Positions 1 through 64,000 of a DNA stretch of 64,000 nucleotides are shown piece by piece; positions within the stretch are counted from its first letter, which is position 1, and each line of letters starts with the position of its first letter. A model generated the notes under the pieces. That model did no database searches and had not been told where the DNA came from. It was given only the letters and a program-made list of their open reading frames with translations. Source of the DNA: Limnochordia bacterium (GTDB taxonomy: Bacteria; Bacillota; Limnochordia; DTU080); assembly GCA_050945315.1 (NCBI GenBank), contig JBMNSS010000001.1:1620-65619 (forward strand). Direction: 5' to 3'. A program made the translations under genes and the position numbers.

Positions 1-765
1 TTGTGTACGGGAGAGAATCCGGTTCTCGATCAGAGGGAGGACCGCGCCTGGGCTGAGCAGTTCGGCCACACGATCGTCCCTCCTAAGTCAGCTATCGTGG
101 CTTTACAGACGGAAGAGGATTGGCCCGCACGGGTGGCAGGTGCAGTATTGCGAGGGGTTGAGGTTATCGTCAGGGCTGCCGGTAAAGAGGTGACTCGATA
201 CAAAGAGGATGTGCTCTTCACGGATCTGGGCCTTGCCGGCCCCGCCATCCTCAAGATCGGAGAACAGGCTGTCGCCGCCCAAAACGGTTGCCCCGAACAG
301 GTGGTTATCGCCGTCCGTACGGATTCAGATCTGCAGGCAGATGACTGGGAGGCACGCTTGCAGATGGCCTTACGGGAGCACCCCCGGCAACTGCTCAAGA
401 GCCTCGTGGCGAGATGGTGGCCCGTATCTTTAGCTGAAGTACTTTTAGAGGTTCATTCCATCCCTCCAGAAGTCATGGCCAATCAGGTCACCAAAGCACA
501 TCGCCGCCAGACCGCTGAAATCCTTGATGAGTTTCAACTGCATCTGAAGAAAGATCCGGCACCGGAAACCGCTATGGTAACCACAGGTGGAGTCGATGTT
601 TCAGAAGTTGATCCCCATTCAATGCGGTCATTGAAGGCGAGCGGGCTTTATATCGCCGGCGAATTGCTGGACATAGATGGCGTAAACGAAGGCTACACAC
701 TTCAAGCCGCCTATTCCACCGGGTATGTGGCAGGTTGGGCCGCTGCCACTGATCCAGACGAATGA
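1..765 (+). CDS. HI0933/BaiN-family NAD(FAD)-utilizing flavoprotein, C-terminal part (5' end lies outside window)
   Basis: ORF runs from the window edge with no real start codon. C-terminal block TTGGVDVSEVDPHSMRSLKASGLYIAGELLDIDGVNEGYTLQAAYSTGYVAG is characteristic of the HI0933-like flavoprotein family. Confidence 0.7.
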   Translation: MCTGENPVLDQREDRAWAEQFGHTIVPPKSAIVALQTEEDWPARVAGAVLRGVEVIVRAAGKEVTRYKEDVLFTDLGLAGPAILKIGEQAVAAQNGCPEQVVIAVRTDSDLQADDWEARLQMALREHPRQLLKSLVARWWPVSLAEVLLEVHSIPPEVMANQVTKAHRRQTAEILDEFQLHLKKDPAPETAMVTTGGVDVSEVDPHSMRSLKASGLYIAGELLDIDGVNEGYTLQAAYSTGYVAGWAAATDPDE

Positions 766-780
766 TTCAGCGCAAACCGT

Positions 781-809
781 GCAGGGCCCCTATACCATTC
801 CGGCCCTGC
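781..809. terminator. GC-rich hairpin between convergent genes (possible bidirectional terminator, no clear U-tract)
   Basis: gcagggcc-13 nt loop-ggccctgc inverted repeat, sitting between the stop at 765 (+) and the stop at 820 (-). Confidence 0.35.
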
Positions 810-819
810 GCGTTGCTCA

Positions 820-1260
820 TCATCCTCTGATCTCCTTGGCGGCTTGGCGGGCCAGGGCATCACAGCGATTGTTCAATTCATCGTCTGCATGACCGGTCAC
901 TTTGATCCATGTGATGCTATGTTTCTCTGCTACGTCAAGCAGAGCCTTCCACAAATCCTGGTTCTCCACCGGGCTGCCGTTGGCAGTTCGCCACCCGTTT
1001 CTGCGCCACTTATCAAGCCATCCCTGTCGGAAAGCATTGATCAAATACGCACTGTCACTGTGCAACCGCACGCTGCACGACCATTTCAGCGCCTGTAGGG
1101 CCTTGAGTGCTGCGGTCAACTCCATGCGCTGGTTGGTCGAACGGGGCTCGTTGCCTACGATCTCTTTCGTGTGTTCTCCGCTGGAGAGAATGGCGGCCCA
1201 CCCTCCGGGCCCCGGATTGCCCAAACAGGCACCGTCTGTGTATATCACGACTTCGGTCAT
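820..1260 (-). CDS. rnhA: ribonuclease HI
   Basis: 146 aa. MTEVVIYTDGACLGNPGPGGWAAIL...TNQRMELTAALKAL...VTGHADDELNNRCDALA carries the canonical RNase H D/E/D/D catalytic motifs. Confidence 0.9.
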   Translation of the reverse strand: MTEVVIYTDGACLGNPGPGGWAAILSSGEHTKEIVGNEPRSTNQRMELTAALKALQALKWSCSVRLHSDSAYLINAFRQGWLDKWRRNGWRTANGSPVENQDLWKALLDVAEKHSITWIKVTGHADDELNNRCDALARQAAKEIRG

Positions 1261-1437
1261 TCATTAGTCCCCCCACTGTTCAAATCAGGTCGGTCTTTGA
1301 TTCTTGTTTCCTATTGCCAATGCCGGTTCCTTGTTGATCACAGCAAGCCCGCACGAATATGAGCGAGGATATTTAGCTCTCCGGGCGAAAGACTTATAGC
1401 AAGAAGGCACACGCGTTAATGAAAGGGGCACCCTGCC

Positions 1438-2931
1438 TTGCAGATTCACACGGTTTCTGACATAGATCTGGGCACAACCCAGGGTCAACGTACCTACCAA
1501 AGGACGGTTTTCTTACTTCTTTGGCTGGCTACCCGTCGGAGCATTCCCAACAGCTCCCTGTCCATTGAACACTCACTAAGCAATGGTGTCTACTGTGAGA
1601 TTCATGGTGACAAGCCTCTGACACCCCGAGATGTCTCGCTGGTAGAGCGCGACATGCGAGAGCTCGTCTCGGCCGCTCTTCCCATCACGGTTGTGGAATG
1701 CACGCCTGCTGAGGCTGTCAAGCTGCTTACTGCCAGCGATCAGCTGTCAGCGGCTGAACTCATGGCACAGCTTGATAGACCGGTGGTGTCTCTGGTACAT
1801 TGTGATGGAGTCTACAACTACTGCGACGGGCCTGTATTGTCCAATACTTCCCTTGTTCAGCATTTTAGCCTGCACTTCTATCTGCCTGGATTGATCGTGC
1901 AGATACCCGACGATCACACTGGACGTATCCCACAGTACAAGGAGCAACCAAAACTGGCCAGTGTCTTACGAGAATCGGAGCGCTGGGCCTCCATCTTGGA
2001 TGTGGATGATGTTGCAGCCTTGAACCGCGTGATCGAGGCGGGTGATGCGGGGGATCTCATCAGGGTTTCAGAAGCATTGCACGAGAAAAGAATAGCCGGT
2101 ATTGCAGACATGATCGCTCAGAATCCGGAGATACGTCTGATCACCATCGCCGGCCCGTCATCATCGGGGAAGACAACCTTTGCTCAGCGTCTGAAAATCC
2201 AACTCCGGGTAAACGGCCTCCATCCGATTACCATTTCCTTGGATGATTACTTTCTTAAGCGTTCTGAGACCCCCCTTGGCGATGACGGCAAGCCCGATTT
2301 CGAAAGCATCGAGGCTCTTGATCTCCCTTTGTTAGGTGATCATCTCAGCAGACTCGTGCAGGGTGATACTGTTGATGTGCCGATCTTTGATTTTCACACG
2401 GGTCAGCGTATGGCTGAGACCCGGAGGATGAGATCTGCTGCGGATCAACCGATCATCATCGAGGGCATCCATGGACTCAACGAACGTCTTACCTCCTCGA
2501 TCCCCAAAGGGAACAAGTTTAAGATCTATATCAGTGCGCTCACACAGCTCAATGTACACGATCAGGTACGCATACATACTACAGATGCCCGTCTCATAAG
2601 ACGTATGGTTCGCGATGCTCAGTTCCGCTCCCATCCGCCGGAGAAAACCCTGAGCATCTGGCCGCGCGTCAGAAACGGTGAAAAACGCTACATCTTCCCC
2701 TTCCAGGAAGAGGCTGATGTGATGTTCAACTCGGCTTTGGTATACGAGCTGGCGGTATTACGTACGTGCGCAGATCCACTGCTGCGGGCCATACCAACTG
2801 AGTCACCTGTGTCCGAATTGGCGAATCAGCTTCTGTGGCTCCTGGAACACTTCACGCCCTTGAGTGCTGACGAGATTCCCGCCAACTCTATCCTGCGCGA
2901 GTTCATCGGGCAGAGCTGTTTTACCGTGTAG
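1438..2931 (+). CDS. PRK/uridine-kinase family nucleoside kinase with N-terminal ThrRS-like (TGS/SAD-type) extension
   Basis: Walker A IAGPSSSGKTTFAQRL with a PRK-family core follows a ~200-aa N-terminal domain. A TTG start at 1438 is preceded by AAGGGG; the exact start is uncertain. Confidence 0.6.
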   Translation: MQIHTVSDIDLGTTQGQRTYQRTVFLLLWLATRRSIPNSSLSIEHSLSNGVYCEIHGDKPLTPRDVSLVERDMRELVSAALPITVVECTPAEAVKLLTASDQLSAAELMAQLDRPVVSLVHCDGVYNYCDGPVLSNTSLVQHFSLHFYLPGLIVQIPDDHTGRIPQYKEQPKLASVLRESERWASILDVDDVAALNRVIEAGDAGDLIRVSEALHEKRIAGIADMIAQNPEIRLITIAGPSSSGKTTFAQRLKIQLRVNGLHPITISLDDYFLKRSETPLGDDGKPDFESIEALDLPLLGDHLSRLVQGDTVDVPIFDFHTGQRMAETRRMRSAADQPIIIEGIHGLNERLTSSIPKGNKFKIYISALTQLNVHDQVRIHTTDARLIRRMVRDAQFRSHPPEKTLSIWPRVRNGEKRYIFPFQEEADVMFNSALVYELAVLRTCADPLLRAIPTESPVSELANQLLWLLEHFTPLSADEIPANSILREFIGQSCFTV

Positions 2932-2982
2932 ATGGGATCCCGGCTTTTCGTGTTTGTGAGTGAGCATGGTGGCAATCGGGTA

Positions 2983-3022
2983 GGATGACGCGCCATGGTC
3001 AGGTTAGCGTCATCCCTTTTTT
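2983..3022 (+). terminator. rho-independent terminator of the kinase gene
   Basis: ggatgacgc-15 nt loop-gcgtcatcc perfect 9-bp stem followed by TTTTTT (3017-3022), ~50 nt after the stop at 2931. Confidence 0.65.
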
Positions 3023-3083
3023 GGTGCGCACGGCATGGCGCATCTATAAGTCCCCAGTAAACGCGCTATGCCGGGCGCACCAA

Positions 3084-3116
3084 CGCAAAAGCGGGCGAGT
3101 CAGCAGACCCACCCGC
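3084..3116 (-). terminator. probable terminator of the hydrogenase operon (minus strand)
   Basis: On the minus strand, gcgggug-loop-cgcccgc (one G-U pair) is followed by UUUU, located 16-48 nt past the hydA stop at 3132. Confidence 0.45.
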
Positions 3117-3131
3117 TTGATCGATGTTTTC

Positions 3132-4898
3132 TTATCCAACTCGCGGAGGCATCAGAACGTAACTACGGTCTTTGTACTCCCGGTGCAAGAGGCGATGAGC
3201 TTCGGCAGAGTTGGGCTCCCCAAGACACTTCTCGTATAGCATCTTGATTTCCGGGTTCTCGTGCGAACGCCGTCGCGGCAGGTTCTTGTCAATCATATAG
3301 AGACTGTTCATCAGTCGATCCAGTGGCCACCCCTCGCCATAGGGCTGCCCGCCGCCGTTGATACAGCCTCCCGGACAAGCCATGACCTCGACCAGATGGT
3401 ACTCCTCCCAACCACCTTGGGCGAAGAAATTGCGAACGTTACGTAATCCGCTCAGCACCGCCACCTTGATCGTGATTCCGGCCACATCAACTTCGGTAGT
3501 CTTCACACCTTCCAGACCCCGAACCTCTTGGAAATCGGGATCGGCCAGTTCCTCATCTGTCACCATTTTATAGGCCGTACGCAATGCAGCCTCCGCCACA
3601 CCGCCGCTGGCTCCGAAGATTACCGCGGCCCCCGTGTAATCTCCGAGCACTCGATCGAATGGCATGGGTTCCAAGCTGGCCAAGTCGATGTACTCACGTT
3701 TGAACATCCGAATGAGTTCGCGGGTGGTCAGCACCACATTGACATCCCCGGGCGATACCTCGTTCAACTCCCATTTCTTGGCTGTACAGGGCATGAAAGA
3801 GACGACGAAAGAGTCTTTCTTGCTGGCACCTGAAGCATGCGCATACTCAGAGCGTAACAGAGCGCCCATCATCATCTGCGGAGACTTACAGGTCGAAAGG
3901 TGCTGAACCCGATCCGGATAGTACTCTTCCGCGAACTTAATCCATGCCGGGCAGCAGGAGGTCACCAGTGGGAAGGGGCCTCCGCTTTTTACTCGGCCGA
4001 CAAACTCTGCTGCCTCCTCCAGAATCGTGAGGTCAGCAGTGAAGTTCGTGTCAAAGACCTTGTCGAAACCGAGTCTCTTCAGTCCGGCTACCAGCTGTCC
4101 TTCGAAGTTCGTGCCAGGATCCATGCCGAAAGCTTGGGCTACACTGACTCGAACCGCCGGAGCTATCTGAGCCACTACATGTCTGTCCGGATCGGCCAAC
4201 GCGTCGTAAACCAGACAGGTGTCATCGCGCTCTACAAGGGCGGCCGTGGGGCAAACCCGCGTGCACTGTCCGCAATTCACACACTCAGACTCGCCTACTC
4301 CGGTGCCGAAAGCCACACCGATAACGGTTTCAAAGCCACGCTTTAGAGGCGTAATAGCGGCTACTGACTGCATGTCGTCACACACAGAGACGCAACGCTG
4401 GCACAACACACACTTCTCTGCGTCACGCACCAAGGAGAAGCTTGTTTCATCGCATTTTGCCAGTTGTCGTTGACCCCGGTAGCGGCGGTCGACACCGTAT
4501 TCGGCAGCCAGATCCTGCAGTTCGCATTCACCGTTGCGCTGACAGTAGAGACAATCTTCCGGATGATTGGCCAGAATCAGCTCCAAGACTACTTTGCGGG
4601 CCTGACGAATTCTGGGTGTCTGAGTGCGAACAACCATTCCCTCTGACACCGGTTGTGTACAAGAGGCCACCAGAGTGCGGCTGCCTTCTACTTCAACCAC
4701 ACACAGACGACAGGCACCGACTTCACGCAGGCCGTCCCAGTGACATAACGTCGGTACCGACACACCCGCTTCACGCAAGGCATACAACAGACTTTGATTG
4801 GCGTCTACCTCTACATCGCGTCCATCGACATTGATTGTCACCGGTTTTCGTTGTGTCACTTGATCAGTCACCGTGGTCCCGTTTCGAACCAGTTCCAT
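3132..4898 (-). CDS. hydA: [FeFe]-hydrogenase catalytic (large) subunit with N-terminal 2Fe-2S and 4Fe-4S ferredoxin-like domains
   Basis: H-cluster signatures TSCCPAW, FMPCTAKKWE and VEVMACPGGCINGGGQP, plus N-terminal Cys clusters. The start is moved to Met4 (MELV), which sits 9 nt after the GGGGAGG Shine-Dalgarno. Confidence 0.9.
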   Translation of the reverse strand: MELVRNGTTVTDQVTQRKPVTINVDGRDVEVDANQSLLYALREAGVSVPTLCHWDGLREVGACRLCVVEVEGSRTLVASCTQPVSEGMVVRTQTPRIRQARKVVLELILANHPEDCLYCQRNGECELQDLAAEYGVDRRYRGQRQLAKCDETSFSLVRDAEKCVLCQRCVSVCDDMQSVAAITPLKRGFETVIGVAFGTGVGESECVNCGQCTRVCPTAALVERDDTCLVYDALADPDRHVVAQIAPAVRVSVAQAFGMDPGTNFEGQLVAGLKRLGFDKVFDTNFTADLTILEEAAEFVGRVKSGGPFPLVTSCCPAWIKFAEEYYPDRVQHLSTCKSPQMMMGALLRSEYAHASGASKKDSFVVSFMPCTAKKWELNEVSPGDVNVVLTTRELIRMFKREYIDLASLEPMPFDRVLGDYTGAAVIFGASGGVAEAALRTAYKMVTDEELADPDFQEVRGLEGVKTTEVDVAGITIKVAVLSGLRNVRNFFAQGGWEEYHLVEVMACPGGCINGGGQPYGEGWPLDRLMNSLYMIDKNLPRRRSHENPEIKMLYEKCLGEPNSAEAHRLLHREYKDRSYVLMPPRVG

Positions 4899-4956
4899 AA
4901 AAGGCATCCTCCCCAGACCTGAAGATCACCCTAAACCCTGGTTTTTTCAACTCACG

Positions 4957-6900
4957 TCAGCCGGCGAGAGTTGTCTGAATACTACGACCCGTGATCGCAC
5001 CAAAGCTACAGACATCAGCACAATTGCCGCACCGGACACAAAGCTCTTGATCGATCACGTGTGGTTGACGTCTTTCGCCGCTGATGGCATCCGACGGACA
5101 CTCGCTCTTGCAGAGGCCGCAGCCGGTGCACTTCTCCGCGTCAATCACGTACGTCAGGAATTGTTTACATTGAGCGGCGGGACATATCTGATCGAGCAAG
5201 TGGGCTCGGTATTCATTCTCGAAGTGCTGCAGAGTCGATAGCACCGGATTCGGGGCCGTCTGACCCAGACCGCAGGCCGAGGTGTCTTTGATCACAGCCG
5301 CCAGTTCACGCAAAGCAGCCAAGAATCCCTCCGGATCAAAGGGTTCGTCCATGCCCAGCATGACTCGGATTTCAGTGGGAATATTCTCCGCTTCGGCATC
5401 GATCACGCGCTGGGGTGTGATAACCCGCTCAAGCATCTCATAAAGCCTTGTTGTCCCTTCTCTGCAGGGAGTGCATCGCCCACAAGACTCCGATTTTACG
5501 AAGCTCAAAAAGAACCGAGCGACCTCCACCATGCAGGTCTGGTCGTCCATAACCACAAGACCGCCTGAGCCCATCATCGCTCCGACCTTCAGCAAGGAGT
5601 CGTAATCGATGGGAGTGTCCAGGAGTCTGGCAGGTATACATCCACCGGAGGGGCCGCCTATTTGTGCCGCCTTGAATTCACGATTGTTGGCTACGCCGCC
5701 GCCCAGGTCATAGACGATCTCTCTCAAAGTAATCCCCATCGGTACTTCGATCAGGCCGCTGTTTTTCACTTTACCTGTCAATGAGAAGACCTTCGTCCCT
5801 TTGCTGCGCTCCGTGCCCACACCGGCAAACCATTCAGGCCCACGCGCAATGATATCCGGGACATTGGCCAAGGTCTCGACGTTGTTGATCAGTGTAGGGA
5901 ATCCCCAAAGCCCTTTGGACGACGGGAACGGTGGTTTGGGGCGGGGAATGCCTCGTTGGCCTTCGACGGAAGCCAGGAGTGCTGTCTCTTCGCCACAGAC
6001 GAACGCTCCGGCACCCATCTTAAGTTCAATGCTAAAGCTGAAGCCTGAACCCATGATGTTCTCGCCCAGGTAGCCGGCATTCTTCATCTGCTCAATGGCA
6101 TTCTTCAGTCTGGCGATCGCCAAGGGGTATTCGGCCCGGACGTATAGGTAGCCCTTTTGAGCCCCGATCGCATAGCCGGCAAGCAGCATGCCTTCCAAGA
6201 CGCGATGCGGATCTCCCTCCAGAAGACTGCGGTCCATGAACGCTCCCGGGTCGCCCTCATCGGCATTGCAGACAACGTATTTCTTCTCAGCTTTTTCCGC
6301 TGCAGTGAACTGCCACTTAAGGCCGGTGGGAAAACCTGCTCCGCCGCGTCCACGCAGTTGCGAGGCTTTCAACTGATCAATGACCCATTGCGTAGAATTC
6401 CCGACTGCCTTACGCAGGGCTTCATAGCCGCCCTCGGCAACGTATTCCTCCATGCTTTCAGGATCAATCCTGCCGCAATTGGCTAAGACACGCCGGCACT
6501 GCTTTGACAGAAAGGGCAGCTCCTCCATTGGAGGCACGGGCATTTGCTTGGCTTGTGCCTTGGGTTCGGGTTCGATCAAAGCCGTCATAGGCTCTTCTCC
6601 CAAAGCAGTTCCCAACAACATCTCGCCGGGAATGATCCCCTGACCCACATAGGAATCGATAATACGTATGAGGCCTTTCTTATCTACATTGCCGAAGGAC
6701 ACCCGGGAGAGTCCGGGAAGACGTACGTCCAGGATCGGTTCGCGTTCACAATAGCCCATGCATCCGACTGTCTTGACTTCAGCGTCCAGTCCACGACTCA
6801 CTATTTCAACCTGAAGTTGTTTGAGAATCTCATCCGCACCGGCAGCCAAGCCGCAGGTGCCCGCTCCGACATAGAAGACAATGCGACTCCCCTTTGACAT
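4957..6900 (-). CDS. hydB: NuoF-like flavoprotein subunit (FMN/NAD(P)H, 4Fe-4S) of multimeric [FeFe] hydrogenase
   Basis: GRGGAGFPTGLKW NADH/FMN-binding motif; N-terminal thioredoxin-like 2Fe-2S domain; C-terminal 2x CxxCxxCxxxCP ferredoxin. The ATG overlaps the hydC stop (TAATG). Confidence 0.9.
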   Translation of the reverse strand: MSKGSRIVFYVGAGTCGLAAGADEILKQLQVEIVSRGLDAEVKTVGCMGYCEREPILDVRLPGLSRVSFGNVDKKGLIRIIDSYVGQGIIPGEMLLGTALGEEPMTALIEPEPKAQAKQMPVPPMEELPFLSKQCRRVLANCGRIDPESMEEYVAEGGYEALRKAVGNSTQWVIDQLKASQLRGRGGAGFPTGLKWQFTAAEKAEKKYVVCNADEGDPGAFMDRSLLEGDPHRVLEGMLLAGYAIGAQKGYLYVRAEYPLAIARLKNAIEQMKNAGYLGENIMGSGFSFSIELKMGAGAFVCGEETALLASVEGQRGIPRPKPPFPSSKGLWGFPTLINNVETLANVPDIIARGPEWFAGVGTERSKGTKVFSLTGKVKNSGLIEVPMGITLREIVYDLGGGVANNREFKAAQIGGPSGGCIPARLLDTPIDYDSLLKVGAMMGSGGLVVMDDQTCMVEVARFFLSFVKSESCGRCTPCREGTTRLYEMLERVITPQRVIDAEAENIPTEIRVMLGMDEPFDPEGFLAALRELAAVIKDTSACGLGQTAPNPVLSTLQHFENEYRAHLLDQICPAAQCKQFLTYVIDAEKCTGCGLCKSECPSDAISGERRQPHVIDQELCVRCGNCADVCSFGAITGRSIQTTLAG

Positions 6901-7352
6901 TATCGCCGCCTCCGATACGAGTTAAGAATGCGTCTCAGCTCTTTGGGTGTGACTCGACCATGTACAGTATCATCGATGACAATGGCTGGGGCCATGCTGC
7001 AGGCTCCCAGACAAGCAACTACCTCAAGAGAGAACAAGCCGTCTTCGGTGGACTCACCTGGTTTTACGTTCAACTCGGTTTGGATGCGTTCGAGGAGATT
7101 GCCGGCGCCTTTGACGTGGCAGGCCGTGCCGTCACAGACCTTGATAGTGTGTTTTCCGGGGGGGCGAAGGTGGAAATGGTTGTAGAACGTGGCTACACCC
7201 ATGACCTGTGCAGGCGACAACCCCGTCTCAGCGGCCACCTCGGCGATGCGTTCGGCGGGTAGATAACCTTCCTCCTCTTGAATAGAGTGCAACTTTTCAA
7301 TAAGAGGTGCTCGCCGTTCAGCAGCCTTCATATCCAATTGGATATTCATCAT
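6900..7352 (-). CDS. hydC: NuoE-like 2Fe-2S subunit of multimeric [FeFe] hydrogenase
   Basis: 150 aa. CDGTACHVKGAGNLLERI...VVACLGACSMAPAIVIDD is the NuoE/24-kDa-family 2Fe-2S motif; a GAGGAGG Shine-Dalgarno precedes the start. Confidence 0.85.
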   Translation of the reverse strand: MMNIQLDMKAAERRAPLIEKLHSIQEEEGYLPAERIAEVAAETGLSPAQVMGVATFYNHFHLRPPGKHTIKVCDGTACHVKGAGNLLERIQTELNVKPGESTEDGLFSLEVVACLGACSMAPAIVIDDTVHGRVTPKELRRILNSYRRRR

Positions 7353-7409
7353 TTGGCCTCCTCAACTCTGTCTTTGTGATCTTTTTCACAATTCGATACC
7401 GCGATAAAG

Positions 7410-7440
7410 CCCCGCGCCTCACCGATGAGCGTTCGCGGGG
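7410..7440 (-). promoter_or_regulatory. hairpin in the 150-nt spacer upstream of hydC (terminator of the upstream gene or leader/attenuator)
   Basis: ccccgcg-17 nt-cgcgggg inverted repeat. On the minus strand it is followed by UUUAUCG, 66 nt after the stop of the Zn-ribbon ORF and ~60 nt before the hydC start. Confidence 0.3.
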
Positions 7441-7505
7441 ACTGCTGCCGCCGAAGGTATTTCGCTGTCCTTTCTTTGCCGATAGGTATAATGCGTCCCG
7501 GCATC

Positions 7506-7874
7506 TCATTCAGCATGATGTCGGCCTGGCTCTGTCACCGAACACACCATCATGTGAACAACCTTCCGCAATACCCAATCCAGCTGTTCCAGAAACCCCT
7601 GATCTGTAGGCTCTGTCTCGTCAAGCTGTGCTAAGACGGCCTCGATACACCTTTGCATAGTACTAAAGTGTCTATTCTCCGCCAGTGGTGATTCTTCCTG
7701 TAAAAGACCAGCATCTATTTCCTCTTCATGTGCGAGATCTCTGTCCGCGGAGTACGCTGGCCAGGGGCCCGGTCCGTGTCGGGCTCGCATTCTCTCCTTC
7801 CATAGCCTGTAACAGTCCGGGCAGAGCCCCGGTACCGGAAACCGATTCTCACGATGGCAATGTGGACACTTCAT
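7506..7874 (-). CDS. hypothetical Zn-ribbon protein
   Basis: 122 aa. N-terminal CPHC-x12-CPDC; GGAGG Shine-Dalgarno 7 nt before the ATG; no recognisable family. Confidence 0.5.
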   Translation of the reverse strand: MKCPHCHRENRFPVPGLCPDCYRLWKERMRARHGPGPWPAYSADRDLAHEEEIDAGLLQEESPLAENRHFSTMQRCIEAVLAQLDETEPTDQGFLEQLDWVLRKVVHMMVCSVTEPGRHHAE

Positions 7875-7947
7875 GTCCCTACCTCCACCGCTCCTTCTTG
7901 TATCTTACTCTCACGACATATCATATGCGCCTGCCTGCCCTGACTGG

Positions 7948-10900
7948 TCAGAAACCAGCACCGATGCCCCAATACAGACGCCATGGCTGTGTGCCGTCCA
8001 AAGAACGGGCCAGTCCCAGACGAAGATCGCCTCTGGTTAATCCGTATCCGAGGGTCATGGTCGTTCGGGCCTCGGCTCCGACGGCGGAGACCGTTTTGAA
8101 GTCTTCGGCCTTATTTCCCGCGATGCCGCTGTCACAGAACAATGCCCAGGACACACCGTCAACAAAAACGGGGCTGTCTTGGACACCACGTTGGATAGGA
8201 AAGGCCATATACTCGACCTCGATGCTGATTTTCCCGGCCTCCTGGCCTCGAACACAGGCTACGGGAAGACCGCGAATGGCCAGATCACCTTGTGAGCCTC
8301 CTAAGAAGAAACTATCTTCGGCGGTGCTGGCTACCGCACTTAAGTCTATCAACAGGCGCAACCGCTCCGACAGTCGCTGGTTCACGGCAAGAAACAGACC
8401 GCCAGCCGTGTGGCCTCCGCCCAAACCCTGCACACCGAAAAGCTGAAGATCGCTCACCCGCTGTTGGTGAGCGTCTCCTCCGACGCCCTGAAAGCGGATT
8501 CCTAATCCGAGCTCCGAGTGAAAGCCTTCATCTTTGTAGGCACCCAGCCACACAACTCCGCTGCTCGATAAGAGAAGACCGGGCTCATTCCAGGCAATGT
8601 AAAACTCCCCTGCATTCTCGGTCCATACTTCATTCACTTCTCCATCGCTGTGCAGGAAGGGTACCGGTGAGATCATCTTCTCTACTCTTGCCGGCTGAGG
8701 CGTCGACGCGTCATTGACTCGTGACAGAACACTGCCGGAAATGCTGAGGCCCAACACGGGTCCGTTGCCCAACACATCTGAGCGGTACTCGTACTCCGTG
8801 CGATAAGAGGCAGTCTCATCCCCAAAAGAAATACCCAATGCATAGGCATGCTGCCCCAGGGCGTCAGTACCTGATGTCGAACCGCCTGTCAGCCACTGGC
8901 CTTCCAGACCGCCCCACAAAGGAAGCCAATAACGTGGGGTAAGGCTCTCTGAAGCACGGTAAGGTCGGATGATGAAGTCCTGTGGATCGACCGGACGTGC
9001 CAGTTCTTGCCAAGCTTCTTTGTCTGAGTTCTCAAGACGGCTCTTGGGCACGAACGACCACGCGGCAGCATCATCGGACGGCAAGCGAATCACCCACTCG
9101 CTGATATCGATGTCTGCGGGGGCGACGATTTCCGGCTCAGCGGGCGCCGGCGGCGGACATAACACCCACTCTTCCGGGTTCAAGGGCAAGGTCGCCATCC
9201 GGTATCCATCTGCAGAATAGGCCGAGACGAGCAGACTGCCACCATCCGGAGAGACGGAGGGAGCAAAGAATCCATATAAGGCGCGAGTAACTTGATACTG
9301 ACTGCCATCGAGAACGTCATAGGCATGAATATTGTAGATCCCTGAGTGATCAGAGGAAAAAAACAGATAGCGCCCGTCAGGAGACCAGGACGGATCCAGT
9401 TTAACCGCCGCATCATGCGTCAACCTCACAGGCGCGGCGACTGGCACCGGGGTTTCCTGAAGCATTAGCGGCAATAAGAAGAGTTCAATATCACCTGAGT
9501 GAGTACGTCCTACAAAGGCCAGATTCTCCCCGTCAGGAGACCAGGCCAAGGAGAACACCTGATCCGGTTGTTCATCGCGCGGTCGGTCGATCTCGGGGCT
9601 CCACAACACCATCGGAGTCCCTTTTTCGAGGGCGGTTAGCAGGATTAGTGACCTGTCCTCCCGACGGGAAATGAAAGCGATCCATTCACCGTCCGGCGAC
9701 ACGGTCGGAGCGTAAGCTCGGTAACCGTGGGTCAGTCTCTCTTCCTTGCCCGACCGTATATTATAGATATAAAGATCGCTCGTCAGACCTCCTTGATGGT
9801 AATCCATCTTGCCATAGACCACACCCTGACCATCAGGTGTCCATGAAAGACCGCCTGAACGGGTGACCAGTCCGTTCACCAGCTTGCGCTCTTTGTCGCC
9901 GCCAACTGTCTGGCGCAGGCGTAACGACGGCAGTACGTTCCCCCCGGAACCGTAGACAATCGCCTTTCCGTCCGGGCTCCATACGGGCCACAAAACCATC
10001 TCTCCGGTGGCCGGTATTGTCTCCACTGCGGTGATAGAGCCCACAGCCTCTCGTTGCTGTGAATAGTGTTCAAAAAGGTCGTGTTGCCAATTCAGCCACA
10101 AATCGTCAAAAGGCACCTGAAACACTTCCTTGATGACTCCATTGGCACCAAGTGATTGTCGGCTGTGCAGGCGAAAGATCTCGTTGACGGAATCCTCCCC
10201 GTAATTGCGGGCCAGATAATCAATAAACGAGTAGCCGTAGAGGTAGACTGCCGGCCCGGGATTCCATCCGCTGAGTCTGTAGTTGCCAATGACTTGATCC
10301 CACGGCGGGATACGATTCTCCAGAACCGCCGCCCGGAGAAACATGTCATAGAAGGCACCGTCTCCCCTGCCATTACCCATCAATCCTTCAGCAAAGACAG
10401 CATGACCTTCAAGGAGAGCGTGGCCGAGAAGGCTGTTGGGTGTGCCGGCCCACGGCACTTTTCCGAAAAGCTTGCGGGCTCGGTCAGCGCCTTCTGAATG
10501 CATGTCGAGTTGAAGCACATGAGCATATTCATGCAGCAGCAGTTGTTCAAACCATTCAGAATGAGTCGGGGTCAATCCGGTGTCGTAGGAGATGGTATCC
10601 GGCAATACGGGGTGAATCGTAATGTGGTTGTAGGGCGTCACACGGGCGAAAGCGTTTGCCGCGTCTGTGATATCGGCAATGACCACATGGGTCTTCTCCT
10701 CCGGAAAGTACTGCATTTTAGGTACCAGGTTACGATGGGCGTCTTCCGCCGCTATAGCCACGCGGCGAGCAAGCTGCTCTTGCCCGGGGGGGAAGTGAAT
10801 CAGAAAGTGCGGACTCTCCAGGGTGAGCCATCCGCGGGCCGGCAAAGCCGGTGGTGGCATGGCCCGTGGCAATACCGACTCGGTTGCCATCGCTGTCACA

Positions 10901-11085
10901 GCTAAACACCAGATACAACATACCAGTGCCACGAAACACAATACATGACACCGAACACGGACTCTAAGGTGCGGATGGGAAGCCCCTGTCCACTTGTCGG
11001 CTCCTAAGTCAGCCCCTTTTTTCCTACAACTTGCGTTAGGCACCAGGTTCATCGCCATCGGCCCACCTCTCATCGCGACGGTCAC
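7948..11085 (-). CDS. large secreted multidomain protein: HExxH metallopeptidase-like domain + six PD40/TolB-type beta-propeller repeats + Gly/aromatic-rich beta-rich C-terminal domain
   Basis: Hydrophobic signal/anchor LCFVALVCCIWCLAVTAMA; LLHEYAHVLQ...EGHAVFAEG (HExxH plus downstream E). Repeated SPDG/WSPDG/WTPDG motifs (SPDGKAIVYG, WTPDGQGVVYG, SPDGEWIAFISRR, WSPDGENLAFVGR, WSPDGRYLFFSSD, SPDGGSLLVSAY). The C-terminal ~350 aa shows alternating beta-strand patterning, a VRGQ motif and ends ...YWGIGAGF. The GTG start overlaps the ADH stop (GTGA), so the true start may be internal. Confidence 0.7.
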   Translation of the reverse strand: MTVAMRGGPMAMNLVPNASCRKKGADLGADKWTGASHPHLRVRVRCHVLCFVALVCCIWCLAVTAMATESVLPRAMPPPALPARGWLTLESPHFLIHFPPGQEQLARRVAIAAEDAHRNLVPKMQYFPEEKTHVVIADITDAANAFARVTPYNHITIHPVLPDTISYDTGLTPTHSEWFEQLLLHEYAHVLQLDMHSEGADRARKLFGKVPWAGTPNSLLGHALLEGHAVFAEGLMGNGRGDGAFYDMFLRAAVLENRIPPWDQVIGNYRLSGWNPGPAVYLYGYSFIDYLARNYGEDSVNEIFRLHSRQSLGANGVIKEVFQVPFDDLWLNWQHDLFEHYSQQREAVGSITAVETIPATGEMVLWPVWSPDGKAIVYGSGGNVLPSLRLRQTVGGDKERKLVNGLVTRSGGLSWTPDGQGVVYGKMDYHQGGLTSDLYIYNIRSGKEERLTHGYRAYAPTVSPDGEWIAFISRREDRSLILLTALEKGTPMVLWSPEIDRPRDEQPDQVFSLAWSPDGENLAFVGRTHSGDIELFLLPLMLQETPVPVAAPVRLTHDAAVKLDPSWSPDGRYLFFSSDHSGIYNIHAYDVLDGSQYQVTRALYGFFAPSVSPDGGSLLVSAYSADGYRMATLPLNPEEWVLCPPPAPAEPEIVAPADIDISEWVIRLPSDDAAAWSFVPKSRLENSDKEAWQELARPVDPQDFIIRPYRASESLTPRYWLPLWGGLEGQWLTGGSTSGTDALGQHAYALGISFGDETASYRTEYEYRSDVLGNGPVLGLSISGSVLSRVNDASTPQPARVEKMISPVPFLHSDGEVNEVWTENAGEFYIAWNEPGLLLSSSGVVWLGAYKDEGFHSELGLGIRFQGVGGDAHQQRVSDLQLFGVQGLGGGHTAGGLFLAVNQRLSERLRLLIDLSAVASTAEDSFFLGGSQGDLAIRGLPVACVRGQEAGKISIEVEYMAFPIQRGVQDSPVFVDGVSWALFCDSGIAGNKAEDFKTVSAVGAEARTTMTLGYGLTRGDLRLGLARSLDGTQPWRLYWGIGAGF

Positions 11086-12230
11086 AAGAGCTCAGTCAAC
11101 AATGACTCTGCATCAGACTGGCTCACTGACCGGGGATTGGCTCGGGTAGAACCGGAAGGCAGCGCAGCTGCAGCCAGCTCCGTAATATGCTCAGGAATCA
11201 TACCTGCATCCCGCAGATTGGCGGGAATCTCCATCTTTTCGTTGAGTTGCTCTATGAAATCAATCAAAGACTCGGCAGCACGTGGATCGTCCCTATCGGC
11301 CAATCCAATGGCCGCGGCCAACTCTGCGTACCCCTGTCGGGCAACCGCCAGGTTGAACCGCATGACGTGGGGAAGCAAGATCGCGCATGCTCTGCCGTGA
11401 GGAATCCCATAGCGAATTCCCACCGGATGAGCAAGACCGTGCACCAGCCCCAATCTGGCATTGGTCAAGGCCACACCGGCTAAGTAGCTGCCTACAGCCG
11501 TGTTGCGGCGCGCTGTTAAGTCTCGACCATTGCGATAGACCGTCATCAAGCTTTCGCTAAGCAGACTGGTGGCCTGACGAGATAGGGCTTGTGTCACGGG
11601 GGTGGCTCCGAGCGAGACATGAGATTCTATGGCTTGGGTCAAGGCGTCCATGCCGGAAGCGGCGGTGACGTGCGGAGGGGCTGTCACATAAAGCTTCGGA
11701 TCAATCAGCACCGCCTGTGCATACCATCGTTCGCAACGCATGCTTTGCTTGAGGCCCCTGACGGGGTCACTGAGTACGCTGACGTGAGTGGCCTCCGAAC
11801 CCGTGCCGGCAGTGGTCGGCACAGCAATCCAGGGCAAAGCCTGCACATCACGAGGCCCCCGATATAGAGCCTCTTCCACTACTGACTCAGGGTCTGCGGT
11901 GTGGTGAAAAAGCCCGGCGATACACTTGCCCATGTCTAAGACACTGCCGCCGCCGATGGCTATCAGCGATGAACAAGAAGCCGCGCGAGCCTGGGCTAAA
12001 CCTCGGGCACACTCACTCAAAGTGGGTTCGCCGCCAGGCCCTTCGATGATCATCGCTGCAATACCCGCTTCTTGCAGGTTTTTTCGCACCTGGTCGGCGA
12101 TACCGTTAGAGATAGTATGGCGTCCCGCCACCAATGCAGCGACAGGGCCCAACGGTCGCACCAGCTTATCAAGCGTAGCTAGGGCATCTTCACCGACCTG
12201 CAGTTTTGGGATGAACGAATGGTACCACAC
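11082..12230 (-). CDS. iron-containing (group III) alcohol dehydrogenase
   Basis: AIGGGSVLDMGKCIAG and downstream His-rich metal motifs. The start is trimmed to a GTG (12228-12230) preceded by GGAGGGG, which avoids overlap with the upstream MscS-like gene; this gives 382 aa. Confidence 0.85.
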   Translation of the reverse strand: MWYHSFIPKLQVGEDALATLDKLVRPLGPVAALVAGRHTISNGIADQVRKNLQEAGIAAMIIEGPGGEPTLSECARGLAQARAASCSSLIAIGGGSVLDMGKCIAGLFHHTADPESVVEEALYRGPRDVQALPWIAVPTTAGTGSEATHVSVLSDPVRGLKQSMRCERWYAQAVLIDPKLYVTAPPHVTAASGMDALTQAIESHVSLGATPVTQALSRQATSLLSESLMTVYRNGRDLTARRNTAVGSYLAGVALTNARLGLVHGLAHPVGIRYGIPHGRACAILLPHVMRFNLAVARQGYAELAAAIGLADRDDPRAAESLIDFIEQLNEKMEIPANLRDAGMIPEHITELAAAALPSGSTRANPRSVSQSDAESLLTELL

Positions 12231-12255
12231 GATACTACCCCTCCGCTCCGGTGGC

Positions 12256-12813
12256 TTAGCTTCTGCCTTCTTCTTTTTGACGAGCCTTTGGAGGGCCCTT
12301 CTCAACAATAGTATAGGTCGCCGCATCGATATTGCGGTTCGGTATGGCATAAATCAGGCCGTCTTTGTCTTTGACCTTTGTCTTGCGCATAGACAGACGG
12401 ATGATCTCACCCTCCACACCCGCCGCACGGACCCTGGCCCCAATGACAAAGTCGTCGTCTGACAACAGGTAGATGCCTGCCAGTAGATCCTGGGATACCG
12501 TGTTAAGTCCGGTGGCCAGGGCCATGGCGACCAAAGCCACTGACCCGCCCAGAGCCAGCGAGACCTGAGTCAAACCCAAAGCGTTGAGTGTTGCTGAGAT
12601 CCCGATGACCCAACCGACGAAGCTGACACTCGAAGAAAGCAATGATTTTGCGGTAGCTTCCAAGTGAGCCAAGCTTGCGGCCGCGGCGAAGACCCGTTTC
12701 ATTAATCTGATGAGAATATAGGTAGCAACTAGGGTAATAAGAGCGCCCGGAATTCGGACAACATAACTGACTGTCTGTTGCAGCAGTTCGTTTGTCCAAC
12801 TCATATCTGACAT
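12256..12813 (-). CDS. short MscS-family mechanosensitive channel protein
   Basis: 185 aa. TM helices plus the MscS TM3/beta-domain core (LGLTQVSLALGGSVALVAMALATG...VIGARVRAAGVEGEIIRLSMRKTKVKDKDGLIYAIPN). GGAGG Shine-Dalgarno before the ATG. Shorter than canonical MscS. Confidence 0.7.
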   Translation of the reverse strand: MSDMSWTNELLQQTVSYVVRIPGALITLVATYILIRLMKRVFAAAASLAHLEATAKSLLSSSVSFVGWVIGISATLNALGLTQVSLALGGSVALVAMALATGLNTVSQDLLAGIYLLSDDDFVIGARVRAAGVEGEIIRLSMRKTKVKDKDGLIYAIPNRNIDAATYTIVEKGPPKARQKEEGRS

Positions 12814-12855
12814 CTGTACGCCTCCAGAAACGAAGAGACTGTCGTGATCCCAAAT

Positions 12856-13056
12856 CTAAAACAGGTGACGAAACATGTCGAGATCACCGTACTTACGCAA
12901 GAGAAGTTGCCTTTCGATTCGCTCTATCCAGCTCAGACGTATCGCATACGCAAAAGCCGTCGGAGATATGGCCAACAGCAAGCCCAATACCGGCGCAAGC
13001 ATAGAAAGACAGATCCAGCGAAGCACCGTCCTTCTATACTGAGATTCTGCGATCAT
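12856..13056 (-). CDS. possible small membrane protein
   Basis: One predicted TM helix (WICLSMLAPVLGLLLAISPTAFAYAI). The start is trimmed to an internal Met so that it does not overlap the upstream terminator hairpin. Weak call. Confidence 0.3.
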   Translation of the reverse strand: MIAESQYRRTVLRWICLSMLAPVLGLLLAISPTAFAYAIRLSWIERIERQLLLRKYGDLDMFRHLF

Positions 13057-13100
13057 AGCTGTTAACACCTCAGGTGAACGCGGGCGTGCTTCGTGCCCTT

Positions 13101-13132
13101 GGGCAGCCCGGTCCGCAAAGCGCCCGGGCTGC
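13101..13132 (-). terminator. stem-loop downstream of the sugar-phosphate isomerase gene
   Basis: ggcagcccgg-12 nt-ccgggctgcc perfect 10-bp stem, 23 nt past the stop at 13155; no strong U-tract. Confidence 0.4.
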
Positions 13133-13154
13133 CTTGCAGAACACTTCAAAGAGG

Positions 13155-13922
13155 TCAGCTTAGTCCCATAGCTTTCAGATTACGCAAGCTGATAGCCAGA
13201 CTCTCGAACGGGTCGCGTTGACAGATATCCTGCTCCACGATATACCACTCGACACCGGCCTCGGCTGCAGCTGAAAGGATGCGTGGCCAATTGAGGTTGC
13301 CTTCACCGACTTCCGTCATTATCTGCTGACGATTGGCGATCCCCATGTCTTTCAGGTGCAAGAGCTTGATCCGGCCCTTCAGGTCGAGAATCCACTGTGC
13401 AGGATCTCCTCCGCCGTGTTGGATCCAATAAGTGTCGATCTCGCCCAAGAAGTACTCAGGATCGCTGTCTTCGTAGAGGATGGACAGAGCCGTACGCCCG
13501 TCGAATTTTTCCAGTTCGAAACTGTGATTGTGATAGCTCCATGTAAAGCCGTGCTCAGCAAGTTTTGCAGCTACCTGCGAGGCCTCCCGGGCAAATTCCG
13601 CATAGCCGGCGGCTCCCTTTTCTCTGTATGAGCCGGGCAACCCGCCTATGGCTAAATTGCGGCATCCCAGTATGCGATGCTCTTCCATAACCTCATCCAT
13701 ATTGTCTCGCATTCGTTCATAACCGGTATGCGTGGCACAGACCTCCAGGTTTGCGTCGTCGAGCAACTTACGAAGTTCCTCAGGGTCAATCGGCCCATGC
13801 CCGGAGAGCTGAACCGCCTCCCAACCCATCTCGCGAATTTTCTTCAATGAAACCGCCATGTCTTCAGGTGTCTTCATGAACTGCCTGATCGTGTAGAGCT
13901 GTGCCGCCAATTTGGTTGCCAT
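13155..13922 (-). CDS. sugar phosphate isomerase/epimerase (xylose-isomerase-like TIM barrel)
   Basis: MATKLAAQLYTIRQF... is a typical AP-endonuclease-2/TIM-barrel-family N-terminus, with conserved E/H metal ligands. The start is set at a Met preceded by GGGAGGAG. Confidence 0.8.
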   Translation of the reverse strand: MATKLAAQLYTIRQFMKTPEDMAVSLKKIREMGWEAVQLSGHGPIDPEELRKLLDDANLEVCATHTGYERMRDNMDEVMEEHRILGCRNLAIGGLPGSYREKGAAGYAEFAREASQVAAKLAEHGFTWSYHNHSFELEKFDGRTALSILYEDSDPEYFLGEIDTYWIQHGGGDPAQWILDLKGRIKLLHLKDMGIANRQQIMTEVGEGNLNWPRILSAAAEAGVEWYIVEQDICQRDPFESLAISLRNLKAMGLS

Positions 13923-14019
13923 GGAGACTCCTCCCTCTTTGCAGGTTCTGTTTTTGTCATGTGGCATCACGCAAGTTATGCTTTAGGGACAGATCACAGA
14001 TTTCCTGCCTGAGACACGA

Positions 14020-15837
14020 TCAGTGTGAGCGAGATCGTTCGGACCGCCGCAAGACAGCTTTTCGGAGGCGAAACGCCTTCGGTGTCACCTCGAGCCATTC
14101 ATCCTCAGCCAGGTAGGCAAGGGTTTGTTCCAGGCTGAGGCGTTTTACGGGATTCAACTTGGCGGCAATCTCTGCGGTGCTGGCCCTGATATTGGTCACA
14201 TGCCTCTTCCTGCATACATTGATGTCCAGATCCTGAGCTCGGGAATGCTCGCCAACGATCATCCCCTCATAGACCTTCTCGCCGGGACTCACGAAAAGAA
14301 CACCGCGTTCTTGGGCATTCTCCAAGGCATAGGCGGTCACCTCTCCGGTCTCCCAGGCTACCAGGCTACCGGTTTGTCTGCCGGCGATACGTCCTTTGAA
14401 GGGCCCGTATCCGTGGAAGGTGTTATACATGATGCCATGCCCGCGAGTGGCGGTCAGCAACTCGGAAGTGAACCCGACAAGACCTCTCGCCGGCACCACG
14501 AACTCGAGTCTGGCATTGCCATTGGGAAGTTGTGAGACATCGCTCATCTCCCCTTTGCGTGCCCCGAGAAGCTCTATGACCACCCCCAGATGCTCCTGCG
14601 GCACCTCCACGCTCAGATCCTCAAGGGGTTCACAGTTCTTACCGTCTATCTCGCGCATGATCACCTCGGGTTTGGAGACCGAGAACTCATACCCTTCCCG
14701 GCGCATATTCTCTATCAAAATAGAGATATGCAACTCTCCGCGACCTGAAACTTGAAACGCATCAGGGCTCTCCGTCTCTTCTACGCGCAGTGCCGGATCA
14801 ATTCGTGCTTGGCGAAAGAGCCGCTCTCTCAAATGCCTTGACGTCAAGTATCGACCGTCCGTCCCCGCGAAGGGACTGTCGTTGACGCGAAAGATCACTG
14901 TCAGCGTTGGTTCGTCAACGCGCAGAGGAGGCAGGAATACCGGATGCTCAACCGAAGTGACGGTATCGCCGATGCGAATGTCATCAATGCCGGTCAAGGC
15001 TACGATTTCTCCGACATTCGCCTCCTCAACGGGAACCCGTCTCAGATGTTCAAACGTAAACACATTCGACAGCTTGGTCTGAATTGACTGCTGGCCGGGT
15101 CTTCCGACCACGACTGAGTCGGAAGCCAGTAACCGGCCGTTTAACACCCGTCCAATGGCGATTCGTCCCACATAGTCGTCGTAATCCAGCATAGCCACCT
15201 GGATCTGAAGCGGCAGATCATCTTGCCCTGACGGGGGCGGCACTGTATCGATCAGGCAGTCAAGAAGAGGCAGAATCTCACCGGTGGCGGATGCTACATC
15301 AGCCTGTGCGGTATGCAGATCAGCGTGAGCGACACCTGCCCGGCCGGAACCATATATGACCGGGAAATCCAGCTGATCGTCATCGGCTCCCAAAGCTATG
15401 AACAGATCCAATACGGCATCCAGTACACTTTCGGGTCGGGCGTCCGGGCGGTCGATTTTATTGATCATCAACACTATCTGTAAACGCTGCTCCAAAGCAT
15501 TCCTAAGCACGTAGCGCGTCTGAGGTTGCGGACCTTCGGCGGCATCTACCACTAACAACGCGCCATCCACCATTCCCAACACGCGCTGTACCTCACCCCC
15601 GAAGTCTACGTGCCCCGGAGTATCGACGATATTCAGCTTCACCCCACGATAGTAAGTCCCCGTGGTTTTGGCCAGTATGGTTATGCCCCGCTCTCGTTCA
15701 AGGGCATTGGAGTCCAGAATGCGGGAGCCTACCGTTTCACCCGCGCGAAACGCCCCGGTTTGCTTGAGAACGGCATCAACCAGGGTGGTCTTTCCGTGAT
15801 CTACGTGAGCGATGATGGCAATGTTTCTTAGTTCCAT
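14020..15837 (-). CDS. typA: translational GTPase TypA/BipA
   Basis: [22 protein letters not shown]1 motif, [13 protein letters not shown], and a BipA-specific C-terminal domain. The start is placed at the Met just before [12 protein letters not shown]. Confidence 0.9.
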
Positions 15838-16174
15838 GATTAATAGGCTAGCAGCACATGTACCGTCAGTCAAGCAAATCCGTGTGCGCTGTCAGTGATG
15901 TCCTGGCGTGAGTGAGAAGCTGAGGTGGATCACAGTGAAGGAGATCCAAAGGTTACTTGGGAAATATGTATTAGGTCGCTTGCCGGGAATCCGGGCTGTC
16001 CGGCAACTGATGCTATCAGCCTTGGGATCGGCGAACAGAATGCATGTTTCCTCAGACAACGGTTATATTACGAGAGGCTACCAGCCGACATTTTTTGGAA
16101 AGGTGGAATAATCTCTGCTGCCTTCCTATTCAACCCATAAGCCTATAAGAGTTGCCTGCCGGTCTGCAATTCTG

Positions 16175-16735
16175 ATGGTATGTTTAATCTTCCTTGTGAC
16201 CGTCGTCACGTGTTCAGCAACTCGTCTCGGTCAACGCATCCTGGGTTTCGGAGTCTGGGGCGCCGATGTTTTTGAACTCCAGATGCGTCTGCGAGATATG
16301 GGCTACGATGTAGTTGCTGACGGCCGATACGGACCGGCTACGAAGAATGCAGTCATGGCCTTCCAGCGTTCCAAAGGGATAAAGGTTGACGGCCTTGTGG
16401 GGACGGAGACCGCGGCTCATATCATCGCCCGTTGGGGGACCCTTAAGCATCACGTAAAACAAGGAGACGCCATCGCGAGCCTGACTCGACAGTATGGGGT
16501 CAGTGCTGCGGAGATCAGATTGCTGAACAATCTGTCCGATGATGTTATCCGCATTGGTCAGGTGCTCACCATTCCGGCTCCCCCGCAGTATCGCGTTCAA
16601 GAGGGTGACACAATCGAAAGGATCGCGGCTTTAAGCAACAGCAGCCCGGAAGAGCTGGCGGCCCTGAATCAATTGGATGCAATGACCGCGTTGCAGCCCG
16701 GGATGGTGCTGCGCTTGCCCAAGCCCAGTTACTGA
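16175..16735 (+). CDS. peptidoglycan-binding (PG_binding_1) + 2xLysM domain protein
   Basis: N-terminal hydrophobic segment; then GYDVVADGRYGPATKNAVMAFQRSKGIKVDGLVG (PG-binding), followed by two LysM repeats (VKQGDAIASLTRQYGVS...IGQVLTIP; VQEGDTIERIAAL...GMVLRLP). Confidence 0.7.
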   Translation: MVCLIFLVTVVTCSATRLGQRILGFGVWGADVFELQMRLRDMGYDVVADGRYGPATKNAVMAFQRSKGIKVDGLVGTETAAHIIARWGTLKHHVKQGDAIASLTRQYGVSAAEIRLLNNLSDDVIRIGQVLTIPAPPQYRVQEGDTIERIAALSNSSPEELAALNQLDAMTALQPGMVLRLPKPSY

Positions 16736-16748
16736 GCTTGGCATGAAG

Positions 16749-17408
16749 CTATGTAACCGGGCAGTAGCTTTCTTTTAGCAATCGCCAAGCCAGATCCCCC
16801 GCCGAAGCATCACGCAGGAGGCCGTAAAGCTTGTCCGCATGGGTCGTGGGAATCAGAATGCGCAACAATACGTCCGTCCCATACTCTGCCTGGGCTATGC
16901 GGATACCGTTTTCGATGAGTATTCGCTCCACCCGGCCCCACAGCGGGTAATCCACATTCAGCTCGTACTCGCCATGAAGCTTATATACAGCCTTGCCCGC
17001 CGCGGCAACAACCGCCGCGGCACTCCCGCCGTATGCCCTGACCAAACCTGCGGCTCCCAACAGGGTGCCACCAAAGTAGCGGGTAACGGTGATCAACGTA
17101 TTGCGCAGGTCCTCGCGTTCGATCACCTCGAGGATTGGGCGCCCGGCCGTTCCACCGGGTTCACCCGCGTCACTAAAGCGGACGACTTCAGCTGACAATC
17201 CGCAGCGATAAGCATAGCAAATATGCGAGGCATCAGGATAGCTTTCCTGCACGGAGCGTAGCGCTGAATTCACTTCCTCCACACTCTGCACCGGGAAGGC
17301 CTGGGCGATAAAGCGTGACTTTCGAATGATCAGTTCGGTGCTGCATTCTTTGGCCACACTCAGGTACTCGATGGGCCTACCGTCGCGGCCCTCTTTTGGT
17401 TTGCACAA
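16749..17408 (-). CDS. yigZ: YigZ/IMPACT-family protein (UPF0029)
   Basis: IIRKSRFIAQAFPV...HICYAY...GEPGGTAGRPILEV...TRYFGGTLLGAGGLVRAY. The start is trimmed to a TTG preceded by GGAGG, giving 219 aa. Confidence 0.8.
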   Translation of the reverse strand: MCKPKEGRDGRPIEYLSVAKECSTELIIRKSRFIAQAFPVQSVEEVNSALRSVQESYPDASHICYAYRCGLSAEVVRFSDAGEPGGTAGRPILEVIEREDLRNTLITVTRYFGGTLLGAAGLVRAYGGSAAAVVAAAGKAVYKLHGEYELNVDYPLWGRVERILIENGIRIAQAEYGTDVLLRILIPTTHADKLYGLLRDASAGDLAWRLLKESYCPVT

Positions 17409-17529
17409 ATAACTAACCTCCTGCGGTCTTGGGGTCTCTGGCCATTCGTCTACATAGGTATTCTGAGCGCGCACGTTGAACCCTTGGTACGAAACGAATG
17501 CTACTAAAGGAAGCAGGGGCGATGCTAGG

Positions 17530-18186
17530 TTGTCACACACGACCGTCACACTTACCTCTGATGAGAAAAAACGCATAAAGTCCATTCTGGATACGCTTGA
17601 AAGAGTCTATCCGGAGGCTGACTGTGAGCTGGAATACGATACCCCTTTTCAGCTGCTTGTGGCCACCATTCTGTCTGCTCAGAGTACGGACAAGCGCGTC
17701 AATATGGTAACGGCACGTCTATTTAAGGAGTATGGCACGCCGGAGGCGATGGCTGCCCTTGAGCCAGAAGAGCTTGAGCCCTGGATAAAAGAACTCGGGT
17801 TGTACCGCAACAAAGCCCGGCACATCGTGCATTCAGCTCGCATGATTGTAGAAGAACATCACGGGCAAGTGCCCAGTGGCCGCTCGGCGCTGCAGGCGCT
17901 GCCGGGTGTAGGACGAAAGACGGCCAATGTTGTTCTCAGTAACGCTTTTTCCATTCCTGCTTTGGCTGTCGATACGCATGTTTTTCGGGTGGCCAGACGT
18001 CTTGGCCTGGCGGTAACGAAGTCTCCCGAGCAGACGGAACGAGTTCTTATGCAGATCTTGCCTGAAGAATCGTGGAAGCAGGTGCATCATCGTCTAATCC
18101 GTCACGGACGTCAGGTCTGTACCGCTCGCAGTCCGGCATGCTCTGACTGCGAATTGCAGATCTACTGCCCCAGTGCGCAAGCGTGA
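17530..18186 (+). CDS. nth: endonuclease III
   Basis: HhH-GPD core with C-terminal 4Fe-4S cluster CTARSPACSDCELQIYC; the N-terminus RIKSILDTLERVYPEADCELEYDTPFQLLVATILSAQSTD matches Nth. Start is a TTG at 17530; an alternative TTG lies at 17476. Confidence 0.85.
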   Translation: MSHTTVTLTSDEKKRIKSILDTLERVYPEADCELEYDTPFQLLVATILSAQSTDKRVNMVTARLFKEYGTPEAMAALEPEELEPWIKELGLYRNKARHIVHSARMIVEEHHGQVPSGRSALQALPGVGRKTANVVLSNAFSIPALAVDTHVFRVARRLGLAVTKSPEQTERVLMQILPEESWKQVHHRLIRHGRQVCTARSPACSDCELQIYCPSAQA

Positions 18187-18510
18187 TGTGATATCGAGCA
18201 AGATGATGATCGCTGATCAGGCGATCGTCGTCTCCCGCCAAGGCTGTTGAGCACCATGGACGGTGTGAGCCCGCCAAATCACCATGGCGATAATCATGGC
18301 ACTTACGTGCCGGATGGTCGGCGGCGATTTTTTCGTTCACACACTTGACGTTGTGCGACGACAGTCGTAAGTGTAGCCGTCGGATCGCTGCAGTAAGCTG
18401 AATATTTGCCATGATACCGTGATCTTCTCCCCTACAGGGGTTGCGATATCAAAATATGCTCGCTCCCCAACCACGGCACGCTCCTAATGCACGCCCCGGT
18501 GTTTAAGCAG

Positions 18511-18534
18511 CAGAGCCCGCTTTCGCGGGCTCTG
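18511..18534 (-). terminator. perfect 10-bp stem-loop downstream of the small secreted-peptide gene
   Basis: cagagcccgc-tttc-gcgggctctg, 30 nt past the stop at 18564; weak U-tract. Confidence 0.4.
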
Positions 18535-18563
18535 TGGAAAAAGCCGAATCTTTACAGAGGACA

Positions 18564-18791
18564 TCAGTCCATATCCCAACTACCGCCCGGCAGCATTGGT
18601 CCGCTGCAAGTGGTAGACACCCCGCCACCCAGCGGCCCCCCGTCGAGCTCATTCCAACTACCACCGGGCAACATGGGACCGCTGTTTATGCTTATGCCGC
18701 CGTCAAAAGTCCCGTTGCCATCCCAGGCAAAAGCTGCACCGGAGAAAACCAACGTCAATGCCAGGGCTAGAACCATCAACGATCGCTTCAT
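18564..18791 (-). CDS. small secreted Gly-rich repeat peptide (Sec signal peptide + 53-aa mature part)
   Basis: MKRSLMVLALALTLVFSGAAFA signal with an AFA-W cleavage site. The mature region carries two SGPMLPGGSW(N/D) repeats. Strong GGGGAGGG Shine-Dalgarno 8 nt before the ATG. Confidence 0.55.
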   Translation of the reverse strand: MKRSLMVLALALTLVFSGAAFAWDGNGTFDGGISINSGPMLPGGSWNELDGGPLGGGVSTTCSGPMLPGGSWDMD

Positions 18792-18882
18792 AGTAAAACC
18801 CTCCCCTTGAGATTAACGCGCTTTCGCCAGCCCCCCGGTTGCAAACGAAAGCCTTGCCATCATTTGCATTATGGAATATCTG

Positions 18883-20382
18883 TCAGCTTTTGTAAAGACC
18901 TCGCGCGCTGTGCAAGTCCTCAAGGGTTGCAAGAAGATGAGGATCAAAGTGTTCCCGTGTACGGAGTATCTCTTGCATCGAGCGCTCGTGGAATCCATCC
19001 CCGTTTTTAATCTCACATTTGACTGCGTTTACATATCTTTCGACTAAGTTCAATATGCGTGATTCCATCGGTATGGCCTGTCCTTGCAGACCTTCCGGGT
19101 AGCCTGAACCGTCATAGTTTTCATGATGGTAACGTACGGCGCGCAGCACTTCATCAGGCACTCCAAACATGACCAACATCCGCTCGCTGATCTCAGGGTG
19201 ACTGTTTCCCGTTTTTTCAGAAGAATCTACATCGCTATCCGTGGTCAATCCCACATCCCGAAGGCGCGCCGCCGTCATAAGCCGGGAAAGACATGTCTCA
19301 CCTAAGCCTATCGCATCACCTAGCACCCGGGCGTAGTGGATCACAAGCTCAAGGGTGCGCAAAGACTCCGGATATAGGCTTTCCAGAGTATCCATAAGCC
19401 CCAGCAGAGTTGTGAGGTGACGCAAGAGCTCTTGATCATGCCATTCAACGACAATGCGTTCCCGCTGTAGATTCCGCCTGCGGATTACGTTGTTCAACTC
19501 TTCGGTGGCGAGTGCCCATTCGCGCCACATCTGACTTTGGGCGAAGTAGGTCGTGGCACGCTGAAGGTATCCCAAAGCGGTGCTTCGATCACCTTTCAGG
19601 GTAAAGATGGAGCCGAAAAGGCGGCACAATCGAGCTACTTCGGTCCGGTCCATCCAACCCATGTTATTCCACAAAATGTGAAGCGCGGCGCTTCCTTGGT
19701 GCAGAGCCTCAGGGACATCGCCCCGCTTGAAGTGCAAACGCCCCAACTCAGAACGCGCGTACGCCCTCAGTGCTACATCATGCACTGAATCCAAAGCGGA
19801 TAACGCGGCCTCCAAGAGCCGTTCAGCCGTGTCCAAATCGCCCTGCTCCATAGCAATAATCCCCAGATTGTTGAAACACATCCCCACTTCGGTGCGACTG
19901 CCCATTTTGGAGAACATATCAAGGGCGCATTCCAGATAACCGCGAGCCTGATTCCATTCCTCATGATTGAGCAGGCTGACACCTGCAACGAGTTTGACCG
20001 AAGCGTGCAAATCCAAAGGACCGTCCGAGGGAAAGAGCTTTACGGCTTCAAGAGACAACGGCAGTGCCAGATCTACATCCCCCATGCGCAAATAGCTGAG
20101 GGCAAGATTATTCAGCACTCGACTGTATTCAGGTTGCCTGTTGCCCACTTTGGCACAGAAGGTTTCTGCACCTCGAAAGTGATGGAGAGCTTTCGTATAA
20201 TCACGTAGTTCAAGAAAAAGAGATCCCAAGGCGTTATGGACGCGCACCCCATATCCGGCAGGCGATGAAGGTGATAACATGTCGTGCGCCTTCTCCCAGG
20301 CATCACGAGCCGCGAGCATAAGACCGCGACTGAAATAGGTGCACCCAAGAAGAAGGTGCCGTTCAATCTCTGCTACAGACAT
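18883..20382 (-). CDS. TPR-repeat protein with C-terminal degenerate HD-GYP domain
   Basis: N-terminal ~330 aa of TPR-like repeats. The C-terminus carries HHENYDGSGYPEGLQG (the HD-GYP signature), but the canonical LHDIGK is replaced by LRDVGL. The start is trimmed to an ATG preceded by GGGGTG. Confidence 0.75.
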   Translation of the reverse strand: MSVAEIERHLLLGCTYFSRGLMLAARDAWEKAHDMLSPSSPAGYGVRVHNALGSLFLELRDYTKALHHFRGAETFCAKVGNRQPEYSRVLNNLALSYLRMGDVDLALPLSLEAVKLFPSDGPLDLHASVKLVAGVSLLNHEEWNQARGYLECALDMFSKMGSRTEVGMCFNNLGIIAMEQGDLDTAERLLEAALSALDSVHDVALRAYARSELGRLHFKRGDVPEALHQGSAALHILWNNMGWMDRTEVARLCRLFGSIFTLKGDRSTALGYLQRATTYFAQSQMWREWALATEELNNVIRRRNLQRERIVVEWHDQELLRHLTTLLGLMDTLESLYPESLRTLELVIHYARVLGDAIGLGETCLSRLMTAARLRDVGLTTDSDVDSSEKTGNSHPEISERMLVMFGVPDEVLRAVRYHHENYDGSGYPEGLQGQAIPMESRILNLVERYVNAVKCEIKNGDGFHERSMQEILRTREHFDPHLLATLEDLHSARGLYKS

Positions 20383-20423
20383 AGCACACCCCGGCAAACG
20401 TGATTTTTGTGCGAATCTTGTCG

Positions 20424-20452
20424 TTGACAATTCCGAAAGCTCACTGTATAAT
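20424..20452 (+). promoter_or_regulatory. consensus sigma-A-type promoter
   Basis: TTGACA (20424-20429), 17-nt spacer, TATAAT (20447-20452), lying in the divergent intergenic region. Confidence 0.55.
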
Positions 20453-20508
20453 CCTTGTGTTTGTTGGCAAGGACACTAACTGAATCATGTACCCGGGAGG
20501 TGCTGGGG

Positions 20509-20730
20509 TTGAGCAAATTCAACCGCAGTGAAGATTGGTTTGGGTTTAGGAAAGACCCCTTTGAAGGCTTTCCGGATGACGATAACGACCTGTTCGAGTA
20601 TACACTGCGACTTCCGCATCCGCCTGACCGGGTAATACAATCCCTCCGTATTGTCGATGGTCAGCTGGTAGCAACCTACCGCTTCGTGTTTAGCGATCCC
20701 GACATGTTGTCTATTGACGATTACGACTGA
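20509..20730 (+). CDS. small acidic hypothetical protein
   Basis: 73 aa from a TTG preceded by GGAGGTG, downstream of the consensus promoter; sequence FEGFPDDDNDLFEY...; no family recognised. Confidence 0.45.
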   Translation: MSKFNRSEDWFGFRKDPFEGFPDDDNDLFEYTLRLPHPPDRVIQSLRIVDGQLVATYRFVFSDPDMLSIDDYD

Positions 20731-20740
20731 CATTTGTACG

Positions 20741-21397
20741 TCAACGGGATCGTGTTTCTTTTATGATCCTGACCAATGCCTTAGCTTTTTCCGTGATTGT
20801 ATCAAAACGACCGGCGGAGATCGCTTTCAGGTCTACCAAGGCCCCTCCTACTCCTACTGCCATAGCCCCTGCCTGAATGAATGCTGCGGCGTTCTCCGTG
20901 TTGATACCTCCCGTAGGAATCAAGGGGATTTGTGGCAGTGGGCCCCGTATTTGACGCAGGTACGAAGGGCCAAGGACTCCGGCCGGAAAGATTTTCACGG
21001 CGGAAGCCCCGGCAGAACACGCTTGGACGATTTCGGTGGGAGTCATGACTCCGGGAATGGCTGTCTTACCATACCTATTGGCCATAGCGATAACCTCTGT
21101 ATTCAACGCCGGCGAAAAAATGAACTGTGCCCCAGCCAAAATGGCCGCCCGCGCTGTTTCGGGATCCAATACCGTACCTGCCCCGATAAGAGCCTCCTCC
21201 CCCAGATCCGCGGTTACCTCTTCAATCATGCGCAAAGCCCCGGGAGCATCAACCGTAACCTCCAGGATGTCGACACCTCCCGCTTTTAGAGCCCGCGCTA
21301 CCTTAACGACCGTATCTGCCTGCATACCGCGCATCACCGCGATGACACCTGAGTGAGCAATACGTTGAAGATAAGCAGACGATGATCCAGAATGCAT
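20741..21397 (-). CDS. eda: 2-dehydro-3-deoxyphosphogluconate (KDPG)/4-hydroxy-2-oxoglutarate aldolase
   Basis: 218 aa. VIAVMRG...GGVDILEVT...GAGTVLDPETARAAILAGAQFIFSP...GVMTPTEI...GASAVKIFPA is a typical Eda TIM barrel with the Schiff-base Lys. Confidence 0.85.
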   Translation of the reverse strand: MHSGSSSAYLQRIAHSGVIAVMRGMQADTVVKVARALKAGGVDILEVTVDAPGALRMIEEVTADLGEEALIGAGTVLDPETARAAILAGAQFIFSPALNTEVIAMANRYGKTAIPGVMTPTEIVQACSAGASAVKIFPAGVLGPSYLRQIRGPLPQIPLIPTGGINTENAAAFIQAGAMAVGVGGALVDLKAISAGRFDTITEKAKALVRIIKETRSR

Positions 21398-21550
21398 ATT
21401 CTCTCTCCCTGGATTTCAGCTTTTGATCGTTCGTGGAGCTATTCGTTGTCGTGCTGCTTTCTCCTTGAGGCAGTTGATTGCCGGGAAGAAGGAAACGCGC
21501 TGGTCCCGCGGAAGACCATCTTACACACTGGGCACGAAGGAGCACGCGCC

Positions 21551-22819
21551 ATGGCTGCAGATACCTGGTATCATCGGGGCCCTGAAATGAGCCAACTCCC
21601 CTCCGGAAAGGAACCGCAACTGGGGCAAGCCGTGGGATCATCTAAAGATGAACCTCTGGGAATCTTCCTCTCCATGGAGGCCGCCGATCTCATTGGTAGG
21701 CACCTGATGAACGAGCCCGACAGAGAAGCGGGAGGCATACTGGTTGGGTATGTTGCTCAAAGCGATCGTCCTTTCGTTCTTGTCTCCGGTGCCATAGAAG
21801 CCCGTTATGCCGAGGTTGTCGGCGGCAGTATAGGGCTCAATGAACGTTCCTGGGAGTACATGCACACTCTGTGGAGCCGTGACTACCCCTCTGCCTTGGT
21901 CGTAGGATGTTTTCTCAGCCACCCCAATAGGGGGGTTGGGTTGACCAGCTACGATCGCTTCACCCAACATCGCTTTTTCAATCATCCGTGGCAAGTTGTG
22001 TTGGTCGTTGACACCGAACAAAACGTCTCGCAGTTCTACCGTTGGCGAGGAAGAGAGTTGCACCCCGTGGAAGGTTTCGTAATCTGGGACGCACGTAAAG
22101 AGCCCTTTGGTTCTTTGTTGGACCTTCAGGGTCCTTTTTATGGTTCCGGATGGCAGCGCCGATCGGAAGACGAGACGCGCAAACGCACACACCTTTTTGC
22201 ACCGACCAAAGCCTCTCCGGAAAGCAATGAGACTGAAGCACCTGAACCCAAACGCCTCCGCCCTCAGCCTCGACCCTCACCCCCCATCTTTCGTTTTTGG
22301 CCTATGATCTTGGCTGTATTGATGGTTTCCCTCTTGCTTTGGCCTCGCTTTCCTTGGAGTCTGACGCGTTTGTGGTTTTCGGGTACTCAGCTCCAGCAGG
22401 AGCTTCATGAGTTACAAGAGACGCTCCGACAGGCTCAACAAGAACAAGAATCAGGATTACAGTCAGAATCAGAGTCAGAATCAGATGAGCCCGATGTGGT
22501 TAACGACAATGCCTTAAGCTTTCAAATGGATACAACACAGTCGTCACAGTCGTCTTCGGACGCAGTCTCTTCCGGGACGACCTCCCAAATGACCTATCGC
22601 GTACGGCCGGGGGACACTCTATGGTCGATCAGTGAGAGACTCATGGGTGACCCTCGGGAGTACCGTCGCTTGGCCGTCATCAATCAGATTGAAGACCCTG
22701 CTCTCATACATCCCGGTACTGATCTGACTTTCCCTGATCCTGATTTCTCGCCGCATCACGACGAGGCTAGAACCAGCTTTGATGCTTCAAGCGAGCCGAC
22801 ACGGGTCAGTGGCCAGTAA
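21551..22819 (+). CDS. membrane protein: degenerate MPN/JAMM-like domain + TM helix + coiled-coil/acidic linker + C-terminal LysM
   Basis: EAGGILVGY...CFLSHPNRGVGLTSYD. The JAMM HxHx7Sx2D motif is degenerate: the first His is Leu and the Ser is Thr. A TM helix ILAVLMVSLLLW follows, then QLQQELHELQETLRQAQQEQES, then LysM YRVRPGDTLWSISERL...IHPGTDLTFP. Start ATG at 21551 follows AAGGAG. Confidence 0.65.
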   Translation: MAADTWYHRGPEMSQLPSGKEPQLGQAVGSSKDEPLGIFLSMEAADLIGRHLMNEPDREAGGILVGYVAQSDRPFVLVSGAIEARYAEVVGGSIGLNERSWEYMHTLWSRDYPSALVVGCFLSHPNRGVGLTSYDRFTQHRFFNHPWQVVLVVDTEQNVSQFYRWRGRELHPVEGFVIWDARKEPFGSLLDLQGPFYGSGWQRRSEDETRKRTHLFAPTKASPESNETEAPEPKRLRPQPRPSPPIFRFWPMILAVLMVSLLLWPRFPWSLTRLWFSGTQLQQELHELQETLRQAQQEQESGLQSESESESDEPDVVNDNALSFQMDTTQSSQSSSDAVSSGTTSQMTYRVRPGDTLWSISERLMGDPREYRRLAVINQIEDPALIHPGTDLTFPDPDFSPHHDEARTSFDASSEPTRVSGQ

Positions 22820-23325
22820 CGCCATAGAGCTCTTCCCAATATCATACGATGGGCGACAAAGCCGACGCGTGGGGTGCGACTGTCTTCGGAGTTGTTGCGG
22901 TTGTCGCCCAGTACAAAGACGTGGCCTTTGGGAACCGCGTAAGGACCGAAGTTGCCCAGGACAGAGGATTCCAGGTAGGGCTCGTCCAAAACAATGCCGT
23001 TAATATAGACTCGGCCATCACTGATCACAATCGTGTCACCGGGAACTCCTATCACTCTTTTTATATAAAGCTGCCTTTGCTCTCCGGACACCCGAAAAAC
23101 CACAACTTCACCTCGCCGCGGCGACCGCAGGCGGTAGGTAAGCCTGTCCACCAAAAGCCGTTCTCCTGAGCGAATAGTGGGCATCATCGAGGGCCCGTCG
23201 ACCGTAAAGGCCTTGAGAGCAAAGGCCATGATGCAGACAGAGAGTAAAAATGCGCCGGCTACCGTATGTGCAAAATCAAGTAGCCGACTGTTGGAGAAAC
23301 CGCGGAAAGCTCGATAAACAGGCAA
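22756..23325 (-). CDS. lepB: signal peptidase I
   Basis: TM anchor, catalytic box GPSMMPTI (Ser), RLxxP, GDNRNNSEDSR box; 189 aa. Confidence 0.85.
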   Translation of the reverse strand: MPVYRAFRGFSNSRLLDFAHTVAGAFLLSVCIMAFALKAFTVDGPSMMPTIRSGERLLVDRLTYRLRSPRRGEVVVFRVSGEQRQLYIKRVIGVPGDTIVISDGRVYINGIVLDEPYLESSVLGNFGPYAVPKGHVFVLGDNRNNSEDSRTPRVGFVAHRMILGRALWRYWPLTRVGSLEASKLVLASS

Positions 23326-23417
23326 GTACCACTGCCTCCCGTCAGAGTTGATCGCTCGCGCGACGGTGCGGATGCGTTTTCAATTCTTTTCAAAAGTGCG
23401 GCTCTCCTGCTTTTCTT

Positions 23418-24023
23418 TTACAGCTGCCAAAGGCAGCGGCTCATGATCTTCCGATAGATCCTGGAATTCTGCCGAAAAGACTCGTAATCCCGTTCGGCAA
23501 GAGCTTGATCGATCGCTGCCCTGGTCAAGATGGCTTGAACGGCCAGATCAATTTGTTCCCGAACGATCTCACGCAGCACGGCATCGACGTTGGCCACCGA
23601 CCTTTCAGGTAAGCTCGGGGATGACTCCAAGACATCCAGGTACCAAGCCGGCATCGATCCGCAGAATGAAAAAGTGACGTAAAGCTCACTTCGAAAGGTG
23701 CGTAAAGGCGCTATAGCCTCCATGGGCTCGTTAACACATAAATGACGTTCACGTCGCAGCCGGCGGATAAGCTCGCCGTTGACAATACGCACTTCCTCAC
23801 GTTGGTGAACTCCCAGTTCGAGTTCGAAGCCCACGCGAGGACTCCCTAACTCCGAAACAAGCATGGTGTTTGGTAAGTACTCCCGGTTCCGCACGAAGGT
23901 GATCCGCTTGAGAAGATCCGGCGTGTCTAGTATGAACTGCAGCAAATATTTGCTCATCGGATGCTTCAAAGGAGTGCGAATGAAGTTGCGGATAGCTAAC
24001 TCTTTTAGCTTCATCTTTCTCAC
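23418..24023 (-). CDS. hypothetical protein
   Basis: 201-aa ORF with no recognisable motif; coding-like composition. It lies downstream of lepB on the same strand. Confidence 0.45.
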   Translation of the reverse strand: MRKMKLKELAIRNFIRTPLKHPMSKYLLQFILDTPDLLKRITFVRNREYLPNTMLVSELGSPRVGFELELGVHQREEVRIVNGELIRRLRRERHLCVNEPMEAIAPLRTFRSELYVTFSFCGSMPAWYLDVLESSPSLPERSVANVDAVLREIVREQIDLAVQAILTRAAIDQALAERDYESFRQNSRIYRKIMSRCLWQL

Positions 24024-24131
24024 CCCGCTGTTGGTTCATTAGAATATATGGGCCAGGAGGGGTTTACATGCCTGCAGAAGTACCATGGAAAGGTATCTCG
24101 AAAGAGTAATCGTCAAGGCGGGAGGTAGTGC

Positions 24132-24890
24132 ATGCGCGTTACGTTCTTGGGAACAGGCACATCGCATGGCATCCCAGTGATAGGTTGTGACTGTTCCGTA
24201 TGTCGCTCGCCGCTGCCGGAGAATAATAGACTGAGATCAAGCATATGGTTGAATTTCGCCGAGCGGAACGTGGTGATTGATACCGGTCCTGAATTCCGAC
24301 TGCAAGCCCTGCGCCATGGGGTGCGCCGACTGGATGCCGTGCTTTTTAGCCACGCTCATGCTGATCACATTTTTGGCTTTGATGACATCCGCCGTTTTTG
24401 CCAACTACAGGGCGAAGCAATTTCGGTGTACGCCAGTCCGGAGACGCTTGACACGCTACGCTGTGCTTTTGGCTATATATTCGATCTTGATCGCAACGAT
24501 TGGACCATCCCCCGTGCGGTGCCACATGTAATTGATGGCCCTTTCTCCCTTTTTGGCCAAGACATCGAGCCATTGACGGTGTATCATGGCAAAGCATCGG
24601 TCACGGGTTTTCGTATCGGTGACTTCGCCTATGTCACCGATTGCAGCATGATCCCGGATCAGGCGATGGCTTCTCTGCAAAACCTGGAGGTGTTGGTGTT
24701 AGGTGCATTGCGATATAAGCCGCATCACACTCACTTCAGCATCGGGGAAGCGATTCAGGCCATCGAGACCCTACAGCCCAGACGCGCCTATCTCACACAT
24801 CTGTGTCACGAAGTGGACCATGCAGAGCTTCTCGCGTCATTACCCGCCGGTGTTCAGCCTGCTTATGACGGTTTGGTTGTTGATGTATGA
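24132..24890 (+). CDS. MBL-fold metallo-hydrolase (PhnP-like)
   Basis: LFSHAHADHIFG (HxHxDH) plus downstream His/Asp ligands; 252 aa; GGAGG Shine-Dalgarno. Confidence 0.85.
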   Translation: MRVTFLGTGTSHGIPVIGCDCSVCRSPLPENNRLRSSIWLNFAERNVVIDTGPEFRLQALRHGVRRLDAVLFSHAHADHIFGFDDIRRFCQLQGEAISVYASPETLDTLRCAFGYIFDLDRNDWTIPRAVPHVIDGPFSLFGQDIEPLTVYHGKASVTGFRIGDFAYVTDCSMIPDQAMASLQNLEVLVLGALRYKPHHTHFSIGEAIQAIETLQPRRAYLTHLCHEVDHAELLASLPAGVQPAYDGLVVDV

Positions 24891-24987
24891 TTGAGTGGCT
24901 TCGAACCGATTCGGACCCGACTGAGGCGTCTTATCAGTGAGCGGGAGCAATGGGCGCGACAACGGATAGAGACCGGGAGGGATCGAA

Positions 24988-26025
24988 GTGCCTAAGAGCC
25001 ATACACGTTTAGCTGCACTTCACATACCGCATGCGGATTCGGATGATTTGCATCGCGTCTGCGAGGTGTGCATGAACTTCTCGCCGACGATAGAACCCAC
25101 TCCTCCCCATGGTATCCTTGTCGACTTTTCCGGCAGTCGTCGTCCCGATCTTTTTTTGCTCCAAAGCGAAGCGGTTGCTGCTTGCCAAAAAAACGTATTT
25201 ATCAGCATGGCTTCTACAAGGTGGGTAGCCCGCTGCGCCGTCGCATATCTACAGCGGAAGTCTGCGAGCAGTTCTTTGCCAAAGCCTTTGACCATTGCCG
25301 ACAACGGCGAAAAAGGATTTTTGGCCCCTTTGTCCGTGAGATATCTGGCGCAGGGTGAGATTGCGGATGCCGAAAGGCTGATAGAGCGTCTTTTGGATTT
25401 GGGCATCTACACCTTTGATGATCTGGCAAGCGTACCACTCAAAGATCTCACCGCCCAATTTGGCACAGACCGGGGTCCTCTTTTGCACCGTTTGGCGACA
25501 GGGGTTGATCCCCGTACAGTTCGCCCCTTATACCCTCCGCGACAGGTGGTTGCTACATTCAGCGCGGCGCCTGACAGTCCCGGTATTTTAAACGCTTACG
25601 CGATCGATCAGGTATTGATTCATCTGAGCAATGAACTGGCCGCTGATTTGGCGCAACAAGGAATGGCAGCCCGGCGGATACGGCTTGAAATCACATGTCG
25701 GAAAGACGTTTTACACTTTTCTTGTTTTCTGCGGCAGCCTGCGTTTCAACAAGAAACCCTGCTGGAGGCGGCCAGGCGATTGTGGTCTTCGGCATCTGCC
25801 ATGGATCCCGTATTGGAGCTCAAGCTCTATGGTGAGAATCTCGAGCGTCCGCGAATTGAGCAAGCGGCCATATTTGACGCCCAAACAAGTATCAACAATG
25901 AGCTGGCAACTGTGGTGCGCGCCGTGCAAAACAGATTCGGTGTGCGAGCGCTGCAAAAAGCGAACCAACTCCCTCTTTCTCGCCGAGAGTTGGTTCGCTC
26001 AATGTGGGAACGCGAAAGACTGTGA
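24988..26025 (+). CDS. imuB: ImuB-like inactive Y-family DNA polymerase homologue (N-terminal polymerase-like part only)
   Basis: N-terminus LAALHIPHA...ILVDFSGS...; the FLAPLSVRYLAQGE and ERLLDLGIYTFDDLASVPLKDLTAQFG blocks parallel mycobacterial ImuB (FLAPLSIRQLA..., LWRMGLRTIGQFAQL...FG). It lacks the Y-family catalytic DMD/SIDE acidic residues. GTG start preceded by GGGAGGG. Only 345 aa. Confidence 0.65.
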   Translation: MPKSHTRLAALHIPHADSDDLHRVCEVCMNFSPTIEPTPPHGILVDFSGSRRPDLFLLQSEAVAACQKNVFISMASTRWVARCAVAYLQRKSASSSLPKPLTIADNGEKGFLAPLSVRYLAQGEIADAERLIERLLDLGIYTFDDLASVPLKDLTAQFGTDRGPLLHRLATGVDPRTVRPLYPPRQVVATFSAAPDSPGILNAYAIDQVLIHLSNELAADLAQQGMAARRIRLEITCRKDVLHFSCFLRQPAFQQETLLEAARRLWSSASAMDPVLELKLYGENLERPRIEQAAIFDAQTSINNELATVVRAVQNRFGVRALQKANQLPLSRRELVRSMWERERL

Positions 26026-26033
26026 ACAGCTAA

Positions 26034-27308
26034 TTAGCGACCTACTCCTTTGAGAAAGTAGACCGTGTCCAGGTGAACTCGCTCAGCAACATCCACAATG
26101 TCTTTTTTCGTTACACGCTTCAGGCGGACGATCAACTCCTCGGTTGTCTCTTTGACACCCTCCATTGACCCGCTCAGGTGCGTTATCATTTGCGCCAGAG
26201 GGTTATCTTGTGTCAGCAGAGCCTGTGCGATAAGCCTACTGCGTGTCGCATTCATCTCATCATCGGAGATGTCCCCTTGGCGGATGGCATCCACCTGCTT
26301 CAGCATTATCTCTAACGCTTGATCGTAATTTTTGGGATCAATACCGGCATATGCCAGCACATACCCCTTGTTTGCGTTGTAGCCTGAGCTCGCCTGATAG
26401 GCCAGGCTGGCCTTTTCACGCACATTGACAAACAGTTTTGAGTGCACGAAACCACCCAGAACACCGTTCAAAAAGTACATGGCACAGCGTTCAGCGTCCG
26501 AATAGGTAATGTCCGTACGGAAGCCGAGCACCAACCATCCCTGCCCCATCACTTCTTCATCAACGACTGTGCGAACCTGTGCTCTTCCGGGAAGGACTAC
26601 AGTCCTGGGCAGCGCTTTGGGAGCTCTCGTGGGTAAGGAAAAGCCACCTACCACTTTTTTCAGTTCATCGCGCTCCACATCGCCCACTATATAGATATCG
26701 ATAGGGGCCTCACGAATCTGTCTTGTGTGATTGCGCAGGAGAATCTGTGGTGTTAATTCCCGTACCTGTTCTTCCGTACCGAGTTCATGGAGCCGGAACG
26801 GTTCATCGCCGTACATTTCCTCGATACAGCGCAATATGGCCCATCTGGCCTTAACATTGATCAAAGAACGAATCCGTCCCACCTGCAATTGCTTCTCTTG
26901 CTCCACGTACTCGCCGGCCAACCCCCCGTTTTCTATGACGGGCGACAGAATCACTTCTCGTAATAGCCGCAAACCCTGACTCAAGATAGGCGTACCTACA
27001 TAGCGATCACCGGGGAGGTTGAGCAGAAACCAAGAAATCTGGCGATCCCCACGCTTTTGTACGCCCGTTCCCAGATGGGCTCCGTATAACGAGGCAAGTT
27101 CTCGCTCTAAAGCCATGGCTGTGGGCCATAGAGTGTTTCCCCGTCGCAGCACCCGGGGGAGAATACCCATCGCGGCCACATTCTCCGGTGAAAGCTCATT
27201 GTGGAAAAAGACAGCCGCGCTCGTACGTTTGAAGGTGGGCACAGCGTGCACAAAGAGCCGAACCTCCGGCCCCAGCGATATTTGTTGGAACCCTTGAGTC
27301 ATGCTCAT
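26034..27308 (-). CDS. M16-family peptidase, non-catalytic partner subunit
   Basis: Insulinase-fold pattern but no HxxEH; translationally coupled to the upstream M16 gene, whose stop is 2 nt before this start. Confidence 0.8.
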   Translation of the reverse strand: MSMTQGFQQISLGPEVRLFVHAVPTFKRTSAAVFFHNELSPENVAAMGILPRVLRRGNTLWPTAMALERELASLYGAHLGTGVQKRGDRQISWFLLNLPGDRYVGTPILSQGLRLLREVILSPVIENGGLAGEYVEQEKQLQVGRIRSLINVKARWAILRCIEEMYGDEPFRLHELGTEEQVRELTPQILLRNHTRQIREAPIDIYIVGDVERDELKKVVGGFSLPTRAPKALPRTVVLPGRAQVRTVVDEEVMGQGWLVLGFRTDITYSDAERCAMYFLNGVLGGFVHSKLFVNVREKASLAYQASSGYNANKGYVLAYAGIDPKNYDQALEIMLKQVDAIRQGDISDDEMNATRSRLIAQALLTQDNPLAQMITHLSGSMEGVKETTEELIVRLKRVTKKDIVDVAERVHLDTVYFLKGVGR

Positions 27309-27309
27309 A

Positions 27310-28608
27310 TCAGTGCCCTCCTTTCAGCGGCTCCACAATGGAAACCACACGATTATCTTCTCCGATGAGCTGCTCCAGACATTTCTGGGCATCCTCAAGA
27401 CGAACCTCATCAAGCAGCGTTCTCACATCCATAAGATCTAACTCGTTAAAACGATGAGTGATGTAAACACCGGCCAATTGCTCCGGATCATCTAGTAAAG
27501 CGGAAAAGGAACCTATTTCTTGGCGACGAACGGTCTCGAAGACTTCGGCCTGCAGACCTTCTTGGCAAGCTCGCCGCAGATTGGCGGTGATTTCCGTCAC
27601 AAAAGCGTCGACATCTTCTGTTTCGCCGCTGATCCATACATAACCGATACTCCGATACGACGAGTATCCGAAACGAAAATCTTCCGTGACGATGCCTTTT
27701 TCGTACAACTGCCAATAACCCGAGTTTACTTTTCCCAAGACCGCGCTCAAAGCGAGATCAGCGGCGATAAGCTGTTTATGATAGTCAGGGCTGTCAGCCG
27801 ATAAGGTGCCTTTGAATCCCATCATCACGAGAGGTCGGGAGACCTTGAGCTCAATTCTCGTCTCCGGATGGACTACGCTGTCTGGTTCCGCGGGAATAAC
27901 TCGGCTAATCGGTCCCCGTGGTGTGTAGTCTCTTGCCGCGAGATCCTTTTCCACCATTGAAAGCACCTCGGCAAAATCCAGCTCCCCGACCACAACGAGC
28001 ATCATGTTACTGGGATGGTAAAATGTATCGTGGCATTTGTAAAGAAGCTCCTTGTTGATACGGGCAATGGAATCGGGCGAGCCAATGGTTCGTATTCTGG
28101 CAGGATGCACATGGAACATGGATTCCATGAAGTTGTAGTAGACCATTCGCGAGGGACTGTCGAGTCCCGTTTGAATCTCTTGCCCGATGATCCCTTGCTC
28201 TTTGGCGACGCTTTCATCGGTGAAATACGGATTCTGCACGAAGTGGAGCAGCAGACTGAGTCCTTCGTTGAAGCGCTCTACCGTGGTAAAGTGGTACACC
28301 GTGTAATACGATCCCGTATAGGCGTTTGTAGTCATACCCATTTGCGAGAAACGCTGTGATACATCGGTGCCATCGGGTTCCTCGAACATCTTATGTTCGA
28401 GGAAGTGAGCAATACCGTCAGGGACATTCGTCGGTTGTGACTGTCCGGGTGTTATGAAGGTCGAATCCATGCCACCGTAATTTGTGGCCAGGGCGGCAAA
28501 TTTCTGTGCAAAGCCGGGTTTAGGAAGCAAGACCACGGTCAGCCCCGAAGGCAACCTGCGCTCCAGTACTTCCTGCCCCATCACCATCCTTTTCACATTC
28601 ACAAGCAA
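27310..28608 (-). CDS. M16-family zinc peptidase, catalytic subunit
   Basis: HFLEHKMFEE (HxxEH inverted zincin motif) with the downstream E ligand region. Confidence 0.85.
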   Translation of the reverse strand: MLVNVKRMVMGQEVLERRLPSGLTVVLLPKPGFAQKFAALATNYGGMDSTFITPGQSQPTNVPDGIAHFLEHKMFEEPDGTDVSQRFSQMGMTTNAYTGSYYTVYHFTTVERFNEGLSLLLHFVQNPYFTDESVAKEQGIIGQEIQTGLDSPSRMVYYNFMESMFHVHPARIRTIGSPDSIARINKELLYKCHDTFYHPSNMMLVVVGELDFAEVLSMVEKDLAARDYTPRGPISRVIPAEPDSVVHPETRIELKVSRPLVMMGFKGTLSADSPDYHKQLIAADLALSAVLGKVNSGYWQLYEKGIVTEDFRFGYSSYRSIGYVWISGETEDVDAFVTEITANLRRACQEGLQAEVFETVRRQEIGSFSALLDDPEQLAGVYITHRFNELDLMDVRTLLDEVRLEDAQKCLEQLIGEDNRVVSIVEPLKGGH

Positions 28609-28750
28609 CGTCTCCTCCTATATGTGTTCCGCTAAACCGTATAGTGCCTCTTCTAAAGAGGATTGACCCCAGTGATCTTTTCACGGTGTTTGGCTACAAC
28701 GGCGTCTATTCCCTTCAAAAATTTCCAGGATCCGGTCATGGCAGCTTACT

Positions 28751-28800
28751 TGACGCCCCCGAACACCTGTTGTATGATGAGCGCACCAAACACCTGTTCT
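28751..28800 (+). promoter_or_regulatory. sigma-A-type promoter with two tandem GAAC-N4-GTT-type boxes (putative LexA/SOS operator)
   Basis: TTGACG (28751-56), 16 nt, TATGAT (28773-78) with an upstream TG. CGAACACCTGTTGT (28760-73) fills the spacer, and a near-identical CAAACACCTGTTCT sits at 28787-28800. Confidence 0.5.
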
Positions 28801-28815
28801 TATGTGGGGGGTGTC

Positions 28816-29070
28816 ATGCCTTTGAGCAGACTCATCAATCAACGTATCAATGCAACTTCCGACCGTCATGGGGCCCCCTTGCGTTTTTCTTGGCATACCA
28901 ACTGGCATCGTGTCACGCGCATATATGAAACATGGCGTGATACCGGCAGCTGGTGGGAAGGTGAAGCCGAAAAGGTATTTTACCTGCTACAGACCGATGA
29001 CGGCGGTACCTACGAAGTATATTTTGACCTCCAAGAAAAATCATGGTACCTTTACAAAATCATTGATTGA
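28816..29070 (+). CDS. small protein resembling the ImuB C-terminal (DnaE2/ImuA-interaction) region
   Basis: 84 aa from an ATG preceded by GGGGGGTG. W/Y-rich block WHRVTRIYETWRDTGSWWEGEAEKVFYLLQTDDGGTYEVYFDLQEKSWYLYKIID matches the pattern recalled for ImuB C-termini. Its stop is 13 nt before the dnaE2 ATG. Confidence 0.45.
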   Translation: MPLSRLINQRINATSDRHGAPLRFSWHTNWHRVTRIYETWRDTGSWWEGEAEKVFYLLQTDDGGTYEVYFDLQEKSWYLYKIID

Positions 29071-29083
29071 GACGGTGTCATCC

Positions 29084-32000
29084 ATGTATGCTCACCTGCA
29101 TACTCATTCGCCATTCTCATTTCTTGACGGCGCAGCGTCTATGGAGTCATTGCTTACTCGCGCCGCGGAGATCGGATGCCGGGCATTGGCCGTTACTGAT
29201 CACAATAATCTTTCAGTCACAGTACGCTTCCATAAATTAGCTGCTGAGATAGGCATAAAACCCATTCAAGGATGTGAAATCACTATCGATAACGGTTGTC
29301 ACCTCACCCTTCTTTGTCAAAACCGTACGGGCTATGCCAATCTCTGCCGCTTGGTTACCCGAGCTCATCTTGACGCACCGCGTGGGTTACCCCAGGTCTC
29401 CCGCAGACTTTTGGAAGAGCACAGTGAGGGCCTCATCGCTTTGTCCGGATGTCGTCACGGCGAAGTTGCCGCTTTGATGTTGCAGGGTCAAAACCGGCAG
29501 GCGCTGGAGGCGGCTTCTGCTTATGCGTCTGCCTTTCCCGGACGTTTTTATATCGAGGTTCAAGATAATCTTCTCCCTCGCACCCGCTCGCTTAATCGTC
29601 ATTTGCGTGATCTGGCAGAATATCTTGATTTGCCCATGGTAGCTACCGCCAACGTACACTATGCTTACAAAGAACAATTTCCCGTTCACGACATACTTAC
29701 GTGCGTGCGTACTTTGACCTGTCTCCAAAGCATACATCCCGCGAGACGGCTCAATGCGGAAAACTATCTCCTCACGTCGGAAGAGATGGCGGATCGTTTT
29801 CGCGATTTTCCGCAAGCGTTACGCGGCACGCTTGAGATAGCTGACCTGTGTGAGACGGCCATTCCCTTGGGTGAGCGTCTGTTTCCTTTCTTCAACACAC
29901 CTGACGGCAGCAGTGCCATTCAGTTCTTGCGGCAACTCACGTTCCAAGGTGCACAAGAGCGTTACGGATCGGTTACGGCGGCCATACGCGAAAGATTGGA
30001 ACACGAATTACGTATCATCGCCGCTCTTGATGTGGCGGACTACTTTCTCGTCGCCTGGGATGTCGCCCGTTTTGCGCGTGAACGAGGCATCTGCTATGCG
30101 GGACGCGGCTCCGCTGCGGATTCGGCCGTTGTATATTGCCTTTATATAACAAATGTTGATGCCATCAGCAGAGGTTTGCTTTTTGAGCGGTTTCTCAGTT
30201 TGGAGCGGGCTCAACAGCCGGATATCGATATCGATTTTGATGCCCGTTACCGGGATGATATAGCGCGCTATGTCTACGCCAAATATGGCGAAGATCATGT
30301 CGCCTCCGTATGCACATATCATACCTATCATGCTCGTTCGGCTTTGCGGGACTTTGGCAAAGCCATGGGCCTTCCGCTTCAAGAAGTGGAAAAAGTGGCC
30401 AAGGCGTTTCCGCATGTCCCTGCAGATGGCATACGCAAAGCATTGATTCGCTATCCCGAGCTGCAAAACAGCGGCCTGTCTTTTGAGCGCTATGAGAAGC
30501 TCTTTGACCTTGTTGAACAGGTGGCCGGTTTTCCGCGCCATATCGGTACACACTTGGGCGGCTTGGTGATCAGTAACCGCCCCCTGGTAGAAGTGAGCCC
30601 ATTGCAGATGGCCGCCAAGGGCATGCGCATCATTCAATTCGACAAAGATGACATAGAAGAACTGGGACTGATGAAACTGGATCTACTGTCACTGCGCACC
30701 TTGTCAGCCGTTCAGACTGCTATAAAAGACATTAACACCAAACAGACAGCTACAGGTGAGCCTCTCGTAGAATACGCCACAATCCCACTGGACGATGCTT
30801 ACACGTATGCAGCCCTCAATCATGGAGAGAGCATTGGTGCTTTTCAACTGGAGAGTCCCGCGCAAAGAGCGTTGCAGAGCCGCTTGGGGGCAGAAAACAT
30901 AGAAGACATTGTGGCCAGCATTGCTCTGATTCGTCCCGGACCCATACAGGGGAATATGGTCGAGCCTTTTATCGCTTACAGGAACGGCCATTGTGCTGTC
31001 AGTTACGTTCATCCTGACTTGGAGCCCATTCTCGCCAAGACCTATGGTGTCGTTCTTTTCCAGGAGCAGGTGATCGAGATTGCGGTCAAGATCGCCGGCT
31101 TCAGCCCCGGTGAGGCCGATCAGCTGCGCAAAGCGATGACTCATTTTCGCTCACAAAAAAAGATGGATCAGCTTGGACGGGAGTTCATAGCCAAGGCCAC
31201 AAAGCGCGGTGTTGACCAAGAGGTGGCCGAAACTCTGTATTCTTACATTGTCAGCTATGCAGGTTATGGTTTTTGCGAAGCTCATGCCGCGGCTTTTTCC
31301 GATACAGCCTATAAAACGGCCTATCTGGTAACTCATTACCCGGCTGAGTTTTTTGCAGCCATTCTCAGTCACCAGCCAATGGGCTATTATCCGCCGGCTA
31401 CGATCGTTGCAGAAGCCAAACGCCGAGGTGTGCGCATTCTGCCTCCGGACGTGAACAGAAGCGGGCTGCGCTTCACCGTAGAGAACGGAGCCATCAGGGT
31501 CTCATTGACACAGGTGAAAGGTTCATCACCTGCCATAGCTCGATCAGTGATCTCCTCCAGAGCGGAAAGCCCGTTTCAATCCTTCAGGGACTTTTGCCGA
31601 CGCGTTCATCTCCCGCGCGATGTCATAAAAAACTTGATTCAGGCGGGAGCATTTGATACGTTGTATGCCAACAGGCGCCAGTTGCTCTGGCAGCTCCAAG
31701 AGACTCTGGCCATGTCCGGAGAAAAGGGGCAACCTGCATTGCCTTTCGGATCGGAGCGCGGCGAGATCCGCCAAGAGCTATCTGATTATCCGGCGTTTGA
31801 AAAAGCGATACATGAGGTGACTCTGCTCGGGTTCTCTCCCGAAAAGCATCTTATGCAATTTTTCCGTCCGCAACTGGTGCAACGCGGCATAAAAACCTGC
31901 GGTGAAATAAGCAGTGGTCACGTGGAAGGTGCGGTTGGGGTAGCGGGCATAGTGATTCGCCCACACCGACCTCCGACCAAGAGCGGACGCACCGTAGTCT

Positions 32001-32179
32001 TCCTCGGTTTGGAAGACGAGTTCGGCCTTTGCGATATCACCATATTTGAAGATGTCTACAAGCGATATGCACGCGAGATCTTCCATTCTCCGGCGTTGAC
32101 GGTGTGGGGGCGCATCTCGCGACGTGGGAAAGGGATCAGTGTGATCGCCGACCGTGTTAAACCTCTGCTGATCGGGTGA
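29084..32179 (+). CDS. dnaE2: DnaE-type DNA polymerase III alpha, short (DnaE2/ImuC-like, 1031 aa)
   Basis: PHP domain starts MYAHLHTHSPFSFLDGAA; polymerase palm/fingers motifs are present. The ~1030-aa length suggests an error-prone DnaE2 rather than the replicative DnaE1. The in-frame 78-codon upstream extension (from 28850) is rejected because the PHP domain begins at the Met. Confidence 0.85.
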   Translation: MYAHLHTHSPFSFLDGAASMESLLTRAAEIGCRALAVTDHNNLSVTVRFHKLAAEIGIKPIQGCEITIDNGCHLTLLCQNRTGYANLCRLVTRAHLDAPRGLPQVSRRLLEEHSEGLIALSGCRHGEVAALMLQGQNRQALEAASAYASAFPGRFYIEVQDNLLPRTRSLNRHLRDLAEYLDLPMVATANVHYAYKEQFPVHDILTCVRTLTCLQSIHPARRLNAENYLLTSEEMADRFRDFPQALRGTLEIADLCETAIPLGERLFPFFNTPDGSSAIQFLRQLTFQGAQERYGSVTAAIRERLEHELRIIAALDVADYFLVAWDVARFARERGICYAGRGSAADSAVVYCLYITNVDAISRGLLFERFLSLERAQQPDIDIDFDARYRDDIARYVYAKYGEDHVASVCTYHTYHARSALRDFGKAMGLPLQEVEKVAKAFPHVPADGIRKALIRYPELQNSGLSFERYEKLFDLVEQVAGFPRHIGTHLGGLVISNRPLVEVSPLQMAAKGMRIIQFDKDDIEELGLMKLDLLSLRTLSAVQTAIKDINTKQTATGEPLVEYATIPLDDAYTYAALNHGESIGAFQLESPAQRALQSRLGAENIEDIVASIALIRPGPIQGNMVEPFIAYRNGHCAVSYVHPDLEPILAKTYGVVLFQEQVIEIAVKIAGFSPGEADQLRKAMTHFRSQKKMDQLGREFIAKATKRGVDQEVAETLYSYIVSYAGYGFCEAHAAAFSDTAYKTAYLVTHYPAEFFAAILSHQPMGYYPPATIVAEAKRRGVRILPPDVNRSGLRFTVENGAIRVSLTQVKGSSPAIARSVISSRAESPFQSFRDFCRRVHLPRDVIKNLIQAGAFDTLYANRRQLLWQLQETLAMSGEKGQPALPFGSERGEIRQELSDYPAFEKAIHEVTLLGFSPEKHLMQFFRPQLVQRGIKTCGEISSGHVEGAVGVAGIVIRPHRPPTKSGRTVVFLGLEDEFGLCDITIFEDVYKRYAREIFHSPALTVWGRISRRGKGISVIADRVKPLLIG

Positions 32180-32260
32180 AGTAACGTCGTACAGGCGTGT
32201 CGGCGGCCCGCTTCGGGTGGACCGCCGATATCATCATTGCGTCACATCCAGGGCAGCGAT

Positions 32261-33088
32261 CTAATACACACCTATTTCACGCAAGTATTCAAGGGAGCGC
32301 TGGACCCGGCCGTGATGCAAATCCAAAGTCCGCTCCTCGCCCTCGATTCCTTCCAGCTCCAGGCTGAAGGGACCGTAGAATCCGGCCTGATCAAAGACTC
32401 GGAAGATGGCGGGAAAGTCAATGCTTCCCTCACCCAAGGCCGGGAAGTACCAGTCCTTATGTCTGCGGCGACTGTCCTTGAGATGGGCATGCACCACGTA
32501 CTCAACCAATCCCTCAAGTTCGGCTACGATGTCAATGTCTTCGTTGTAGTAATACAGATTGGCGGTGTCAAAATTGATCCGGATATTACTGTGCTTCAGA
32601 TCGCGCATGGTCTGCAGTCCCCCTGCCGCATCGGGAACCAGGGGCGGATGAGTCTCCAGACAGATGATCATCCCACGAACCAGGGCATACTCGGCCAGCT
32701 TCAGAAGGTTATCATAGACCGTGGATGAACGTTCCGGTGCTGAAACCGTATAAAAACGCACTCCGAGTTCTTCGGCGATGTCCATCTGCCGCTTAAGAAT
32801 CTCAACGCCTTCGTCGGTGCGAAGGTCACCGTGGCCAAAGGCTGAGATAATGCGTATTTCATGCTCTTTCGCCAGATTCTTAAACTCCTCCAACTGTTCA
32901 GGTGTAGTGCGTTCGCCGATCATGCTGAGAGGATGTCCTCCCGGCAAAGGCTTCACATCCGGAGCCGGCACTGACCACAATCCGAGTTCCATGTGTTTCA
33001 AACCCAGTTTCGCCGCTCCCAGCAAGGTTTCCCTGGCACCAAACCGTCCATAGGAATTGGTGAACACTTCAAAGACGCGCTGCAACAT
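32261..33088 (-). CDS. sugar phosphate isomerase/epimerase (xylose-isomerase-like TIM barrel)
   Basis: 275 aa with TIM-barrel family His/Glu/Asp metal ligands; second paralogue in the window (compare 13155-13922). Confidence 0.8.
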   Translation of the reverse strand: MLQRVFEVFTNSYGRFGARETLLGAAKLGLKHMELGLWSVPAPDVKPLPGGHPLSMIGERTTPEQLEEFKNLAKEHEIRIISAFGHGDLRTDEGVEILKRQMDIAEELGVRFYTVSAPERSSTVYDNLLKLAEYALVRGMIICLETHPPLVPDAAGGLQTMRDLKHSNIRINFDTANLYYYNEDIDIVAELEGLVEYVVHAHLKDSRRRHKDWYFPALGEGSIDFPAIFRVFDQAGFYGPFSLELEGIEGEERTLDLHHGRVQRSLEYLREIGVY

Positions 33089-33264
33089 ATATCCCCCTAT
33101 TCTCGCTCTGGACTCATGTCTATTCTTTCGTCAATCCTATCTGGGCTCCTTGTTATTCACGCCAAGCAAAGCGAAGCATCTCACTCAGGGGCAGGAATAC
33201 TCCGCTGTTTCAGCGAACAGGAGTCACGAATAAAGCCCTATTGTCTAGGAGGCTTGAGTCGTCT

Positions 33265-34002
33265 ATGGTGCTCATGTCGAATAACAGGCGGACACCCTTC
33301 GCTTGCCACATTGCTTTTCTCCTCTGTGTGCTTATCATCGCCATTAGTATGCCTTTGCTTGCTGCGACGCGGGCACCGGCTACAAGCAAGGCTATGCCTA
33401 CCCGAAATGCTCCGAGCATAGCCGCCATATTACATAACGTTGAGAACTGTTTTTCCGAAATCAAGGATCTCACCGGTGTCGTCGACCTTGAGCAGTACAG
33501 CACTGATGGTTCGGTCGTTCAAGTTCAGACGACGGTTCAGGCTGTATTACCCAGCTTATTGCGCTTGGACTTCGTAAAGCCGGAGACTTTTGCGGGCACG
33601 TTTTACGTCCTCGACCGTAACACAAATCAGATAATGCAGTATTCACCCATCACCGAGCAGGTGATCGTCTCCTCCATAGAGCAGACACTGTCCGAGCGAT
33701 TTGTGCCTACAACTGTAGAGCAGTTGTTCAGCCTTCCCTCACCTGAAGACTACAACCTTAGCGTGCTTTCCACCGAACAGCATTTGGTCGGTGTCTTGGC
33801 CAAGGCCAAGAACGATCCCGCGTCTCCTTACTTCCATTTTTGGATCGACCAAGACACCTGGATAGTCTCGAGAATGCACGTTTTTGAAGCTCAGGGGCAA
33901 CCCCTTTTCACGATTCGGCTGCGTGATGTCAAGATCAACCGCAGTCTTGTCGAGGCTCAACTGAAGAGACTGCCTGCCGGAGCCGTCACGGTCTATCGTT
34001 GA
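33265..34002 (+). CDS. secreted LolA-like/DUF4367-like protein
   Basis: Signal peptide HIAFLLCVLIIAISMPLLAA, then an all-beta LolA-like pattern; AGGAGG Shine-Dalgarno 9 nt before the ATG at 33265. Confidence 0.5.
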   Translation: MVLMSNNRRTPFACHIAFLLCVLIIAISMPLLAATRAPATSKAMPTRNAPSIAAILHNVENCFSEIKDLTGVVDLEQYSTDGSVVQVQTTVQAVLPSLLRLDFVKPETFAGTFYVLDRNTNQIMQYSPITEQVIVSSIEQTLSERFVPTTVEQLFSLPSPEDYNLSVLSTEQHLVGVLAKAKNDPASPYFHFWIDQDTWIVSRMHVFEAQGQPLFTIRLRDVKINRSLVEAQLKRLPAGAVTVYR

Positions 34003-34042
34003 GTGCATAGCTGAGTACATATACGAAGGGAATCCTGCAAGG

Positions 34043-37000
34043 ATGAGCATCAGTCAAACCGTCGTTCGACGCCCAGTGGCGGTAGCCATGGGCGTTGCAG
34101 TCATTCTTCTGTTGGGTATTCTGTCGCTCACGCGTCTGGAGTTGGATCTCCTCCCCAATTTGAGCCTGCCTATCGTCGGAGTGATCACCGTATATCCGGG
34201 GGCAGCCCCGAGTGCAGTTGAAGGGGATATCACTACCCCGATGGAAGCGGCCGTGGCTACCGTCTCAGGGCTGAAATCGTTGGAAAGCTATAGCATGGAG
34301 AATGCATCCGTGATAGTGGCCAATTTTGGCTGGGGCGTGGATTCGATGCAGGCCATCAATGATATCAAGACCCAGCTGGCCACTGTGACCCATCTGTTAC
34401 CTGCTGATGCCATGGAACCTGTGGTGACCAACGTTGATCCACGTATGCTTCCCGTCATGAAGATTGGCGTCACAGGCCTTGATGATATCACAGCTCTCAC
34501 CAAAGCGGCTGAGGAGCATCTCATAGGTCGGATCGAGCAAATCCCGGGAGTGGCCAGAGTAGGCCTTGCCGCCGGAGTACGTCCTGAAATCTCCGTGTTT
34601 TTTGATACAGAAGCACTGCGAGCGAGCAACACCCCTCCGGCGATGCTCTACGAGCTTCTCAGACAGCAAAACGCTCTTATACCCGCCGGTGTCTTGGAGG
34701 ACAACAGCGTTCGCTACCATGTAAGAGTCGGCAATCCTCTAAGCAGCGTGGAAGAGATTCGCGATCTGGTTATAGGGGAGAAAAAAACGGCGGGAGTTGA
34801 GGCCGTCGGACTCGCCGCCCTTATTCCTCAGATGCTGTTTCTGAAAGACGTGGCCACTGTTGTAGAGGGAACCAGCCCACAGGAGTCCTATGCACGGGTA
34901 GACGGTGAGCCGGCTGTCATTTTACAGGTCTACAAACAATCAGGTGCGGGCAGTGTTTCCGTGTCTCGGGCTGTGCGAAGTGCATTGGCAGAGCTCAATC
35001 AAGACATGGATCACGAGATTCAGTTGTGGGTAGTGGGCGATCAATCAGAGTTCATCATAGACGCGCTGAACAACGTGAGAGATGCCGCCATAGTAGGCGC
35101 CGTGTTGGCGGTGGCGGTGCTCCTTCTGTTTCTGCGCAGTCTGCGCAGCATCCTAGTGGTAGCCATCTCTATTCCCCTGTCTATAGTGGCCGCTCTGATC
35201 ATGATGTACGCCAGTGATCTCACCCTCAACCTGCTTAGCATGGGAGGACTTGCCCTGGGCATTGGGTCCTTGGTCGACAACTCGATTGTCGTCCTTGAGA
35301 GTATAATGCGGCACCGACAACAAGGTCTGAGCGCCCAAAAAGCGGCTGAGATCGGCACCTCCAAGGTTGCTCTGGCTATATCAGCCGGAACCGTGACGAC
35401 CGTAGTGGTCTTTTTGCCCCTGGCCTTCCTGGAGTCTACCGCGGGCCGATGGTTCCGCGATACGGCCTTGACTGTCACCTTTTCTCTGCTGGCGTCTATG
35501 CTGGTGGCCGTTACCGTGGTTCCTGCCGCAGCCGGACGTTTCCTGAGAAAACCGTTGCGCCATACTGCGGACGAAACCTCCTTCGGGTGGATTGAACGGT
35601 TGAAAGAAAGGTATCTGCGAAGTCTCAGTCGGCTGCTGAATCGTCCGGTTTGGCTTTGGGCTTTGGCGTTGGTGATGGTCGTCGCCGGTTTGAGCGCTCC
35701 CCGCTATATGCCTTTGGAGCTTCTGCCTAGCGTAGACGGAGGGGCGATCAACGCCACTTTAACCATGCCGGCCGGAACGCCGATTCGAGTGACCAACGGT
35801 GTTGCCGGGCAAATCGAAAAGACCGTGACTCAAATCGAGGATGTCATCTCTGTGTGGTCTCAGTTGGGCCAAGACAGCGATGATGTCGTCCAGCTTTTCT
35901 ACGGAACCGGGCCGCATGTGGCCAAGATGCAGTTTCTCTTGCAGCCAAGAATGCAGCGGGAACGATCCATAGGAGACATCGCCGATGAGATAAGGCAAGC
36001 GGTCGAGGGAATCGACTTGTTGGGCGGTCATCTGAGTATTAGTACGGAGCGCATGACAGATGCCCTCGGTGAGGCTTTCTCTCCCGGGGTCACCATTCAG
36101 GTGAGCGGAAAGGATCTTGATGCTCTCGAAACTCAGGCCGATCGCATAGCTCAGGGCTTGAAAGATGCAGGCGGATTTACCGAGATCACTACATCGGTAG
36201 ATCAAAGGCAACCCGAGTTGCTTTTTACCGTCGACCGGACAAAAGCACTCCTGGGCAGTATGACTACCAATGTCGTAGGGATAACCCTTCGCGGGGCCTT
36301 GAGCGGTCTTGAAGCCACTCGCATACAGCGCAACGGAGAGAGCATCCCGGTTGTTTTGCGAGCAAAGCCGGAAGAAGTCGATGGCATTGAGGCCCTTCTT
36401 CAGATGTCTATCCAGGGAGTCTCGGGCACCGGACAAGATCCTGTGCCTGCGGTGCGTTTCGGGCGGGTGGCCACCGCGGAAGAGACCACAGGACCGGTGA
36501 CAATTCAGCATGTTGATCGTGTGAGAACGGTAACCGTCCACGCTCGTCTGGACGGAATAGACTTGAGTGAAGCAAAACGGAGAGTCTCGGACATCATCGA
36601 CGGTCTTGAGGTTCCTGCACAGATCGGTGTCCGTCTCGCCGGAGTTCATGATACCATCCAGGAAGCTGTAGATGAGCTCACATGGGTGCTCATGCTGGCC
36701 ATTCTGTTGGTATACATGGTAATGGCCGCTCAGTTTGAATCGCTCTTGTATCCGTTGATCGTCATGATTGCCGTTCCGCTTGGCCTGGGAGGCGGCCTTG
36801 TCTGTCTGTGGATTTCAGGTCAAAGCATTGGTGTCTCCGGGCTGATGGGCTTGATAGTCCTGACGGGTGTTGTGGTGAACAACGGCATCGTTATGGTCGA
36901 TGCGGCCAACCAGGCGCGGCGCGACGGAGCTGATCTTGATCAGGCCGTTCTCATGGCCGCCGAGCAGAGATTGCGACCGATTCTCATGACCTCCTTGACC

Positions 37001-37186
37001 ACCATCTTTGGCTTGATACCTCTTGCGTTGGGCTACGGAGAAGGGACCGAGTTGCAGAGACCATTGGCCATCGCCTATATGGGAGGAATGGTCTTTTCGA
37101 CACTGCTTACTCTGTTTCTCGTCCCCTCCGCCTATCGTCTGCTCACGCTTCGTCGGGCTGAGACTCCGAGTCAGGAGACTCTGTGA
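34043..37186 (+). CDS. RND-superfamily efflux transporter permease (AcrB/SwrC-like)
   Basis: 1047 aa with 12 TM helices, two large periplasmic loops and an AcrB-family internal repeat. Confidence 0.9.
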   Translation: MSISQTVVRRPVAVAMGVAVILLLGILSLTRLELDLLPNLSLPIVGVITVYPGAAPSAVEGDITTPMEAAVATVSGLKSLESYSMENASVIVANFGWGVDSMQAINDIKTQLATVTHLLPADAMEPVVTNVDPRMLPVMKIGVTGLDDITALTKAAEEHLIGRIEQIPGVARVGLAAGVRPEISVFFDTEALRASNTPPAMLYELLRQQNALIPAGVLEDNSVRYHVRVGNPLSSVEEIRDLVIGEKKTAGVEAVGLAALIPQMLFLKDVATVVEGTSPQESYARVDGEPAVILQVYKQSGAGSVSVSRAVRSALAELNQDMDHEIQLWVVGDQSEFIIDALNNVRDAAIVGAVLAVAVLLLFLRSLRSILVVAISIPLSIVAALIMMYASDLTLNLLSMGGLALGIGSLVDNSIVVLESIMRHRQQGLSAQKAAEIGTSKVALAISAGTVTTVVVFLPLAFLESTAGRWFRDTALTVTFSLLASMLVAVTVVPAAAGRFLRKPLRHTADETSFGWIERLKERYLRSLSRLLNRPVWLWALALVMVVAGLSAPRYMPLELLPSVDGGAINATLTMPAGTPIRVTNGVAGQIEKTVTQIEDVISVWSQLGQDSDDVVQLFYGTGPHVAKMQFLLQPRMQRERSIGDIADEIRQAVEGIDLLGGHLSISTERMTDALGEAFSPGVTIQVSGKDLDALETQADRIAQGLKDAGGFTEITTSVDQRQPELLFTVDRTKALLGSMTTNVVGITLRGALSGLEATRIQRNGESIPVVLRAKPEEVDGIEALLQMSIQGVSGTGQDPVPAVRFGRVATAEETTGPVTIQHVDRVRTVTVHARLDGIDLSEAKRRVSDIIDGLEVPAQIGVRLAGVHDTIQEAVDELTWVLMLAILLVYMVMAAQFESLLYPLIVMIAVPLGLGGGLVCLWISGQSIGVSGLMGLIVLTGVVVNNGIVMVDAANQARRDGADLDQAVLMAAEQRLRPILMTSLTTIFGLIPLALGYGEGTELQRPLAIAYMGGMVFSTLLTLFLVPSAYRLLTLRRAETPSQETL

Positions 37187-37261
37187 GCGGTCTGAACGCA
37201 TTCACGGCACCGTAGAGAATGTCTGCGGGACAGATGTCGACTCTCACCGTGAGGTGTGCAC

Positions 37262-38233
37262 ATGGATGTCTTCTTAGCTGTCGATGGCGGCGGTACGAAT
37301 ACGCGTTGCGTGATCGCCAGCGATGCGTCAGATTTTCTGGTCAGCGTCAGCGGTGGCCCCACTGCGATCGCGCACGGTTTGGATGCAGCGCTGACCGCCT
37401 TGTTGGCAGTCGTGGAAAAGGCTCTCAACGAGGCGGTCAGTCAACAACAAGGGCATGATACGACTCCTGTTGTTCTGCAGGGGGCCTGTCTTGGCGTCAG
37501 TGGCATCAGCACGACTGATGCCGGTCTAAAAGTCCAACAGGCCCTGGTGCGTTTTCTGCAAGAACGCGGACACCCACTTCCGCCGTGGGCCGTCCGCGTT
37601 GTGTCTGACAGTGAGATCGCCTTAGTCGGAGCCTTGAGCGGCAGACCCGGGATCGTACTTATCGTAGGAACCGGAGCCACAGCGGTGGGACGAGATCCCC
37701 AGGGAGCGTTTTTTCGCGCTGATGGGTGGGGATGGCTACTTGGAGATGCCGGAAGCGGCTATGCCATCGGACGCTCCGCATTGCGCTCCGCTTTTGCCGG
37801 TCTTGACGGAAGAAAAGCCGAGACGCGTCTGATCTCGGCCATCCCGGCCCACTTCGGTGTCACGCGTCTTGAAGACATAGTACCCCATGTCTATTTTGAA
37901 GCATGGCCTCCGGCGAAGATCGCCACCCTCACTCCGTTGGTGGCCCGGCTCGCTGATGAAGGAGATGCGATAAGTAGGCAAATACTGTCTGAAGCGGGTG
38001 TGGCACTGGCTGAGTCCGTGTGTGCCGTGAGACGACGCCTCACGTTCGGACCACATGTGGATGTCAGCTATCAGGGCAGCGTCATCCGAAAGATCCCCTT
38101 GATTCGTCAAATCCTACATGACACTCTCCGCCAAGAAGCACCAGGCTCCAGACTGATCGCTCCTGAGCGGGAACCAATAGAGGGCGCTCTGTTACTCGCT
38201 CGAGAGGTTATGCCGGCGGGATATCAGGGGTAA
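37262..38233 (+). CDS. BadF/BadG/BcrA/BcrD-type ATPase (N-acetylglucosamine-kinase-like)
   Basis: DVFLAVDGGGTNTRCV phosphate-1 motif, GTGA...G adenosine motif. Confidence 0.75.
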   Translation: MDVFLAVDGGGTNTRCVIASDASDFLVSVSGGPTAIAHGLDAALTALLAVVEKALNEAVSQQQGHDTTPVVLQGACLGVSGISTTDAGLKVQQALVRFLQERGHPLPPWAVRVVSDSEIALVGALSGRPGIVLIVGTGATAVGRDPQGAFFRADGWGWLLGDAGSGYAIGRSALRSAFAGLDGRKAETRLISAIPAHFGVTRLEDIVPHVYFEAWPPAKIATLTPLVARLADEGDAISRQILSEAGVALAESVCAVRRRLTFGPHVDVSYQGSVIRKIPLIRQILHDTLRQEAPGSRLIAPEREPIEGALLLAREVMPAGYQG

Positions 38234-39527
38234 ACGGCATCGACAACTCTCCCGCCGCGCTGAATTGCCAGGGCGTGGGTCTGCTCAATGTCTCTATGTC
38301 AGGGCGTTGCCGCAACTCCTCCCATACAGCGATCGATACAAACATCTGATCCAGTTCCAGAGTGCTCGACACGCGTATGATGCGGGCCGCTTCAGTATCC
38401 GGTTGCCAGGCACACCGCAGGCCGACCTCTATGGCCTCGCGATCTGTGGGCATGGAAACAGGCAGACGGGCGCGTTCTAAGAAGGTTGAGGTAACAGTGT
38501 TGATGTAGGTGGTCTTTTCATCAATCTTTGCCCGCAGACGCTCCGTAATGACATCTGCCAGTCCAACACCCGTCGCGTTGCCATGAGATGCGGCAGAAAG
38601 ATCCAGGACCACTACACGGCTGATGCGGGGTGACTCGAAGTCGGCTTCCCCCGCTATGCCGAGACGCCCAATGACATTGGTATCCATCCCGGATCCACTG
38701 ATGTCTTTTCCCATCTTGTCTACCACTAACAGATCAAGTTGTTCTACGGGTAAGCGAGCCATATGAGCCCGGGCCAGGTTCATAAGCTCTTTTTCGCCTT
38801 CGGGAAGGTGGTCCGCATCCAGCGCCCGAATGATCGCCGGCCGGCCAGAAGCGTTTTCGATGATGGCGATACTGGGCAACACATTGACTTGGCTGAGGAT
38901 CATTTTGGCGGCCTCGGGCACCATTTCTTTGAGTCCTCGAACCCCGTAGGCATGGATCGCCTGGGCTCCGCGAGCTTTGCCAAGACCAATAACCAGCATT
39001 TTGATCAGTCCGCTGCCCAAATCCCCTGCAAAATCCGTATGCGGTTTTACTCGATTGACGAGTACTACACCGTCCATTTCCATGGCTTGGCGGGCGAAAC
39101 AGACAGGCGGTCCGCCGGGAATCGTCCCCAACTCTACGACGTCCATGCTCGCCATGATAGGCGCGCCCATGCTTTGTTCTGTAATGCTCGCCTCAGCCAA
39201 GACGGCTGTCTGCCCTTCACTGGTGGCACCACCGTGACTGCCCATGGCGGGAATGATAACGGGATCAGCTCCCACTGTCTTTAGGGCGTCTATGACCCCC
39301 TTCACGACATGCGCATAGGAGCCGATACCTCGGGATCCGCAAGCCACGGCAATTCGGTCCCCGGGATTTACCTTGGCGGCAATCCCCGCCTGACGCAGTG
39401 CCTCACCGGCAACCGCCTCGGGATTGTCCACATGTGTTGCTGCGTTGTGATGCTGTCCGATCCTCACCATGGGAGGCAGCTGAATCTCACTCATCGTGGG
39501 AGCGACATCCTTTCTGAACCCGGTCAT
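38208..39527 (-). CDS. LarA-like (DUF2088, lactate-racemase family) protein, putative
   Basis: RIAVACGSRG...IIPAMGSHGG...KPHTDFAG...GSG pattern loosely parallels LarA. The 3' end overlaps the convergent BadF gene by 26 nt. Confidence 0.45.
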   Translation of the reverse strand: MTGFRKDVAPTMSEIQLPPMVRIGQHHNAATHVDNPEAVAGEALRQAGIAAKVNPGDRIAVACGSRGIGSYAHVVKGVIDALKTVGADPVIIPAMGSHGGATSEGQTAVLAEASITEQSMGAPIMASMDVVELGTIPGGPPVCFARQAMEMDGVVLVNRVKPHTDFAGDLGSGLIKMLVIGLGKARGAQAIHAYGVRGLKEMVPEAAKMILSQVNVLPSIAIIENASGRPAIIRALDADHLPEGEKELMNLARAHMARLPVEQLDLLVVDKMGKDISGSGMDTNVIGRLGIAGEADFESPRISRVVVLDLSAASHGNATGVGLADVITERLRAKIDEKTTYINTVTSTFLERARLPVSMPTDREAIEVGLRCAWQPDTEAARIIRVSSTLELDQMFVSIAVWEELRQRPDIETLSRPTPWQFSAAGELSMPFTPDIPPA

Positions 39528-39831
39528 TGTGTAGACGGCGACGGCAATCTGCTATCTCTCTTGTAAGCATGTCCAATTGTCTGCCCAGGGCATCCAACAC
39601 ACGCAGGTCCATACTCTCTTGCTCCTGGCACCATGCTCCCAAGAAACTCAGGCATTCAGATAACCACCTTTGAGTCTCCTCGAGAGTTGTCGCACTCCCA
39701 TGCATCCTCGGTGCAACATCCACCAGTCTTGGCCGGTGGACAACGTGGCAAGCGCAGTAGGGGCACCGTTCCGTCTTACCTTCCTGATATAGGGTTCGAA
39801 ATGATCCCAGGCACTGCGGACATATGATCAT
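39487..39831 (-). CDS. hypothetical Zn-ribbon protein
   Basis: CPQC...CPYC; start uncertain (the ORF could extend to 39969); it lies upstream of, and overlaps, the LarA-like gene. Confidence 0.35.
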   Translation of the reverse strand: MIICPQCLGSFRTLYQEGKTERCPYCACHVVHRPRLVDVAPRMHGSATTLEETQRWLSECLSFLGAWCQEQESMDLRVLDALGRQLDMLTREIADCRRRLHNDRVQKGCRSHDE

Positions 39832-40016
39832 TCTCAACGATACTGCACCTCGGACTCTTGGTCTCGGCAAATATCGACTCTTCTCGGACTCTGGTACAGT
39901 GCCAGCATACCATGACGCAACCTCAGCGAAAAGGGCGGACTTCGCATGCCCGCATCTCAGATACCCCATACTATCCTGAGAAGCATCTACAGGTTGAGTC
40001 TTGGGAGGCGAGCTGC

Positions 40017-42392
40017 ATGAGGTGGTGGCGTGTTTTCAGGACTCTCGCGCTGCTGCTTCTCATCCCGGTCGTCGCCTGGATCGCAGTGGCTGCAGTACGC
40101 GTGATGCAGCTTGATCCTGAGGCTGAATGGGAGGCTGCCACACTCTTCGATCGCAACGGTGAGCCGATCGCCGTACTGGGCACCAAGAAGCAGGCCTTTA
40201 CCCCTCTGACGGAGATTTCTGCCGAGATGCAACAGGCCATTGTGGCCATTGAGGACAGCCGTTTTTTCCTGCACCCGGGTTTTGACCTCAAGGGGGTGGT
40301 TCGCGCTCTGTGGGTGGACCTCAAGACTGGCCGACGTGCTCAAGGAGCCAGCACCATCACTCAGCAGTTGGTCAGAGTGCTGTATCTGTCACCGGAAAAG
40401 ACGATACAAAGAAAGCTCAGCGAAGTAGTATTGGCCGTATTGCTCGAAATACGCTTCTCGAAGAGTCGCATCTTGGAGATATACCTGAATACGATCTACT
40501 TTGGCGAAGGCGCTCATGGCATTGCCGACGCTGCCCTTACTTATTTCGGAAAGCAGCCATCAGAGTTGACCCTTTCTGATGCGGCTCTTCTTGCCGGACT
40601 TCCTAAAGCGCCCTCTACACTCAGTCCGTATCGGAATCCTGAGGGGGCACTCTCCCGTCGGAACCTTGTTCTGGATCGGATGGCCGAGCTCGGTTATATT
40701 ACGCCGCAACAAGCCGCCACAGCCAAGGATGAATCCCTAGATCTGGCCGGACTGCGCGGTGGTTTAGCCCCCTACTTCGTCGATTATGTTGCCTCTCAGC
40801 TCATTGAGAGCTACGGTGCTGCGGCGGTTCATCGCGGAGGCCTGCGCGTGCACACCACGCTTGACTTGAAGATGCAAAAAGCGGCGCGGAATGCTTTGGG
40901 GCAGACACAAGGAGCTATTGTAGCCATCGACGTGACGGACGGTGCAATTCGTAGCATGGTAGGCGGGCGAGACTACGTGGAGAGCCAGTTTAACCGAGCG
41001 ACGCAGGCCGTTCGCCAGCCAGGATCAGCCTTTAAACCTTTTGTTTATGCTGTAGCTTTGGAGAGAGGGCTGCCCATGAATCACCTGCTTGTAGATCATC
41101 CGGGAGACTTCAATGGCTATCGTCCGGAGAATTTCAAGGGGGAGTATTGGGGTACGGTGACGCTCAAATTCGCGTTGACTCGTTCGCTTAATACCGCCTC
41201 GGTACGGCTCTTGCGATACGTCGGCGTTGATGCTGCCATAGAGATGGCACAAAGATTGGGTATCAGCACCCTGCTTCTCCCCGATGATCGGAATCTCGCT
41301 TTAGTGTTAGGCGGTTTGACAAAGGGGGTGACGCCTTTGGAAATGACCGCTGCCTACGCTGTTTTCGCCAACGGCGGCTTCTACAACAAACCATATGCCA
41401 TTGAGAAGGTCTACGATGCCCGAGGTCGTCTCATTTTTCGTCATCGGGCTCATCCGCGGCGAGTACTAAGTGAAGAAGTGGCGTATCTAATGACAAACAT
41501 GTTGCAGTCGGTAGTAGAGTACGGAACGGGTACGGCGGCTAATATCGGTCGCCCGCAGGCAGGCAAGACCGGCACGACGAATAACACTTTGAGTGCCTGG
41601 TTTGCAGGTTACACACCGCAATTGGCAGCGACCGTATATGTCGGCCATGACACTCGCCAACCCCTTAATATGGGTGGGGGCAGTCTTGCCGCTCCCATTT
41701 GGGCCAAGTTCGCGATGGATGCTTTAAGCGACGAGCCTGTGCTCGGCTTTCCTGTACCGATGGGTATTCAAACCAACGTTACGGTCGATCCTTTTACCGG
41801 CAGGATTGCGGGCGAAAAATGCAACCTGCAAGAGCGCTCTGCCTTTCTCCCAGGTACTTTGCCCACCCAATTCGCCCCTTGCTATTGGAATGCTGCAGCT
41901 CAACCCAAACCCTATCGCGTCGGTGCGGGCGATTCGCCCCAGGCCCTCACTCATTGGCCCGGAGGCTTATTCGGTGACGATCCGATGTCATTGCCAACGG
42001 GCCTGCTCTACCCGCTGGATTTCATGGAAGCACCCACTCCCCCGCTTCTGCAATTCGAATCCCAGCCTTTGTTGCCAACGGAAGAGGCGAGCAAGAGCGA
42101 AGAAGTATCGGCTCCGTTGATTCCCCGTGCCGCGTTGTCACCCGAGCCTCCTACGGTTACACAACCGCGCCCTCGATCGAATGAGCCTCAACCCGCTGTT
42201 GACACCCCTGCGTCGGAGTCAGTGATGGATGTTGCCGTTGAGGTATCGGACGGTGTAGTCAATGCGGCCGTTACCGACAACTCTGATCGGGAGACAACTG
42301 CTGAGGAGGATCATGACGCCGAAGAAGATGAAGATGATTATAATGATGACAACAATGATAAAGATGAAGTGTTAGAGGAGGCAGAGCTCTGA
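40017..42392 (+). CDS. class A penicillin-binding protein (transglycosylase + transpeptidase), PBP1A
   Basis: N-terminal TM anchor; GT51 motifs (EDSRFFLHPGFD, RKL...IYLNTIYFG); transpeptidase motifs SAFKPF, SLN and KTGT. GGGAGG Shine-Dalgarno before the ATG at 40017. Long acidic C-terminal tail. Confidence 0.9.
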   Translation: MRWWRVFRTLALLLLIPVVAWIAVAAVRVMQLDPEAEWEAATLFDRNGEPIAVLGTKKQAFTPLTEISAEMQQAIVAIEDSRFFLHPGFDLKGVVRALWVDLKTGRRAQGASTITQQLVRVLYLSPEKTIQRKLSEVVLAVLLEIRFSKSRILEIYLNTIYFGEGAHGIADAALTYFGKQPSELTLSDAALLAGLPKAPSTLSPYRNPEGALSRRNLVLDRMAELGYITPQQAATAKDESLDLAGLRGGLAPYFVDYVASQLIESYGAAAVHRGGLRVHTTLDLKMQKAARNALGQTQGAIVAIDVTDGAIRSMVGGRDYVESQFNRATQAVRQPGSAFKPFVYAVALERGLPMNHLLVDHPGDFNGYRPENFKGEYWGTVTLKFALTRSLNTASVRLLRYVGVDAAIEMAQRLGISTLLLPDDRNLALVLGGLTKGVTPLEMTAAYAVFANGGFYNKPYAIEKVYDARGRLIFRHRAHPRRVLSEEVAYLMTNMLQSVVEYGTGTAANIGRPQAGKTGTTNNTLSAWFAGYTPQLAATVYVGHDTRQPLNMGGGSLAAPIWAKFAMDALSDEPVLGFPVPMGIQTNVTVDPFTGRIAGEKCNLQERSAFLPGTLPTQFAPCYWNAAAQPKPYRVGAGDSPQALTHWPGGLFGDDPMSLPTGLLYPLDFMEAPTPPLLQFESQPLLPTEEASKSEEVSAPLIPRAALSPEPPTVTQPRPRSNEPQPAVDTPASESVMDVAVEVSDGVVNAAVTDNSDRETTAEEDHDAEEDEDDYNDDNNDKDEVLEEAEL

Positions 42393-42394
42393 CC

Positions 42395-43501
42395 TCAAGC
42401 TTCAGCCGCTGTCTCGATTCGTAGTCTGGCGCCGGTAAGCTGCCCAATGGGATCGGCAATGAAGTCCTGTAAGATATGACATGCCGCCCCGATCAACTCG
42501 GCCTCTTGGCCAAGCTCTGAGGTGCGAAAAACGACCTGTTGATACACTTCTTTCTGTTGATTGATTACATCGCAATTCATGAGAACCGCCAGAAGCTCGG
42601 GCAACTGACTCACATTGGATCCGCCTACCACGACCGCTTCCGGATCGTATAGCCCCATAGCGAGGGCTATGGTCACGGCCAGACTCTCCAATGACTCCGG
42701 GGATAGAGGAGCGTCCGCCGTGGGTGGGCAGTCCCGTGGGCATTGGAGCTTCGGAAGAAGACCCGACAAGCCGTGTGTCCCCCGATACAGTCGTCGTTCC
42801 GTCACCAGAGCCACGGACCAGGGATGATCCACTGAGACGAATGCCATCGACGACAGCTCACGTCCCACCCCATACCACGCCTCAGCCAGAGCGCATGCGC
42901 GCACCGGCAGATCAACCTTAACCGGGATCTGCAGATCATCCGACAGACCATGGGTCAGGTTGGCATGTGAGGGCGAAACGATGCAGAATCCTACCAGGGG
43001 TTGCCCCTGGATAGCCGCGAAGTCGACCAGGCGCTTAGCCAGTTGTTCACAAGCCCGCGATGCATCGGTGTAGGGTTCATCCACATGCCAACGCACTTGG
43101 GCCGTCAAATTGAGCAGAGCCCCTTGGATGCGGCTTTGTCCCACCGAAAGAGCTCCCAGCCAACAGGCATCCGCGTTCAGACGAAGAAGCGTACGTCTGC
43201 GCCCGCCTTGTGATGCGACACTGCCTGACTCACGAACAAGCCCATGGTGGATGAGTTCGTTGACGAGATTGGTGATGGTGGAGGAGGTTAAACCCGTTAG
43301 GGAAGAGATAGCGATGCGAGATATGGGTTCGAGACGAATAATGGTTTCCAAAACCGTAGACAGATTTCTGGATTTTACATGCGTCAGGTTTTGCCCTTTT
43401 CGAATTCCATTCAAGATTGCACCTGCTTCTTCCGCTACTGTCTTCCTCGCGCCATTTTCAAGGGCCCGGGGATCGCCCGGGCCCGATAGTTCCATGGTCA
43501 T
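42395..43501 (-). CDS. ROK-family transcriptional regulator (NagC/XylR-like)
   Basis: N-terminal wHTH (SRIAISSLTGLTSSTITNLVNELIHHGLV) plus a ROK sugar-kinase-like domain; start uncertain. Confidence 0.7.
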   Translation of the reverse strand: MTMELSGPGDPRALENGARKTVAEEAGAILNGIRKGQNLTHVKSRNLSTVLETIIRLEPISRIAISSLTGLTSSTITNLVNELIHHGLVRESGSVASQGGRRRTLLRLNADACWLGALSVGQSRIQGALLNLTAQVRWHVDEPYTDASRACEQLAKRLVDFAAIQGQPLVGFCIVSPSHANLTHGLSDDLQIPVKVDLPVRACALAEAWYGVGRELSSMAFVSVDHPWSVALVTERRLYRGTHGLSGLLPKLQCPRDCPPTADAPLSPESLESLAVTIALAMGLYDPEAVVVGGSNVSQLPELLAVLMNCDVINQQKEVYQQVVFRTSELGQEAELIGAACHILQDFIADPIGQLTGARLRIETAAEA

Positions 43502-43514
43502 GATGCTGACTTGA

Positions 43515-43916
43515 TCAACGCTTGGAGAACTGAGGTGCCTTACGGGCTTTCTTAAGACCGTATTTGACACGCTCCTTCATCCGCGGATCGCGAGTAAGCA
43601 GTCCTGCGTGCTTGAGAGGTTTGCGATATTCCTCATCGACCTCTAGCAAGGCTCGCGCGATGCCGTGTCGTACGGCTCCTGCCTGACCCGCCAGTCCTCC
43701 GCCATGCACTCTAACAATGACATCGTAACGACCTTCTACCTCAGCGACCTGCAAGGGGGTGCGTACGACCAATTGCAGAGTGGGACGACCGAAGTAGTCC
43801 TCCAACTCCCGACCATTGATCAGGATGCGGCCACTGCCGGGCTTGATTCTGACACGTGCGACCGCTTTCTTGCGGCGTCCGGAAGCAGAATAATGATCAA
43901 CTACAGGTACCGCCAA
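43515..43916 (-). CDS. rpsI: 30S ribosomal protein S9
   Basis: [23 protein letters not shown]...[11 protein letters not shown]. Confidence 0.95.
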
Positions 43917-43922
43917 AATCTG

Positions 43923-44366
43923 TTACCTCCCCTCGGCCACCAAAGGTTGCGGTTTTTGTGCTTCATGTGGATGATCGGGTCCGACGTATACTTTCAATTT
44001 CTTCAACTGCCGCCGGCCCAGAGAATTGTGCGGAAGCATTCCCCGCACCGCCAGCTCTACCATCTTTTCCGGATGCTTGGCCAGCATACTGGATGCTGGC
44101 ACCGCCTTCAATCCTCCCGGATGCTGGCTATGTCTATAGTAGAGCTTCTTCTCCAACTTATTTCCGCTGAGTTCCACCTTATCAGCGTTTATGACGATGA
44201 CATAGTCACCGCAGTCAATATGCGGCGTATATTCCGGCTTATGCTTACCTCGCAACACATTGGCCACTTGAGTAGCCAAGCGACCAAGTCGTTGACCGGC
44301 AGCATCGATCACATACCATGTCTTCTCCAGATCAGCTTCCTTCGCCATGAAGGTCCGCTGCTGCAT
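43923..44366 (-). CDS. rplM: 50S ribosomal protein L13
   Basis: [35 protein letters not shown]; start at the ATG preceded by GGGAGG. Confidence 0.95.
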
Positions 44367-44494
44367 GCGCCATCCTCCCAAAGCTAGGCAGATATCTTGC
44401 CTATATGGTACACGTACTTCACGTCAAGCTCGGTGGAGGCGGCCAGCGGGGAGACCGTCATCCTCGTTGCTTGCGCTATAGGAAACCACAGATC

Positions 44495-44523
44495 ATTGTA
44501 AAACAATAACCCTAGCTAGTCAA
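44495..44523 (-). promoter_or_regulatory. putative sigma-A promoter of rplM-rpsI with a ~120-nt leader
   Basis: Minus strand: TTGACT, 17 nt, TACAAT. The long 5' leader before the rplM Shine-Dalgarno is consistent with an L13-leader autoregulatory element. Confidence 0.45.
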
Positions 44524-44575
44524 GCCTGTCGACAACTCTCCTTCGATTTGCCCCATATGTCGGTAAGCACGGATG

Positions 44576-45880
44576 TCAAGACAGCTTCCTGAGCAGTCTA
44601 ACGGAAGCGGCAACAATAAGATCTCCGGCCTCGGGTGCGGAGCGGCTGCCGCGACACAGAGTAGGCTCATAGCCGCCTTTTTCAATGGCCTCAGCCGTAG
44701 GTACGTAGCCGATGTTGCCATTGGCCAACGAGACCACCATCGTTGCCGGAAACGGCGAGTTCTGCTTGATGTCCAGCCCAAGGGCACAGAACTTCTGACC
44801 CGGACTTGATGCGATCGCCAATCCACCCAGACGCAAACAGATGATCTCACAGCGCGCCGTCCCATGCTCTTCTATGTACTCCTGCAGCTGCAATCGTTCG
44901 CGGGCAAAGACAACCTCGCGAGAGTAATCGTCGGGCGAAGCCGCCTGTACTGTGATTCTGTCTTGTGCCAGTTGCTCTACGTCGGGCTTGCGGAACGGGA
45001 TGTCGATTATCTCTGAGGCGACCTCCAAGGGTGTATCATCGGCGAAAGGCATATCGGCCAGCAGTTTTAGCGATTCACCGGTCAGCTTGCTTGCAAAGCG
45101 TCTGATCACCGGCTCTCCCTTCTGCGGGTGCGCAAAACCCTTATCGCGATTGACTTGCGTGACATCTCCCATGGCTCCGTTCAAAAAGACCAAGGGTGCT
45201 CCTGTGACGTGCTGAAGCTGATCGCTCCAGGCACCCGGGTAGTCAGCGGAAAAGGCTCTGCCTCCCCTCAGGGTGCAGTGACAGGTGAAATTGCCTACAA
45301 AACCGAGCATATGTCCATCAAGATCACGTGCGGCCAGCAAGATCACTTGTGGATCATCAGGACCGGCACGCCCGATGACCGCCTCGTCGTCAGGATTCGC
45401 ATGAGTAGCATGAGTGCCGTCTTTCAGCACCCAACGACGATTCCAGGCCAAACCCGATGCCTCTCCTACCGCCCACCCCAACTCACAGGGCACACATCTC
45501 GCATGAGCCAGGGCAACGGCGCTTGCGATCTGTTGGATAATATGCTGTCTGTAGTGATCGTTTGAATCCGTGCCCAGTACGTCGTTGGCCGGTCCTCCGG
45601 TGTGCGTGTGACTGGCGGCAATGACGATATTGGCACTCGGAACAGCGCACAGAGCTTCCGCTTGTTGACGAGCCTCAAGCACGTCTTCAGTCGACAAAGA
45701 GACCGCATCAACACCAACGATAGCCAAAGCTGTGTCCTCGTTACGAATCACTGCAGCACGGGCTCGCAGAGGATCGTTTACACCGGTTGAAGCGATGGGA
45801 GAGAAACCACCGGGAATATGAGCACCTACTGGCGGGGTTATGTCGGTAACGGCAAAACCTGCCTCAATCATCAATATCAC
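44576..45880 (-). CDS. neutral/alkaline ceramidase-like N-terminal-domain protein
   Basis: N-terminal block GAHIPGGFSPIASTGVNDPLRARAAVI...IVIAASHTHTGGP typical of the Ceramidase_alk family; translationally coupled to truA (ATGA overlap). Confidence 0.65.
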   Translation of the reverse strand: MILMIEAGFAVTDITPPVGAHIPGGFSPIASTGVNDPLRARAAVIRNEDTALAIVGVDAVSLSTEDVLEARQQAEALCAVPSANIVIAASHTHTGGPANDVLGTDSNDHYRQHIIQQIASAVALAHARCVPCELGWAVGEASGLAWNRRWVLKDGTHATHANPDDEAVIGRAGPDDPQVILLAARDLDGHMLGFVGNFTCHCTLRGGRAFSADYPGAWSDQLQHVTGAPLVFLNGAMGDVTQVNRDKGFAHPQKGEPVIRRFASKLTGESLKLLADMPFADDTPLEVASEIIDIPFRKPDVEQLAQDRITVQAASPDDYSREVVFARERLQLQEYIEEHGTARCEIICLRLGGLAIASSPGQKFCALGLDIKQNSPFPATMVVSLANGNIGYVPTAEAIEKGGYEPTLCRGSRSAPEAGDLIVAASVRLLRKLS

Positions 45881-46650
45881 CTCGCGGGATCGTTGTTGTG
45901 TGTGTCTGCGTCATCATAGACGACCTCCAGAAGACACAGCCCCAATCCGGGCACCGTCGGACCTGCCAAGTGACGCTGTCCGCTCATGAGGACTTCCTTA
46001 ACCCATTTCGGTGGTTGTTTGGACTTCCCTACCTCCAAGAGCGTGCCGACAATAATGCGCATCATATTGTACAGGAAGCCATCAGCACACGCCGTTATGT
46101 GGATCATGTCTCCGCAGCGCTCAACTCGCAATTCATACAGGGTGCGGACGGTAGTCTCCACTTCGCTGCCCACCGAACGAAAGGCCGCAAAATCATGCTT
46201 TCCTTCGAGCCATGAGGCGGCCTCAGACATAGCTTTGACATCGAGAGTACGATACACTCGATAAGCATAGCGTCGCATAAAGACGCAAGGCACGGGTCCG
46301 TTGTCAATCACATATTGATAGCGTTTCTTCGTCGCCCAGTATTGAGAGTGAAAATCAGGATGTACGACGCTGGCATCACGTACTACTATGTCTCGTGCCA
46401 ATACAGAATTGAGTGCGTGAGGCCAGCGTTCAACGGGGATCGTCCCGGATGTACGTATGTTGATGACTTGGCCCAGAGCGTGCACCCCGGCATCTGTACG
46501 CCCGGCGCCGATGACCCGCAAGCGTTCTCCGGTCAGTTTGTGGATTGCGGTCTCCAGTGACCTTTGAACAGTCGGCACATCGGGCCCTTGATCTTGAAAA
46601 CCGTGATAGGCGGTCCCATCATATGAGAGTGTCATCTTTATGTTGCGCAT
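45877..46650 (-). CDS. truA: tRNA pseudouridine(38-40) synthase
   Basis: MTLSYDGTAYHGFQ...RTDAGVHALGQV (catalytic Asp). Confidence 0.9.
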   Translation of the reverse strand: MRNIKMTLSYDGTAYHGFQDQGPDVPTVQRSLETAIHKLTGERLRVIGAGRTDAGVHALGQVINIRTSGTIPVERWPHALNSVLARDIVVRDASVVHPDFHSQYWATKKRYQYVIDNGPVPCVFMRRYAYRVYRTLDVKAMSEAASWLEGKHDFAAFRSVGSEVETTVRTLYELRVERCGDMIHITACADGFLYNMMRIIVGTLLEVGKSKQPPKWVKEVLMSGQRHLAGPTVPGLGLCLLEVVYDDADTHNNDPAR

Positions 46651-46663
46651 CAGCATCACCTAC

Positions 46664-48823
46664 TCATAGCAGTGCTGAAGCGACCGTGAGAAACAGAGCC
46701 ATGGCTAACACTAACAAGTCCTGGCTCCCCAACGCCTGTTGCTTCTCCTCGGTTCGGTGCGCTCCATAACCGCGCATCACCAGAGCCTCGGCCAAAGCAT
46801 CCGCTCGGCGCCACACACCTGCCAGGAGCGGAATCACTAGAGTAACCAATCTGCGATAGAGACCAATGAACCCCGTCTGCAAGTTAGCGCCCCGGGCGGC
46901 TTGGGCCAGTTGTAGCCATGTGGCTTCCGTTCTTACGATAGGTACGAAACGAAAGGCGATCAAGATACCCATACCGAGGCGATCGGGATCAACTCCGGGG
47001 ATCCGGCGCAGCAAGTGGCGAAGACCCCGTACCAAATGATCGGGCTTCGTAGACAATGTCAGCCAACCTACGCTGCTTATCAGCAAAAGCATCTTGGCCG
47101 CCGACCATAGAACCGCATGCAACGTCCCCGTATAATATCTCCAGCTGCCCAGTGTGAAAAGCAGATGCCCCCCGTCTCCCTCGCTGCTAAGCAAGACGGC
47201 AAGACAGGCCAGAGGAAGAAAAGGGCGTATGAAGCGGAAGAAGGACCTCACAGACACCCCCATCAGTCCATAGATCAAGATGAGGCCCCCCGCGGCAATA
47301 GCCAGGGCTTGCCAATCGCCGACAAGTGTAGCCGCTAGGGTCAGGAGGCCGGCAGCCAGGATCTTAGTCCGCGGATCCAGATCGGCGAGCAGGCAAGACC
47401 GGGCATTCTGCATCGCGGTACTTGTGGCGGGTGGCGGGATCCTATCCTCATCACGTAGCACTCGGTGTTCATCAGCCCACTTATCTACGAACTCCTGATC
47501 GTGGGTGGCAACACAACAAGATGCTCCGGTGATCCGAAGATAGTGATCGATGCCACTCATGAGTTGCATGGCAGCCCCCCTATGAAGGCCGACAGTAGGC
47601 TCATCGAGAAAAAAGCAGGGTGTTCCGGCGGCCAAGACAGACGCCAAAACCACCAACCGCTGCTCACCGCCACTCAGAGAAAAGGGATTGCGGCAGCCCA
47701 CGGTCTCGGGATCCAGACCGACACAGCGCAAAGCCATAGCAGCCATCTGCCGGGCTTCTGACCGCGGTCTGCCCAGGTTAAGAGGGGCATACATCACTTC
47801 ATTCCATACTGTATCTGCAAATATCTGTCGCTCCGGATGTTGCAGGGCCATGCTGACTTGACTCTGCAGCCAACGTCTGTCGGCAGCGGTCGCGATCCTC
47901 CGCTCTCCGTAGCACAACACACCGCGCTCCGTCGGCAACAGGCCCGCCAAACGAAGAAGAAGAGTGCTCTTGCCAACCCCGGATTTGCCGACAATAGCCA
48001 TCTTAGATCCAGGCGGAATGACTATCGACAGATCCTGCCCACATGATTCTCCATCCTGCGATGATCCGGAAAGCTCCAGACGCAACTGAGAAGGGGCGCA
48101 TCCAGGTTGGCAGCCACTTGATGCTTCAGGCCAGGGACTTGGGCGATCGCACAGCACCTCAGTAACTGTGGGTGCAGATAAAACATCCTTCGGGTCTCCC
48201 TGAGCGATGATTCGACCTTTTCGAACAGCTACGCTATGAGTGGCTAAGCCAGCTTCGCTGAGGTTGTGAGTGATGTAGATGACCGCAAGATCATAGGTAG
48301 CCATGACCTCCCGAAGTGTCTTGAGAAACAGCTGACGACACTCGTCATCCAGCATACTGGTGGGCTCATCCAGAACCAGCAATGAAGGTCGCATGGCCAA
48401 CAGCCCGGCCAGTACCACCCTTTGACACTCCCCCCCCGATAGACAAAGCGGGTCGCGCTCCATATACGTGGCGTCCAAACCGACTGCTTCCAGGCTTTCC
48501 GTCACACGGACCTCCAGCTCCACTCCGCTCAGGCCATGATTGGCGGGACCAAAGGCAACATCTTCGCCCACCGTTGAGGCTACGATAGAGTTGGTAGCAT
48601 CTTGAGACATCCAACCCAAGCAAAGGCCCTCTTGTCGGTAGATCTCTCCCTCAACCGGTGCCAGCAGTCCGGCAACTAGGCGACCCAAGGTCGACTTGCC
48701 GCTACCAGAGGGCCCAACTACGCTGACCCACTCTCCGCGTTTGACTTCTAAGCTCACGTCGGACAACGCCGGCTGTGGCGAATCCGGATAGCCGAAGGAT
48801 ACGTTTTGCAGGCGTACAAGCAA
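46664..48823 (-). CDS. ecfA: ECF transporter energizing module fused in one polypeptide: EcfA1-EcfA2-EcfT
   Basis: Two complete ABC ATPase domains (Walker A GPSGSGKST and GKSGVGKST; signatures LSGGECQRV and LSGGEQRLV; Walker B LLVLDEPT and FFLDEPT). A C-terminal ~240-aa EcfT/CbiQ-like TM domain begins LDPRTKIL. One uninterrupted frame of 719 aa. Confidence 0.8.
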   Translation of the reverse strand: MLVRLQNVSFGYPDSPQPALSDVSLEVKRGEWVSVVGPSGSGKSTLGRLVAGLLAPVEGEIYRQEGLCLGWMSQDATNSIVASTVGEDVAFGPANHGLSGVELEVRVTESLEAVGLDATYMERDPLCLSGGECQRVVLAGLLAMRPSLLVLDEPTSMLDDECRQLFLKTLREVMATYDLAVIYITHNLSEAGLATHSVAVRKGRIIAQGDPKDVLSAPTVTEVLCDRPSPWPEASSGCQPGCAPSQLRLELSGSSQDGESCGQDLSIVIPPGSKMAIVGKSGVGKSTLLLRLAGLLPTERGVLCYGERRIATAADRRWLQSQVSMALQHPERQIFADTVWNEVMYAPLNLGRPRSEARQMAAMALRCVGLDPETVGCRNPFSLSGGEQRLVVLASVLAAGTPCFFLDEPTVGLHRGAAMQLMSGIDHYLRITGASCCVATHDQEFVDKWADEHRVLRDEDRIPPPATSTAMQNARSCLLADLDPRTKILAAGLLTLAATLVGDWQALAIAAGGLILIYGLMGVSVRSFFRFIRPFLPLACLAVLLSSEGDGGHLLFTLGSWRYYTGTLHAVLWSAAKMLLLISSVGWLTLSTKPDHLVRGLRHLLRRIPGVDPDRLGMGILIAFRFVPIVRTEATWLQLAQAARGANLQTGFIGLYRRLVTLVIPLLAGVWRRADALAEALVMRGYGAHRTEEKQQALGSQDLLVLAMALFLTVASALL

Positions 48824-48858
48824 ACTCGATCATCCGCCCTTAGCGAATATTCTCCGCA

Positions 48859-48895
48859 CAAAAACGGAAAAGGAGCGCGTAGAACCCCGCGCCCC
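48859..48895 (-). terminator. rho-independent terminator after rplQ
   Basis: Minus strand: ggggcgcg-8 nt-cgcgcucc stem, then UUUUCCGUUUUUG, 25 nt past the rplQ stop. Confidence 0.6.
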
Positions 48896-48919
48896 TGCCC
48901 AGTTAAGCGGCGGCAAATA

Positions 48920-49258
48920 CTACACCAATTCGACCAGGGCGATAGGTGCAGCGTCACCACGACGGACTCCAAGCTTAAGCACACGGGTGTATCCCCCGTT
49001 GCGTTCGGTGTACCTTGGGGCCACCTCGTCAAACAACTTCTGAACTGCTTCAGGCTTAGTCAAGAAAGCGGCTGCCTGTCGTCGAGCATGTAGATCGCCG
49101 CGTTTTCCCAAGGTAATCATCTTATCTACCAAAGGTTTGACCGCCTTGGCTTTACTCTCGGTGGTCTGTATTCTTCCGTTCATTACCACCGCAGTTACCA
49201 GGCTGCGGAAAAGGGCACGCCTGTGGGCCTGGGTCCGGCCCAGCTTGTGCTGCCTCAT
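48920..49258 (-). CDS. rplQ: 50S ribosomal protein L17
   Basis: [20 protein letters not shown]...; start at the Met preceded by GGGAGG. Confidence 0.95.
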
Positions 49259-49337
49259 ACAAGAAACCTCCCAGCAAACCGTAGTCACATAAGGCCTCAC
49301 GGCGAACCATCTTCCTGCCGAGCCTTTTTCGAAAAGC

Positions 49338-50279
49338 TTAGTCGTCCGACTCCCGCAAGGACAGGTTCAGGGCCGCGAGTTTCTCTTTGACTTCTTGTAA
49401 CGACTTCTTGCCTAGATTCCGTACCTTCATCATATCTTCTTCGGTACGGCGTGTAAGCTCTTCCACGGTGTTGATTCCCGCTCGCTTCAGGCAGTTGTAG
49501 GAACGAACGGAGAGGTCGAGTTCTTCGATGGTCATCTCCATCAAACGATCCTTCTCTTCCTCTTCCTTTTCGACCATGATCTCCAGATCGCTGGCGCTCT
49601 CGGTCAAATCCATGAACAAGCGTAGGTGCTCGATCACGATTTTGGCTGAAAGACTGACTGCTTCATTCGGAGCGATACTCCCATCCGTCCATACTTCAAG
49701 AATAAGACGGTCGAAGTCTGTGCGTTGTCCGACGCGAGTACTCTCCACTTGGTAGCTCACTTTGGTGACCGGACTGAAAATCGAGTCAACGGGGATCACA
49801 CCGATGGCGTGATTCTCACCTTTGTTACTCTCCGCCGAGACATAGCCTCTGCCGCGTTCCAGAGTCATTTCGAGTTCGAGGCGGCCACCGCGATCCAAAG
49901 TAGCGATGTGAAGATCGGGATTCAAAATCTCTACCTGGCTGGGAACTTCAATATCAGCCGCACGGACTTCGCCCTCTTGCGTGGCCACGATACGCGCCGT
50001 AACGGGCTCGTCACTGTGCAGTTTCAAAAGTAAGTTCTTCAGGTTCAAAATGATCTCCGTGGTATCCTCGACAACCCCGGGGATAGTCGAGAACTCATGG
50101 AGAACACCGTCGATCCGTACGGAAGTTACCGCGGCCCCGGGAAGCGAGGAAAGCAGAACGCGCCGCAATGAATTGCCAAGCGTGTTTCCGAAACCTCGCT
50201 CCAGAGGTTCCACAACGAATCTGCCGTAATTTCCGTCGAGCTCCGTTGTCTCTATTCTCGGCTTCTCAATCTCAAGCAT
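49338..50279 (-). CDS. rpoA: DNA-directed RNA polymerase alpha subunit
   Basis: [14 protein letters not shown]...[17 protein letters not shown]; alpha NTD and CTD. Confidence 0.95.
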
Positions 50280-50375
50280 CGCCTAAGACCCCCTTCAAAC
50301 GTCCATCTGATGACGCCGAGTCCAGCGGCGCCAACCGTCCCTGGCTGGCCTAGTGTTTGAGTGGCTGCCGAGACA

Positions 50376-51002
50376 CTAACGAGAGTAGTGCTCTACAATC
50401 AGGTGTTCCTGAACGGCCAGATCCATCTGTTCACGCGTCGGAACGGCCAGTACCTTACCGGTCTGTTGTTCCCAGTCAACTTCCAGCCATTCCGGAAGGC
50501 CCCTTGATGAAGCGGCTTCGATACTGCTCTTGACGAGAGGGATATTCCGGCTGCCTTCCTTGACAGCTACGATATCTCCCGCACGGACTTCATAGGACGG
50601 GATGTCCACTTTACGTCCGTTGACTCGAATGTGCCCGTGCAAGACGAGTTGACGAGCGGCCGGACGTGACGGAGAAAAGCCCATGCGGTAAACAATGTTG
50701 TCCAGCCGGCATTCGAGGATCTGCAACAGGTTTTCGCCTGTGACGCCTTGCCGTCGATTGGCCACATCAAAGTAGCGCTCAAACTGTCTCTCAAGAACTC
50801 CATACATACGGCGCAGTTTCTGCTTCTCGCGCAGATGGATTCCGTACTCAGTCACCTTTCTGCGCCCTTGCCCATGCTGCCCCGGTGGATACGTACGTCT
50901 GTCAACCGGGCACTTGTTGGTGTAGCACTTCTCACCTTTTAGGAAGAGCTTTTCGCCCTCCCGTCTGCAGAGCCGACACACAGCATCTTTATATCGTGCC
51001 AT
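50376..51002 (-). CDS. rpsD: 30S ribosomal protein S4
   Basis: [26 protein letters not shown] (Zn-binding N-terminus) and an S4 domain. Confidence 0.95.
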
Positions 51003-51041
51003 ATTCCTTTTGTCACACCTCCTGCATAAATCCGCTGTCAG

Positions 51042-51437
51042 TTACACGCGACGCCGCTTTGGAGGACGGCAACCGTTGTGGGGGATGGGGGTGACATCTT
51101 TGATCAGGCTAACCTCTAGGCCCGCTGCTTGAAGCGAACGAATAGCTGTCTCGCGCCCTGCACCCGGTCCCTTCACATAGACCTCAACTTCACGCATGCC
51201 GTGATCCATAGCCGCCCGGGCGGCCGCTTCGGCTGCCATGCCCGCGGCAAAAGGCGTGCTCTTGCGCGAACCCTTAAAACCCTGGGTTCCTGAAGTAGCC
51301 CAAGAGATGACAGCGCCTTGCCTGTCCGTGATAGTAACCGTTGTGTTGTTAAAGGTCGATTTAATGTGAGCAATGCCCACCGGAATGTTCTTGCGTTCAC
51401 GCCTTCTGGGCCTAGCGCCACGTCTTGGTCTGGCCAA
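51042..51437 (-). CDS. rpsK: 30S ribosomal protein S11
   Basis: [18 protein letters not shown]...[13 protein letters not shown]. Confidence 0.95.
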
Positions 51438-51449
51438 TTATCTTCCCTC

Positions 51450-51824
51450 CTAACTGCTTCTGCGCTTTCCGCCTACACTACGTGAAGGTCCTTTACGCGT
51501 CCGCGCGTTCGTCCGCGTTCTCTGACCCCGACTAGGCAAACCGCGTCTGTGTCTTAGTCCTCTGTAGCTGCCGATGTCGATCAGGCGTTTAACGTCCATC
51601 TGAACCCTGCGCCGCAGATCCCCTTCGACAACGTAGTCGTGGTCTATTACTTCGCGCAGGCGTGCAGTCTCATCTTCTGTAAGGTCGCGTACTCTGGTTT
51701 CCGGGTTGATTCCGGTCTTTTCAAGGATTTCCTTGGACCGACTGAGCCCAATGCCGTAAATGTATGTCAGAGCGACCTCGACTCTCTTATCGCGCGGTAG
51801 GTCTACCCCCGCAATACGTGCCAC
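51450..51824 (-). CDS. rpsM: 30S ribosomal protein S13
   Basis: [26 protein letters not shown]. Confidence 0.95.
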
Positions 51825-51842
51825 GCATTTCCACCCCCGCTA

Positions 51843-51956
51843 TTAGCCTTGCACCTGCTTGTGTTTCGGATTCTCGCAAATCACTCGGACTTTACCTTTG
51901 CGACGTATGACTGTGCACTTGTCGCAGATCGGTTTCACGGAAGCTCGAACCTTCAC
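51843..51956 (-). CDS. rpmJ: 50S ribosomal protein L36 (Zn-ribbon form)
   Basis: Not in the ORF track because it is under 60 aa. Translating the minus strand gives [37 protein letters not shown], with a GTG start after AAGGAGG. Confidence 0.85.
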
Positions 51957-52003
51957 AACCGACGCCTCCTTATATGGATACCAGCAACTGCGGTAGTCGT
52001 CAT

Positions 52004-52222
52004 CTATCTTTTACGGTAGGTGATACGACCGCGGCTCAAATCGTAGGGCGACAACTCAACAGTCACTGTGTCTCCGGGCAAAATACGAATGAAATTCATC
52101 CGCATTTTACCTGAAATATGAGCCAGGACTTCGTGACCGTTATCCAACTCCACGCGAAACATAGCATTTGGCAACGCTTCGGCCACTGTGCCCTCCATTT
52201 CAATGACATCCTGTTTCGCCAA
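52004..52222 (-). CDS. infA: translation initiation factor IF-1
   Basis: [40 protein letters not shown]...; start trimmed to a TTG after AAGGGGG, giving 72 aa. Confidence 0.9.
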
Positions 52223-52300
52223 CGTCGAACACCCCCTTAGGATTACGCTAGATGTCTTACGCGCACACTCAAACATTTTATCACATATGAGTGTAGCCCG

Positions 52301-53056
52301 CTACAACAGATCCATCACCGTTAGAATCTCAGGTTCGCCTTCAGTCACCGCCACAGTGTGTTCGAAATGCGCTGACAACCGCGAATCACAAGTGACGACG
52401 GTCCATCCGTCATCGAGCACTGTCACATCCGGTGCACCTGCATTGACCATAGGCTCAATCGCCAGGCACATCCCCGCTCGAAGGCGTGGACCTCGCCCGG
52501 GCGGACCGAAGTTTGGAATCTGAGGTGCCTCATGCATTGCCATGCCGATTCCATGGCCTACGAAGTCCCTGACCACGGAAAAACCCGAACTTTCAACGTG
52601 CGTCTGCACCGCATGTGAGATATCCGATAGGCGATTTCCCACTCGCGCTTGAGCAATGCCGCGGTACAGAGCTTCCTTTGTGACATCCAGCAATCGCTGA
52701 GCCTCTGCACTGATCTCGCCTACTCCGTAAGTCACAGCCGCGTCGCCATGGAATCCGTCGACAATTGCACCGATATCTATACCGATGATATCCCCATCCT
52801 GCAGAACCTGCTCGCTGGGTATACCATGTACCACTACTTCATTTACCGATGTGCAAATGCTCGCCGGGAAGCCCTGGTACCCCTTGAATGAAGGAACGAC
52901 TCCCTCTTTCATGAAGAAGCTGTACACCGCTTCGTCAAGCTCGGAGGTCCGGACGCCAGGTTTGATCAGTTCAGCCAGGAGTTGATGGGCCCTGGCCACG
53001 GCACGGCCTGCGCGCCTCATCCGCTCTAGCTCATCGCCAGACTTAATGAATATCAT
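52301..53056 (-). CDS. map: type I methionine aminopeptidase
   Basis: Pita-bread fold with metal ligands D, D, H, E, E in conserved context. Confidence 0.95.
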   Translation of the reverse strand: MIFIKSGDELERMRRAGRAVARAHQLLAELIKPGVRTSELDEAVYSFFMKEGVVPSFKGYQGFPASICTSVNEVVVHGIPSEQVLQDGDIIGIDIGAIVDGFHGDAAVTYGVGEISAEAQRLLDVTKEALYRGIAQARVGNRLSDISHAVQTHVESSGFSVVRDFVGHGIGMAMHEAPQIPNFGPPGRGPRLRAGMCLAIEPMVNAGAPDVTVLDDGWTVVTCDSRLSAHFEHTVAVTEGEPEILTVMDLL

Positions 53057-53736
53057 TTGTCCACCTCATGCGTAATCGCATCGCAGGGCTTGGACGTCTT
53101 GATGATTCCCATCCTCGCCAGTCGCTGGCATATCTGCATAAACACCCGATCTATCGGCTGGAGACCGTTGACCGGAACCAAACGTCCCTGCTCCCTATAG
53201 TAATCGACTACAGGTTGTGTCTGTACCATGTACACCTCGAGACGATGCCGTGCGATCTCCGGAGTGTCATCCGGACGTTGTATCAGGGGCCCTCCACACT
53301 CCTTGCAGACCTCAGATCCCGGATCACCGGTGCTTCCGCATTGACTACATACTTTACGGTTCGCGATCCTGCGAATAGCCTCCGCCTCAGAAATCTGGAT
53401 GTTGATGGCCGCGTCGATCGCCATGTGCATCGAGGCCAAAGCGGCATCAAGGTCTTCCGCTTGAGGCACCGTACGGGGAAAGCCGTCCAATATAAATCCA
53501 TGACGACAATCCTCTTGGCTCAATCTCTCCTTGACGATTTCTGCGGCCACACCGTCAGGAACTAGCTCCCCTCTGTCAATGTACCATCTAGCCCTTCGGC
53601 CCAGGTCATTGTTCAGCTGCATGGCGGCCCGAAACATACTTCCCGTCGATATGTGTGGGATGGAGAATGTCTGGGCCAAGAGCCTTCCATGGGTCCCCTT
53701 ACCTGCCGCCGGCAGACCCAACATTACCAAACGCAT
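53053..53736 (-). CDS. adk: adenylate kinase (Zn-lid form)
   Basis: P-loop GLPAAGKGT; ISTGSMFRAA; lid CSQCGSTGDPGSEVCKECGG. Confidence 0.9.
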   Translation of the reverse strand: MRLVMLGLPAAGKGTHGRLLAQTFSIPHISTGSMFRAAMQLNNDLGRRARWYIDRGELVPDGVAAEIVKERLSQEDCRHGFILDGFPRTVPQAEDLDAALASMHMAIDAAINIQISEAEAIRRIANRKVCSQCGSTGDPGSEVCKECGGPLIQRPDDTPEIARHRLEVYMVQTQPVVDYYREQGRLVPVNGLQPIDRVFMQICQRLARMGIIKTSKPCDAITHEVDK

Positions 53737-53753
53737 GCCAATGCTCCCCCGTC

Positions 53754-55022
53754 TTATTTCATGAAGCCTTCGTAGTGCCGCAACAACAAGTGCGCTTCTA
53801 TCTGCTTCATTGTGTCGAGGGCCACGCCAACCACGATCAGCATGCCTGTGCCCCCGAAGAACATGAACTGGGACGGCATGCGCGTGATAGCAGACATTAT
53901 GGTCGGCAACACGGCGATTACCGCCAAGAACAGAGCACCGAACAGCGTGATCCGGGTCAACACCCGATCAAGGTACTCCGCGGTAGGTCGTCCCGGCCGC
54001 AAGCCTGGGATAAACCCGCCATTCTTTCTCATGTTTCCCGCTATCTCTACAGGGTTGAACGTCACTGCCGTGTAGAAATAGGTGAAGAAGACCACCAGAG
54101 CTACATAGACCAGATTATAGCCTATGGTACCGTAGCCCAAGAACCGTGAGATGGCCCCCAAGGCCGGCGCGAACTGAGCCAGCGTCAGAGGAAATGTCAA
54201 AACGGAGTTGGCAAAGATCACAGGTATTACACCGGCCTGGTTGATCCGCAGAGGGATATGCGTAGACTGACCGCCATACATCCTACGCCCGACAACCTTC
54301 TTGGCGTATTGTACGGGAATTCTCCGCTGCCCCTCTTGAACGATCACGACACCGGCGATCACCACGACAGTCAACACGAGAAACAGAATGAAACTCAATG
54401 GGTTGATTCCGCCCCTACCGACACTCTGTGCGGCCTGCACAAATCCTTGAGGTAGACGAGCGATGATCCCGGTGAAAATGATCAGTGAGACTCCGTTACC
54501 CAGTCCTTTCTGAGAGATCTTCTCACCCAGCCACATGAGGAAGACCGTGCCTGCCGTTAGCGTAACCACGATCAGTGACATGGTGAAGAAGTTCGGATTG
54601 GCGACCACACCCATGTTGCGGGCCAGTGCCGTAATACTGATGGCTTGAATGAGCCCCAAAACCACCGTTCCGTAACGCGTGTACTGCTGTAACCGCTTGC
54701 GCCCCTCTACACCTTCTTTGGCCATCTCTTCTAGTTGCGGAATGACAACCTGGAGCAGCTGGACAATGATCGAAGCTGTAATGTAGGGGTTAACCCCCAT
54801 GGCAAAGATGGTAAAACGTCCCAGTGCTCCGCCGGAGAATAGGTCAAGGAAACCGAAAATGTTTCCCTGACCTACACCCAGACTCTCGGCCAATGCACTG
54901 GCATCCACCCCCGGCACCGGGACGTGCGACCCCAATCGAAAGACCGCAAGCAGCGCCGCCGTATATAGGATCTTGGCGCGTAGATCGCCGATCCTTAGTG
55001 CATTGCGGAGGGCCTTCAGCAC
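53754..55022 (-). CDS. secY: preprotein translocase subunit SecY
   Basis: 10 TM helices with SecY signature regions. Confidence 0.95.
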   Translation of the reverse strand: MLKALRNALRIGDLRAKILYTAALLAVFRLGSHVPVPGVDASALAESLGVGQGNIFGFLDLFSGGALGRFTIFAMGVNPYITASIIVQLLQVVIPQLEEMAKEGVEGRKRLQQYTRYGTVVLGLIQAISITALARNMGVVANPNFFTMSLIVVTLTAGTVFLMWLGEKISQKGLGNGVSLIIFTGIIARLPQGFVQAAQSVGRGGINPLSFILFLVLTVVVIAGVVIVQEGQRRIPVQYAKKVVGRRMYGGQSTHIPLRINQAGVIPVIFANSVLTFPLTLAQFAPALGAISRFLGYGTIGYNLVYVALVVFFTYFYTAVTFNPVEIAGNMRKNGGFIPGLRPGRPTAEYLDRVLTRITLFGALFLAVIAVLPTIMSAITRMPSQFMFFGGTGMLIVVGVALDTMKQIEAHLLLRHYEGFMK

Positions 55023-55466
55023 TTAGATCACCTCTATCGTGCCGCCAGCCGCCGCGATCTTTTCGGCCGCCGACTTACTGAATGCATGAGCTTTTACCGT
55101 AAGCGCGCTGTCGATCTCACCGTCTCCTAAGACCTTTACGCCGCTCCCGAGACTCTTGATCAGTCTCGTCTCTACGAGCAGTTCAGGCGTCACTACAGTA
55201 CCCGGCTCAAAACCGGCCAACTGCCCTACATTCACGAGAGCGAATTCCTTACTGAACGGATAGTTGCTGAAGCCGCGCTTAGGCAGTCGCTGCTGCAACG
55301 GACGTTGTCCGCCTTCAAAACCGCGCCCTTTGGTACCTCCGGAACGTGAGCCCTGTCCCTTTTGGCCACGTCCGCTGGTCTTTCCGTGGCCGGATCCTAT
55401 GCCGCGCCCCACACGCGTCCGGCTCTTCTTTGCCCCGGGATTTGGCCCAATCTCGTGCAATCTCAC
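55023..55466 (-). CDS. rplO: 50S ribosomal protein L15
   Basis: [37 protein letters not shown]; GTG start after GGGGGTG. Confidence 0.9.
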
Positions 55467-55535
55467 GTTGCACACCCCCTGATTCTAAAAGAGCACCGCG
55501 CATCCCCCGGATCAAGGGGGTCCTCGCGATGTTTG

Positions 55536-55718
55536 CTATGACTCTTCAACCTCAACCAGATGACGCACTTTGAAAATCATACCGCGTACGCTCGGGTTGT
55601 CTTCCTTCTCGATTGTGGAATACAGTTTACGAAAGCCCAGGGCTTTCAAAGTATCCTTCTGGTCTTGCGGACAACCAATGCCGCTTCTTTTCCACGTGAT
55701 CCTCAACTTCCCGGACAC
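55536..55718 (-). CDS. rpmD: 50S ribosomal protein L30
   Basis: [28 protein letters not shown]. Confidence 0.9.
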
Positions 55719-55747
55719 AACTGAAACCCCCTTACACCGCTGCGCCG

Positions 55748-56263
55748 CTAGCCAATGATCTCCTGTACCGCCTTTCCGCGGGTACCGGCGATCTCTTCAG
55801 GCGTTCGCAGTTCAGTCAAAGCCTTCATGGTCGCTCGTACTACGTTGAGCGGATTGCTGCTGCCAAGCGACTTGGTTAGGACATCACGCACGCCTGCAGC
55901 TTCCACTACGGCACGAACGGCACCGCCGGCGATTACTCCTGTTCCCTCTGAGGCAGGCCGCAGGAGGACCCTTGCCCCACCGTATCGTGTGGTGATGGGG
56001 TGAGGAATCGTATGGCCGGCCAAAGGCACCGCGATCATGCTCTTCTTTGCGTCGTCAACGGCCTTGCGTATGGCATCAGAAATCTCCTTGGCCTTACCGG
56101 TACCCGCACCGACATGGCCACGCCCGTCTCCGACCACTACGACGGCAGCGAAACTGCGTGTGCGGCCCCCCTTAGCGGTCTTAGATACGGGGTTGATGCT
56201 GACTACCTTCTCTTCGAGTTCTCCAAGCGTATCGGCATCTACGCGCCGCGAACTCAATGACAC
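55748..56263 (-). CDS. rpsE: 30S ribosomal protein S5
   Basis: [48 protein letters not shown] start preferred; an alternative ATG at 56290 would add 9 aa. Confidence 0.9.
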
Positions 56264-56296
56264 CTTCTCACGCCCCTTTGCTAACTCCATACGACT

Positions 56297-56662
56297 CTAA
56301 AACTCTAATCCTTCACTGCGCGCTCCCTCGGCCAGAGCGGCGACGCGACCGTGATACGCGTTGCCCCCGCGATCGAAGACAACCCGTCTGATGCCTTGTT
56401 CCAGGGCGCGCCGAGCTATGACTTCGCCAACCGTACGAGCAGCTTGGCGATCTTTGGTGCTCTTCAGATCCTTACTCACTTCATCTTCCAAGGTCGATGC
56501 CGCTACTAGGGTATGGCCCTTGCTGTCATCGATTATCTGCGCGTGGATATGATGAAGGCTTCGATACACCGCCAGTCTCGGCTTCTCGGCTGTACCGGCG
56601 ATGCGCTTGCGCAGACGCTTCTGTCTTTTAATCCGTTGTGCTTTGCGATCTATCTCCGCCAT
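56297..56662 (-). CDS. rplR: 50S ribosomal protein L18
   Basis: [18 protein letters not shown]... Confidence 0.95.
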
Positions 56663-56684
56663 CGTTCCTTCACTCCCGACCGAG

Positions 56685-57233
56685 CTAGTTATCGCTCACC
56701 CTGCCAGCCTTACCGGCTTTTCTTCTAATTCGCTCGTTGGCATATCGAATTCCCTTGCCAAGATAGGGCTCAGGAGGACGTACGAAGCGAATATCTGCAG
56801 CCACAGCTCCAACAGCCTCTTTGTCAATGCCACGAACACTGATCCGGGTCGGTGCCGGCACGTCAATCTCTACACCGTCACGCGGTTCGATCTCCACCGG
56901 ATGCGAATAGCCGACCTGAAGCACGAGCTTGGTGCCTTGCTTGCTGGCCCGATAACCTACTCCGCTGATTTCGAGATCCTTTACGAAGCCGTTGGTCACG
57001 CCCTCAATCATGTTGCTGATCAATGTACGTGTCAGACCGTGCAAGGCGCGATGCCTTTTCTCATCTGAGGGGCGGCTTACAATGATCTCACCGTCGACGA
57101 GCTCTATCTTCATCTCGGGATGTAGCTCTCTGTTCAGCTGACCTTTGGGTCCTTTTACCTGCACCCGATTGCCTTTGATATCTATCTCAACCCCGGCAGG
57201 AACGGGGATCGGCTTCTTCCCGATTCTCGACAC
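56685..57233 (-). CDS. rplF: 50S ribosomal protein L6
   Basis: [30 protein letters not shown]; GTG start after AGGGAGG. Confidence 0.9.
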
Positions 57234-57258
57234 GACGATCCTCCCTTTCTGGGCAAGG

Positions 57259-57657
57259 TTACCAGACGTAACAAATAACCTCGCCGCCCACACCGGCCTT
57301 CCGTGCAGTTCGATCAGTCATAACTCCCTGGGATGTCGACAGCACTGCGCAGCCAAGGCCTCCCAGCACTCGGGGAATCTCCTCATGTCTGGCATACACC
57401 CGCAGACCAGGCTTACTGATACGCTTGATACCGGAAATGGCCTTCTGCTTATTGGGGCCGTACTTCAGAAACACTCGAATCATGCTACGCCCATCTTCAT
57501 CCACGATCTTGCAATCCCGGATATAGCCCTCTTCTTTGAGGACTCTGGCAAGCTCCTGCTTCAAGCGGGAAGCCGGAATGTCAACCTGATCGTGGTTGGC
57601 AGAGCTGGCGTTGCGTATACGCGTCAGCATGTCGGCGATTGGATCAGTCATCACCAT
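57259..57657 (-). CDS. rpsH: 30S ribosomal protein S8
   Basis: [17 protein letters not shown]. Confidence 0.95.
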
Positions 57658-57684
57658 CTACATCGCTCCCCCCTTCGAACGCAC

Positions 57685-57870
57685 CTACCAACTAGCCTTC
57701 GTTACTCCTGGGATCTGGCCCTGATGGGCTAGCTCCCTAAAGCAAATACGGCACATCTGAAAATCTCGAATAAAGCCCCGCGGACGACCACAAATGCGGC
57801 AACGATTTGTATGGCGAACCGCGTACTTAAGCGATCCCTTTTTTCTGACGATCTTCGATTTCTTGGCCAC
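57685..57870 (-). CDS. rpsN: 30S ribosomal protein S14 type Z (Zn-ribbon)
   Basis: 61 aa; [20 protein letters not shown] (C4). Confidence 0.95.
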
Positions 57871-57887
57871 GCTAAGCCTCCTTTGAA

Positions 57888-58430
57888 CTACGCGCTACGG
57901 AAAGGCATACCCAACGCCCGAAGCAGCTCATAGCCTTCCTCATCCGTCTTGGCCGTTGTCACAATAACAATATCCATGCCCCTGATCTTATCGATCTTGT
58001 CATAGTCGATTTCAGGGAAGACAAGCTGTTCCCGTAGCCCCAGAGAGTAGTTCCCTCGACCGTCAAAGCTCCTCGGCGAAAGGCCGCGAAAATCCCTGAT
58101 CCTCGGCAGGGTGACATTAATAAGTTTGTCGAGGAAATCATACATCCGTTTTCCGCGCAGCGTAACTTTGGCGCCGATCCTCATGCCGGTGCGAATTTTG
58201 AAGGCCGCCACCGACTTCTTAGCCTTAGTGACGACAGGCCTTTGACCTGTTATCGCCATCAGATCCGCGACCGCCCCGTCGAGAGCCTTGGGCTCTGCCA
58301 CCGCGTCTCCCACACCCATGTTGATGACTACCTTGCTTAGCGTGGGGACCTCGTTCACGTTCTCATAGCCAAAGTGCTCCTTGAGAGCAGGCTTCACTTC
58401 ATTTTCCAGTTTCTCTTTTAGGCGAGCCAA
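57888..58430 (-). CDS. rplE: 50S ribosomal protein L5
   Basis: [29 protein letters not shown]. Confidence 0.95.
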
Positions 58431-58450
58431 CCGTTGCCCCCCTTTCCCGG

Positions 58451-58774
58451 TTAGTCAATGTCTTTGCCACAGCGCTTGCATACACGCGTTACGCTACCAT
58501 CTGTCCCTCGTGACCGGCCGACTCGTGTCGCCTCATTGCAGTTGGGACATACGAGCATCACATTCGATATATGCACGGGTCCGGGGCGACTGACAATTCC
58601 CCCCTCGGGGTTAGCCTGTGAGGGACGTGTATGACGCTTTACGATGTTAATCCCCTCAACTACAACTCGTTGCGACGCACGGTCGACACTCAATACAGCC
58701 CCTGTCTTGCCGGCGTCTTCGCCGCTGACCACTTTCACGGTGTCGCCCTTGCGTACGTGCGCCTTTAACACCAA
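58451..58774 (-). CDS. rplX: 50S ribosomal protein L24 (uL24) with C-terminal C4 motif
   Basis: KOW domain [17 protein letters not shown]; the C-terminus carries CPNC...CKRC where Firmicutes L24 has D/K/K/S. Confidence 0.9.
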
Positions 58775-58808
58775 CGGTACTCCTCCTTAACAAAACGGCG
58801 TCGGCTTC

Positions 58809-59177
58809 TCAAAGGACTTCCGGTGCGAGACTCACTATGCGCATGAAGTCCCGTTCACGCAACTCGCGAGCCACCGGGCCGAAAATACGAGTTCCTCTCG
58901 GCGCGTTCTGTTCGTTGATGACGACGGCCGCGTTTTCGTCAAAGCGAATATAGGAGCCATCCCGTCTGCCGGTGATCGCCTTGGTCCGTACAATAACGGC
59001 TCTGACGATCTCGCCCTTCTTGACCACGCCCCCGGGCGTTGCCTCCTTGACGGAAGCGACGATCACATCGCCTACTCGGGCATAGCGACGACGGGACCCG
59101 CCCAGTACTCTGATGCACAACAGTTCTTTCGCACCGGTATTGTCAGCTACTTTGACCCGCGATTCTTGCTGTATCAT
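58809..59177 (-). CDS. rplN: 50S ribosomal protein L14
   Basis: [28 protein letters not shown]. Confidence 0.95.
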
Positions 59178-59207
59178 CTTGTTCGCCCCCTTGGTTCCGA
59201 CGACTGG

Positions 59208-59474
59208 CTAGCGGGCTTTCTCCAAAACCTGGACGATGCGCCACCGCTTATCTTTCGATAGAGGGCGAGTTTCCATGACTCGTACCCGATCGCCAGTATT
59301 TGTTATATTCCCCTCGTCATGTGCCTTGAGTTTGACCGTTTGTCGCATCGTCTTCCGGTAGAGCGGGTGTTGAACCAGGCGCTCCACGGCGACGACGCGC
59401 GTCTTGTCCATTTTGTCAGACACTACAACCCCGACGCGAGTCTTACGCTGTTTGCGAACTGAAGTGTCGCTCAT
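59208..59474 (-). CDS. rpsQ: 30S ribosomal protein S17
   Basis: [23 protein letters not shown]; start at the Met after AGAAGGAGG. Confidence 0.9.
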
Positions 59475-59487
59475 AAGGCCCCTCCTT

Positions 59488-59691
59488 CTACCCCCGCCCA
59501 ACGCCGAGCTGTCGCTCGCGCATGACCGTCTTTATCCGGGCAATGTCCCTGCGTACCAGCCGAAACCGCGCCGGATTGTCCAGCTGACCCGTGACCGCTT
59601 GAAAGCGCAAGTTAAACAACTCTTCCTTCAGATCGGCCAGGCGCCCATCCAGTTCAGATTCCGTGAGTTCTCTCAGTTCCTCAGCTTTCAA
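59488..59691 (-). CDS. rpmC: 50S ribosomal protein L29
   Basis: [31 protein letters not shown]. Confidence 0.95.
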
Positions 59692-60134
59692 TGTCCGTCA
59701 CCACCCGCGGCTTCTTCGGCTGCGACCATTTCCCGTTTGACAATCTTCGTCTTGATGGGGAGTTTATGCGCAGCAAGACGAAGCGCCTCTCTGGATAACT
59801 CCTCGTCAACTCCGCCAATTTCAAACATCACCCGACCGGGCTTCACTACGGCAACCCAGTACTCAGGTGCTCCTTTCCCGCTTCCCATGCGGGTCTCAGC
59901 GGGCTTTGCCGTCACGGGCTTGTCCGGGAAAATCTTCACCCAGACCCTGCCGCCACGTCTGATGTGACGGGTCATGGCAACACGGGCTGCCTCAATCTGG
60001 GTATTCGTAATCCATCCGGGTTCGAGCGCTTGCAGGCCGAACTCACCAAGGGTAACGCTCGAACCGCGCTCGGCCCTGCCCTTCATGCGACCGCGCTGAA
60101 CCTTGCGGCGCCTGACCCTTTTGGGCATGAGCAT
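59688..60134 (-). CDS. rplP: 50S ribosomal protein L16
   Basis: [19 protein letters not shown]. Confidence 0.95.
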
Positions 60135-60136
60135 GG

Positions 60137-60805
60137 CTATTCCCCTCCCTGCGCGGTCCTCGCCTCAGTACTCTTCTGCGGCAGGACCTCGCCCTTGTAT
60201 ATCCAGACCTTTACGCCGATACGACCATAGGTAGTGCGAGCTTCCGAGAAACCATAGTCAATGTCGCCACGCAGCGTGTGTAAAGGCACAGATCCCTCAT
60301 TGGTCCACTCGGTACGGGCGATTTCAGCTCCGCCCAAGCGACCGGACACTTGAATCCTGATTCCTTTGGCGCCCATACGCATGGCACGCTGCTGAGCTTG
60401 ACGCATGGCCCGGCGGAACGAAATGCGTCGTTCTAACTGGAAAGCCACATTCTCAGCCACAAGCTGGGCATCCAGCTCCGCCTGCTTGATCTCAACAATG
60501 TTAATCTGGACCTGTCTGTCGGTCATGCGCTCCAACTCGGCCCGAAGCTTTTCAACCTCGGCGCCGCCGCGACCGATTACCATGCCAGGTCGTGCGGTGT
60601 GAATTGTTATTCGGGTGCGGTTGGCAGCCCGCTCTATCTCTGTTCGAGAAACGCCTGCCGTAAAGAAGCGTTCCTTGATCATCCGTCGGATCATCAAGTC
60701 TTCGTGCAGGAGGTCGCTGAACTCCTTACGACCAGCGTACCATTTGCCCTCCCAGTCCTTGATGATGCCAAGCCGCAACCCGTATGGGTGTACTTTTTGA
60801 CCCAC
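60137..60805 (-). CDS. rpsC: 30S ribosomal protein S3
   Basis: [24 protein letters not shown]; KH domain. Confidence 0.95.
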
Positions 60806-60849
60806 GCGTTGCTCCCCCTTCTGACGTCACTGTCGACGCCGCTGTCCAA

Positions 60850-61185
60850 TTAGTCTTGTTCACGCAATACAACCGTAATATGGCTGGTGCGCTTGCGAAT
60901 CCGAGTAGCCATTCCCCTGGCTCGCGGCCGGATTCTTTTCAATGTGGCACCTTCGTCCACATAGACCTCAGCAACAATCATGTCTTCCGGATCGAGACTG
61001 TAATTGTTTAGGGCATTGGCCCCCGCAGAACGCACTATCTTTTCGACGTCTTCACAGGCGCGCCGGGGCGTAAGACCCAGGATGACTAAAGCCTCACGAT
61101 ACGTCCTACCCCGAATCAGATCGACGACAGCCCGCGCCTTGCGGGGTGAGACACGCAGGAATCTTCCAACTGCTCTCACTTCCAT
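60850..61185 (-). CDS. rplV: 50S ribosomal protein L22
   Basis: [26 protein letters not shown]; an alternative ATG at 61203 would add 6 aa. Confidence 0.9.
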
Positions 61186-61206
61186 AGCCAGACTCTCCCT
61201 CAATAC

Positions 61207-61491
61207 CTACTTCAGGGCCGTAGAACGGACCGTGTGCGAACCGTGCCCCCGAAATGTTCGCGTGGGAGCAAACTCACCCAACTTGTGTCCAACCATCTCT
61301 TCGGAAATATAGATCGGTACATGTCGTCGTCCATCGTGAACGGCAATGGTATGCCCGACCATCGCCGGGAATATCGTCGAATCACGCGACCACGTTCTTA
61401 TGACCCGCTTGTTGCCGGATTCATTCATCTGTTCAATCTTAGCCATCAGACTAGGATGAACATAGGGTCCCTTCTTAAGCGAACGCCCCAA
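61207..61491 (-). CDS. rpsS: 30S ribosomal protein S19
   Basis: [15 protein letters not shown]... Confidence 0.95.
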
Positions 61492-61539
61492 AGACCACTC
61501 CTCCTCTACTCAGATAGTGCTGAGCGTCGATCAGCCCGT

Positions 61540-62373
61540 TTAGCTCTGCTTGCGTCGACGGACAATCAAGCGATCCGATTTCTTACCTTTCTTCCGCGTA
61601 CGGGCTCCCAGTGTGGGTTTACCCCACGGCGTGAGCGGCCCGGGCAGCCCCACAGGAGCCTTACCCTCACCACCGCCGTGGGGATGGTCTACCGGGTTCA
61701 TAGCCAGGCCGCGTGTCTGCGGTCGGATGCCACGGTAGCGAGTCTTCCCCGCTTTTCCGACGGTGATGTTTTCATGATCCGTATTCCCAACTTGTCCAAT
61801 GGTCGCCCGGCACTCAACCAACACCATCCGAAATTCACCCGAAGGCAGACGTAACGTTGCGTAACGCCCTTCTCGAGCCATCACTTGCGCCGAAGTCCCC
61901 GCTGAGCGGGCGAGTTGCGCTCCGCGACCAGGATACAATTCGATATTGTGCACGGTGGTTCCCACTGGAATATTGGCCAATGGGAGTGCATTGCCAACTT
62001 TGATATCAGCGTCCGGCCCGGACACAATGGTCTGACCGACCTCTAAACCCAAGGGCGCAATGATGTAGCGCTTTTCTCCATCCGCATAGTGGATGAGAGC
62101 AATGCGTGCTGAACGATTCGGATCGTACTCAATGCTGGCTACGCGACCGGGGACACCGTCTTTGTCCCGACGGAAATCAATGATCCGGTACTTGCGCTTC
62201 ACCCCACCGCCGCGATGACGAGCGGTCGCACGGCCGGTGTTGTTGCGCCCTCCGCTCGACTTCAAAGGGACAGTGAGTGACTTCTCGGGTTTGGACCGTG
62301 TTAGCTCCTCAAACGTGCTAACGGACATATCCCGGCGGCCGGGCGTTGTAGGTTTATATATCTTCACGGGCAT
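61540..62373 (-). CDS. rplB: 50S ribosomal protein L2
   Basis: [18 protein letters not shown]...GRNNTGRAT. Confidence 0.95.
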
Positions 62374-62384
62374 GGTAACTCCCC

Positions 62385-62672
62385 CTATAGCCCTTCAAAG
62401 ATCTCGATGCTGTCGCCCTCGCGCAATGTCACAACAGCCTTTTTGCGCTCCGGACGTCGACCCTCAAACCGGCCCATCCTCCGTAGCTTACCGGGACAAC
62501 GCATCGTATTCACCGCCACTACCTTGACGTCAAACAACTCTTCAATCGCATCGCGAATCTGTGACTTATTCGCCCGCACGTCAACTTCAAAGGTATACTT
62601 GTTCAGCGGGAGAAGATCGGTCATGGTCTTCTCCGTAATCACCGGGCGTATGACGATATCTCTGGCATTCAT
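62385..62672 (-). CDS. rplW: 50S ribosomal protein L23
   Basis: [16 protein letters not shown]. Confidence 0.95.
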
Positions 62673-63292
62673 CGGGCTAACGCCTCCTCGAGCTGATTCA
62701 CCGCGTCGCGCGTGATCATCAGCTTATCATGACGCAGCACGGTATACGCATTGAGTGCCTCGGCTCGACTCAGCACAACACCCGGTATGTTGCGCGCAGA
62801 CAAGATCAGGTTTGCATTTGCCTCCGGCGTCACCACCAGGGCCTTTCCAGCCTGAAAAGTGTCCAAAACCTGCGCCATAAGCTTCGTCTTCGGCTCCGGT
62901 ATCTGCAAATCATCGAGAACAACAAGATCTCCCGATGCCACCTTAGCCGACAGCGCTGATCGCAATGCCGCTCTGCGAGCCTTCTTAGGCATCGCCTGGC
63001 GCCACTCGCGGGGCTGTGGTCCAAACACTACACCGCCCCCTCGCCACAGTGGCGATCTGACGCTGCCGTGGCGTGCGCGACCGGTTCCCTTCTGGCGCCA
63101 AGGTTTGCGACCCCCTCCGCGAACTGCTCCGCGGTTTTTCGCGCTCGCCGTGCCTTGGCGTCTATTGGCTTCATACATCAATACTGCCTGGTGCAGGAGG
63201 GCCTGATTTATCTCGGCTCCAAACACCTCGTCGTTCAGATCTATTTCACCGACCTGTCGGCCTTCCATATCGTAAACGGCCACCTTAGGCAC
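62669..63292 (-). CDS. rplD: 50S ribosomal protein L4
   Basis: [24 protein letters not shown]; GTG start after AGAGGAGG. Confidence 0.9.
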
Positions 63293-63334
63293 TGTCGGGC
63301 CTCCTCTTCTCACAGATGCGTCTGGATAGCGGAA

Positions 63335-63976
63335 TTAGCGCTTGTGTTTTACAGTCTCCTTCACCATCAACAAGCCCCCGTTGGGACCTGGCACGGAACC
63401 CTTAACCAGAAGCAGATTACGCTCCGCGTCTATCTTTACTATCTGTAACCCTTGCACTGTGCGCCGCTCGCCACCCATACGGCCCGGCAATTTCCGCCCT
63501 TTGAAGACTCGAGCCGGGTCAACAGCTCCCAAGGTTCCCACACTCCGATGGAAATGAGACCCGTGCCCCTTGGGGCCGCGCCGGAAGTTGTGACGCTTGA
63601 TAACTCCCGCAAAGCCCTTGCCTTTTGTGATGCCTACGACATCCACGTACTCACCTGCGGTGAATACCTCTTCGACCCTCAGCTCATCACCCACTTCAAG
63701 AGCCTTCATGAACTCAGAGTCGTCGATGCGAAACTCTCTCAATGCTTTTGCCGGAACCACTTGTGCTTTGGCAAAGTGACCGCGCAAAGGCTGATTCACA
63801 TTCTTCAGCTTGTCACCGATACCCAACTGAACGGCACCGTAGCCGTCCGTTTCCGGTGTCTTCTTCTGCACCACGCGCACCGGCCCGGCCAGAATAACCG
63901 TCACCGGTACAGCATGACCATCGTCGGTGAAAAGCTGGGTCATCCCGATTTTGTACCCCAGTGTTCCCTTTGGCAT
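63335..63976 (-). CDS. rplC: 50S ribosomal protein L3
   Basis: MPKGTLGYKIGMTQLFTDDG; GGGGGA Shine-Dalgarno. The rpsJ stop (TAG at 63995-63997) and the rest of rpsJ lie beyond the window. Confidence 0.95.
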   Translation of the reverse strand: MPKGTLGYKIGMTQLFTDDGHAVPVTVILAGPVRVVQKKTPETDGYGAVQLGIGDKLKNVNQPLRGHFAKAQVVPAKALREFRIDDSEFMKALEVGDELRVEEVFTAGEYVDVVGITKGKGFAGVIKRHNFRRGPKGHGSHFHRSVGTLGAVDPARVFKGRKLPGRMGGERRTVQGLQIVKIDAERNLLLVKGSVPGPNGGLLMVKETVKHKR

Positions 63977-64000
63977 CCGTGTTCCCCCTAACGCCTATAA

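Follow-up and report, generated by a model that had tools for sequence, protein, structure and literature searches.

The Omp85 superfamily, as surveyed by Heinz and Lithgow (2014; PMC4104836), includes subfamilies accepted without POTRA domains (noNterm, Metallo and WD40-like). The WD40-like subfamily is described as having TolB-like and aminopeptidase-like modules and comprised about 62 sequences in the UniProt of 2014, with H1XQ58, D0MEQ5, D5CSQ4, J1SNQ0, B3QRX6 and B0VIY2 as examples. PF07676 (PD40) repeats plus PF01103 are listed for it in Table S2 of that paper, and it has no POTRA; in Table S3 the Phyre templates are TolB for the propeller (2ivz, 2w8b) and an M1 aminopeptidase as ‘best aminopeptidase hit’ (1z5h, 4kxd, 4fgm). 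The text itself treats the propeller alone, speculating on a BamA–BamB-like role. In PlpD, the patatin domain has been found by experiment to be periplasmic, not secreted, with the barrel serving as a scaffold, and threading a folded domain of ~31 kDa through an Omp85 barrel that is closed is regarded as energetically unfavourable (PMC11116518).

We have analysed a stretch of 64,000 nucleotides from a Limnochordia bacterium (the 64-kb ‘window’, which is core chromosome) that encodes a peptidase–propeller–Omp85 protein. An earlier note on this DNA had called the domain order unusual; the family with this order is large and widespread and had been listed before as the ‘WD40-like’ Omp85 subfamily, and the window protein adds a Limnochordia member to this known family, an observation that is correct without being new. 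We found no experimental work in the literature on any member of the family.

Gene, start codon and host

In the ORF list the gene occupies 7948..11085 (minus strand) and, if begun at GTG 11085, encodes 1045 aa, as in the earlier note. The ORF is real, and its start is likely ATG 11058 (Met10 of the listed ORF), the GTG being less likely. ATG 11058 is preceded by a GAGGTG Shine–Dalgarno sequence 5 nt upstream, the corresponding M(A/V)MNLVPN opens the gene calls of homologues with 81% and 66% identity, and the same Met is the start in P0002 and P0003. The GTGA overlap, previously taken as translational coupling to the upstream Fe-ADH, is likely not the true junction, because with the ATG start the gene and the ADH stop are 23 nt apart; at the syntenic Limnochordia locus the gene begins 27 nt past the Fe-ADH stop. 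NCBI annotates the gene as ‘hypothetical’ and truncates its start. Scans of its surroundings for promoters and terminators gave counts no higher than the shuffle expectation.

The model shows the N-terminal export signal (Table 1) as a helix whose beginning has low confidence, and 49/54 family members have a hydrophobic core at the N-terminus; judged from the residues, cleavage likely occurs at AMA|TE. A lipoprotein was considered and rejected, since a lipobox is seen in 1/54 members, is not conserved and does not occur in the window protein.

The window protein is 100% identical to a protein of a Limnochordia MAG, so that the organism, whose window had been described as Clostridia-like, is no classical Clostridium. 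Limnochordia are diderm: transmission electron microscopy reveals an outer membrane in cultured members (PMC11456536), and Taib et al. (2020), as cited, reported an outer-membrane gene cluster in 46/46 of the Limnochordia genomes that they analysed. A diderm Bacillota-like host, one of the two options raised at first, was thus the right one, and the other, a novel cell-surface protease or sensor of a monoderm, need not be invoked. The 64-kb window itself holds no BamA, LptD, TolC-type, Lpt, OmpM or other outer-membrane biogenesis gene.

Table 1. Features of the window protein gene (positions in the window; residues in ATG 11058 numbering)
Feature	Position	Strand	Remarks
CDS, most probable	7948..11058	-	1036 aa plus stop; mechanical ORF extends to GTG 11085
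Signal peptide (predicted)	10885..11058	-	long N-region, hydrophobic core VLCFVALVCCIWCLAVTAMA, likely AMA/TE cleavage; read from the sequence
Clan-MA gluzincin, thermolysin-like zinc-metallopeptidase-like domain	10039..10836	-	residues ~75-340
HEYAH zinc-binding/catalytic motif	10519..10533	-	H176, E177, H180; invariant 54/54
EGHAVFAE helix	10387..10410	-	E217, G218, A220 invariant; E224 in 51/54
YLYG motif	10234..10245	-	Y272 and G275 invariant in 54/54
Six-bladed PD40/TolB-type beta-propeller	9181..10026	-	residues ~345-626
Pro/Ala/Glu-rich linker, then three short helices	8974..9180	-	mostly disordered in model; pLDDT <50 for residues 640-671
Omp85-superfamily 16-stranded outer-membrane beta-barrel	7951..8973	-	residues ~696-1036, canonical topology
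Family-specific pre-strand-1 motif RPY..SL.PRYWLP	8914-8967	-	within barrel domain
Omp85 loop-6 motif IRGL (AIRGL)	8266..8277	-	I928-R929-G930-L931; counterpart of BamA VRGF/Y
Strand-13 F-x-D-x-G motif FCDSG	8125..8139	-	F974, D976, G978; modelled strand 13, residues 964-981
C-terminal beta-signal-like strand YWGIGAGF	7951..7974	-	alternating hydrophobics, terminal Phe

Peptidase-like domain, propeller and Omp85 barrel

Conservation of motifs was counted over 54 aligned homologues from many phyla. The N-terminal domain has the thermolysin-like catalytic-domain fold and the clan MA(E) signature, HExxH followed by a downstream Glu (H176, E177, H180 and E217, 54/54), in agreement with the gluzincin-like module LLHEYAHVLQ...E recognized earlier, HEYAH being followed by EGHAVFAE. 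By sequence, the profile of this domain gives only marginal gluzincin matches in the PDB (E 0.02-6) and the assignment was settled by structure; the closest low-rmsd structural relatives are M30 lugdulysin and the M9 collagenases. In the profile search EGHAVFAE is lined up with the WLNEGF segment of an M1 aminopeptidase, and E217, which is matched to the Glu of NEG, is for that reason presumed to be the third zinc ligand (HExxH-x36-E). Y272 is a candidate for the transition-state-stabilizing Tyr of other gluzincins, by analogy with M1 and M4 enzymes. The window protein may be a zinc-dependent, catalytically active metallopeptidase. Membership of the M1 aminopeptidases was rejected: the GxMEN exopeptidase motif (G[AGT]MEN) is absent from all 54 members, and the second His is separated from E217 by 36 residues, where M1 and M4 enzymes typically have 18-19 (HExxH-x18-E). 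Peptidase_MA_2 (PF13485, gathering score 32.4 bits) has no match in the window protein and is passed by the distant full-length homologues P0064 (41.2 bits), P0069 (45.0 bits) and P0108 (33.1 bits).

The propeller is the one part of the window protein that is recognized directly by Pfam and NCBIfam, and phmmer against the PDB recognizes TolB and S9 propellers alone. The six-bladed TolB/PD40 propeller of the earlier note is confirmed by the Pfam PD40 match (E 2.8e-24), by six xS/TPDG repeats (residues 360, 406, 453, 506, 558 and 602) and by the model, in which DSSP assigns six four-stranded blades. TolB structures match it by sequence and also by fold (E 3e-11). The likeness ends with the propeller: the TolB equivalog TIGR02800, a full-length model, scores 97 bits vs a cutoff of 343 and covers the propeller part only (model positions 234-355), and the TolB_N Pfam domain has no match in the window protein. 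The linker that follows is ~70 aa long, within a family range of 30-96 aa (median ~38). POTRA gave no Pfam match in the window protein or in nine homologues, and no beta-alpha-alpha-beta-beta unit is found between propeller and barrel in the model.

The C-terminal region, read earlier as an outer-membrane beta-barrel ending in Phe, is modelled as a barrel of 16 strands within residues 712-1033 (AF2 full-length model, pLDDT 86, pTM 0.87). Foldseek matches the model to TamA (8us3, E 1.2e-6; also 4c00; matches E 1e-6 to 4e-6) and to Deinococcus radiodurans BamA (8xnb, TM-score 0.55 normalized to the target). PF01103 (Omp85, cutoff 24 bits) has no match in the window protein itself and is passed by the full-length homologues P0028 (61.9 bits) and P0064 (65.1 bits). 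A profile built from the C-termini of the close subfamily alone aligns to the Omp85 segment of P0028 with an hhalign probability of 99.3% (E 1.6e-20), BLASTP with the C-terminus alone finds P0029 (E 8e-10) and P0037 (E 2e-7), and the same profile has zero sequence matches in the PDB even at E 10. The links of the window protein to Omp85 and to Peptidase_MA_2 are transitive or structural, since it lies below the Pfam thresholds and its C-terminal profile is without a PDB match. The results point neither to a soluble beta-sandwich nor to a host without an outer membrane, which the earlier note had named as refuting the barrel.

The sequence signatures of Omp85 barrels are found at the expected places. 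IRGL sits in a 28-residue loop (912-939) between strands 11 and 12 (DSSP) and aligns to FLRGY of P0028; in the family its columns read [LVI]-R(50/54)-G(48/54)-[YFL]. The VRG motif singled out earlier (VRGQ, 8242-8253) lies eight residues downstream, is not conserved (AKGQ in P0003) and is not the Omp85 motif. The strand-13 motif is conserved as F in 46/54, D/E in 51/54 and G/A in 52/54; it presumably partners the loop-6 Arg, as its counterpart does in BamA and TamA. Of the 54 members, 27 end in F and 10 more in L or Y. With the loop-6 RG between strands 11 and 12 and FxDxG on strand 13 the register is canonical, from which we infer that the N-terminal modules would extend from strand 1 into the periplasm. 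D732 in the barrel is invariant, and the interior motifs of the barrel and its pre-strand-1 motif are strongly conserved, which suggests that the barrel may do more than anchor.

Family distribution and possible function

Representative proteins found with the profile of the N-terminal domain number 14,747, and genomes from diderm phyla contain at least 558 family loci. The family amounts to thousands of 50%-identity clusters in both major diderm groups; all of the named loci belong to diderm lineages, among them the Limnochordia and Halanaerobiaceae of the diderm Firmicutes, and the hosts include proteolytic and predatory organisms. Database names of the relatives vary (‘TolB family’, ‘BamA/TamA family’, ‘peptidase S9’), and neither Pfam nor NCBIfam has a curated model of the full-length family. 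Within Limnochordia the gene order MscS, Fe-ADH, window gene, small ORF, HydABC is syntenic. All-against-all clustering of the flanking ORFs of 60 loci revealed no neighbour common across phyla that might point to a substrate or partner, and linkage to bam, tam or tol genes is not conserved; the adjacency to Fe-ADH and hydrogenase genes is lineage synteny and not a functional link, because no neighbour is shared across phyla.

The reading that we favour, and consider probable, is an outer-membrane-anchored, periplasm-facing metallopeptidase with a substrate-selecting propeller. After Sec export, the C-terminal ~340 residues would fold into a POTRA-less 16-stranded Omp85 barrel in the outer membrane, acting mainly as anchor or scaffold, to which the zinc domain, with its complete and invariant active site, and the propeller would be joined by the flexible linker. 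The propeller may recruit or filter unfolded polypeptides or oligopeptides, as do the PD40 propellers of S9 peptidases and tricorn protease, and the zinc domain would then cut the recruited substrates at the inner face of the outer membrane. Such an enzyme could serve quality control and turnover of envelope proteins, or the trimming of imported peptides.

The invariant active site also bears on the view that the protein is a non-proteolytic factor for outer-membrane biogenesis or tethering, a fused BamA–BamB-like or TolB-like protein in which the HExxH domain binds and the barrel inserts or translocates. A BamA–BamB-like fusion was put forward as a speculation by Heinz and Lithgow (PMC4104836), the best matches of the propeller are TolB, the loop-6 RG and strand-13 FxDxG are kept as in BamA and TamA, and the invariant pre-strand-1 motif together with D732 hints at a barrel-centred function. 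We nevertheless regard this view as unlikely: conservation of every catalytic residue in 54/54 homologues is hard to square with a mere binding module, POTRA domains are present in all characterized Omp85 insertases and translocases, the TolB N-terminal domain is missing and the equivalog score falls far below its cutoff, and the conserved bam, tam or tol linkage is lacking. Moreover, the family occurs both in Gracilicutes, which are marked by Pal, and in diderm Firmicutes, which use OmpM. Slightly further down the scale we place a self-contained machine for outer-membrane protein quality control, BAM-plus-BepA-like surveillance in one polypeptide, which we think rather improbable. There the capturing would fall to the barrel, which has the invariant Pro-rich motif before strand 1 and the conserved interior lock; the seam of the barrel would take up stalled or misfolded beta-barrel or lipoprotein clients, which the propeller would feed to the fused zinc protease. 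If true, this function would be possibly ancient, because it would be found in both Terrabacteria and Gracilicutes diderms.

Surface display, in which the barrel exports its own peptidase–propeller as once proposed for type Vd systems to yield an extracellular nutrient protease or a surface sensor, was raised for enzyme–Omp85 fusions by Heinz and Lithgow by analogy with PlpD (PMC4104836) and again in the earlier note. Proteolytic and predatory hosts would suit it, as would the low-rmsd relatives lugdulysin (M30) and collagenases (M9), which are secreted endopeptidases. The PlpD precedent has since been overturned, its enzyme domain being periplasmic (PMC11116518), and the passenger here would be ~570 residues including a closed six-bladed propeller. 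With no POTRA, a periplasmic N-terminus by the canonical strand register, and conservation of the lock between loop 6 and strand 13 by which Omp85 barrels stay plugged, we give export little credence. The last alternative, a cell-wall-associated protease with a soluble beta-rich C-terminal domain in a monoderm, Clostridia-like host, could draw on the missing Pfam Omp85 match, on the C-terminus without a PDB sequence match and on the lack of any other outer-membrane biogenesis gene within the 64-kb window. Structural, profile and motif evidence all indicate Omp85, the host class is diderm and named family loci occur only in diderm lineages, so this alternative is effectively refuted.

The analysis corrects the annotation of a mis-annotated MAG gene and provides one more outer-membrane marker for diderm Bacillota (Limnochordia and Halanaerobiales). 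Since PlpD was re-interpreted, the family looks like a further case in which an Omp85 scaffold has been re-used to keep an enzyme of the periplasm at the outer membrane. To establish its substrates would close a genuine gap in what is understood of envelope proteostasis, without overturning the current picture.

Comparison with known systems

In clan MA, the relatives considered were M30 (lugdulysin/hyicolysin), M1 aminopeptidases, M9 collagenases and Peptidase_MA_2 (PF13485); the window protein has only about 10-17% identity to any solved gluzincin enzyme. BepA, an M48 peptidase plus TPR, is soluble and docks on BAM, whereas in the window protein a peptidase of another family is fused to an Omp85 barrel. 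The S9 oligopeptidases and tricorn protease with its factor F3 are soluble cytoplasmic or periplasmic enzymes, S9 and tricorn having serine catalytic domains; unlike these, the window protein has a zinc gluzincin catalytic module, with the complete unit anchored on an outer-membrane barrel. TolB, the best match by sequence and fold, has the six-bladed PD40 propeller in common with it, but the N-terminal alpha/beta domain of TolB is missing from the window protein and, unlike TolB, the family is found in lineages reported to be without Pal.

As a member of the Omp85 superfamily the window protein has the 16-stranded barrel and the loop-6 and strand-13 motifs and lacks POTRA. It shares with the insertases BamA, which is essential, and TamA the 16-stranded fold, the loop-6 RG, the strand-13 FxDxG and a C-terminal aromatic residue, while their multiple POTRA domains are replaced by the enzyme and the propeller and strand 1 is preceded by the family-specific Pro-rich motif. 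PlpD resembles it in having an enzyme N-terminal to an Omp85 16-stranded barrel. PlpD is a patatin phospholipase with one POTRA that forms dimers, whereas the window protein has a zinc-peptidase-like domain and a propeller, and no patatin or POTRA Pfam match; only the logic of an enzyme on an Omp85 barrel is common to both. The WD40-like Omp85 subfamily, compared by description, agrees with the window protein in its three modules and in their order: the window protein likewise has a propeller before the barrel, an aminopeptidase-like module and no POTRA. Limnochordia genomes were not yet available for the WD40-like set of 2014, and the window protein represents a divergent WD40-like branch, with barrel and peptidase below the Pfam thresholds and a longer linker.

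Gene start and N-terminal domains

The open reading frame described in the earlier note is present, runs for 1045 aa from a GTG codon and contains all three parts ascribed to it, an HExxH module, six repeats and a C-terminal segment ending in YWGIGAGF. The homologues P0002 (81% identical) and P0003 (66%) begin M(V/A)MNLVPN / MANLIPS, at the counterpart of Met10 in this frame; GAGGTG is located 5 nt upstream of the ATG at that position, and in a syntenic Limnochordia locus the homologous gene starts 27 nt past the Fe-ADH stop. The start is therefore likely to be this ATG, giving a product of 1036 aa with a 23-nt spacer behind the ADH gene, and the ‘GTGA’ overlap, read in the earlier note as translational coupling to Fe-ADH, is thus probably not a genuine site of coupling. 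For the identical protein, the NCBI annotation (ACOYEP_00040, 983 aa, ‘hypothetical protein’) begins at residue 63 of the frame, inside the hydrophobic core of the signal peptide, and as annotated has no export signal; the gene calls of the 81%- and 66%-identical homologues keep it. Signal peptides are found in 49/54 members of the aligned homologue set and a lipobox in only one. Promoter and terminator scans around the gene were uninformative.

Features of the peptidase-propeller-Omp85 gene and of other genes in the window (window positions unless residues are given)
Feature	Position	Strand	Observation
Open reading frame	7948-11085	minus	1045 aa from GTG
Likely start codon	11058	minus	ATG
Part of signal peptide	10897-11058	minus	
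HEYAH	10519-10533	minus	
EGHAVFAE	10387-10410	minus	after HEYAH
Six xS/TPDG repeats	residues 360, 406, 453, 506, 558, 602		
R-P-Y-x5-L-x-P-R-Y-W-x-P	8914-8967	minus	precedes and forms strand 1
D732	about 8863-8865	minus	invariant (54/54); on hairpin after strand 1
AIRGL	8266-8277		family-conserved Omp85 motif
C-terminus			...YWGIGAGF
HydABC-type operon	3132-7352	minus	NuoE-like, NuoF-like, [FeFe]-hydrogenase large subunit
Small ORF	7506-7874	minus	122 aa; CPHC...CPDC zinc-ribbon-like N-terminus
Fe-ADH ORF	11082-12350	minus	422 aa; true start probably downstream of 12350
MscS-like ORF	12256-12813		overlapped by Fe-ADH ORF
M16 peptidase gene pair	26034-28608	minus	insulinase/pitrilysin-like
AcrB/RND-family transporter	33241-37186	plus	1047 aa, 741 bits; preceded by 253-aa ORF
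Ceramidase-like ORF	44576-45880	minus	434 aa
ABC_tran/EcfT-type ORF	46664-48823	minus	719 aa

In the N-terminal domain all 54 aligned homologues, drawn from many phyla, share H176, E177, H180, E217, G218, A220, Y272 and G275 (numbered from the ATG), and 51 of the 54 keep E224. Pfam Peptidase_MA_2 (cutoff 32.4 bits) is passed by the distant homologues P0064 (41.2 bits) and P0069 (45.0 bits), and the domain modelled on its own with AF2 has a pLDDT of 88. The WLNEGF of M1 enzymes aligns with the (W)xxEGxAxY helix of this domain; unlike M1 enzymes, no family member (0/54) carries the GAMEN exopeptidase motif. With GAMEN absent and a His-to-Glu spacing of 36 residues, the domain is therefore a clan-MA gluzincin outside every characterised peptidase family. 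Its architecture probably leans towards an endopeptidase and, because the catalytic set is fully preserved, it is presumably active as an enzyme.

The propeller is recognised by Pfam PD40 (E 2.8e-24) and has six blades of four strands each in the AlphaFold2 model. Its best matches by sequence and by fold are TolB structures; the TolB equivalog model matches in part (97 bits vs a cutoff of 343), and the N-terminal domain of TolB is absent from the protein.

The C-terminal Omp85 barrel

The window protein alone gives no match to Pfam Omp85 (curated threshold 24 bits), and a C-terminal profile of the close subfamily has no sequence match in the PDB. The more distant full-length homologues P0028 (61.9 bits, residues 656-965, model positions 18-325 of 325) and P0064 (65.1 bits, equivalent segment) do match Pfam Omp85, and hhalign aligns the close-subfamily profile to residues 603-965 of P0028 with a probability of 99.3% (E 1.6e-20). 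BLASTP with the C-terminal 356 aa alone matches P0029 (E 8e-10) and P0037 (E 2e-7) end to end. The full-length AlphaFold2 model, built from the 54-sequence alignment (mean pLDDT 86, pTM 0.87), has 16 strands within residues 712-1033, and Foldseek returns TamA (8us3, E 1.2e-6; also 4c00) and Deinococcus BamA [8xnb, E 3.7e-6, TM-score 0.55 normalised to target]. The internal signatures of Omp85 barrels are kept and in their proper places: the 28-residue loop joining strands 11 and 12 of the model holds the [LVI]-R-G-[YFL] motif (R 50/54, G 48/54), strand 13 carries F-x-[DE]-x-[GA] (F 46/54, D/E 51/54), and the chain ends in an alternating hydrophobic strand with a terminal aromatic residue. Homologue Pfam scores, profile and BLASTP alignments, model and fold matches, and motifs all agree: the C-terminal domain is an Omp85 barrel, in line with the outer-membrane β-barrel interpretation of the earlier note. 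The VRG flagged there is not the family-conserved motif; VRGQ lies eight residues downstream of AIRGL and reads AKGQ in P0003. In the model the strand register is canonical, strand 1 being predicted to begin at the periplasmic face.

Pfam detects no POTRA domain, either in the window protein or in any of nine homologues. Propeller and barrel are joined by 30 to 96 residues across the family; in the model this segment is a disordered Pro/Ala/Glu-rich stretch followed by three short helices. The family-specific motif at strand 1 is nearly invariant (P708 53/54, W711 45/54, P713 49/54); in an Omp85 seam that engages strands of the substrate, one would not expect prolines next to strand 1.

Distribution, host and gene neighbourhood

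Of 1.84 billion representatives clustered at 50% identity, 14,747 match a profile of the N-terminal domain at E ≤ 1e-3, and 3,527 do so at E ≤ 1e-30; most top matches are 930-1060 aa long with the module at residues ~20-300, the same architecture. GTDB species genomes hold at least 558 confirmed loci. Among the matches listed are Bacillota (Limnochordia, Halanaerobiaceae and unclassified Bacillota MAGs), Nitrospirota, Myxococcota, Aminicenantes, Desulfuromonadales and others; every named lineage among them is diderm, and one locus bears no label beyond ‘uncultured Clostridia bacterium’. The domain order, thought unusual when first noticed, thus belongs to a very large family that had been catalogued before.

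The top database match is 100% identical, from a ‘Limnochordia bacterium’ MAG, and the next are likewise from Limnochordia. An LPS outer membrane occurs in three Bacillota lineages, Limnochordia, Negativicutes and Halanaerobiales, and the OM gene cluster in 46/46 Limnochordia genomes of Taib et al. 2020 (as cited: PMC11456536; bioRxiv 10.1101/2021.05.31.446380); the outer membrane of cultured Geochorda and Carboxydochorda is visible by TEM (PMC11456536). This documentation of the class supports a diderm Bacillota host, one of two options left by the earlier note. The 64-kb window is ordinary chromosome (ribosomal-protein operons, SecY, Adk, Map, RpoA, DnaE, class-A PBP, AcrB-type pump, HydABC) and contains no BamA, LptD or TolC, so the diderm status of this MAG rests on the class-level literature. 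The 253-aa ORF before the RND transporter has no Pfam match and could be a divergent membrane-fusion protein; there is no adjacent TolC-like outer-membrane factor.

In Limnochordia the syntenic order is BipA, TIM-barrel protein, MscS, Fe-ADH, the subject gene, a small ORF and HydABC. Neighbours in other phyla are not those of Limnochordia, and when the ORFs flanking 60 loci were clustered, none recurred as a neighbour in different phyla; the position next to ADH and hydrogenase genes is therefore functionally uninformative. The small ORF has no Pfam match, nor has the 137-aa gene occupying its slot in syntenic Limnochordia loci (13386-13799 in locus L001). The HydABC-type trimer directly downstream, syntenic in other Limnochordia, is of a kind typical of electron-bifurcating hydrogenases. 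Compared with homologues of 382-384 aa at syntenic loci, the Fe-ADH ORF has ~40 aa more, and it runs into the upstream MscS-like ORF. Locus L004, from a 6.5-Mb metagenomic genome, has tandem same-strand paralogues of the peptidase-propeller-Omp85 family (7001-9904, 967 aa; 9989-12859, 956 aa) close to an M48 peptidase gene.

Elsewhere in the window, one of the two adjacent M16 genes shows only the inactive C-terminal-type domain. Beside truA, the ribosomal genes and rpoA, the single 719-aa ORF carries two stretches of ABC_tran together with a transmembrane domain of CbiQ/EcfT type; ecfA, ecfA' and ecfT are normally separate genes there. A fusion of genes is possible, as is an artefact of assembly or frame. 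The 434-aa ORF only just passes the cutoff (32.1 bits) for the N-terminal domain of neutral/alkaline ceramidase (PF04734, 32.4 bits), a family uncommon in bacteria.

Proposed function and known systems

Among the ten subfamilies that Heinz & Lithgow 2014 (PMC4104836) recognise in the Omp85/TpsB superfamily is ‘WD40-like’, in which PF07676 repeats occur with PF01103 (Table S2). Their Table S3 names TolB as the template that fits the propeller best; a further column lists a ‘best aminopeptidase hit’ (1z5h tricorn factor F3, 4kxd, 4fgm; ~99% confidence). A 2024 paper summarises such subfamilies as having ‘divergent WD40 and peptidase domains’. No experimental work on any peptidase-propeller-Omp85 member was found in the literature; the window protein is a divergent Limnochordia member of this very large, catalogued and experimentally untouched Omp85 subfamily.

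The best-supported reading of the whole protein, which we consider reasonably probable, is a periplasmic outer-membrane-anchored peptidase with a substrate-selecting propeller. The protein would be exported by Sec and its barrel inserted in the outer membrane, with peptidase and propeller suspended on the periplasmic side by their flexible linker. Selection of unfolded polypeptides or oligopeptides may fall to the propeller, a task that PD40 propellers perform in S9 oligopeptidases and in tricorn; the zinc domain would cut what is selected, serving envelope protein quality control (BepA/DegP-like) or trimming of imported peptides. Domain identities, motifs, strand register and distribution are shown by the data above; the location, the activity, the part played by the propeller and the substrates are inferred.

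A non-proteolytic role in assembly or tethering, BamA/BamB- or TolB-like, would suit the text of Heinz & Lithgow, which discusses the propeller only and speculates on a BamA-BamB-like platform (PMC4104836). We consider it unlikely: the protein has neither POTRA nor the TolB N-domain, its catalytic residues are invariant, and the family occurs in Pal-type and OmpM-type diderms alike and is not linked to bam, tol or tam genes. That the protein is not in the outer membrane at all is very improbable given the Omp85 barrel. Display of the N-terminal modules on the cell surface, the route long assumed for the patatin domain of PlpD, is slightly less probable than a non-proteolytic role; the passenger is large and folded, the protein is without POTRA and the barrel lock is conserved, and by analogy the present view of PlpD would point the other way.

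PlpD, which likewise joins an enzyme domain to an Omp85 barrel, is in logic the closest experimentally studied analogue of the periplasmic anchored peptidase proposed here. Its patatin domain, once taken to be secreted via the barrel (‘type Vd’), has since proved periplasmic, and the authors of that work argue that the Omp85 scaffold has been re-used for new functions (PMC11116518).

What the first reader, a model, noticed from the sequence alone, without database searches (positions are those of the whole stretch)
21551..23325. Membrane protein pairing a degenerate MPN/JAMM domain with an extracellular LysM, convergently overlapping lepB by 64 nt
The N-terminal cytoplasmic MPN-like fold has lost two JAMM zinc ligands (LSHP instead of HSHP; Thr for Ser). 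It is followed by one TM helix, a coiled-coil, a Ser/Glu-rich linker and a C-terminal LysM peptidoglycan-binding domain. This architecture links an inactive deubiquitinase-like scaffold to the cell wall. Its 3' end overlaps the 3' end of the convergent signal-peptidase gene by 64 nt, so the two mRNAs would be antisense to each other. That opens the possibility of mutual regulation.
Basis: partly seen in the sequence, partly recalled or inferred. Interest (0 to 1): 0.5.

Follow-up and report, generated by a model that had tools for sequence, protein, structure and literature searches.

The report
Orphan dead-JAMM membrane protein with LysM
This gene encodes a membrane protein whose inner half is a catalytically decayed copy of a deubiquitinase-type (JAMM/MPN) peptidase and whose outer half binds the cell wall; it descends from peptidases of bacterial ubiquitin-like operons, and its 64-base overlap with the signal-peptidase gene is most simply a by-product of reading-frame geometry.

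Summary
ORF 21551-22819(+) encodes 422 aa and overlaps convergent lepB (22756-23325, -) by 64 nt. Pfam sees only LysM. A family profile hits Rpn11/CSN5 (E 5e-7), the AlphaFold model matches Rpn11 (E 3e-9), and hhalign against canonical relatives gives E 8e-42. One correction: only one zinc ligand is lost (His1->Leu). Glu, His2 and Asp remain, and Ser->Thr is not a ligand change.

An exhaustive search puts it in a large prokaryotic JAB clade. Of the 150 best representatives, 115 keep E..HxH..D and 44 of those have one TM plus LysM. All four canonical loci checked lie in YukD-Ubl/E2/E1/Prok-RING/FHA/trypsin operons. The window protein belongs to a subgroup of at least 35 clusters whose catalytic positions are eroded in different ways. 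In all 11 lineages examined this subgroup is convergent with lepB, and reoY follows wherever the contig extends. The named members are Limnochordia or Firmicutes MAGs. No Ub-like genes are nearby.

The overlap varies from +73 nt to a 62-nt gap. In the frame used, stops can only arise opposite Tyr/His/Gln codons of lepB, and the LepB tail has none, so the ORF must run to the Tyr of RYWP. Antisense regulation is untested and is not needed to explain the overlap.

Verdict: orphan MPN- pseudo-peptidase, probably a scaffold between a cytoplasmic partner and the wall. It is a new variant of a known kind.

The parts
21536..21542 (+). Ribosome-binding site GAAGGAG, 8 nt before ATG 21551
   Evidence: Read directly from the sequence. 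GAAGGAG plus ATG is conserved in L001, L004 and L013, with a variant in L015.
21551..22819 (+). Gene for the 422-aa MPN(-)-TM-LysM protein, stop codon included
   Evidence: ORF list. An identical protein is in NCBI/JGI/Logan. Homologues are intact in 35 or more 50%-identity clusters.
21551..21655 (+). Conserved N-terminal extension (aa 1-35; W-Y-x-x-G-P ... L-P ... E-P ... G)
   Evidence: Conserved across the degenerate subfamily. pLDDT is about 87-89 from aa 11.
21656..22135 (+). MPN (JAB-fold) domain, catalytically degenerate (aa 36-195)
   Evidence: Profile against PDB: Rpn11 E 5e-7. AF2 pLDDT about 90. Foldseek: Rpn11 E 3e-9. hhalign against canonical relatives: E 7.9e-42. No Pfam JAB hit for this sequence on its own.
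21725..21727 (+). Codon of Glu59, the JAMM catalytic-water glutamate, retained here
   Evidence: Alignments. It is replaced by Q, G, A, P and other residues in other subfamily members.
21914..21955 (+). Degenerate JAMM motif L122-S-H124-P-N-R-G-V-G-L-T132-S-Y-D135 (canonical H-x-H-x7-S-xx-D)
   Evidence: Aligned to GWYHSHPGFGCWLSSVD of Rpn11 and to HTHPGFGIFLSSYD of canonical relatives. Motif table.
22136..22285 (+). Disordered, fast-evolving cytoplasmic linker (aa 196-245), basic just before the TM
   Evidence: pLDDT below 50 for aa 199-242. Identity falls to 10-30% in relatives.
22286..22348 (+). Single transmembrane helix (about aa 246-266)
   Evidence: Best 19-aa Kyte-Doolittle window starts at aa 246, mean 2.05. 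AF2 helix at 250-262. A single hydrophobic segment at the equivalent place is the commonest layout among the 150 best relatives.
22349..22450 (+). Juxtamembrane motif (P-W/G-S-L) and extracytoplasmic helix with heptad leucines (aa 267-300)
   Evidence: AF2 helix at 271-300. The motif and the L-x3-L-x2-L pattern are conserved.
22451..22585 (+). Ser/Glu-rich disordered linker (aa 301-345)
   Evidence: pLDDT below 50. Only 7-13% identity beyond the closest relative.
22586..22741 (+). LysM peptidoglycan-binding domain (aa 346-397)
   Evidence: Pfam PF01476: 28.3 bits against a cut-off of 20.9, aa 349-395 of the 422-aa protein. AF2 pLDDT 86-89.
22742..22819 (+). Disordered C-terminal tail (aa 398-422) plus stop. 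The last 21 codons are antisense to the lepB 3' end.
   Evidence: pLDDT below 50. The tail is absent or short in L004, L007, L011, L016 and L098.
22756..22819 (.). 64-nt coding overlap of the two convergent genes. The TAA stop (22817-22819) is antisense to cgT-TAc, the Arg-Tyr of LepB RYWP.
   Evidence: Frame analysis. No excess RNA structure. No terminator-like site.
22756..23325 (-). lepB, type I signal peptidase (S26), with a lineage-specific conserved C-terminal tail
   Evidence: Pfam PF10502: 158 bits, profile positions 3-168 of 168. The tail is conserved in the complete homologues read. Ser (GPSMMPT) and Lys (YIKRVIG) motifs are read directly.
23418..24023 (-). ReoY/YpiB-like gene (UPF0302 + IDEAL) upstream of lepB. 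It is part of the conserved neighbourhood.
   Evidence: Pfam. Present beyond lepB in L001, L004, L012, L016, L096, L097 and L098.

Best explanation
The gene encodes a bitopic envelope protein, with the N-terminus in the cytoplasm and the C-terminus outside. It is an orphaned, catalytically decayed (MPN-) descendant of the JAB-TM-LysM peptidases that elsewhere form part of bacterial ubiquitin-like conjugation operons (YukD-type Ubl, E2, E1, Prok-RING, FHA, trypsin-like protease).

In a group of MAGs whose named members are Limnochordia or Firmicutes, the gene left that operon context. It became fixed in a convergent position against lepB, with reoY beyond. The zinc/catalytic residues were then lost piecemeal, in a different way in each sub-lineage. 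The MPN fold, the TM helix, the juxtamembrane motif with its helix, and the LysM domain stayed under purifying selection.

The most likely mode of action is non-catalytic. LysM holds the protein on peptidoglycan. The extracytoplasmic helix probably mediates self-association. The cytoplasmic MPN- domain serves as a binding surface for a partner: another MPN protein, a beta-grasp protein, or a C-terminal peptide. That would tether or position a cytoplasmic factor relative to the wall.

The 64-nt overlap with lepB is a passive consequence of tight convergent packing. In the frame used, stop codons can only arise opposite lepB codons that begin TA or CA (Tyr, His, Gln). The LepB tail has none, so any ORF entering in that frame must run to the Tyr of the conserved RYWP motif.

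Shown: the fold, the homology, the motif decay, the architecture, the synteny and the frame logic. Inferred: the topology, the scaffold function, the existence of a partner and dimerisation.
For: Fold and homology. Profile hit to Rpn11/CSN5. AF2 domain pLDDT about 90. Foldseek top 50 are nearly all MPN proteins. hhalign E 7.9e-42 against canonical JAB-TM-LysM.

Family size. 5291 representatives at E<1e-3 and 94 at E<1e-30. Of the best 150, 115 keep E/H/H/D. Of those, 44 have one TM plus LysM. Thirty-five are degenerate, and 31 of those have one TM plus LysM.

Ub-like operon context of canonical members, found in 4 of 4 loci checked: L100, L024, L041 and L022. No such genes occur in the window or in the called flanks of related loci.

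Piecemeal decay. The motifs ELHTD, GFHTD, ECHSD, EHQSN, AHNTD, PRHTD, ERRTD and others occur within one subfamily. P0017 (E-HSH-T-D) is still nearly canonical yet is already next to lepB/reoY.

Purifying selection on the domains. MPN identity is 86/76/74/70/60/48% and LysM 85/77/65/65/71/58%, against 60 falling to 10% in the linkers.

Synteny. lepB is convergent in all 11 lineages.

Overlap. Lengths are +64 in four lineages, +73, +56, 0, and gaps of 13, 19, 37 and 62 nt. The frame is open in 100% of synonymous recodings, against 34% and 41% for the other two frames.
Against: No partner has been identified. No MPN paralogue lies in the window, and the rest of the genome could not be searched.

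The window protein itself keeps Glu59, His124 and Asp135, and the stretch around the former active site is the best-conserved part of the protein. Residual metal or ligand binding is therefore not excluded.

Topology rests on hydropathy, the lack of an N-terminal signal peptide and the known extracytoplasmic role of LysM. No dedicated predictor or experiment was used.

The neighbour-joining tree did not resolve the degenerate members as one clade, so a single origin is not proven.

The overlap recurs in lineages only about 30% identical. It could also be ancestral and weakly selected.
Confidence: 0.62

Rival explanations
1. The protein is still an active metallopeptidase. A zinc or other metal site is rebuilt from Glu59, His124, Asp135 and a substitute ligand, such as Cys118 in GCFLSHP or the Cys at the His1 position in P0006-P0008. 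The protein would cleave a cytoplasmic isopeptide or C-terminal tail.
For: Three of the five motif residues are kept in the window protein, and Ser->Thr is conservative. The SHP..G..LTSYDRFTQHRFF..PWQV block is the most conserved segment. P0017, in the same syntenic group, keeps E-HSH-T-D.
Against: His1 is Leu here and is F, C, I, V, R or S elsewhere. His2 becomes R, N or Q, Glu becomes A, P, G, Q, N or T, and Asp becomes E, H or N in other members. No position that could hold a metal is conserved across the subfamily. Cys118 is found only in the window protein and P0002. Pfam JAB models do not reach threshold for the window protein.
Confidence: 0.1
2. The 3' overlap makes the two mRNAs mutually antisense, and this is used to regulate the MPN-LysM gene and lepB (or reoY-lepB) against each other, by transcriptional interference or RNA duplex processing.
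For: The overlap is real. No terminator-like site lies in or near it. The two genes are tightly convergent in every lineage, from +73 nt to a gap of at most 62 nt. Exactly 64 nt recurs in lineages about 30% identical.
Against: Coding overlap is absent in 5 of 11 lineages. The exact length is forced by frame geometry. The overlapped RNA is no more structured than shuffles, with z of 0.17 and -0.28. Both tails evolve fast: 5-6 differences in the 13 residues compared between the window and L001. The gap lineages carry GC-rich hairpins that could act as bidirectional terminators, so transcripts need not overlap there.
Confidence: 0.12
3. It is a decaying relic, a pseudogene in the making, of a lost ubiquitin-like system and has no present function.
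For: Catalytic residues are eroded in many different ways. There are no Ub-like genes nearby. Linkers and tail are unconstrained.
Against: Intact ORFs of similar length occur in 35 or more clusters at 50% identity. The MPN and LysM domains are clearly more conserved than the linkers. The start codon and RBS are conserved. AF2 confidence is high. Position in the genome is conserved down to 28% identity.
Confidence: 0.04

Closest known systems
Prokaryotic JAB/JAMM peptidases of YukD-type Ubl / E2 (UQ_con) / E1 (ThiF) / Prok-RING operons. The operon type was described by Burroughs, Iyer & Aravind, Mol Biosyst 2011; this is recalled from memory, and the paper was not held. The JAB-TM-LysM member is seen here in L100, L024 and others.
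   Same: The N-domain is homologous over about 170 residues (hhalign E 7.9e-42). The architecture is the same: MPN, one TM, a variable linker and a C-terminal LysM.
   Different: The window protein lacks His1 of the zinc site, and its subfamily has no conserved catalytic residues. It is not in an operon with Ubl, E1, E2 or RING genes. It stands alone between a divergent aldolase and convergent lepB. It also has a subfamily-specific N-terminal W-Y-x-x-G-P motif.
Eukaryotic MPN- pseudo-enzymes (Rpn8, CSN6, Abraxas/KIAA0157, eIF3f/h)
   Same: An MPN fold with a broken JAMM motif. These proteins are presumed to act by binding rather than catalysis. Such proteins and their MPN+ partners appear among the fold matches, including KIAA0157 in complex with BRCC36 and an eIF3 PCI-MPN subunit.
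   Different: Those proteins are soluble subunits that pair with an MPN+ partner in large complexes. Here the domain is membrane-anchored and fused to a wall-binding domain, and no partner is known. The sequence is closest to MPN+ proteins (Rpn11, CSN5).
Rpn11 / CSN5 / archaeal Rpn11-like JAMM deubiquitinases
   Same: These are the best sequence-profile and structure matches. Glu, His2 and Asp align.
   Different: The first zinc-binding His is Leu. There is no Pfam-level match. A TM helix and LysM are added.
Bitopic wall-anchored scaffolds such as FtsN (SPOR), MapZ or RodZ. This is an analogy recalled from general knowledge, not homology.
   Same: The layout is the same: a cytoplasmic binding domain, one TM, a flexible linker and an extracytoplasmic peptidoglycan-binding domain.
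   Different: The domains are unrelated. No link to division or elongation genes was seen in the neighbourhood.
Bil/Bub/CBASS-associated JAB peptidases (BilC, BubC, Cap3; PMC11601596)
   Same: JAB-fold peptidases attached to bacterial Ubl-conjugation systems. There are weak PADLOC JAB hits for canonical relatives.
   Different: There is no PADLOC hit for the window protein. Those enzymes are soluble and active, and sit in defence operons.

Membership tests
JAMM/MPN+ metalloprotease (Pfam JAB PF01398 / Prok-JAB PF14464) | MPN (JAB) fold | tested here: met
   Profile against PDB: Rpn11 E 5e-7. AF2 plus Foldseek: Rpn11 E 3e-9, TM 0.69. hhalign E 7.9e-42.
JAMM/MPN+ metalloprotease (Pfam JAB PF01398 / Prok-JAB PF14464) | Complete E-x(n)-H-S/T-H-x7-S-xx-D motif, with two His and Asp binding zinc (PMC300881) | tested here: not met
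   The motif reads E59 ... L122-S-H124 ... T132 ... D135. His1 is replaced by Leu.
JAMM/MPN+ metalloprotease (Pfam JAB PF01398 / Prok-JAB PF14464) | Score above the Pfam gathering threshold | tested here: not met
   No JAB or Prok-JAB hit for the window protein, even at E<=10. Six of the 10 family members scanned do hit JAB at E<=10.
MPN- pseudo-enzyme (Rpn8/CSN6-like class) | MPN fold with a disrupted metal site | tested here: met
MPN- pseudo-enzyme (Rpn8/CSN6-like class) | Pairs with an MPN+ partner | not testable with these tools
   No MPN paralogue in the 64-kb window. Canonical relatives often occur as two MPN genes in tandem.
JAB-TM-LysM component of prokaryotic YukD-Ubl/E1/E2/Prok-RING operons | Homologous N-domain plus one TM plus a C-terminal LysM | tested here: met
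   L024 ORF 3902-5182 has JAB + Prok-JAB + LysM.
JAB-TM-LysM component of prokaryotic YukD-Ubl/E1/E2/Prok-RING operons | Encoded in an operon with Ubl, E1 and E2 genes | tested here: not met
   Neighbours are the aldolase, lepB, reoY, TPR-HD and an MBL-fold gene. phmmer of E1, E2, YukD and RING queries against all window ORFs gave only E of about 0.003-0.005.
LysM domain proteins (PF01476) | Pfam match above the gathering score | tested here: met
   28.3 bits against 20.9, profile positions 1-43 of 43.
Type I signal peptidase S26 (the overlapping gene) | Full-length PF10502 match, with Ser and Lys catalytic motifs | tested here: met
   158 bits, profile positions 3-168 of 168. GPSMMPT and YIKRVIG are read in the translation.
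Functional cis-antisense (convergent overlapping) gene pair | Overlap conserved among relatives beyond what sequence constraints force | tested here: not met
   Six of 11 lineages overlap and five do not. The frame is necessarily open.
Functional cis-antisense (convergent overlapping) gene pair | Overlapping transcripts with a reciprocal effect on expression | not testable with these tools
   Needs strand-specific RNA-seq or Term-seq and reporter constructs. Only the absence of predicted terminators and of special structure could be shown.

The most novel reading that the evidence does not exclude
The MPN- domain may have kept the ability to bind a beta-grasp or C-terminal-tail ligand without cleaving it. 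The protein would then be a transmembrane adaptor that couples the state of the peptidoglycan, read by LysM, to a cytoplasmic proteolysis or wall-synthesis control circuit. The conserved reoY-lepB neighbours fit this idea, since ReoY controls ClpCP-dependent MurA degradation in Listeria (PMC7286690). That would make it a bacterial 'pseudo-DUB receptor', born from a ubiquitin-like system and rewired into envelope homeostasis. The tight convergent packing could add transcriptional coupling.
Probability: 0.1. Interest if true: 0.7.

Novelty: new variant of a known kind. Interest (0 to 1): 0.4.

Why it matters
Two points go beyond routine annotation.

First, membrane-anchored JAB peptidases carrying a peptidoglycan-binding LysM domain turn out to be a common component of bacterial YukD-type ubiquitin-like conjugation operons. 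They account for 44 of the 150 best 50%-identity clusters. I found no description of them in the searchable literature. Their presence suggests these poorly understood systems act at the envelope.

Second, a group of MAGs, named as Limnochordia or Firmicutes where named at all, has kept such a protein. It lost both the operon and, piecemeal, the catalytic residues. This is a natural example of a bacterial pseudo-deubiquitinase, a class well known in eukaryotes (Rpn8, CSN6, Abraxas) but hardly documented in bacteria.

The frame-geometry explanation of the recurrent 64-nt overlap is also a caution. Exact, recurrent gene overlaps can arise without selection.

Tried and rejected
- Pfam, NCBIfam and PADLOC on the window protein returned only LysM-type matches. 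No curated family covers the whole protein.
- The first word-indexed homology search returned only 11 relatives and made the family look tiny. The exhaustive HMM search showed this was a sensitivity artefact.
It was rerun with A1. The source genome itself was not among the 80 loci kept.
- Terminator and promoter scans gave nothing above shuffles. Folding the overlap gave z of about 0.
- A neighbour-joining tree of the 150 N-domains put 22 degenerate members plus P0017 in one clade and left 12 degenerate members outside it. A single origin of the decay is therefore not claimed.
- I asked whether the small conserved ORF upstream (20509-20730) is a leftover ubiquitin-like protein. It has no Pfam hit. 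Its AF2 model is a beta-hairpin with short strands, not a beta-grasp. It is missing from the available upstream flanks of L007/L008, L011/L025 and L016. It is rejected as a Ubl and left as an observation.
- Burroughs et al. 2011 (PMC5938088) is not held, so the comparison with published Prok-RING operons rests on memory.
- Literature searches for LysM plus MPN/JAMM, and for YukD plus DUB plus transmembrane, found nothing relevant.
The architecture does occur in Clostridia MAGs, but there it has an intact JAMM motif and sits in Ub-like operons.
Full report
**1. What is in the sequence**

The region holds a 475-codon ORF, 21392-22819(+). It is preceded by GAAGGAG (21536-21542) at 8 nt. The same RBS and start are conserved in related loci. 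The resulting 422-aa protein is identical to a deposited 'LysM peptidoglycan-binding domain-containing protein [Limnochordia bacterium]'.

On the other strand, 22756-23325 encodes a 189-aa type I signal peptidase: Pfam Peptidase_S26, 158 bits, full-length profile match. The two ORFs share 22756-22819, which is 64 nt. The flanks are a divergent KDPG/KHG aldolase (20741-21397, -) and, beyond lepB, a ReoY/YpiB-like gene (UPF0302 + IDEAL, 23418-24023, -). The gene is therefore monocistronic.

**2. Is the N-terminal domain MPN?**

Pfam sees only LysM in this protein, even at E<=10. I built a profile from nine relatives and left out the one member with a canonical motif.

- The profile hits Rpn11 (4owp_B, E 5e-7) and CSN5 (E 2e-6) among PDB sequences. 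It aligns G-C-F-L-S-H-P...T-S-Y-D with G-W-Y-H-S-H-P...S-S-V-D.
- An AlphaFold2 model built on the family alignment has pLDDT of about 90 for residues 10-195. Its Foldseek matches are dominated by MPN proteins. Rpn11 5u4p_B comes first (E 3e-9, target TM 0.69), followed by CSN5, BRCC36/KIAA0157, the Caldiarchaeum Rpn11 homologue and an eIF3 PCI-MPN subunit.
- A profile-profile comparison with 22 canonical relatives gives probability 100% and E 7.9e-42 over 170 columns.

**3. The state of the active site**

The JAMM motif is E-x(n)-H-S/T-H-x7-S-xx-D. The two His and the Asp bind zinc, and the Glu holds the water (PMC300881 abstract, shown). The window protein has E59, L122 in place of His1, H124, T132 in place of Ser, and D135. 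One zinc ligand is lost, not two, because the Ser is not a ligand.

Across the subfamily every catalytic position varies. Examples are GFHTD, ECHSD, ACHGD, EHQSN, AHNTD, PRHTD, PHRSE, ERRTD and LIQDA. Different members retain different subsets. One member, P0017, is still E-HSH-T-D. This pattern is what relaxed selection on catalysis produces, and it is typical of a pseudo-enzyme.

Meanwhile the fold stays constrained. MPN-domain identity to the window protein is 86, 76, 74, 70, 60 and 48% in P0002-P0007. LysM identity is 85, 77, 65, 65, 71 and 58%. The two linkers fall to about 10%. The gene is not a pseudogene.

**4. The rest of the protein**

- The best hydrophobic 19-mer starts at residue 246 (mean Kyte-Doolittle 2.05). 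AF2 gives a helix at 250-262.
- AF2 then gives a helix at 271-300 carrying L-x3-L-x2-L-x3-L spacing, behind a conserved P-(W/G)-S-L juxtamembrane motif.
- Residues 301-345 are Ser/Glu-rich and disordered.
- Residues 346-397 are LysM (Pfam 28.3 bits against a cut-off of 20.9).
- Residues 398-422 are disordered.

There is no N-terminal signal peptide, there is a single TM after a 245-residue folded domain, and LysM is a wall-binding domain. The topology is therefore inferred to be N-in/C-out. This is an inference, not a test.

**5. The family is large, and its canonical members belong to ubiquitin-like operons**

The word-indexed search found only 11 relatives. The exhaustive HMM search with the N-domain profile found 5291 representatives at E<1e-3, 2820 at E<1e-10 and 94 at E<1e-30. 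The 150 best break down as follows.

| Catalytic E/H/H/D | TM and LysM | Count |
|---|---|---|
| Intact (115) | one TM + LysM | 44 |
| Intact | one TM, no LysM | 43 |
| Intact | two TM | 9 |
| Intact | no TM | 19 |
| Degenerate (35) | one TM + LysM | 31 |
| Degenerate | no TM | 4 |

Genome loci show the canonical form in Chloroflexota, Planctomycetota, Bacillota, Aminicenantes, Actinomycetota and others, often as two MPN genes in tandem.

Their context is consistent in the four loci I annotated:

- L100: E2 - YukD-like Ubl - E1 (ThiF) - E2 - JAB - FHA - trypsin - [JAB-TM-LysM] - Prok-RING/CD225.
- L024 (Clostridia MAG): trypsin - ... - YukD - [JAB-TM-LysM] - E2 - FHA.
- L041 (Pirellulaceae): YukD - E2 - JAB - E1 - JAB-TM - E2 - Prok-RING.
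- L022 (Chloroflexi): Prok-RING - YukD-E2 fusion - two JAB - FHA - VWA.

From memory, this is the prokaryotic E1/E2/RING/JAB system of Burroughs, Iyer and Aravind (2011). The paper was not available to me. I found no paper describing the LysM-bearing JAB.

**6. The degenerate subgroup is an orphan fixed next to lepB**

None of the canonical loci has lepB nearby. Every degenerate locus I could read has lepB convergent downstream. reoY follows lepB wherever the contig extends far enough. The exceptions are L007, where reoY is displaced about 4.7 kb beyond lepB, and L008, where none is called in the 6-kb flank. Identities below are to the window protein.

- L001: 72%.
- L004: 61%.
- L013: 52%.
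- L015: 46%.
- L007/L008: 39%.
- L016: 36% over the N-domain.
- L097: 32%.
- L098: 31%.
- L096: 29%.
- L011/L012/L025: 28%.

The upstream gene is usually the aldolase. It differs in L096, which has thyA-folA, and in L011, which has an isochorismatase. No E1, E2, Ubl or RING gene is in the window or among the genes called in these flanks. Where the sequences are named, they are Limnochordia or Firmicutes MAGs.

P0017/L098 is nearly canonical in motif but already sits in the lepB/reoY context. This suggests that relocation came before catalytic decay. That is an inference. The NJ tree did not resolve the degenerate set as one clade.

**7. The overlap**

The junction between the two genes varies across the 11 lineages.

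| Locus | Junction with lepB |
|---|---|
| Window, L001, L096, L097 | 64-nt overlap |
| L013 | 73-nt overlap (LepB tail 3 aa longer; same stop) |
| L015 | 56-nt overlap (another frame) |
| L004 | 0 (stop codons abut) |
| L098 | 13-nt gap |
| L016 | 19-nt gap |
| L011 | 37-nt gap |
| L007 | 62-nt gap |

LepB's C-terminal tail is conserved in the complete homologues read, in length and in its ...LASS/P* ending, so the lepB stop is genuine. What varies is the tail that follows LysM.

The MPN gene's TAA is antisense to cgT-TAc, the Arg-Tyr of LepB's RYWP. This is why members only about 30% identical also end in ...SGQ*.

In this relative frame a stop can only arise opposite a lepB codon beginning TA or CA (Tyr, His, Gln) that follows a codon ending in T or C. 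The LepB tail WPLTRVGSLEASKLVLASS has no such residue. Synonymous recoding left this frame open in 20000 of 20000 trials for the stop-position count, and in all 5000 trials of the frame comparison. The first possible stop is at Arg-Tyr, which appeared in 48% of trials. The other two frames stayed open in 34% and 41% of trials.

So once the spacer is short and no earlier stop exists, an overlap of exactly 64 nt is the forced outcome. Recurrence does not require selection.

The overlapped RNA is no more structured than shuffles (z of 0.17 and -0.28). No terminator-like site is predicted. The gap lineages carry GC-rich hairpins in the gap. Convergent transcripts may well overlap, but nothing indicates a regulatory device.

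**8. How it most likely works**

Shown: an MPN fold without a conserved metal site, a membrane anchor, an extracytoplasmic helix and a LysM domain, all conserved. Also shown: descent from JAB peptidases of Ub-like operons, and the lack of such an operon nearby.

Inferred: the protein acts non-catalytically. It would be held on peptidoglycan by LysM, perhaps dimerised through the helix, and would offer the cytoplasmic MPN- surface to a partner.

The rivals are residual peptidase activity, an antisense regulatory pair and a decaying relic. They are weighed in the structured fields.

**9. Comparison and novelty**

It works like a eukaryotic MPN- subunit (Rpn8/CSN6 class) in being a non-catalytic MPN module. 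In layout it resembles bitopic wall-anchored scaffolds.

On membership: it is homologous to the JAB-TM-LysM proteins of Ub-like operons but fails that group's operon criterion. It fails the JAMM active-site criterion. It meets the LysM criterion.

I rate it a new variant of a known kind. The interest is moderate. The link to bacterial ubiquitin-like systems and the existence of a bacterial pseudo-DUB lineage are worth recording.

Noticed in passing
window 20509-20730 (+); longest ORF 20455-20730: A small acidic ORF of about 73 aa (MSKFNR..DWFG..FEYTLRLPHPPDRV.QSLRIVDG.LVATYRFVFSDPDML..DYD) with no Pfam hit. It is conserved upstream of the MPN-LysM gene in L001, L004, L013, L015, L096 and L098, and lies directly upstream on the same strand in L096. 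There are 22 clusters in 5.8 billion proteins, all 68-88 aa. The few that are named are Limnochordia hypothetical proteins. The AF2 model is a beta-hairpin with short strands, not a ubiquitin-like beta-grasp.
   Followed up: partly
window 23418-24023 (-): A ReoY/YpiB-like protein (UPF0302/ReoY_N + IDEAL) lies immediately upstream of lepB on the same strand, 92 nt apart. The reoY-lepB pair is conserved opposite the MPN-LysM gene in most related loci. ReoY is a regulator of ClpCP-dependent MurA degradation in Listeria (PMC7286690). A functional link to the LysM protein is only a speculation.
   Followed up: partly
window 22756-22812 (-), LepB residues about 171-189: LepB in this lineage carries a conserved C-terminal extension of about 17 residues after the S26 domain (WRYWP-LTRVGSLE..KL.LASS/P*). 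It is present in every complete related locus read. Its function is unknown, and its lack of Tyr, His and Gln is what keeps the antisense frame open.
   Followed up: partly
L100 461-8208; L024 440-6772; L041 438-6745; L022 1009-7537: Canonical relatives sit in operons with a YukD-like Ubl, one or two UQ_con E2s, a ThiF E1, a second JAB, an FHA/YscD-like protein, a trypsin-like protease and a Prok-RING protein (fused to CD225 in L100). L022 adds a VWA protein. Two MPN+ genes in tandem are common in Chloroflexota and Planctomycetota loci. The membrane-anchored, LysM-bearing JAB suggests these Ub-like systems act at the envelope.
   Followed up: partly
window 21440-21535 (+), upstream of the MPN-LysM start: There are conserved sequence blocks in the 5' region: AGCTATTCG..TC, TTTCTCCTTGA, and AGGAAAC...CCTGCGGAAGACCAT. 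They are shared by the window, L001 and L004, and partly by L013 and L015. No sigma-70-like promoter was detected there. They may be promoter or operator elements, or a 5'-UTR element.
   Followed up: no
window 16112-16732 (+): A second LysM-containing ORF is detected by the family HMM. Its counterpart in L001-L004 is a PG_binding_1 + 2xLysM protein. It has no MPN domain.
   Followed up: no
window 18883-20430 (-): A 515-aa TPR + HD_5 (HD-domain) protein is conserved in the same neighbourhood in L001, L004, L007, L096 and L098. It is part of a long syntenic block rather than specifically linked to the MPN-LysM gene.
   Followed up: no
L010 3-1634 (+): P0010 is the only canonical JAMM-TM-LysM protein found by the first search. 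It lies in a different context, with 4-nt start/stop overlaps with the genes on both sides. The stop-to-stop ORF extends 5' through the upstream gene's region. It was not analysed further.
   Followed up: no

Follow-up and report, generated by a model that had tools for sequence, protein, structure and literature searches.

A probable translesion-synthesis mutasome without ImuA, of imuY-imuB-C-dnaE2 type, split by an M16 peptidase pair, on a Limnochordia chromosome

Genes and signals at the locus

The window, by which we mean the whole 64,000-nucleotide stretch of a Limnochordia MAG analysed here, carries genes for iPolY (a homologue of Y-family polymerases that is inactive), for a small ImuB-C that stands alone and for a DnaE2-type polymerase, with the neighbours and signals given below. 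A window ORF check confirmed in place all of the ORFs proposed in an earlier sequence-only reading of this DNA.

24132-24890, plus strand: MBL-fold hydrolase (Pfam Lactamase_B_2, 6.7e-37)
24988-26025, plus strand: iPolY or ImuY-like scaffold, an inactive Y-family polymerase homologue, 345 aa (Pfam IMS_C and IMS_HHH_1)
25861-25875, plus strand: QAAIF, a beta-clamp-binding-like motif in a disordered linker, iPolY residues 292-296 (alignment)
25900-25962, plus strand: RecA-NT-like helix ELATVVRAVQNRFGVRALQKA, iPolY residues 305-325 (position and predicted helix)
25966-26022, plus strand: conserved C-terminal tail QLPLSRRELVRSMWERERL, iPolY residues 327-345 (alignment and predicted helix)
26034-28608, minus strand: YfmF/YfmH M16 peptidase-like pair, not part of the module (NCBIfam)
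26034-27308 and 27310-28608, minus strand: the single M16 genes, of the YfmF and YfmH families
28750-28778, plus strand: promoter-like site TTGACG-17-TATGAT for imuB-C-dnaE2 (best promoter-like match)
28760-28773, no strand assigned: LexA (Cheo)-like box 1, CGAACACCTGTTGT, within the promoter spacer (1 mismatch to GAAC-N4-GTTC)
28787-28800, no strand assigned: LexA-like box 2, CAAACACCTGTTCT, just 3' of the -10 element (1 mismatch to GAAC-N4-GTTC)
28816-29070, plus strand: stand-alone ImuB-C (DUF6504), 84 aa (Pfam PF20114, 4e-10)
29084-32179, plus strand: DnaE2-type C-family polymerase of the DnaE2X group, probably accessory, 1031 aa (NCBIfam and identity to DnaE2X)

As the sequence-only reading had noted, an MBL-fold hydrolase gene lies ahead of the cassette and two minus-strand M16 genes interrupt it, their YfmF (384 bits) and YfmH (406 bits) assignments both exceeding the curated NCBIfam cut-offs. 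The two genes lie in the 2.79 kb that separate iPolY from imuB-C; dnaE2 starts 13 nt past the imuB-C stop, and the three cassette genes are co-located yet do not form a single operon, a departure in the order of the genes that leaves the set of components as it is. Searches with tblastn detected no recA, lexA or imuA in the window, in keeping with the claimed absence of ImuA from it, and neither the window nor any of the ±10-kb relative loci held an ImuA/RecA match.

Relatives were represented by 70 GTDB genome loci found with an ImuB-C profile. The co-occurrence of the three genes across genomes is evident here: they are contiguous in 57 of the 70 loci, with the Y-family ORF ending -39 to +485 bp from imuB-C, a DnaE of ~1020-1040 aa then follows in nearly all, and linkage is conserved across ~60 genomes. 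All three genes are under purifying selection (dN/dS 0.05-0.20). The near relative L020 has the order MBL-iPolY-imuB-C-dnaE-AP2, with the M16 pair absent and an internal promoter and boxes already preceding imuB-C. Since the same neighbours occur there without the pair, the split is a lineage-specific insertion, which brought yfmH-yfmF into a contiguous cassette at the junction of two transcription units that were already present. Thermincola (L022) displays an independent split, by cytochrome genes, and still has a perfect box before imuB-C.

The stand-alone ImuB-C and its polymerase

The 84-aa ORF had been likened to ImuB C-terminal domains on account of a W/Y-rich block, which is indeed present, and profile comparisons bear the likeness out. 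Pfam places the protein in DUF6504 (40 bits against a cut-off of 24.2), a family of 379 clusters nearly all 75-95 aa in length. When 143 of its stand-alone members were made into a profile, this aligned to the final ~65 residues in seven out of seven ImuB-sized proteins, with DinB controls scoring negative, and hhalign of the family against ImuB C-termini returns E 3.4e-6 (probability 87.7%); the Pfam DUF6504 model has no match to canonical ImuB at E<=0.01. The protein is 36% identical to Kyrpidia tusciae ImuB-C (E 1e-13) and also matches Alicyclobacillus acidocaldarius ImuB-C and the C-terminus of the Thermogutta short ImuB1, and the DUF6504 domain is seen fused to reduced Y-family proteins as well. 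Judged from these alignments, the family is homologous to the far C-terminal end of canonical ImuB.

The ORF, earlier described as unannotated, is not so in every source, for NCBI carries an 82-aa 'DUF6504 family protein' (MGI6081266.1), and a TTG start at 28822 would give 82 aa. Its shortness, an alternative longer DnaE reading frame (28850-32179) that overlaps it, and the disagreement of gene callers over its start (82, 84, 110 or 143 aa) could suggest a chance ORF or a non-coding leader region before dnaE. This has a negligible probability and is effectively refuted by the Pfam score above gathering level, the 379 clusters of homologues of like size, a dN/dS of 0.12-0.20 at 49-88% amino acid identity, a confident six-stranded all-beta model (pLDDT 90.5) and the conserved position ahead of dnaE in ~60 genomes.

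The 1031-aa DnaE, earlier assigned to the DnaE2 type, has PHP, core, finger, HhH and OB domains (Pfam) with PDIDID and KLD polymerase motifs. Its PHP domain had been called intact, which is nearly but not quite so: the site reads HHDHEHCNH, with eight of the nine canonical residues and a conserved Asp-to-Asn change, as it does in 54 loci, against five with a fully canonical site. Near-canonical PHP sites are usual in clostridial DnaE1 but not in DnaE2 (PMC12926913), and this one could point to a replicative Pol III alpha with a PolC partner as in Clostridia, whose neighbourhood with ImuB-C would be no sign of a mutasome. Compatible with this are the close scores of the best NCBIfam model, 'error-prone DNA polymerase' (full length, 923.8 bits, slightly short of the 939 cut-off), and the replicative model (903.4), the NCBI name 'DNA polymerase III subunit alpha', and the absence of a second dnaE or polC within the 64-kb window. 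We nevertheless consider a replicative role very improbable. Its sequence stops at the OB fold, leaving ~85 C-terminal positions of the replicative models unmatched, and JGI names it 'error-prone DNA polymerase'. Identities across the N-terminal 400 aa, the part compared, place it with the published DnaE2X (51.5% to that of K. tusciae and 47% to another, versus 33-37% to DnaE2A). In ~60 genomes an orthologue lies 3' of imuB-C and a PolY that is inactive, usually with a LexA box ahead of them, and the Asn variant recurs in the DnaE2X of Sphaerobacter and Dehalogenimonas, where DnaE1 is also present, as in every published DnaE2X genome among those rows of supplementary file 6 of PMC12926913 that the comparison covered. 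The assignment to DnaE2 is thus upheld. Since the 84-aa family matches the ImuB C-terminus and the DnaE is nearest to DnaE2X, the earlier proposal that ImuB function is divided between two genes, a 'split ImuB', is right.

The dead Y-family scaffold and the control of the cassette

In the 345-aa iPolY, FLAPLSVRYLAQ occupies residues 111-122 and DLGIYTFDDLA residues 137-147. The protein matches Pol IV models at ~1e-14 in an NCBIfam profile search, and yields an AlphaFold model (pLDDT 86.7) for which Foldseek finds Y-family polymerases (E 1e-20 to 1e-13). Its domains are a reduced palm, a thumb and a little finger, without fingers, ~70 palm/finger-region columns being deleted from the N-terminal part of the alignment. 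The reported lack of catalytic acidic residues is borne out by alignment with DinB controls, where D8/D10/D103/E104 are replaced or deleted (DDDE positions reading --HG), so that no DinB-type active site is left; the DDDE signature is kept by all DinB controls and by none of the ~58 partner PolYs.

That the protein lacks the long ImuB C-terminal region is true of the ImuB-C domain, but three elements, which are the best-conserved parts of iPolY, are kept. The first, QAAIF, aligns with DinB QLVLGL and ImuB QLALF, falls at a low-pLDDT segment (residues 293-299) and recurs as Q-x-x-[LIV]-F at the same place in partner iPolYs, and is a putative beta-clamp tether. The second, ELATVVRAVQNRFGVRALQKA, has a helix predicted at residues 301-317, matches RecA residues 2-24 weakly (hhalign, P 0.012), and agrees in position with the RecA-NT motif of PMC6511836. 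The third is the tail QLPLSRRELVRSMWERERL, with which the protein ends 20 residues past the RecA-NT-like helix; nearly invariant within the close clade, predicted to be helical at residues 332-344, and fitting a family-wide pattern, RRExxLxxWDPxR, in ~50 partner iPolYs, it is a candidate docking site for ImuB-C or DnaE2.

The imuB-C-dnaE2 pair has its own promoter-like site, the top match in 23900-32400 (10 of 12 positions), kept in the related loci L001 and L005, and two LexA-like boxes, conserved in L001-L004 and with equivalents of box 2 in L007 (CCGAACGTGTGTTTG) and L020 (ACGAACGCTTGTTTG). The boxes were scored against the Cheo-type GAAC-N4-GTTC, which may not be the LexA motif of Limnochordia itself. 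One-mismatch matches are singly no commoner than chance in the window (24 found, 26.5 expected); AACANNTGTT is found three times against 0.44 expected, two of the three at the imuB-C promoter. Because the two boxes overlap a strong promoter-like site, imuB-C-dnaE2 would be de-repressed on LexA cleavage. Among relatives, 29 out of 58 loci have a perfect GAAC-N4-GTTC no more than 250 bp 5' of iPolY, versus 1.1% of background windows; no LexA-like box precedes iPolY in the window or L001 (best match with 3 mismatches), so that co-induction of the two predicted transcription units is conjectural.

Could the cassette have come apart, ImuB-C and DnaE2 persisting as an SOS-induced pair and the finger-less 345-aa protein, its LexA box lost, surviving as a decaying or re-purposed relic outside the complex? 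The scaffold gene is 2.8 kb off, in a separate transcription unit, without the box that L007 and L020 have; ~70 palm/finger residues are gone, its dN/dS (0.20 versus L001) is the highest of the three genes, and some DnaE2 groups are linked to ImuB-C only (PMC12926913). Yet the ORF is unbroken in five clusters at 51-79% identity, with dN/dS well below 1, and its conservation is strongest in the clamp-like motif, RecA-NT-like helix and tail. The same finger deletion is found in 32 of 61 partner iPolYs, mostly in contiguous operons, and being so common is compatible with function; even drastically reduced ImuBs retain thumb and little finger (PMC12926913), and synteny with imuB-C-dnaE2 persists down to 42% identity (L007). 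Such uncoupling is, in our view, improbable, and we retain iPolY as the scaffold of the complex.

A described mutasome variant and its proposed action

The locus very probably encodes a mutasome for translesion synthesis that has no ImuA and is of the imuY-imuB-C-dnaE2, or DnaE2X-iPolY-ImuB-C-RecA, type. Its architecture is not the unusual one that the sequence-only reading supposed, but a cassette described between 2009 and 2026 (PMC8072749, PMC6511836, PMC12926913). The Kyrpidia-type operon consists of inactive PolY, stand-alone ImuB-C and DnaE2, without ImuA (PMC6511836), and DnaE2X-iPolY-ImuB-C-RecA has been defined as 'split ImuB', with ImuB-C modelled on the DnaE2 PHP domain (PMC12926913). 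In Deinococcus deserti, UV mutagenesis requires ImuY, DnaE2 and RecA, and the operon is controlled by LexA/RecA (PMC8072749).

By analogy with the published AlphaFold models and the D. deserti experiments, from which we infer both SOS induction here and how the proteins touch one another, DNA damage would lead to LexA cleavage and de-repression of the imuB-C-dnaE2 promoter. The dead, finger-less Y-family protein would act as the scaffold, tethering the complex to the beta clamp through QAAIF, binding RecA, in ImuA's place, through its RecA-NT-like helix, and contacting ImuB-C and DnaE2 through its conserved tail and thumb, while the small beta-barrel ImuB-C would dock on the DnaE2 PHP domain and DnaE2 would perform lesion-bypass synthesis. 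The near-canonical PHP, unlike that of most DnaE2, means that the DnaE may still proofread. Because the site is almost canonical, clostridial/Limnochordia DnaE2X might even retain a working 3'-5' exonuclease, the module being an SOS-induced, proofreading-capable gap-filler rather than a mutator, whose constitutive finger-less scaffold awaits induced ImuB-C-DnaE2. We deem this unlikely; if true, the module would depart from the mutasome paradigm in both regulation and function.

Read as an imuY-imuB-C-dnaE2 mutasome, the module resembles Deide_1p01880-1p01900 of D. deserti and ADG05750/49/48 of K. tusciae in its inactive Y-family protein with clamp-like motif, putative RecA-NT-like motif and conserved tail, its stand-alone ImuB-C of ~80 aa, a DnaE2 (~1020-1095 aa in the type) without CTD, the absence of ImuA from the window, and LexA-box control in relatives; the iPolYs of the window and of A. 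acidocaldarius share 25% identity. It differs in having no lexA gene at the locus and in the 2.6 kb of minus-strand YfmF/YfmH that split it, the M16 insertion being the sole unusual aspect of gene layout. With canonical ImuA-ImuB-DnaE2 (ImuC) systems of Mycobacterium, Caulobacter and Pseudomonas it shares a dead Y-family scaffold that brings DnaE2 to the clamp, a homologous ImuB-C fold and a (here putative) place in the SOS regulon, whereas its ImuB-C is a separate polypeptide, no ImuA or ImuA' was found, and its DnaE is only distantly related to DnaE2A, as noted above. Stand-alone ImuB-C beside a Y-family gene under SOS control likewise occurs in Geobacter sulfurreducens lexA-imuB-C-polY and in clostridial pairs of YqjH-type PolY and ImuB-C (PMC6511836), but there the Y-family partner is active and DnaE2 is lacking, while here the Y-family protein is dead and DnaE2 present.

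Two local peculiarities also set the locus apart from the cassettes of D. deserti and K. tusciae, a scaffold that has neither a finger region nor a LexA-like box of its own, and the near-canonical PHP with its conserved Asp-to-Asn change, the PHP sites of K. tusciae and A. acidocaldarius being more substituted.

Composition of the locus and its published counterparts

The locus consists of a gene for a Y-family homologue (iPolY or ImuY), a small gene for an ImuB-C-type protein and a dnaE gene, all on the forward strand, with two reverse-strand M16 genes lying between the first and the other two and an MBL-fold hydrolase gene upstream. The ORF positions read from the sequence alone all proved exact.

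Features of the locus (coordinates, strand, product and profile matches)
24132-24890 (+): MBL-fold hydrolase (Pfam Lactamase_B_2, 6.7e-37)
24988-26025 (+): Y-family homologue, 345 aa (IMS_C 1.7e-5, IMS_HHH_1 2e-4; weak but significant)
26034-27308 (-): M16 protein YfmF (NCBIfam equivalog, 384 bits)
27310-28608 (-): M16 protein YfmH (NCBIfam equivalog, 406 bits)
28663-29070 (+): longer alternative ImuB-C ORF, 135 aa, overlapping the imuB-C/dnaE junction
28816-29070 (+): ImuB-C, 84 aa (Pfam DUF6504, 40.3 bits, gathering score 24.2)
28850-32179 (+): longer alternative DnaE ORF, 1109 aa, overlapping the imuB-C/dnaE junction
29084-32179 (+): DnaE, 1031 aa (Pfam PHP, polymerase core, fingers, HhH and OB fold)

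The dnaE gene starts 13 nt past the 84-aa ORF, and its product has no domain beyond the OB fold. An NCBIfam search aligned the 345-aa protein with Pol IV models (~1e-14) from about model position 86 onward, and the YfmF/YfmH equivalogs are described as "EF-P 5-aminopentanol modification-associated". Identical proteins occur in the public record of a Limnochordia MAG, where NCBI labels the 345-aa protein hypothetical, the small ORF (in an 82-aa version) "DUF6504 family protein" and the polymerase "DNA polymerase III subunit alpha", as against "error-prone DNA polymerase" at JGI. The alternative ORFs at the junction account for discordant public gene calls, of 1031 or 1060 aa for DnaE and of 82, 84, 110 or 143 aa for ImuB-C. 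The window also holds a TPR plus HD-GYP-type c-di-GMP phosphodiesterase-like protein (18883-20430, -), a LolA-like protein with an RND transporter (33241-37186, +) and a ribosomal-protein/secY/adk/map/rpoA cluster (49300-64000, -); no link was made between any of these and the cassette, save that the last, at the window's far end, marks the locus as chromosomal.

Modules of this kind have been described before. In Deinococcus deserti, genes are arranged as lexA-imuY-(80-aa gene)-dnaE2, and ImuY, DnaE2 and RecA are all needed for UV mutagenesis (Dulermo et al., 2009, as reviewed in PMC8072749). Stand-alone ImuB-C was recognised by Aravind et al. (PMC3765255), a Kyrpidia-type operon was described with RecA proposed to replace ImuA through a RecA-NT-like motif (PMC6511836), and the DnaE2X-iPolY-ImuB-C-RecA system has been named and called a split ImuB (PMC12926913), with ImuB-C modelled on the DnaE2 PHP domain and with the thumb, little finger and ImuB-C retained by reduced ImuBs. 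The window's set has the same composition as the published imuY-imuB-C-dnaE2 module, from which it differs by the inserted M16 pair, and the initial interpretation of an ImuB divided between two genes was thus correct. The unusual architecture proposed along with it holds for gene order but not for composition, which was already published. We conclude that the locus represents a genuine imuY-imuB-C-dnaE2 mutagenesis module, of DnaE2X type, which a lineage-specific insertion has split, and we infer, from these parallels, the protein contacts within the module, its SOS induction and its binding by LexA. With this locus, the range of the ImuA-less "split ImuB" mutasome takes in Limnochordia, uncultured anaerobic-digester Firmicutes, and the current view of the mechanism is left unchanged. 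Where a DUF6504 protein stands beside a DnaE of ~1030 aa, annotators should read ImuB-C plus DnaE2, and should take the adjoining "hypothetical protein" for an inactive Y-family scaffold.

The three proteins of the module

Profile searches place the family of the 84-aa protein on ImuB C-termini and so identify it as a stand-alone ImuB-C, as the sequence-only reading had suggested. Pfam DUF6504 gave no match at E<=0.01 to canonical ImuB-sized proteins of ~500 aa, so a custom family HMM, together with hhalign, was needed to establish the link. The HMM, built from 143 stand-alone members, matched each of the seven ImuB-sized proteins over its final ~65 residues (11-24 bits), always at the C-terminal end, and gave negative scores with DinB controls; hhalign of the stand-alone family against ImuB C-termini, covering 65 columns, yielded E 3.4e-6 at a probability of 87.7%. 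Exhaustive phmmer at E<=1e-3 retrieved 379 clusters (50% identity), of which nearly all measure 75-95 aa; two of the matches, of ~400 aa, are reduced Y-family proteins ending in a C-terminal DUF6504. The published Kyrpidia tusciae ImuB-C shares 36% identity with the window protein (E 1e-13), which also matches the C-terminus of the Thermogutta "very short ImuB1". Its dN/dS of 0.12-0.20 against three orthologues marks the ORF as a genuine, constrained gene. PDB sequence searches returned nothing at E<=10 for the 84-aa protein, and no ImuB or DnaE2 structure for the 345-aa protein and DnaE.

The 345-aa protein is a catalytically dead Y-family scaffold that lacks the fingers. Alignments set it against DinBs, ImuBs and some 60 partner proteins of related loci; the DDDE signature of the E. 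coli DinB reference is the same in four database DinBs (P0013, P0015, P0016 and P0030). The catalytic D, D and D-E of every DinB control are replaced in the window protein by gaps or His-Gly (ALHIP...; PPHGILVDFSG), bearing out the lack of catalytic acidic residues noted at the outset. About 70 alignment columns of the finger region are absent as well. This region is present in the homologues at two related loci, L007 (P0009, 42% identical) and L020 (40% identical), so its deletion is recent in the window's lineage and arose independently; an equivalent deletion occurs in 32 of 61 partner iPolYs, mostly from Syntrophomonadaceae, leaving 7-19 residues as against 76 in DinB. AlphaFold modelled the protein with confidence (pLDDT 86.7); the model has Foldseek matches to Rev1, Dpo4/DinB, Pol iota and Pol eta (E 1e-20 to 1e-13) and runs through a reduced palm, thumb and little finger to about residue 290, then a disordered linker (293-299), followed by predicted helices at 301-317 and, terminally, 332-344.

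The linker carries QAAIF (292-296), aligned with the clamp-binding motifs QLVLGL of DinB and QLALF of ImuB, and Q-x-x-[LIV]-F is found at the same place in partner iPolYs. The first helix past it (ELATVVRAVQNRFG...) occupies the site of the RecA-NT-like motif of Timinskas and Venclovas (PMC6511836), and hhalign set it on RecA residues 2-24 in the right register with a P of just 0.012, a result consistent with, rather than proof of, RecA-NT-like identity. The tail QLPLSRRELVRSMWERERL (25966-26022) is near-invariant within the close clade. Family-wide, iPolY ORFs at loci L010-L078 bear a C-terminal motif RRExxLxxWDPxR after the RecA-NT-like helix (in the window, SRRELVRSMWERERL), a candidate docking peptide for the stand-alone ImuB-C.

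From its N-terminal 400 residues and domain architecture, the polymerase can be classed as DnaE2-type, of the DnaE2X group. The top NCBIfam model, "error-prone DNA polymerase", matched end to end at 923.8 bits (slightly below its cut-off of 939), while replicative DnaE models left ~85 C-terminal positions without a match. Over the 400 residues, to which comparison was confined as the part printed in the supplement of PMC12926913, identity is 51.5% to the K. tusciae DnaE2X and 47% to that of A. acidocaldarius, versus 33-37% to DnaE2A of Pseudomonas, Caulobacter and Thermogutta. The polymerase aspartates are retained (PDIDID, KLD). The PHP domain, at first called intact, keeps eight of nine canonical ligands (HHDHEHCNH), one Asp being replaced by Asn (ATANVHY, residues 187-193, window 29642-29662). 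The same signature occurs in 54 DnaE genes following imuB-C at L010-L078, and the fully canonical HHDHEHCDH in five; Sphaerobacter and Dehalogenimonas DnaE2X sequences also have the Asn. The otherwise intact site with its conserved Asp-to-Asn change distinguishes the window's group from DnaE2A; a near-intact PHP site is unusual among DnaE2 generally but not for this group. Among the rows covered of the genome table of PMC12926913, the seven genomes with a DnaE2X all have a DnaE1 as well; judging by relatives and the literature, the window's genome would likewise have a replicative DnaE or PolC, recA and lexA, and would lack imuA.

Linkage, LexA-like boxes and the origin of the split

Scanning GTDB species genomes with an ImuB-C profile (9-sequence alignment) gave at least 70 loci, the window's own species not among them. 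Among the matches listed, these fall mostly in Syntrophomonadaceae, Thermincola, Symbiobacterium, Thermaerobacter and uncultured Clostridia; a same-strand Y-family ORF ends -39 to +485 bp from imuB-C in 57 of 70, and a DnaE 47-56% identical to the window's comes next in nearly all. Judged by this set, Syntrophomonadaceae, Thermincola, Symbiobacterium and related Clostridia commonly carry the module, mostly with a Gram-positive LexA box ahead of it. Searches with tblastn for RecA, ImuA and LexA found none in the window or any of the loci, the LexA negative being a weak one, as the B. subtilis query was approximate. Upstream of the Y-family gene, 29 of 58 loci have a perfect GAAC-N4-GTTC, typically CGAACATATGTTCG, no more than 250 bp away, and 13 others have a one-mismatch version there, compared with 1.1% (perfect) and 7.4% (one-mismatch) of random 261-bp windows of the same loci. 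Being the LexA box of Gram-positive bacteria, this sequence would make the cassette an SOS operon in the group.

In the window, neither a LexA-like box nor TATAAT precedes iPolY (24891-24987 and 24024-24131), nor does either at the close relative L001; a palindrome, CGAACCGATTCG (~24901-24912), was considered as a Cheo box and left out of the counts, its half-site spacing being wrong. Across the whole region the best promoter-like match, TTGACG-17-TATGAT (28750-28778), instead stands before imuB-C, overlapped by a putative LexA-like box, CGAACACCTGTTGT (28760-28773), and followed by CAAACACCTGTTCT (28787-28800). Of the three copies of AACANNTGTT in 64 kb (0.44 expected), two are at this site. 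The scaffold may be expressed constitutively or together with the MBL gene, and regulation may differ between the cassette's two halves.

L007 (420-490) and L020 (8600-8690) have TATAAT and then a one-mismatch box before iPolY. This promoter and box, between the MBL gene and iPolY, speak against the hydrolase as part of the system, as does its adjoining iPolY only in the window's lineage and L020; it probably is unrelated to the cassette. It scored 321.7 bits with "GPMC system MBL fold metallohydrolase", short of the cut-off of 360. The downstream AP_endonuc_2 gene was considered as endonuclease IV and rejected, since it resembles sugar epimerases and isomerases.

The window's layout is shared by the anaerobic-digester relatives L001-L004 (79-90% identical) and by L007 (42-68% identical), the latter with one extra FAD-dependent oxidoreductase gene adjoining the M16 pair. 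L020, from uncultured Clostridia (proteins 40-64% identical), has the same flanks, MBL upstream and a TIM-barrel gene downstream, yet its three cassette genes are contiguous and the M16 genes absent, so the YfmF/YfmH pair is an insertion particular to the lineage of the window. In L020 the 121-bp gap before imuB-C already contains a promoter-like site and two LexA-like boxes, so the insertion fell between two pre-existing transcription units. A second split, at the same iPolY/imuB-C junction, occurs in the Thermincola ferriacetica MAG BM5_bin.4 (L022:2095-13384), where a pair of multihaem cytochrome genes on the minus strand (453 and 1693 aa) forms the insert and imuB-C is preceded, at 53 bp, by a perfect CGAACATACGTTCG; the sister MAG (L026) is contiguous, and this split is independent of the window's. 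The cassette thus seems to be made of two separable transcription units, split twice independently at the same junction, with imuB-C-dnaE2 retaining a LexA-type box both times.

Follow-up and report, generated by a model that had tools for sequence, protein, structure and literature searches.

The promoter of a two-gene ImuB-C-DnaE2 operon in the 64-kb stretch of DNA analysed here (the window) carries a pair of imperfect inverted repeats, boxes 1 and 2, that are very probably LexA operators of the GAAC-N4-GTTC type. The comparisons described below support the reading that they are an ordinary Gram-positive-type SOS operator pair, attached to a mutagenesis cassette of a known kind, in a previously undescribed lineage; we infer that LexA is the protein that binds them, that it represses the operon, and that DNA damage induces it. 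For this phylum, both the GAAC-N4-GTTC motif and the control of DnaE2 cassettes by LexA are textbook matters, and the dnaE2 box pair in itself raises no new question, SOS control being the expected way to keep such polymerases off until damage occurs. Its interest is that the SOS regulon provisionally gains a stand-alone ImuB-C/DnaE2 operon, from an uncultured bacterium of anaerobic digesters, and that canonical LexA boxes are found to precede the Kyrpidia-type mutasome cassette across many Bacillota, which lends in-silico support to published proposals. In Firmicutes and Actinobacteria GAAC-N4-GTTC is well established as the LexA motif (PMC4951493), and LexA regulation of DnaE2 cassettes is known from many phyla (PMC6511836).

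The intergenic region ahead of the operon is 207 nt long and extends from a minus-strand M16 peptidase gene (longest ORF start 28608) to the plus-strand ATG at 28816. A promoter scan of 28300-29300 found one sigma-70-like site, TTGACG/TATGAT, which matches 10 of the 12 consensus positions (Table 1). An earlier note on this DNA had called it a strong promoter with a 16 nt spacer and an upstream TG; the hexamers stand, but the spacer is 17 nt, and the TG, although present, abuts TATGAT directly and is therefore out of the TGn register of an extended -10. An extended -10 promoter was accordingly rejected, no TG being in register in the scan. As the note had said, one box lies in the promoter spacer: box 1 fills it, and its final T is the first base of the -10 hexamer. 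The second copy, which had been put 13 nt downstream of the -10, is also present but starts 8 nt after it, so that box 2 would cover the transcription start (about +2 to +15), which we place at about 28785. Each box has, as previously counted, one mismatch to GAAC-N4-GTTC (7 of 8 core positions), and the extended consensus AACAnnTGTT is matched in full by both. They also share the identical 10-mer AACACCTGTT that had been noticed before, whose only two occurrences in the window are these, at 28762-71 and 28789-98; the direct repeat to which it belongs reaches 13 nt (CCGAACACCTGTT and CCAAACACCTGTT), 27 nt start to start. An Rfam search of 28500-29200 matched no RNA family.

Table 1. Features of the candidate SOS promoter and of the mutagenesis cassette genes (positions in the window)
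Feature	Position	Strand	Basis or remarks
MBL-fold hydrolase gene	24132-24890	+	one unit with the PolY-like gene 24988-26025
Y-family-polymerase-like (ImuB-like) protein, 345 aa	24988-26025	+	Pfam: IMS_C only
Two M16 peptidase genes	26034-28608	-	lie between the PolY-like gene and ImuB-C-dnaE2
-35 hexamer TTGACG	28750-28755	+	promoter scan
Box 1 CGAACACCTGTTGT	28760-28773		candidate LexA-type operator, GAAC-N4-GTTG, within the -35/-10 spacer
-10 hexamer TATGAT	28773-28778	+	promoter scan; 17 nt from -35
Box 2 CAAACACCTGTTCT	28787-28800		candidate LexA-type operator, AAAC-N4-GTTC, 8 nt past -10
Ribosome-binding site GGGGGGTG, G-rich	28806-28813	+	read from sequence, ahead of ATG 28816; kept in the alignment of lineages
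DUF6504 protein = stand-alone ImuB-C, 84 aa	28816-29070	+	Pfam PF20114, E = 4e-10, 40.3 bits vs 24.2 cut-off
DnaE2-type Pol III alpha homologue, 1031 aa	29084-32179	+	Pfam PHP, DNA_pol3_alpha, finger, HHH_6 and OB domains

The boxes were scored with a symmetric 18-nt weight matrix made only from 35 unique boxes that precede homologous cassettes of other Bacillota genomes (consensus (A/C)C(C/A)GAACA(T/A)(A/T)TGTTC(G/T)G(T/G)). Among the 63,983 window positions scored, box 1 ranks first with 13.2 bits and box 2 second with 10.5 bits. The training sites had been picked for perfect cores, so arm mismatches are heavily penalized, and the CC centre of the window boxes is uncommon in the training set, where the two central positions have C frequencies of 0.13 and 0.05. 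The third match, ATGGAACATGGATTCCAT at 28111-28128 (7.9 bits), is an 18-nt near-palindrome within M16 peptidase coding sequence; it is retained with one change in the closest related lineage (88% identity, see below), and is probably a matter of coding constraint and not an operator.

Single strings one mismatch away from GAAC-N4-GTTC are not rare, as the window has 24 of them against 26.5 expected from shuffles, and by that count the two boxes might be a chance resemblance, a short local duplication with no regulatory role. The pair itself is another matter. Sites of at least 10.5 bits are expected singly about 0.7 times per simulated 64 kb, but two of them no more than 60 nt apart turned up in only 1 of 200 simulated 64-kb sequences (boxes 1 and 2 are 27 nt apart), and the boxes overlap the promoter, are conserved in three lineages and represent a motif strongly enriched at homologous cassettes, all of which makes a chance origin very improbable. 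Outside called ORFs, the one-mismatch matches in the window are box 1, box 2 and one at 57688.

The first gene of the operon encodes a DUF6504 protein, and dnaE2 starts 13 nt past its stop codon. Stand-alone DUF6504-like proteins have been identified as ImuB-C, which is the C-terminal beta-barrel through which ImuB contacts DnaE2 (PMC6511836); a literature search for DUF6504 by name found no mention of it. The second protein has the Pol III alpha domain set, and its best NCBIfam match is 'error-prone DNA polymerase' (923.8 bits, slightly below the 939 cut-off), in agreement with the DnaE2-type polymerase that had been recognized downstream of the boxes. The 345-aa Y-family-like protein is a full-length homologue of the product of the gene immediately 5' of DUF6504 in 45 other loci; no catalytic N-terminus was detected in it, and its alignment to DinB profiles begins only at about position 86. 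Its gene lies 2.8 kb upstream of ImuB-C-dnaE2 in a different transcription unit and is thus not part of the same operon. This split layout is common to the window and the 88% lineage (loci L002-L011 and L015), and because the cassette is split ImuB-C-dnaE2 needs a promoter of its own, which is the one bearing the two boxes. No SOS box was found 5' of the MBL-fold or Y-family-like genes (24024-24987), the best matrix score in 23951-25000 being 0.1 bit; since the Y-family-like gene at 24988 has no box, the cassette is not regulated as one unit.

A representative-library search recovered 379 relatives of the small protein, mostly of about 80 aa, and a genome scan with a 12-sequence DUF6504 alignment gave 77 loci, nearly all from Bacillota (Syntrophomonadaceae, Thermincola, Limnochordia and others). 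The usual gene order in these 77 loci is a PolY-like gene (340-420 aa), DUF6504 and then DnaE2. Boxes are mostly absent directly 5' of DUF6504 there, because that gene is internal to the operon, and are present 5' of the first operon gene. A perfect GAAC-N4-GTTC occurs no more than 2.2 kb upstream of DUF6504 in 57 of 75 loci (the 77 minus the two closest relatives), against 3 of 75 in an equal-sized downstream control; chance alone would give about 2.4 over all upstream sequence. The same boxes recur, in the same pattern, in an independent set of metagenome loci; a metagenome scan for closer relatives of the window recovered only the known 88% lineage.

The canonical CGAACAnnTGTTCG boxes of these homologous cassettes occupy the same two promoter positions as the window boxes. 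The box is inside the spacer, right after TTGAC, in for example L021, L027, L033, L055, L061, L064 and L065, and it lies 5-11 nt past TATAAT in L017, L019, L022, L032, L038, L039, L043 and L053; the L017 box and window box 2 are each 8 nt from the -10. The spacer position holds the only box in about a dozen relatives, and in two loci both positions are filled, 27 nt start to start in L025, as in the window, and 24 nt apart in L026. Together with matrix ranks 1 and 2 and the conservation of box 2, these positions support the SOS operator pair that the earlier note had proposed.

Cassettes that have been broken up differently are found in two further loci. In L023 an inserted 220-aa gene parts dnaE2 from DUF6504, and dnaE2 has its own strong box (CCAGAACATTTGTTCGGT, 3436-3453) while a further box precedes the PolY-like gene, making this a second case in which the fragments of a split cassette each keep an SOS box. 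L070 is the opposite, with a box on the detached PolY-like gene and none on DUF6504-dnaE2.

The only record of the identical 84-aa protein is on a 2.8-kb Logan contig. An 88%-identical relative is found in the anaerobic-digester MAGs 'Firmicutes bacterium' GCA_012522115.1 and 'Clostridia bacterium DTU080', and a Limnochordia MAG has one with 71% identity. We aligned the promoters of these three lineages and counted identities segment by segment. TTGACG is invariant across all orthologous loci aligned, and the -10 is TATCAT in the 88% lineage (L002) and TATGAT in L012. Relative to the 88% lineage, box 1 is identical at 14 of 14 positions and the preceding 4 nt at 1 of 4; box 2 is identical at 13 of 14, and the sole change in its 12-nt core is in the N4 spacer, where ACCT becomes ACTT, nearer the usual consensus. 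Relative to the 71% lineage (L012/L016), the -35 is identical at 6/6 positions, the rest of the -10 at 5/5 and box 2 at 13/14, as against 2/8 in the 8 nt that precede box 2 and about 40% in the upstream intergenic sequence, which is effectively unaligned. Box 1 agrees there at 11/14 positions, its left arm being GCAC instead of CGAA (GCACCACCTGTTGT) with CACCTGTTGTATGAT retained. By these counts the boxes are conserved at orthologous promoters above the neutral background.

The loss of the box 1 left arm in L012/L016 means that box 1 may be weak or dispensable. One could go further and suppose that box 2 alone works, and that box 1 is Cheo-like largely because its right part is constrained as spacer and -10-proximal sequence; the survival of CACCTGTTGTATGAT beside a changed left arm would fit this, as would the many relatives in which a single box suffices. 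We regard this as quite unlikely, because box 1 has the top matrix score of the window, because its 14/14 identity in the L002 lineage stands next to 1/4 in the preceding 4 nt, and because the spacer is where the only box lies in about a dozen relatives and one of the two boxes in L025 and L026.

Two other sequences near these promoters deserve mention. The 9 nt at 28685-28693, GGTGTTTGG, repeat CCAAACACC, the left part of box 2, exactly in inverted orientation and match the left part of box 1 at 8/9 positions. They form a half-site only, 65 and 92 nt upstream of the boxes and towards the divergent M16 peptidase promoter, are conserved in the 88% lineage and are not alignable in the 71% lineage; with about 0.2 expected, this could be a chance match. 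In L016, the Limnochordia MAG, the M16 gene and DUF6504-dnaE2 are parted by an inserted segment that encodes a 356-aa multi-wHTH protein, and a near-perfect box (CGATCATGTGTTCG, 3895-3908, 15.8 bits) lies immediately 5' of its gene, which may be a mobile-element gene under SOS-type control.

The earlier note had pointed out that the ACCT spacer is GC-richer than is typical and that the repressor might not be LexA. This doubt is now weaker. L086 has TTGACT-CCGAACACCTGTTCGGT-TATAAT, in which the N17 spacer holds a perfect box with an ACCT centre (CGAACACCTGTTCG), and L017 carries CGAACACCAGTTCG; as the ACCT centre occurs inside perfect boxes, a GC-rich spacer is no argument against LexA. We note that the L086 promoter with its box (5548-5585) is followed, at 5743-6267, by a Cys-rich, Zn-ribbon-like ORF of 63 aa and a DUF6504 gene of 95 aa with no dnaE2 after them, so that here an SOS-type box precedes an orphan ImuB-C.

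A different repressor with a preference for AACACCTGTT, be it an HTH-S24 protein, a paralogue of canonical LexA or some unrelated dimeric factor, would account for the unusual CC centre, for the 13-nt repeat common to both boxes and for the one base by which each misses the canonical core, and operator switching has a precedent in related cassettes that have an HTH_3-S24 gene and ACACC-N3-GGTGT. Such a repressor is nevertheless unlikely here. The two boxes are the window's best two matches to a matrix of canonical boxes and are placed exactly as the canonical boxes of relatives are; the centre becomes CT in the L002 lineage with the site kept, and the same centre is found in the perfect Cheo box of L086. 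Their arms and spacing are unlike ACACC-N3-GGTGT, and no regulator gene adjoining the ImuB-C-dnaE2 operon was found in the ORF list or by Pfam. What speaks against canonical LexA is that family searches of the larger ORFs, with tblastn for LexA, found no lexA, recA or uvr gene within the window; tblastn with B. subtilis LexA against the window and a set of related loci gave only HTH_3-S24 paralogues, in eight loci.

The cassettes with the HTH_3-S24 gene form a second type. In L020, L034, L042, L046 and L050, and possibly also in L049, L056 and L073, a reduced PolY-like gene (167-192 aa) is followed by DUF6504 and DnaE2; the reduced protein has IMS_C alone (Pfam, with L020 the only one scanned). 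A divergent gene for an HTH_3 + Peptidase_S24 repressor lies alongside (Pfam on L042 and L020). These cassettes have no Cheo box and instead have two copies of the palindrome (T)CACC-N3-GGTG(TA) about 100-250 nt upstream of the first gene, the first of which abuts a TACAAT -10 (in L042 the copies are TCCACCAATGGTGTACAAT and TTCACCGATGGTGTAAAAT). Such an arrangement suggests a dedicated repressor of the CI/LexA-like kind that has its own operator, and with some cassettes under an HTH_3-S24 repressor and ACACC-N3-GGTGT, operator switching would occur in the cassette family. The HTH_3-S24 genes of L020, L034, L042, L046 and L050 can be likened to the 'non-canonical LexA' of Bacteroidetes, which is of the HTH(XRE)-S24 kind (PMC8565304); the window differs in having no such gene nearby and a different motif. 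The window boxes were also considered as an ACACC-N3-GGTGT operator, and this was rejected because the arms are different, the spacing is N4 and there is no S24 gene nearby.

It is usual for B. subtilis promoters such as those of lexA and recA to have more than one box, and for a box to have a mismatch in one arm. The LexA (DinR) Cheo boxes of B. subtilis and of other Firmicutes and Actinobacteria (CGAACRNRYGTTCG) are likewise GAAC-N4-GTTC inverted repeats over the promoter of a DNA-damage gene; the window pair, as a candidate of this class, differs in that both boxes are imperfect and have a CC centre, and in that it belongs to an uncultured Limnochordia-like lineage. If LexA acts on the pair as proposed, then in the undamaged cell a LexA dimer bound to box 1 would occupy the -35/-10 spacer and deny RNA polymerase the promoter, and any polymerase that bound all the same would be stopped from initiating by another dimer on box 2, at the transcription start. 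Upon DNA damage RecA filaments would trigger the self-cleavage of LexA, both boxes would be vacated and the mutagenic polymerase would be made. With one arm mismatch in each box, the pair probably compensates for a weaker affinity of the single sites. The box centres are 27 bp apart, or about 2.6 helical turns, so face-to-face cooperativity is not obviously favoured.

The imuA-imuB-dnaE2 cassettes, including the split imuA'-imuB / dnaE2 arrangement of Mycobacterium tuberculosis, likewise have an SOS-boxed DnaE2 and separate transcription units (PMC6511836). The window, in contrast, has no ImuA, its ImuB is replaced by a Y-family-like protein plus a stand-alone ImuB-C, and its boxes are on the ImuB-C-dnaE2 half only. 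Closer to it is the operon of inactive PolY, stand-alone ImuB-C and DnaE2 of the Kyrpidia tusciae type (PMC6511836; PMC12926913), the 'DnaE2-iPolY-ImuBC-RecA' complex of which includes the same three proteins as the window encodes and whose layout prevails among the 77 related loci. Unlike it, the window and its close relatives have the two opposite-strand M16 genes between the PolY-like gene and ImuB-C-dnaE2. If the model is right, the lack of a recognizable box at the PolY-like gene means that SOS control here extends to only half of the mutasome. A bolder version holds that the mutasome genes are regulated separately, with the CC-centred degenerate box pair read by a LexA of shifted spacer preference or by a LexA paralogue and the Y-family-like partner escaping SOS control. 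It would, if true, be a new regulatory logic of mutasome assembly, but we think it improbable.

Elsewhere in the window, 3132-6900 encodes a group A6 [FeFe] hydrogenase and a NuoF-like subunit, TypA/BipA is encoded at 14020-15873, and a LolA-like gene and an AcrB-type gene form a pair at 33241-37186. The small minus-strand ORFs from about 49.3 kb to the window end resemble a ribosomal-protein cluster, as judged from ORF sizes and order only.
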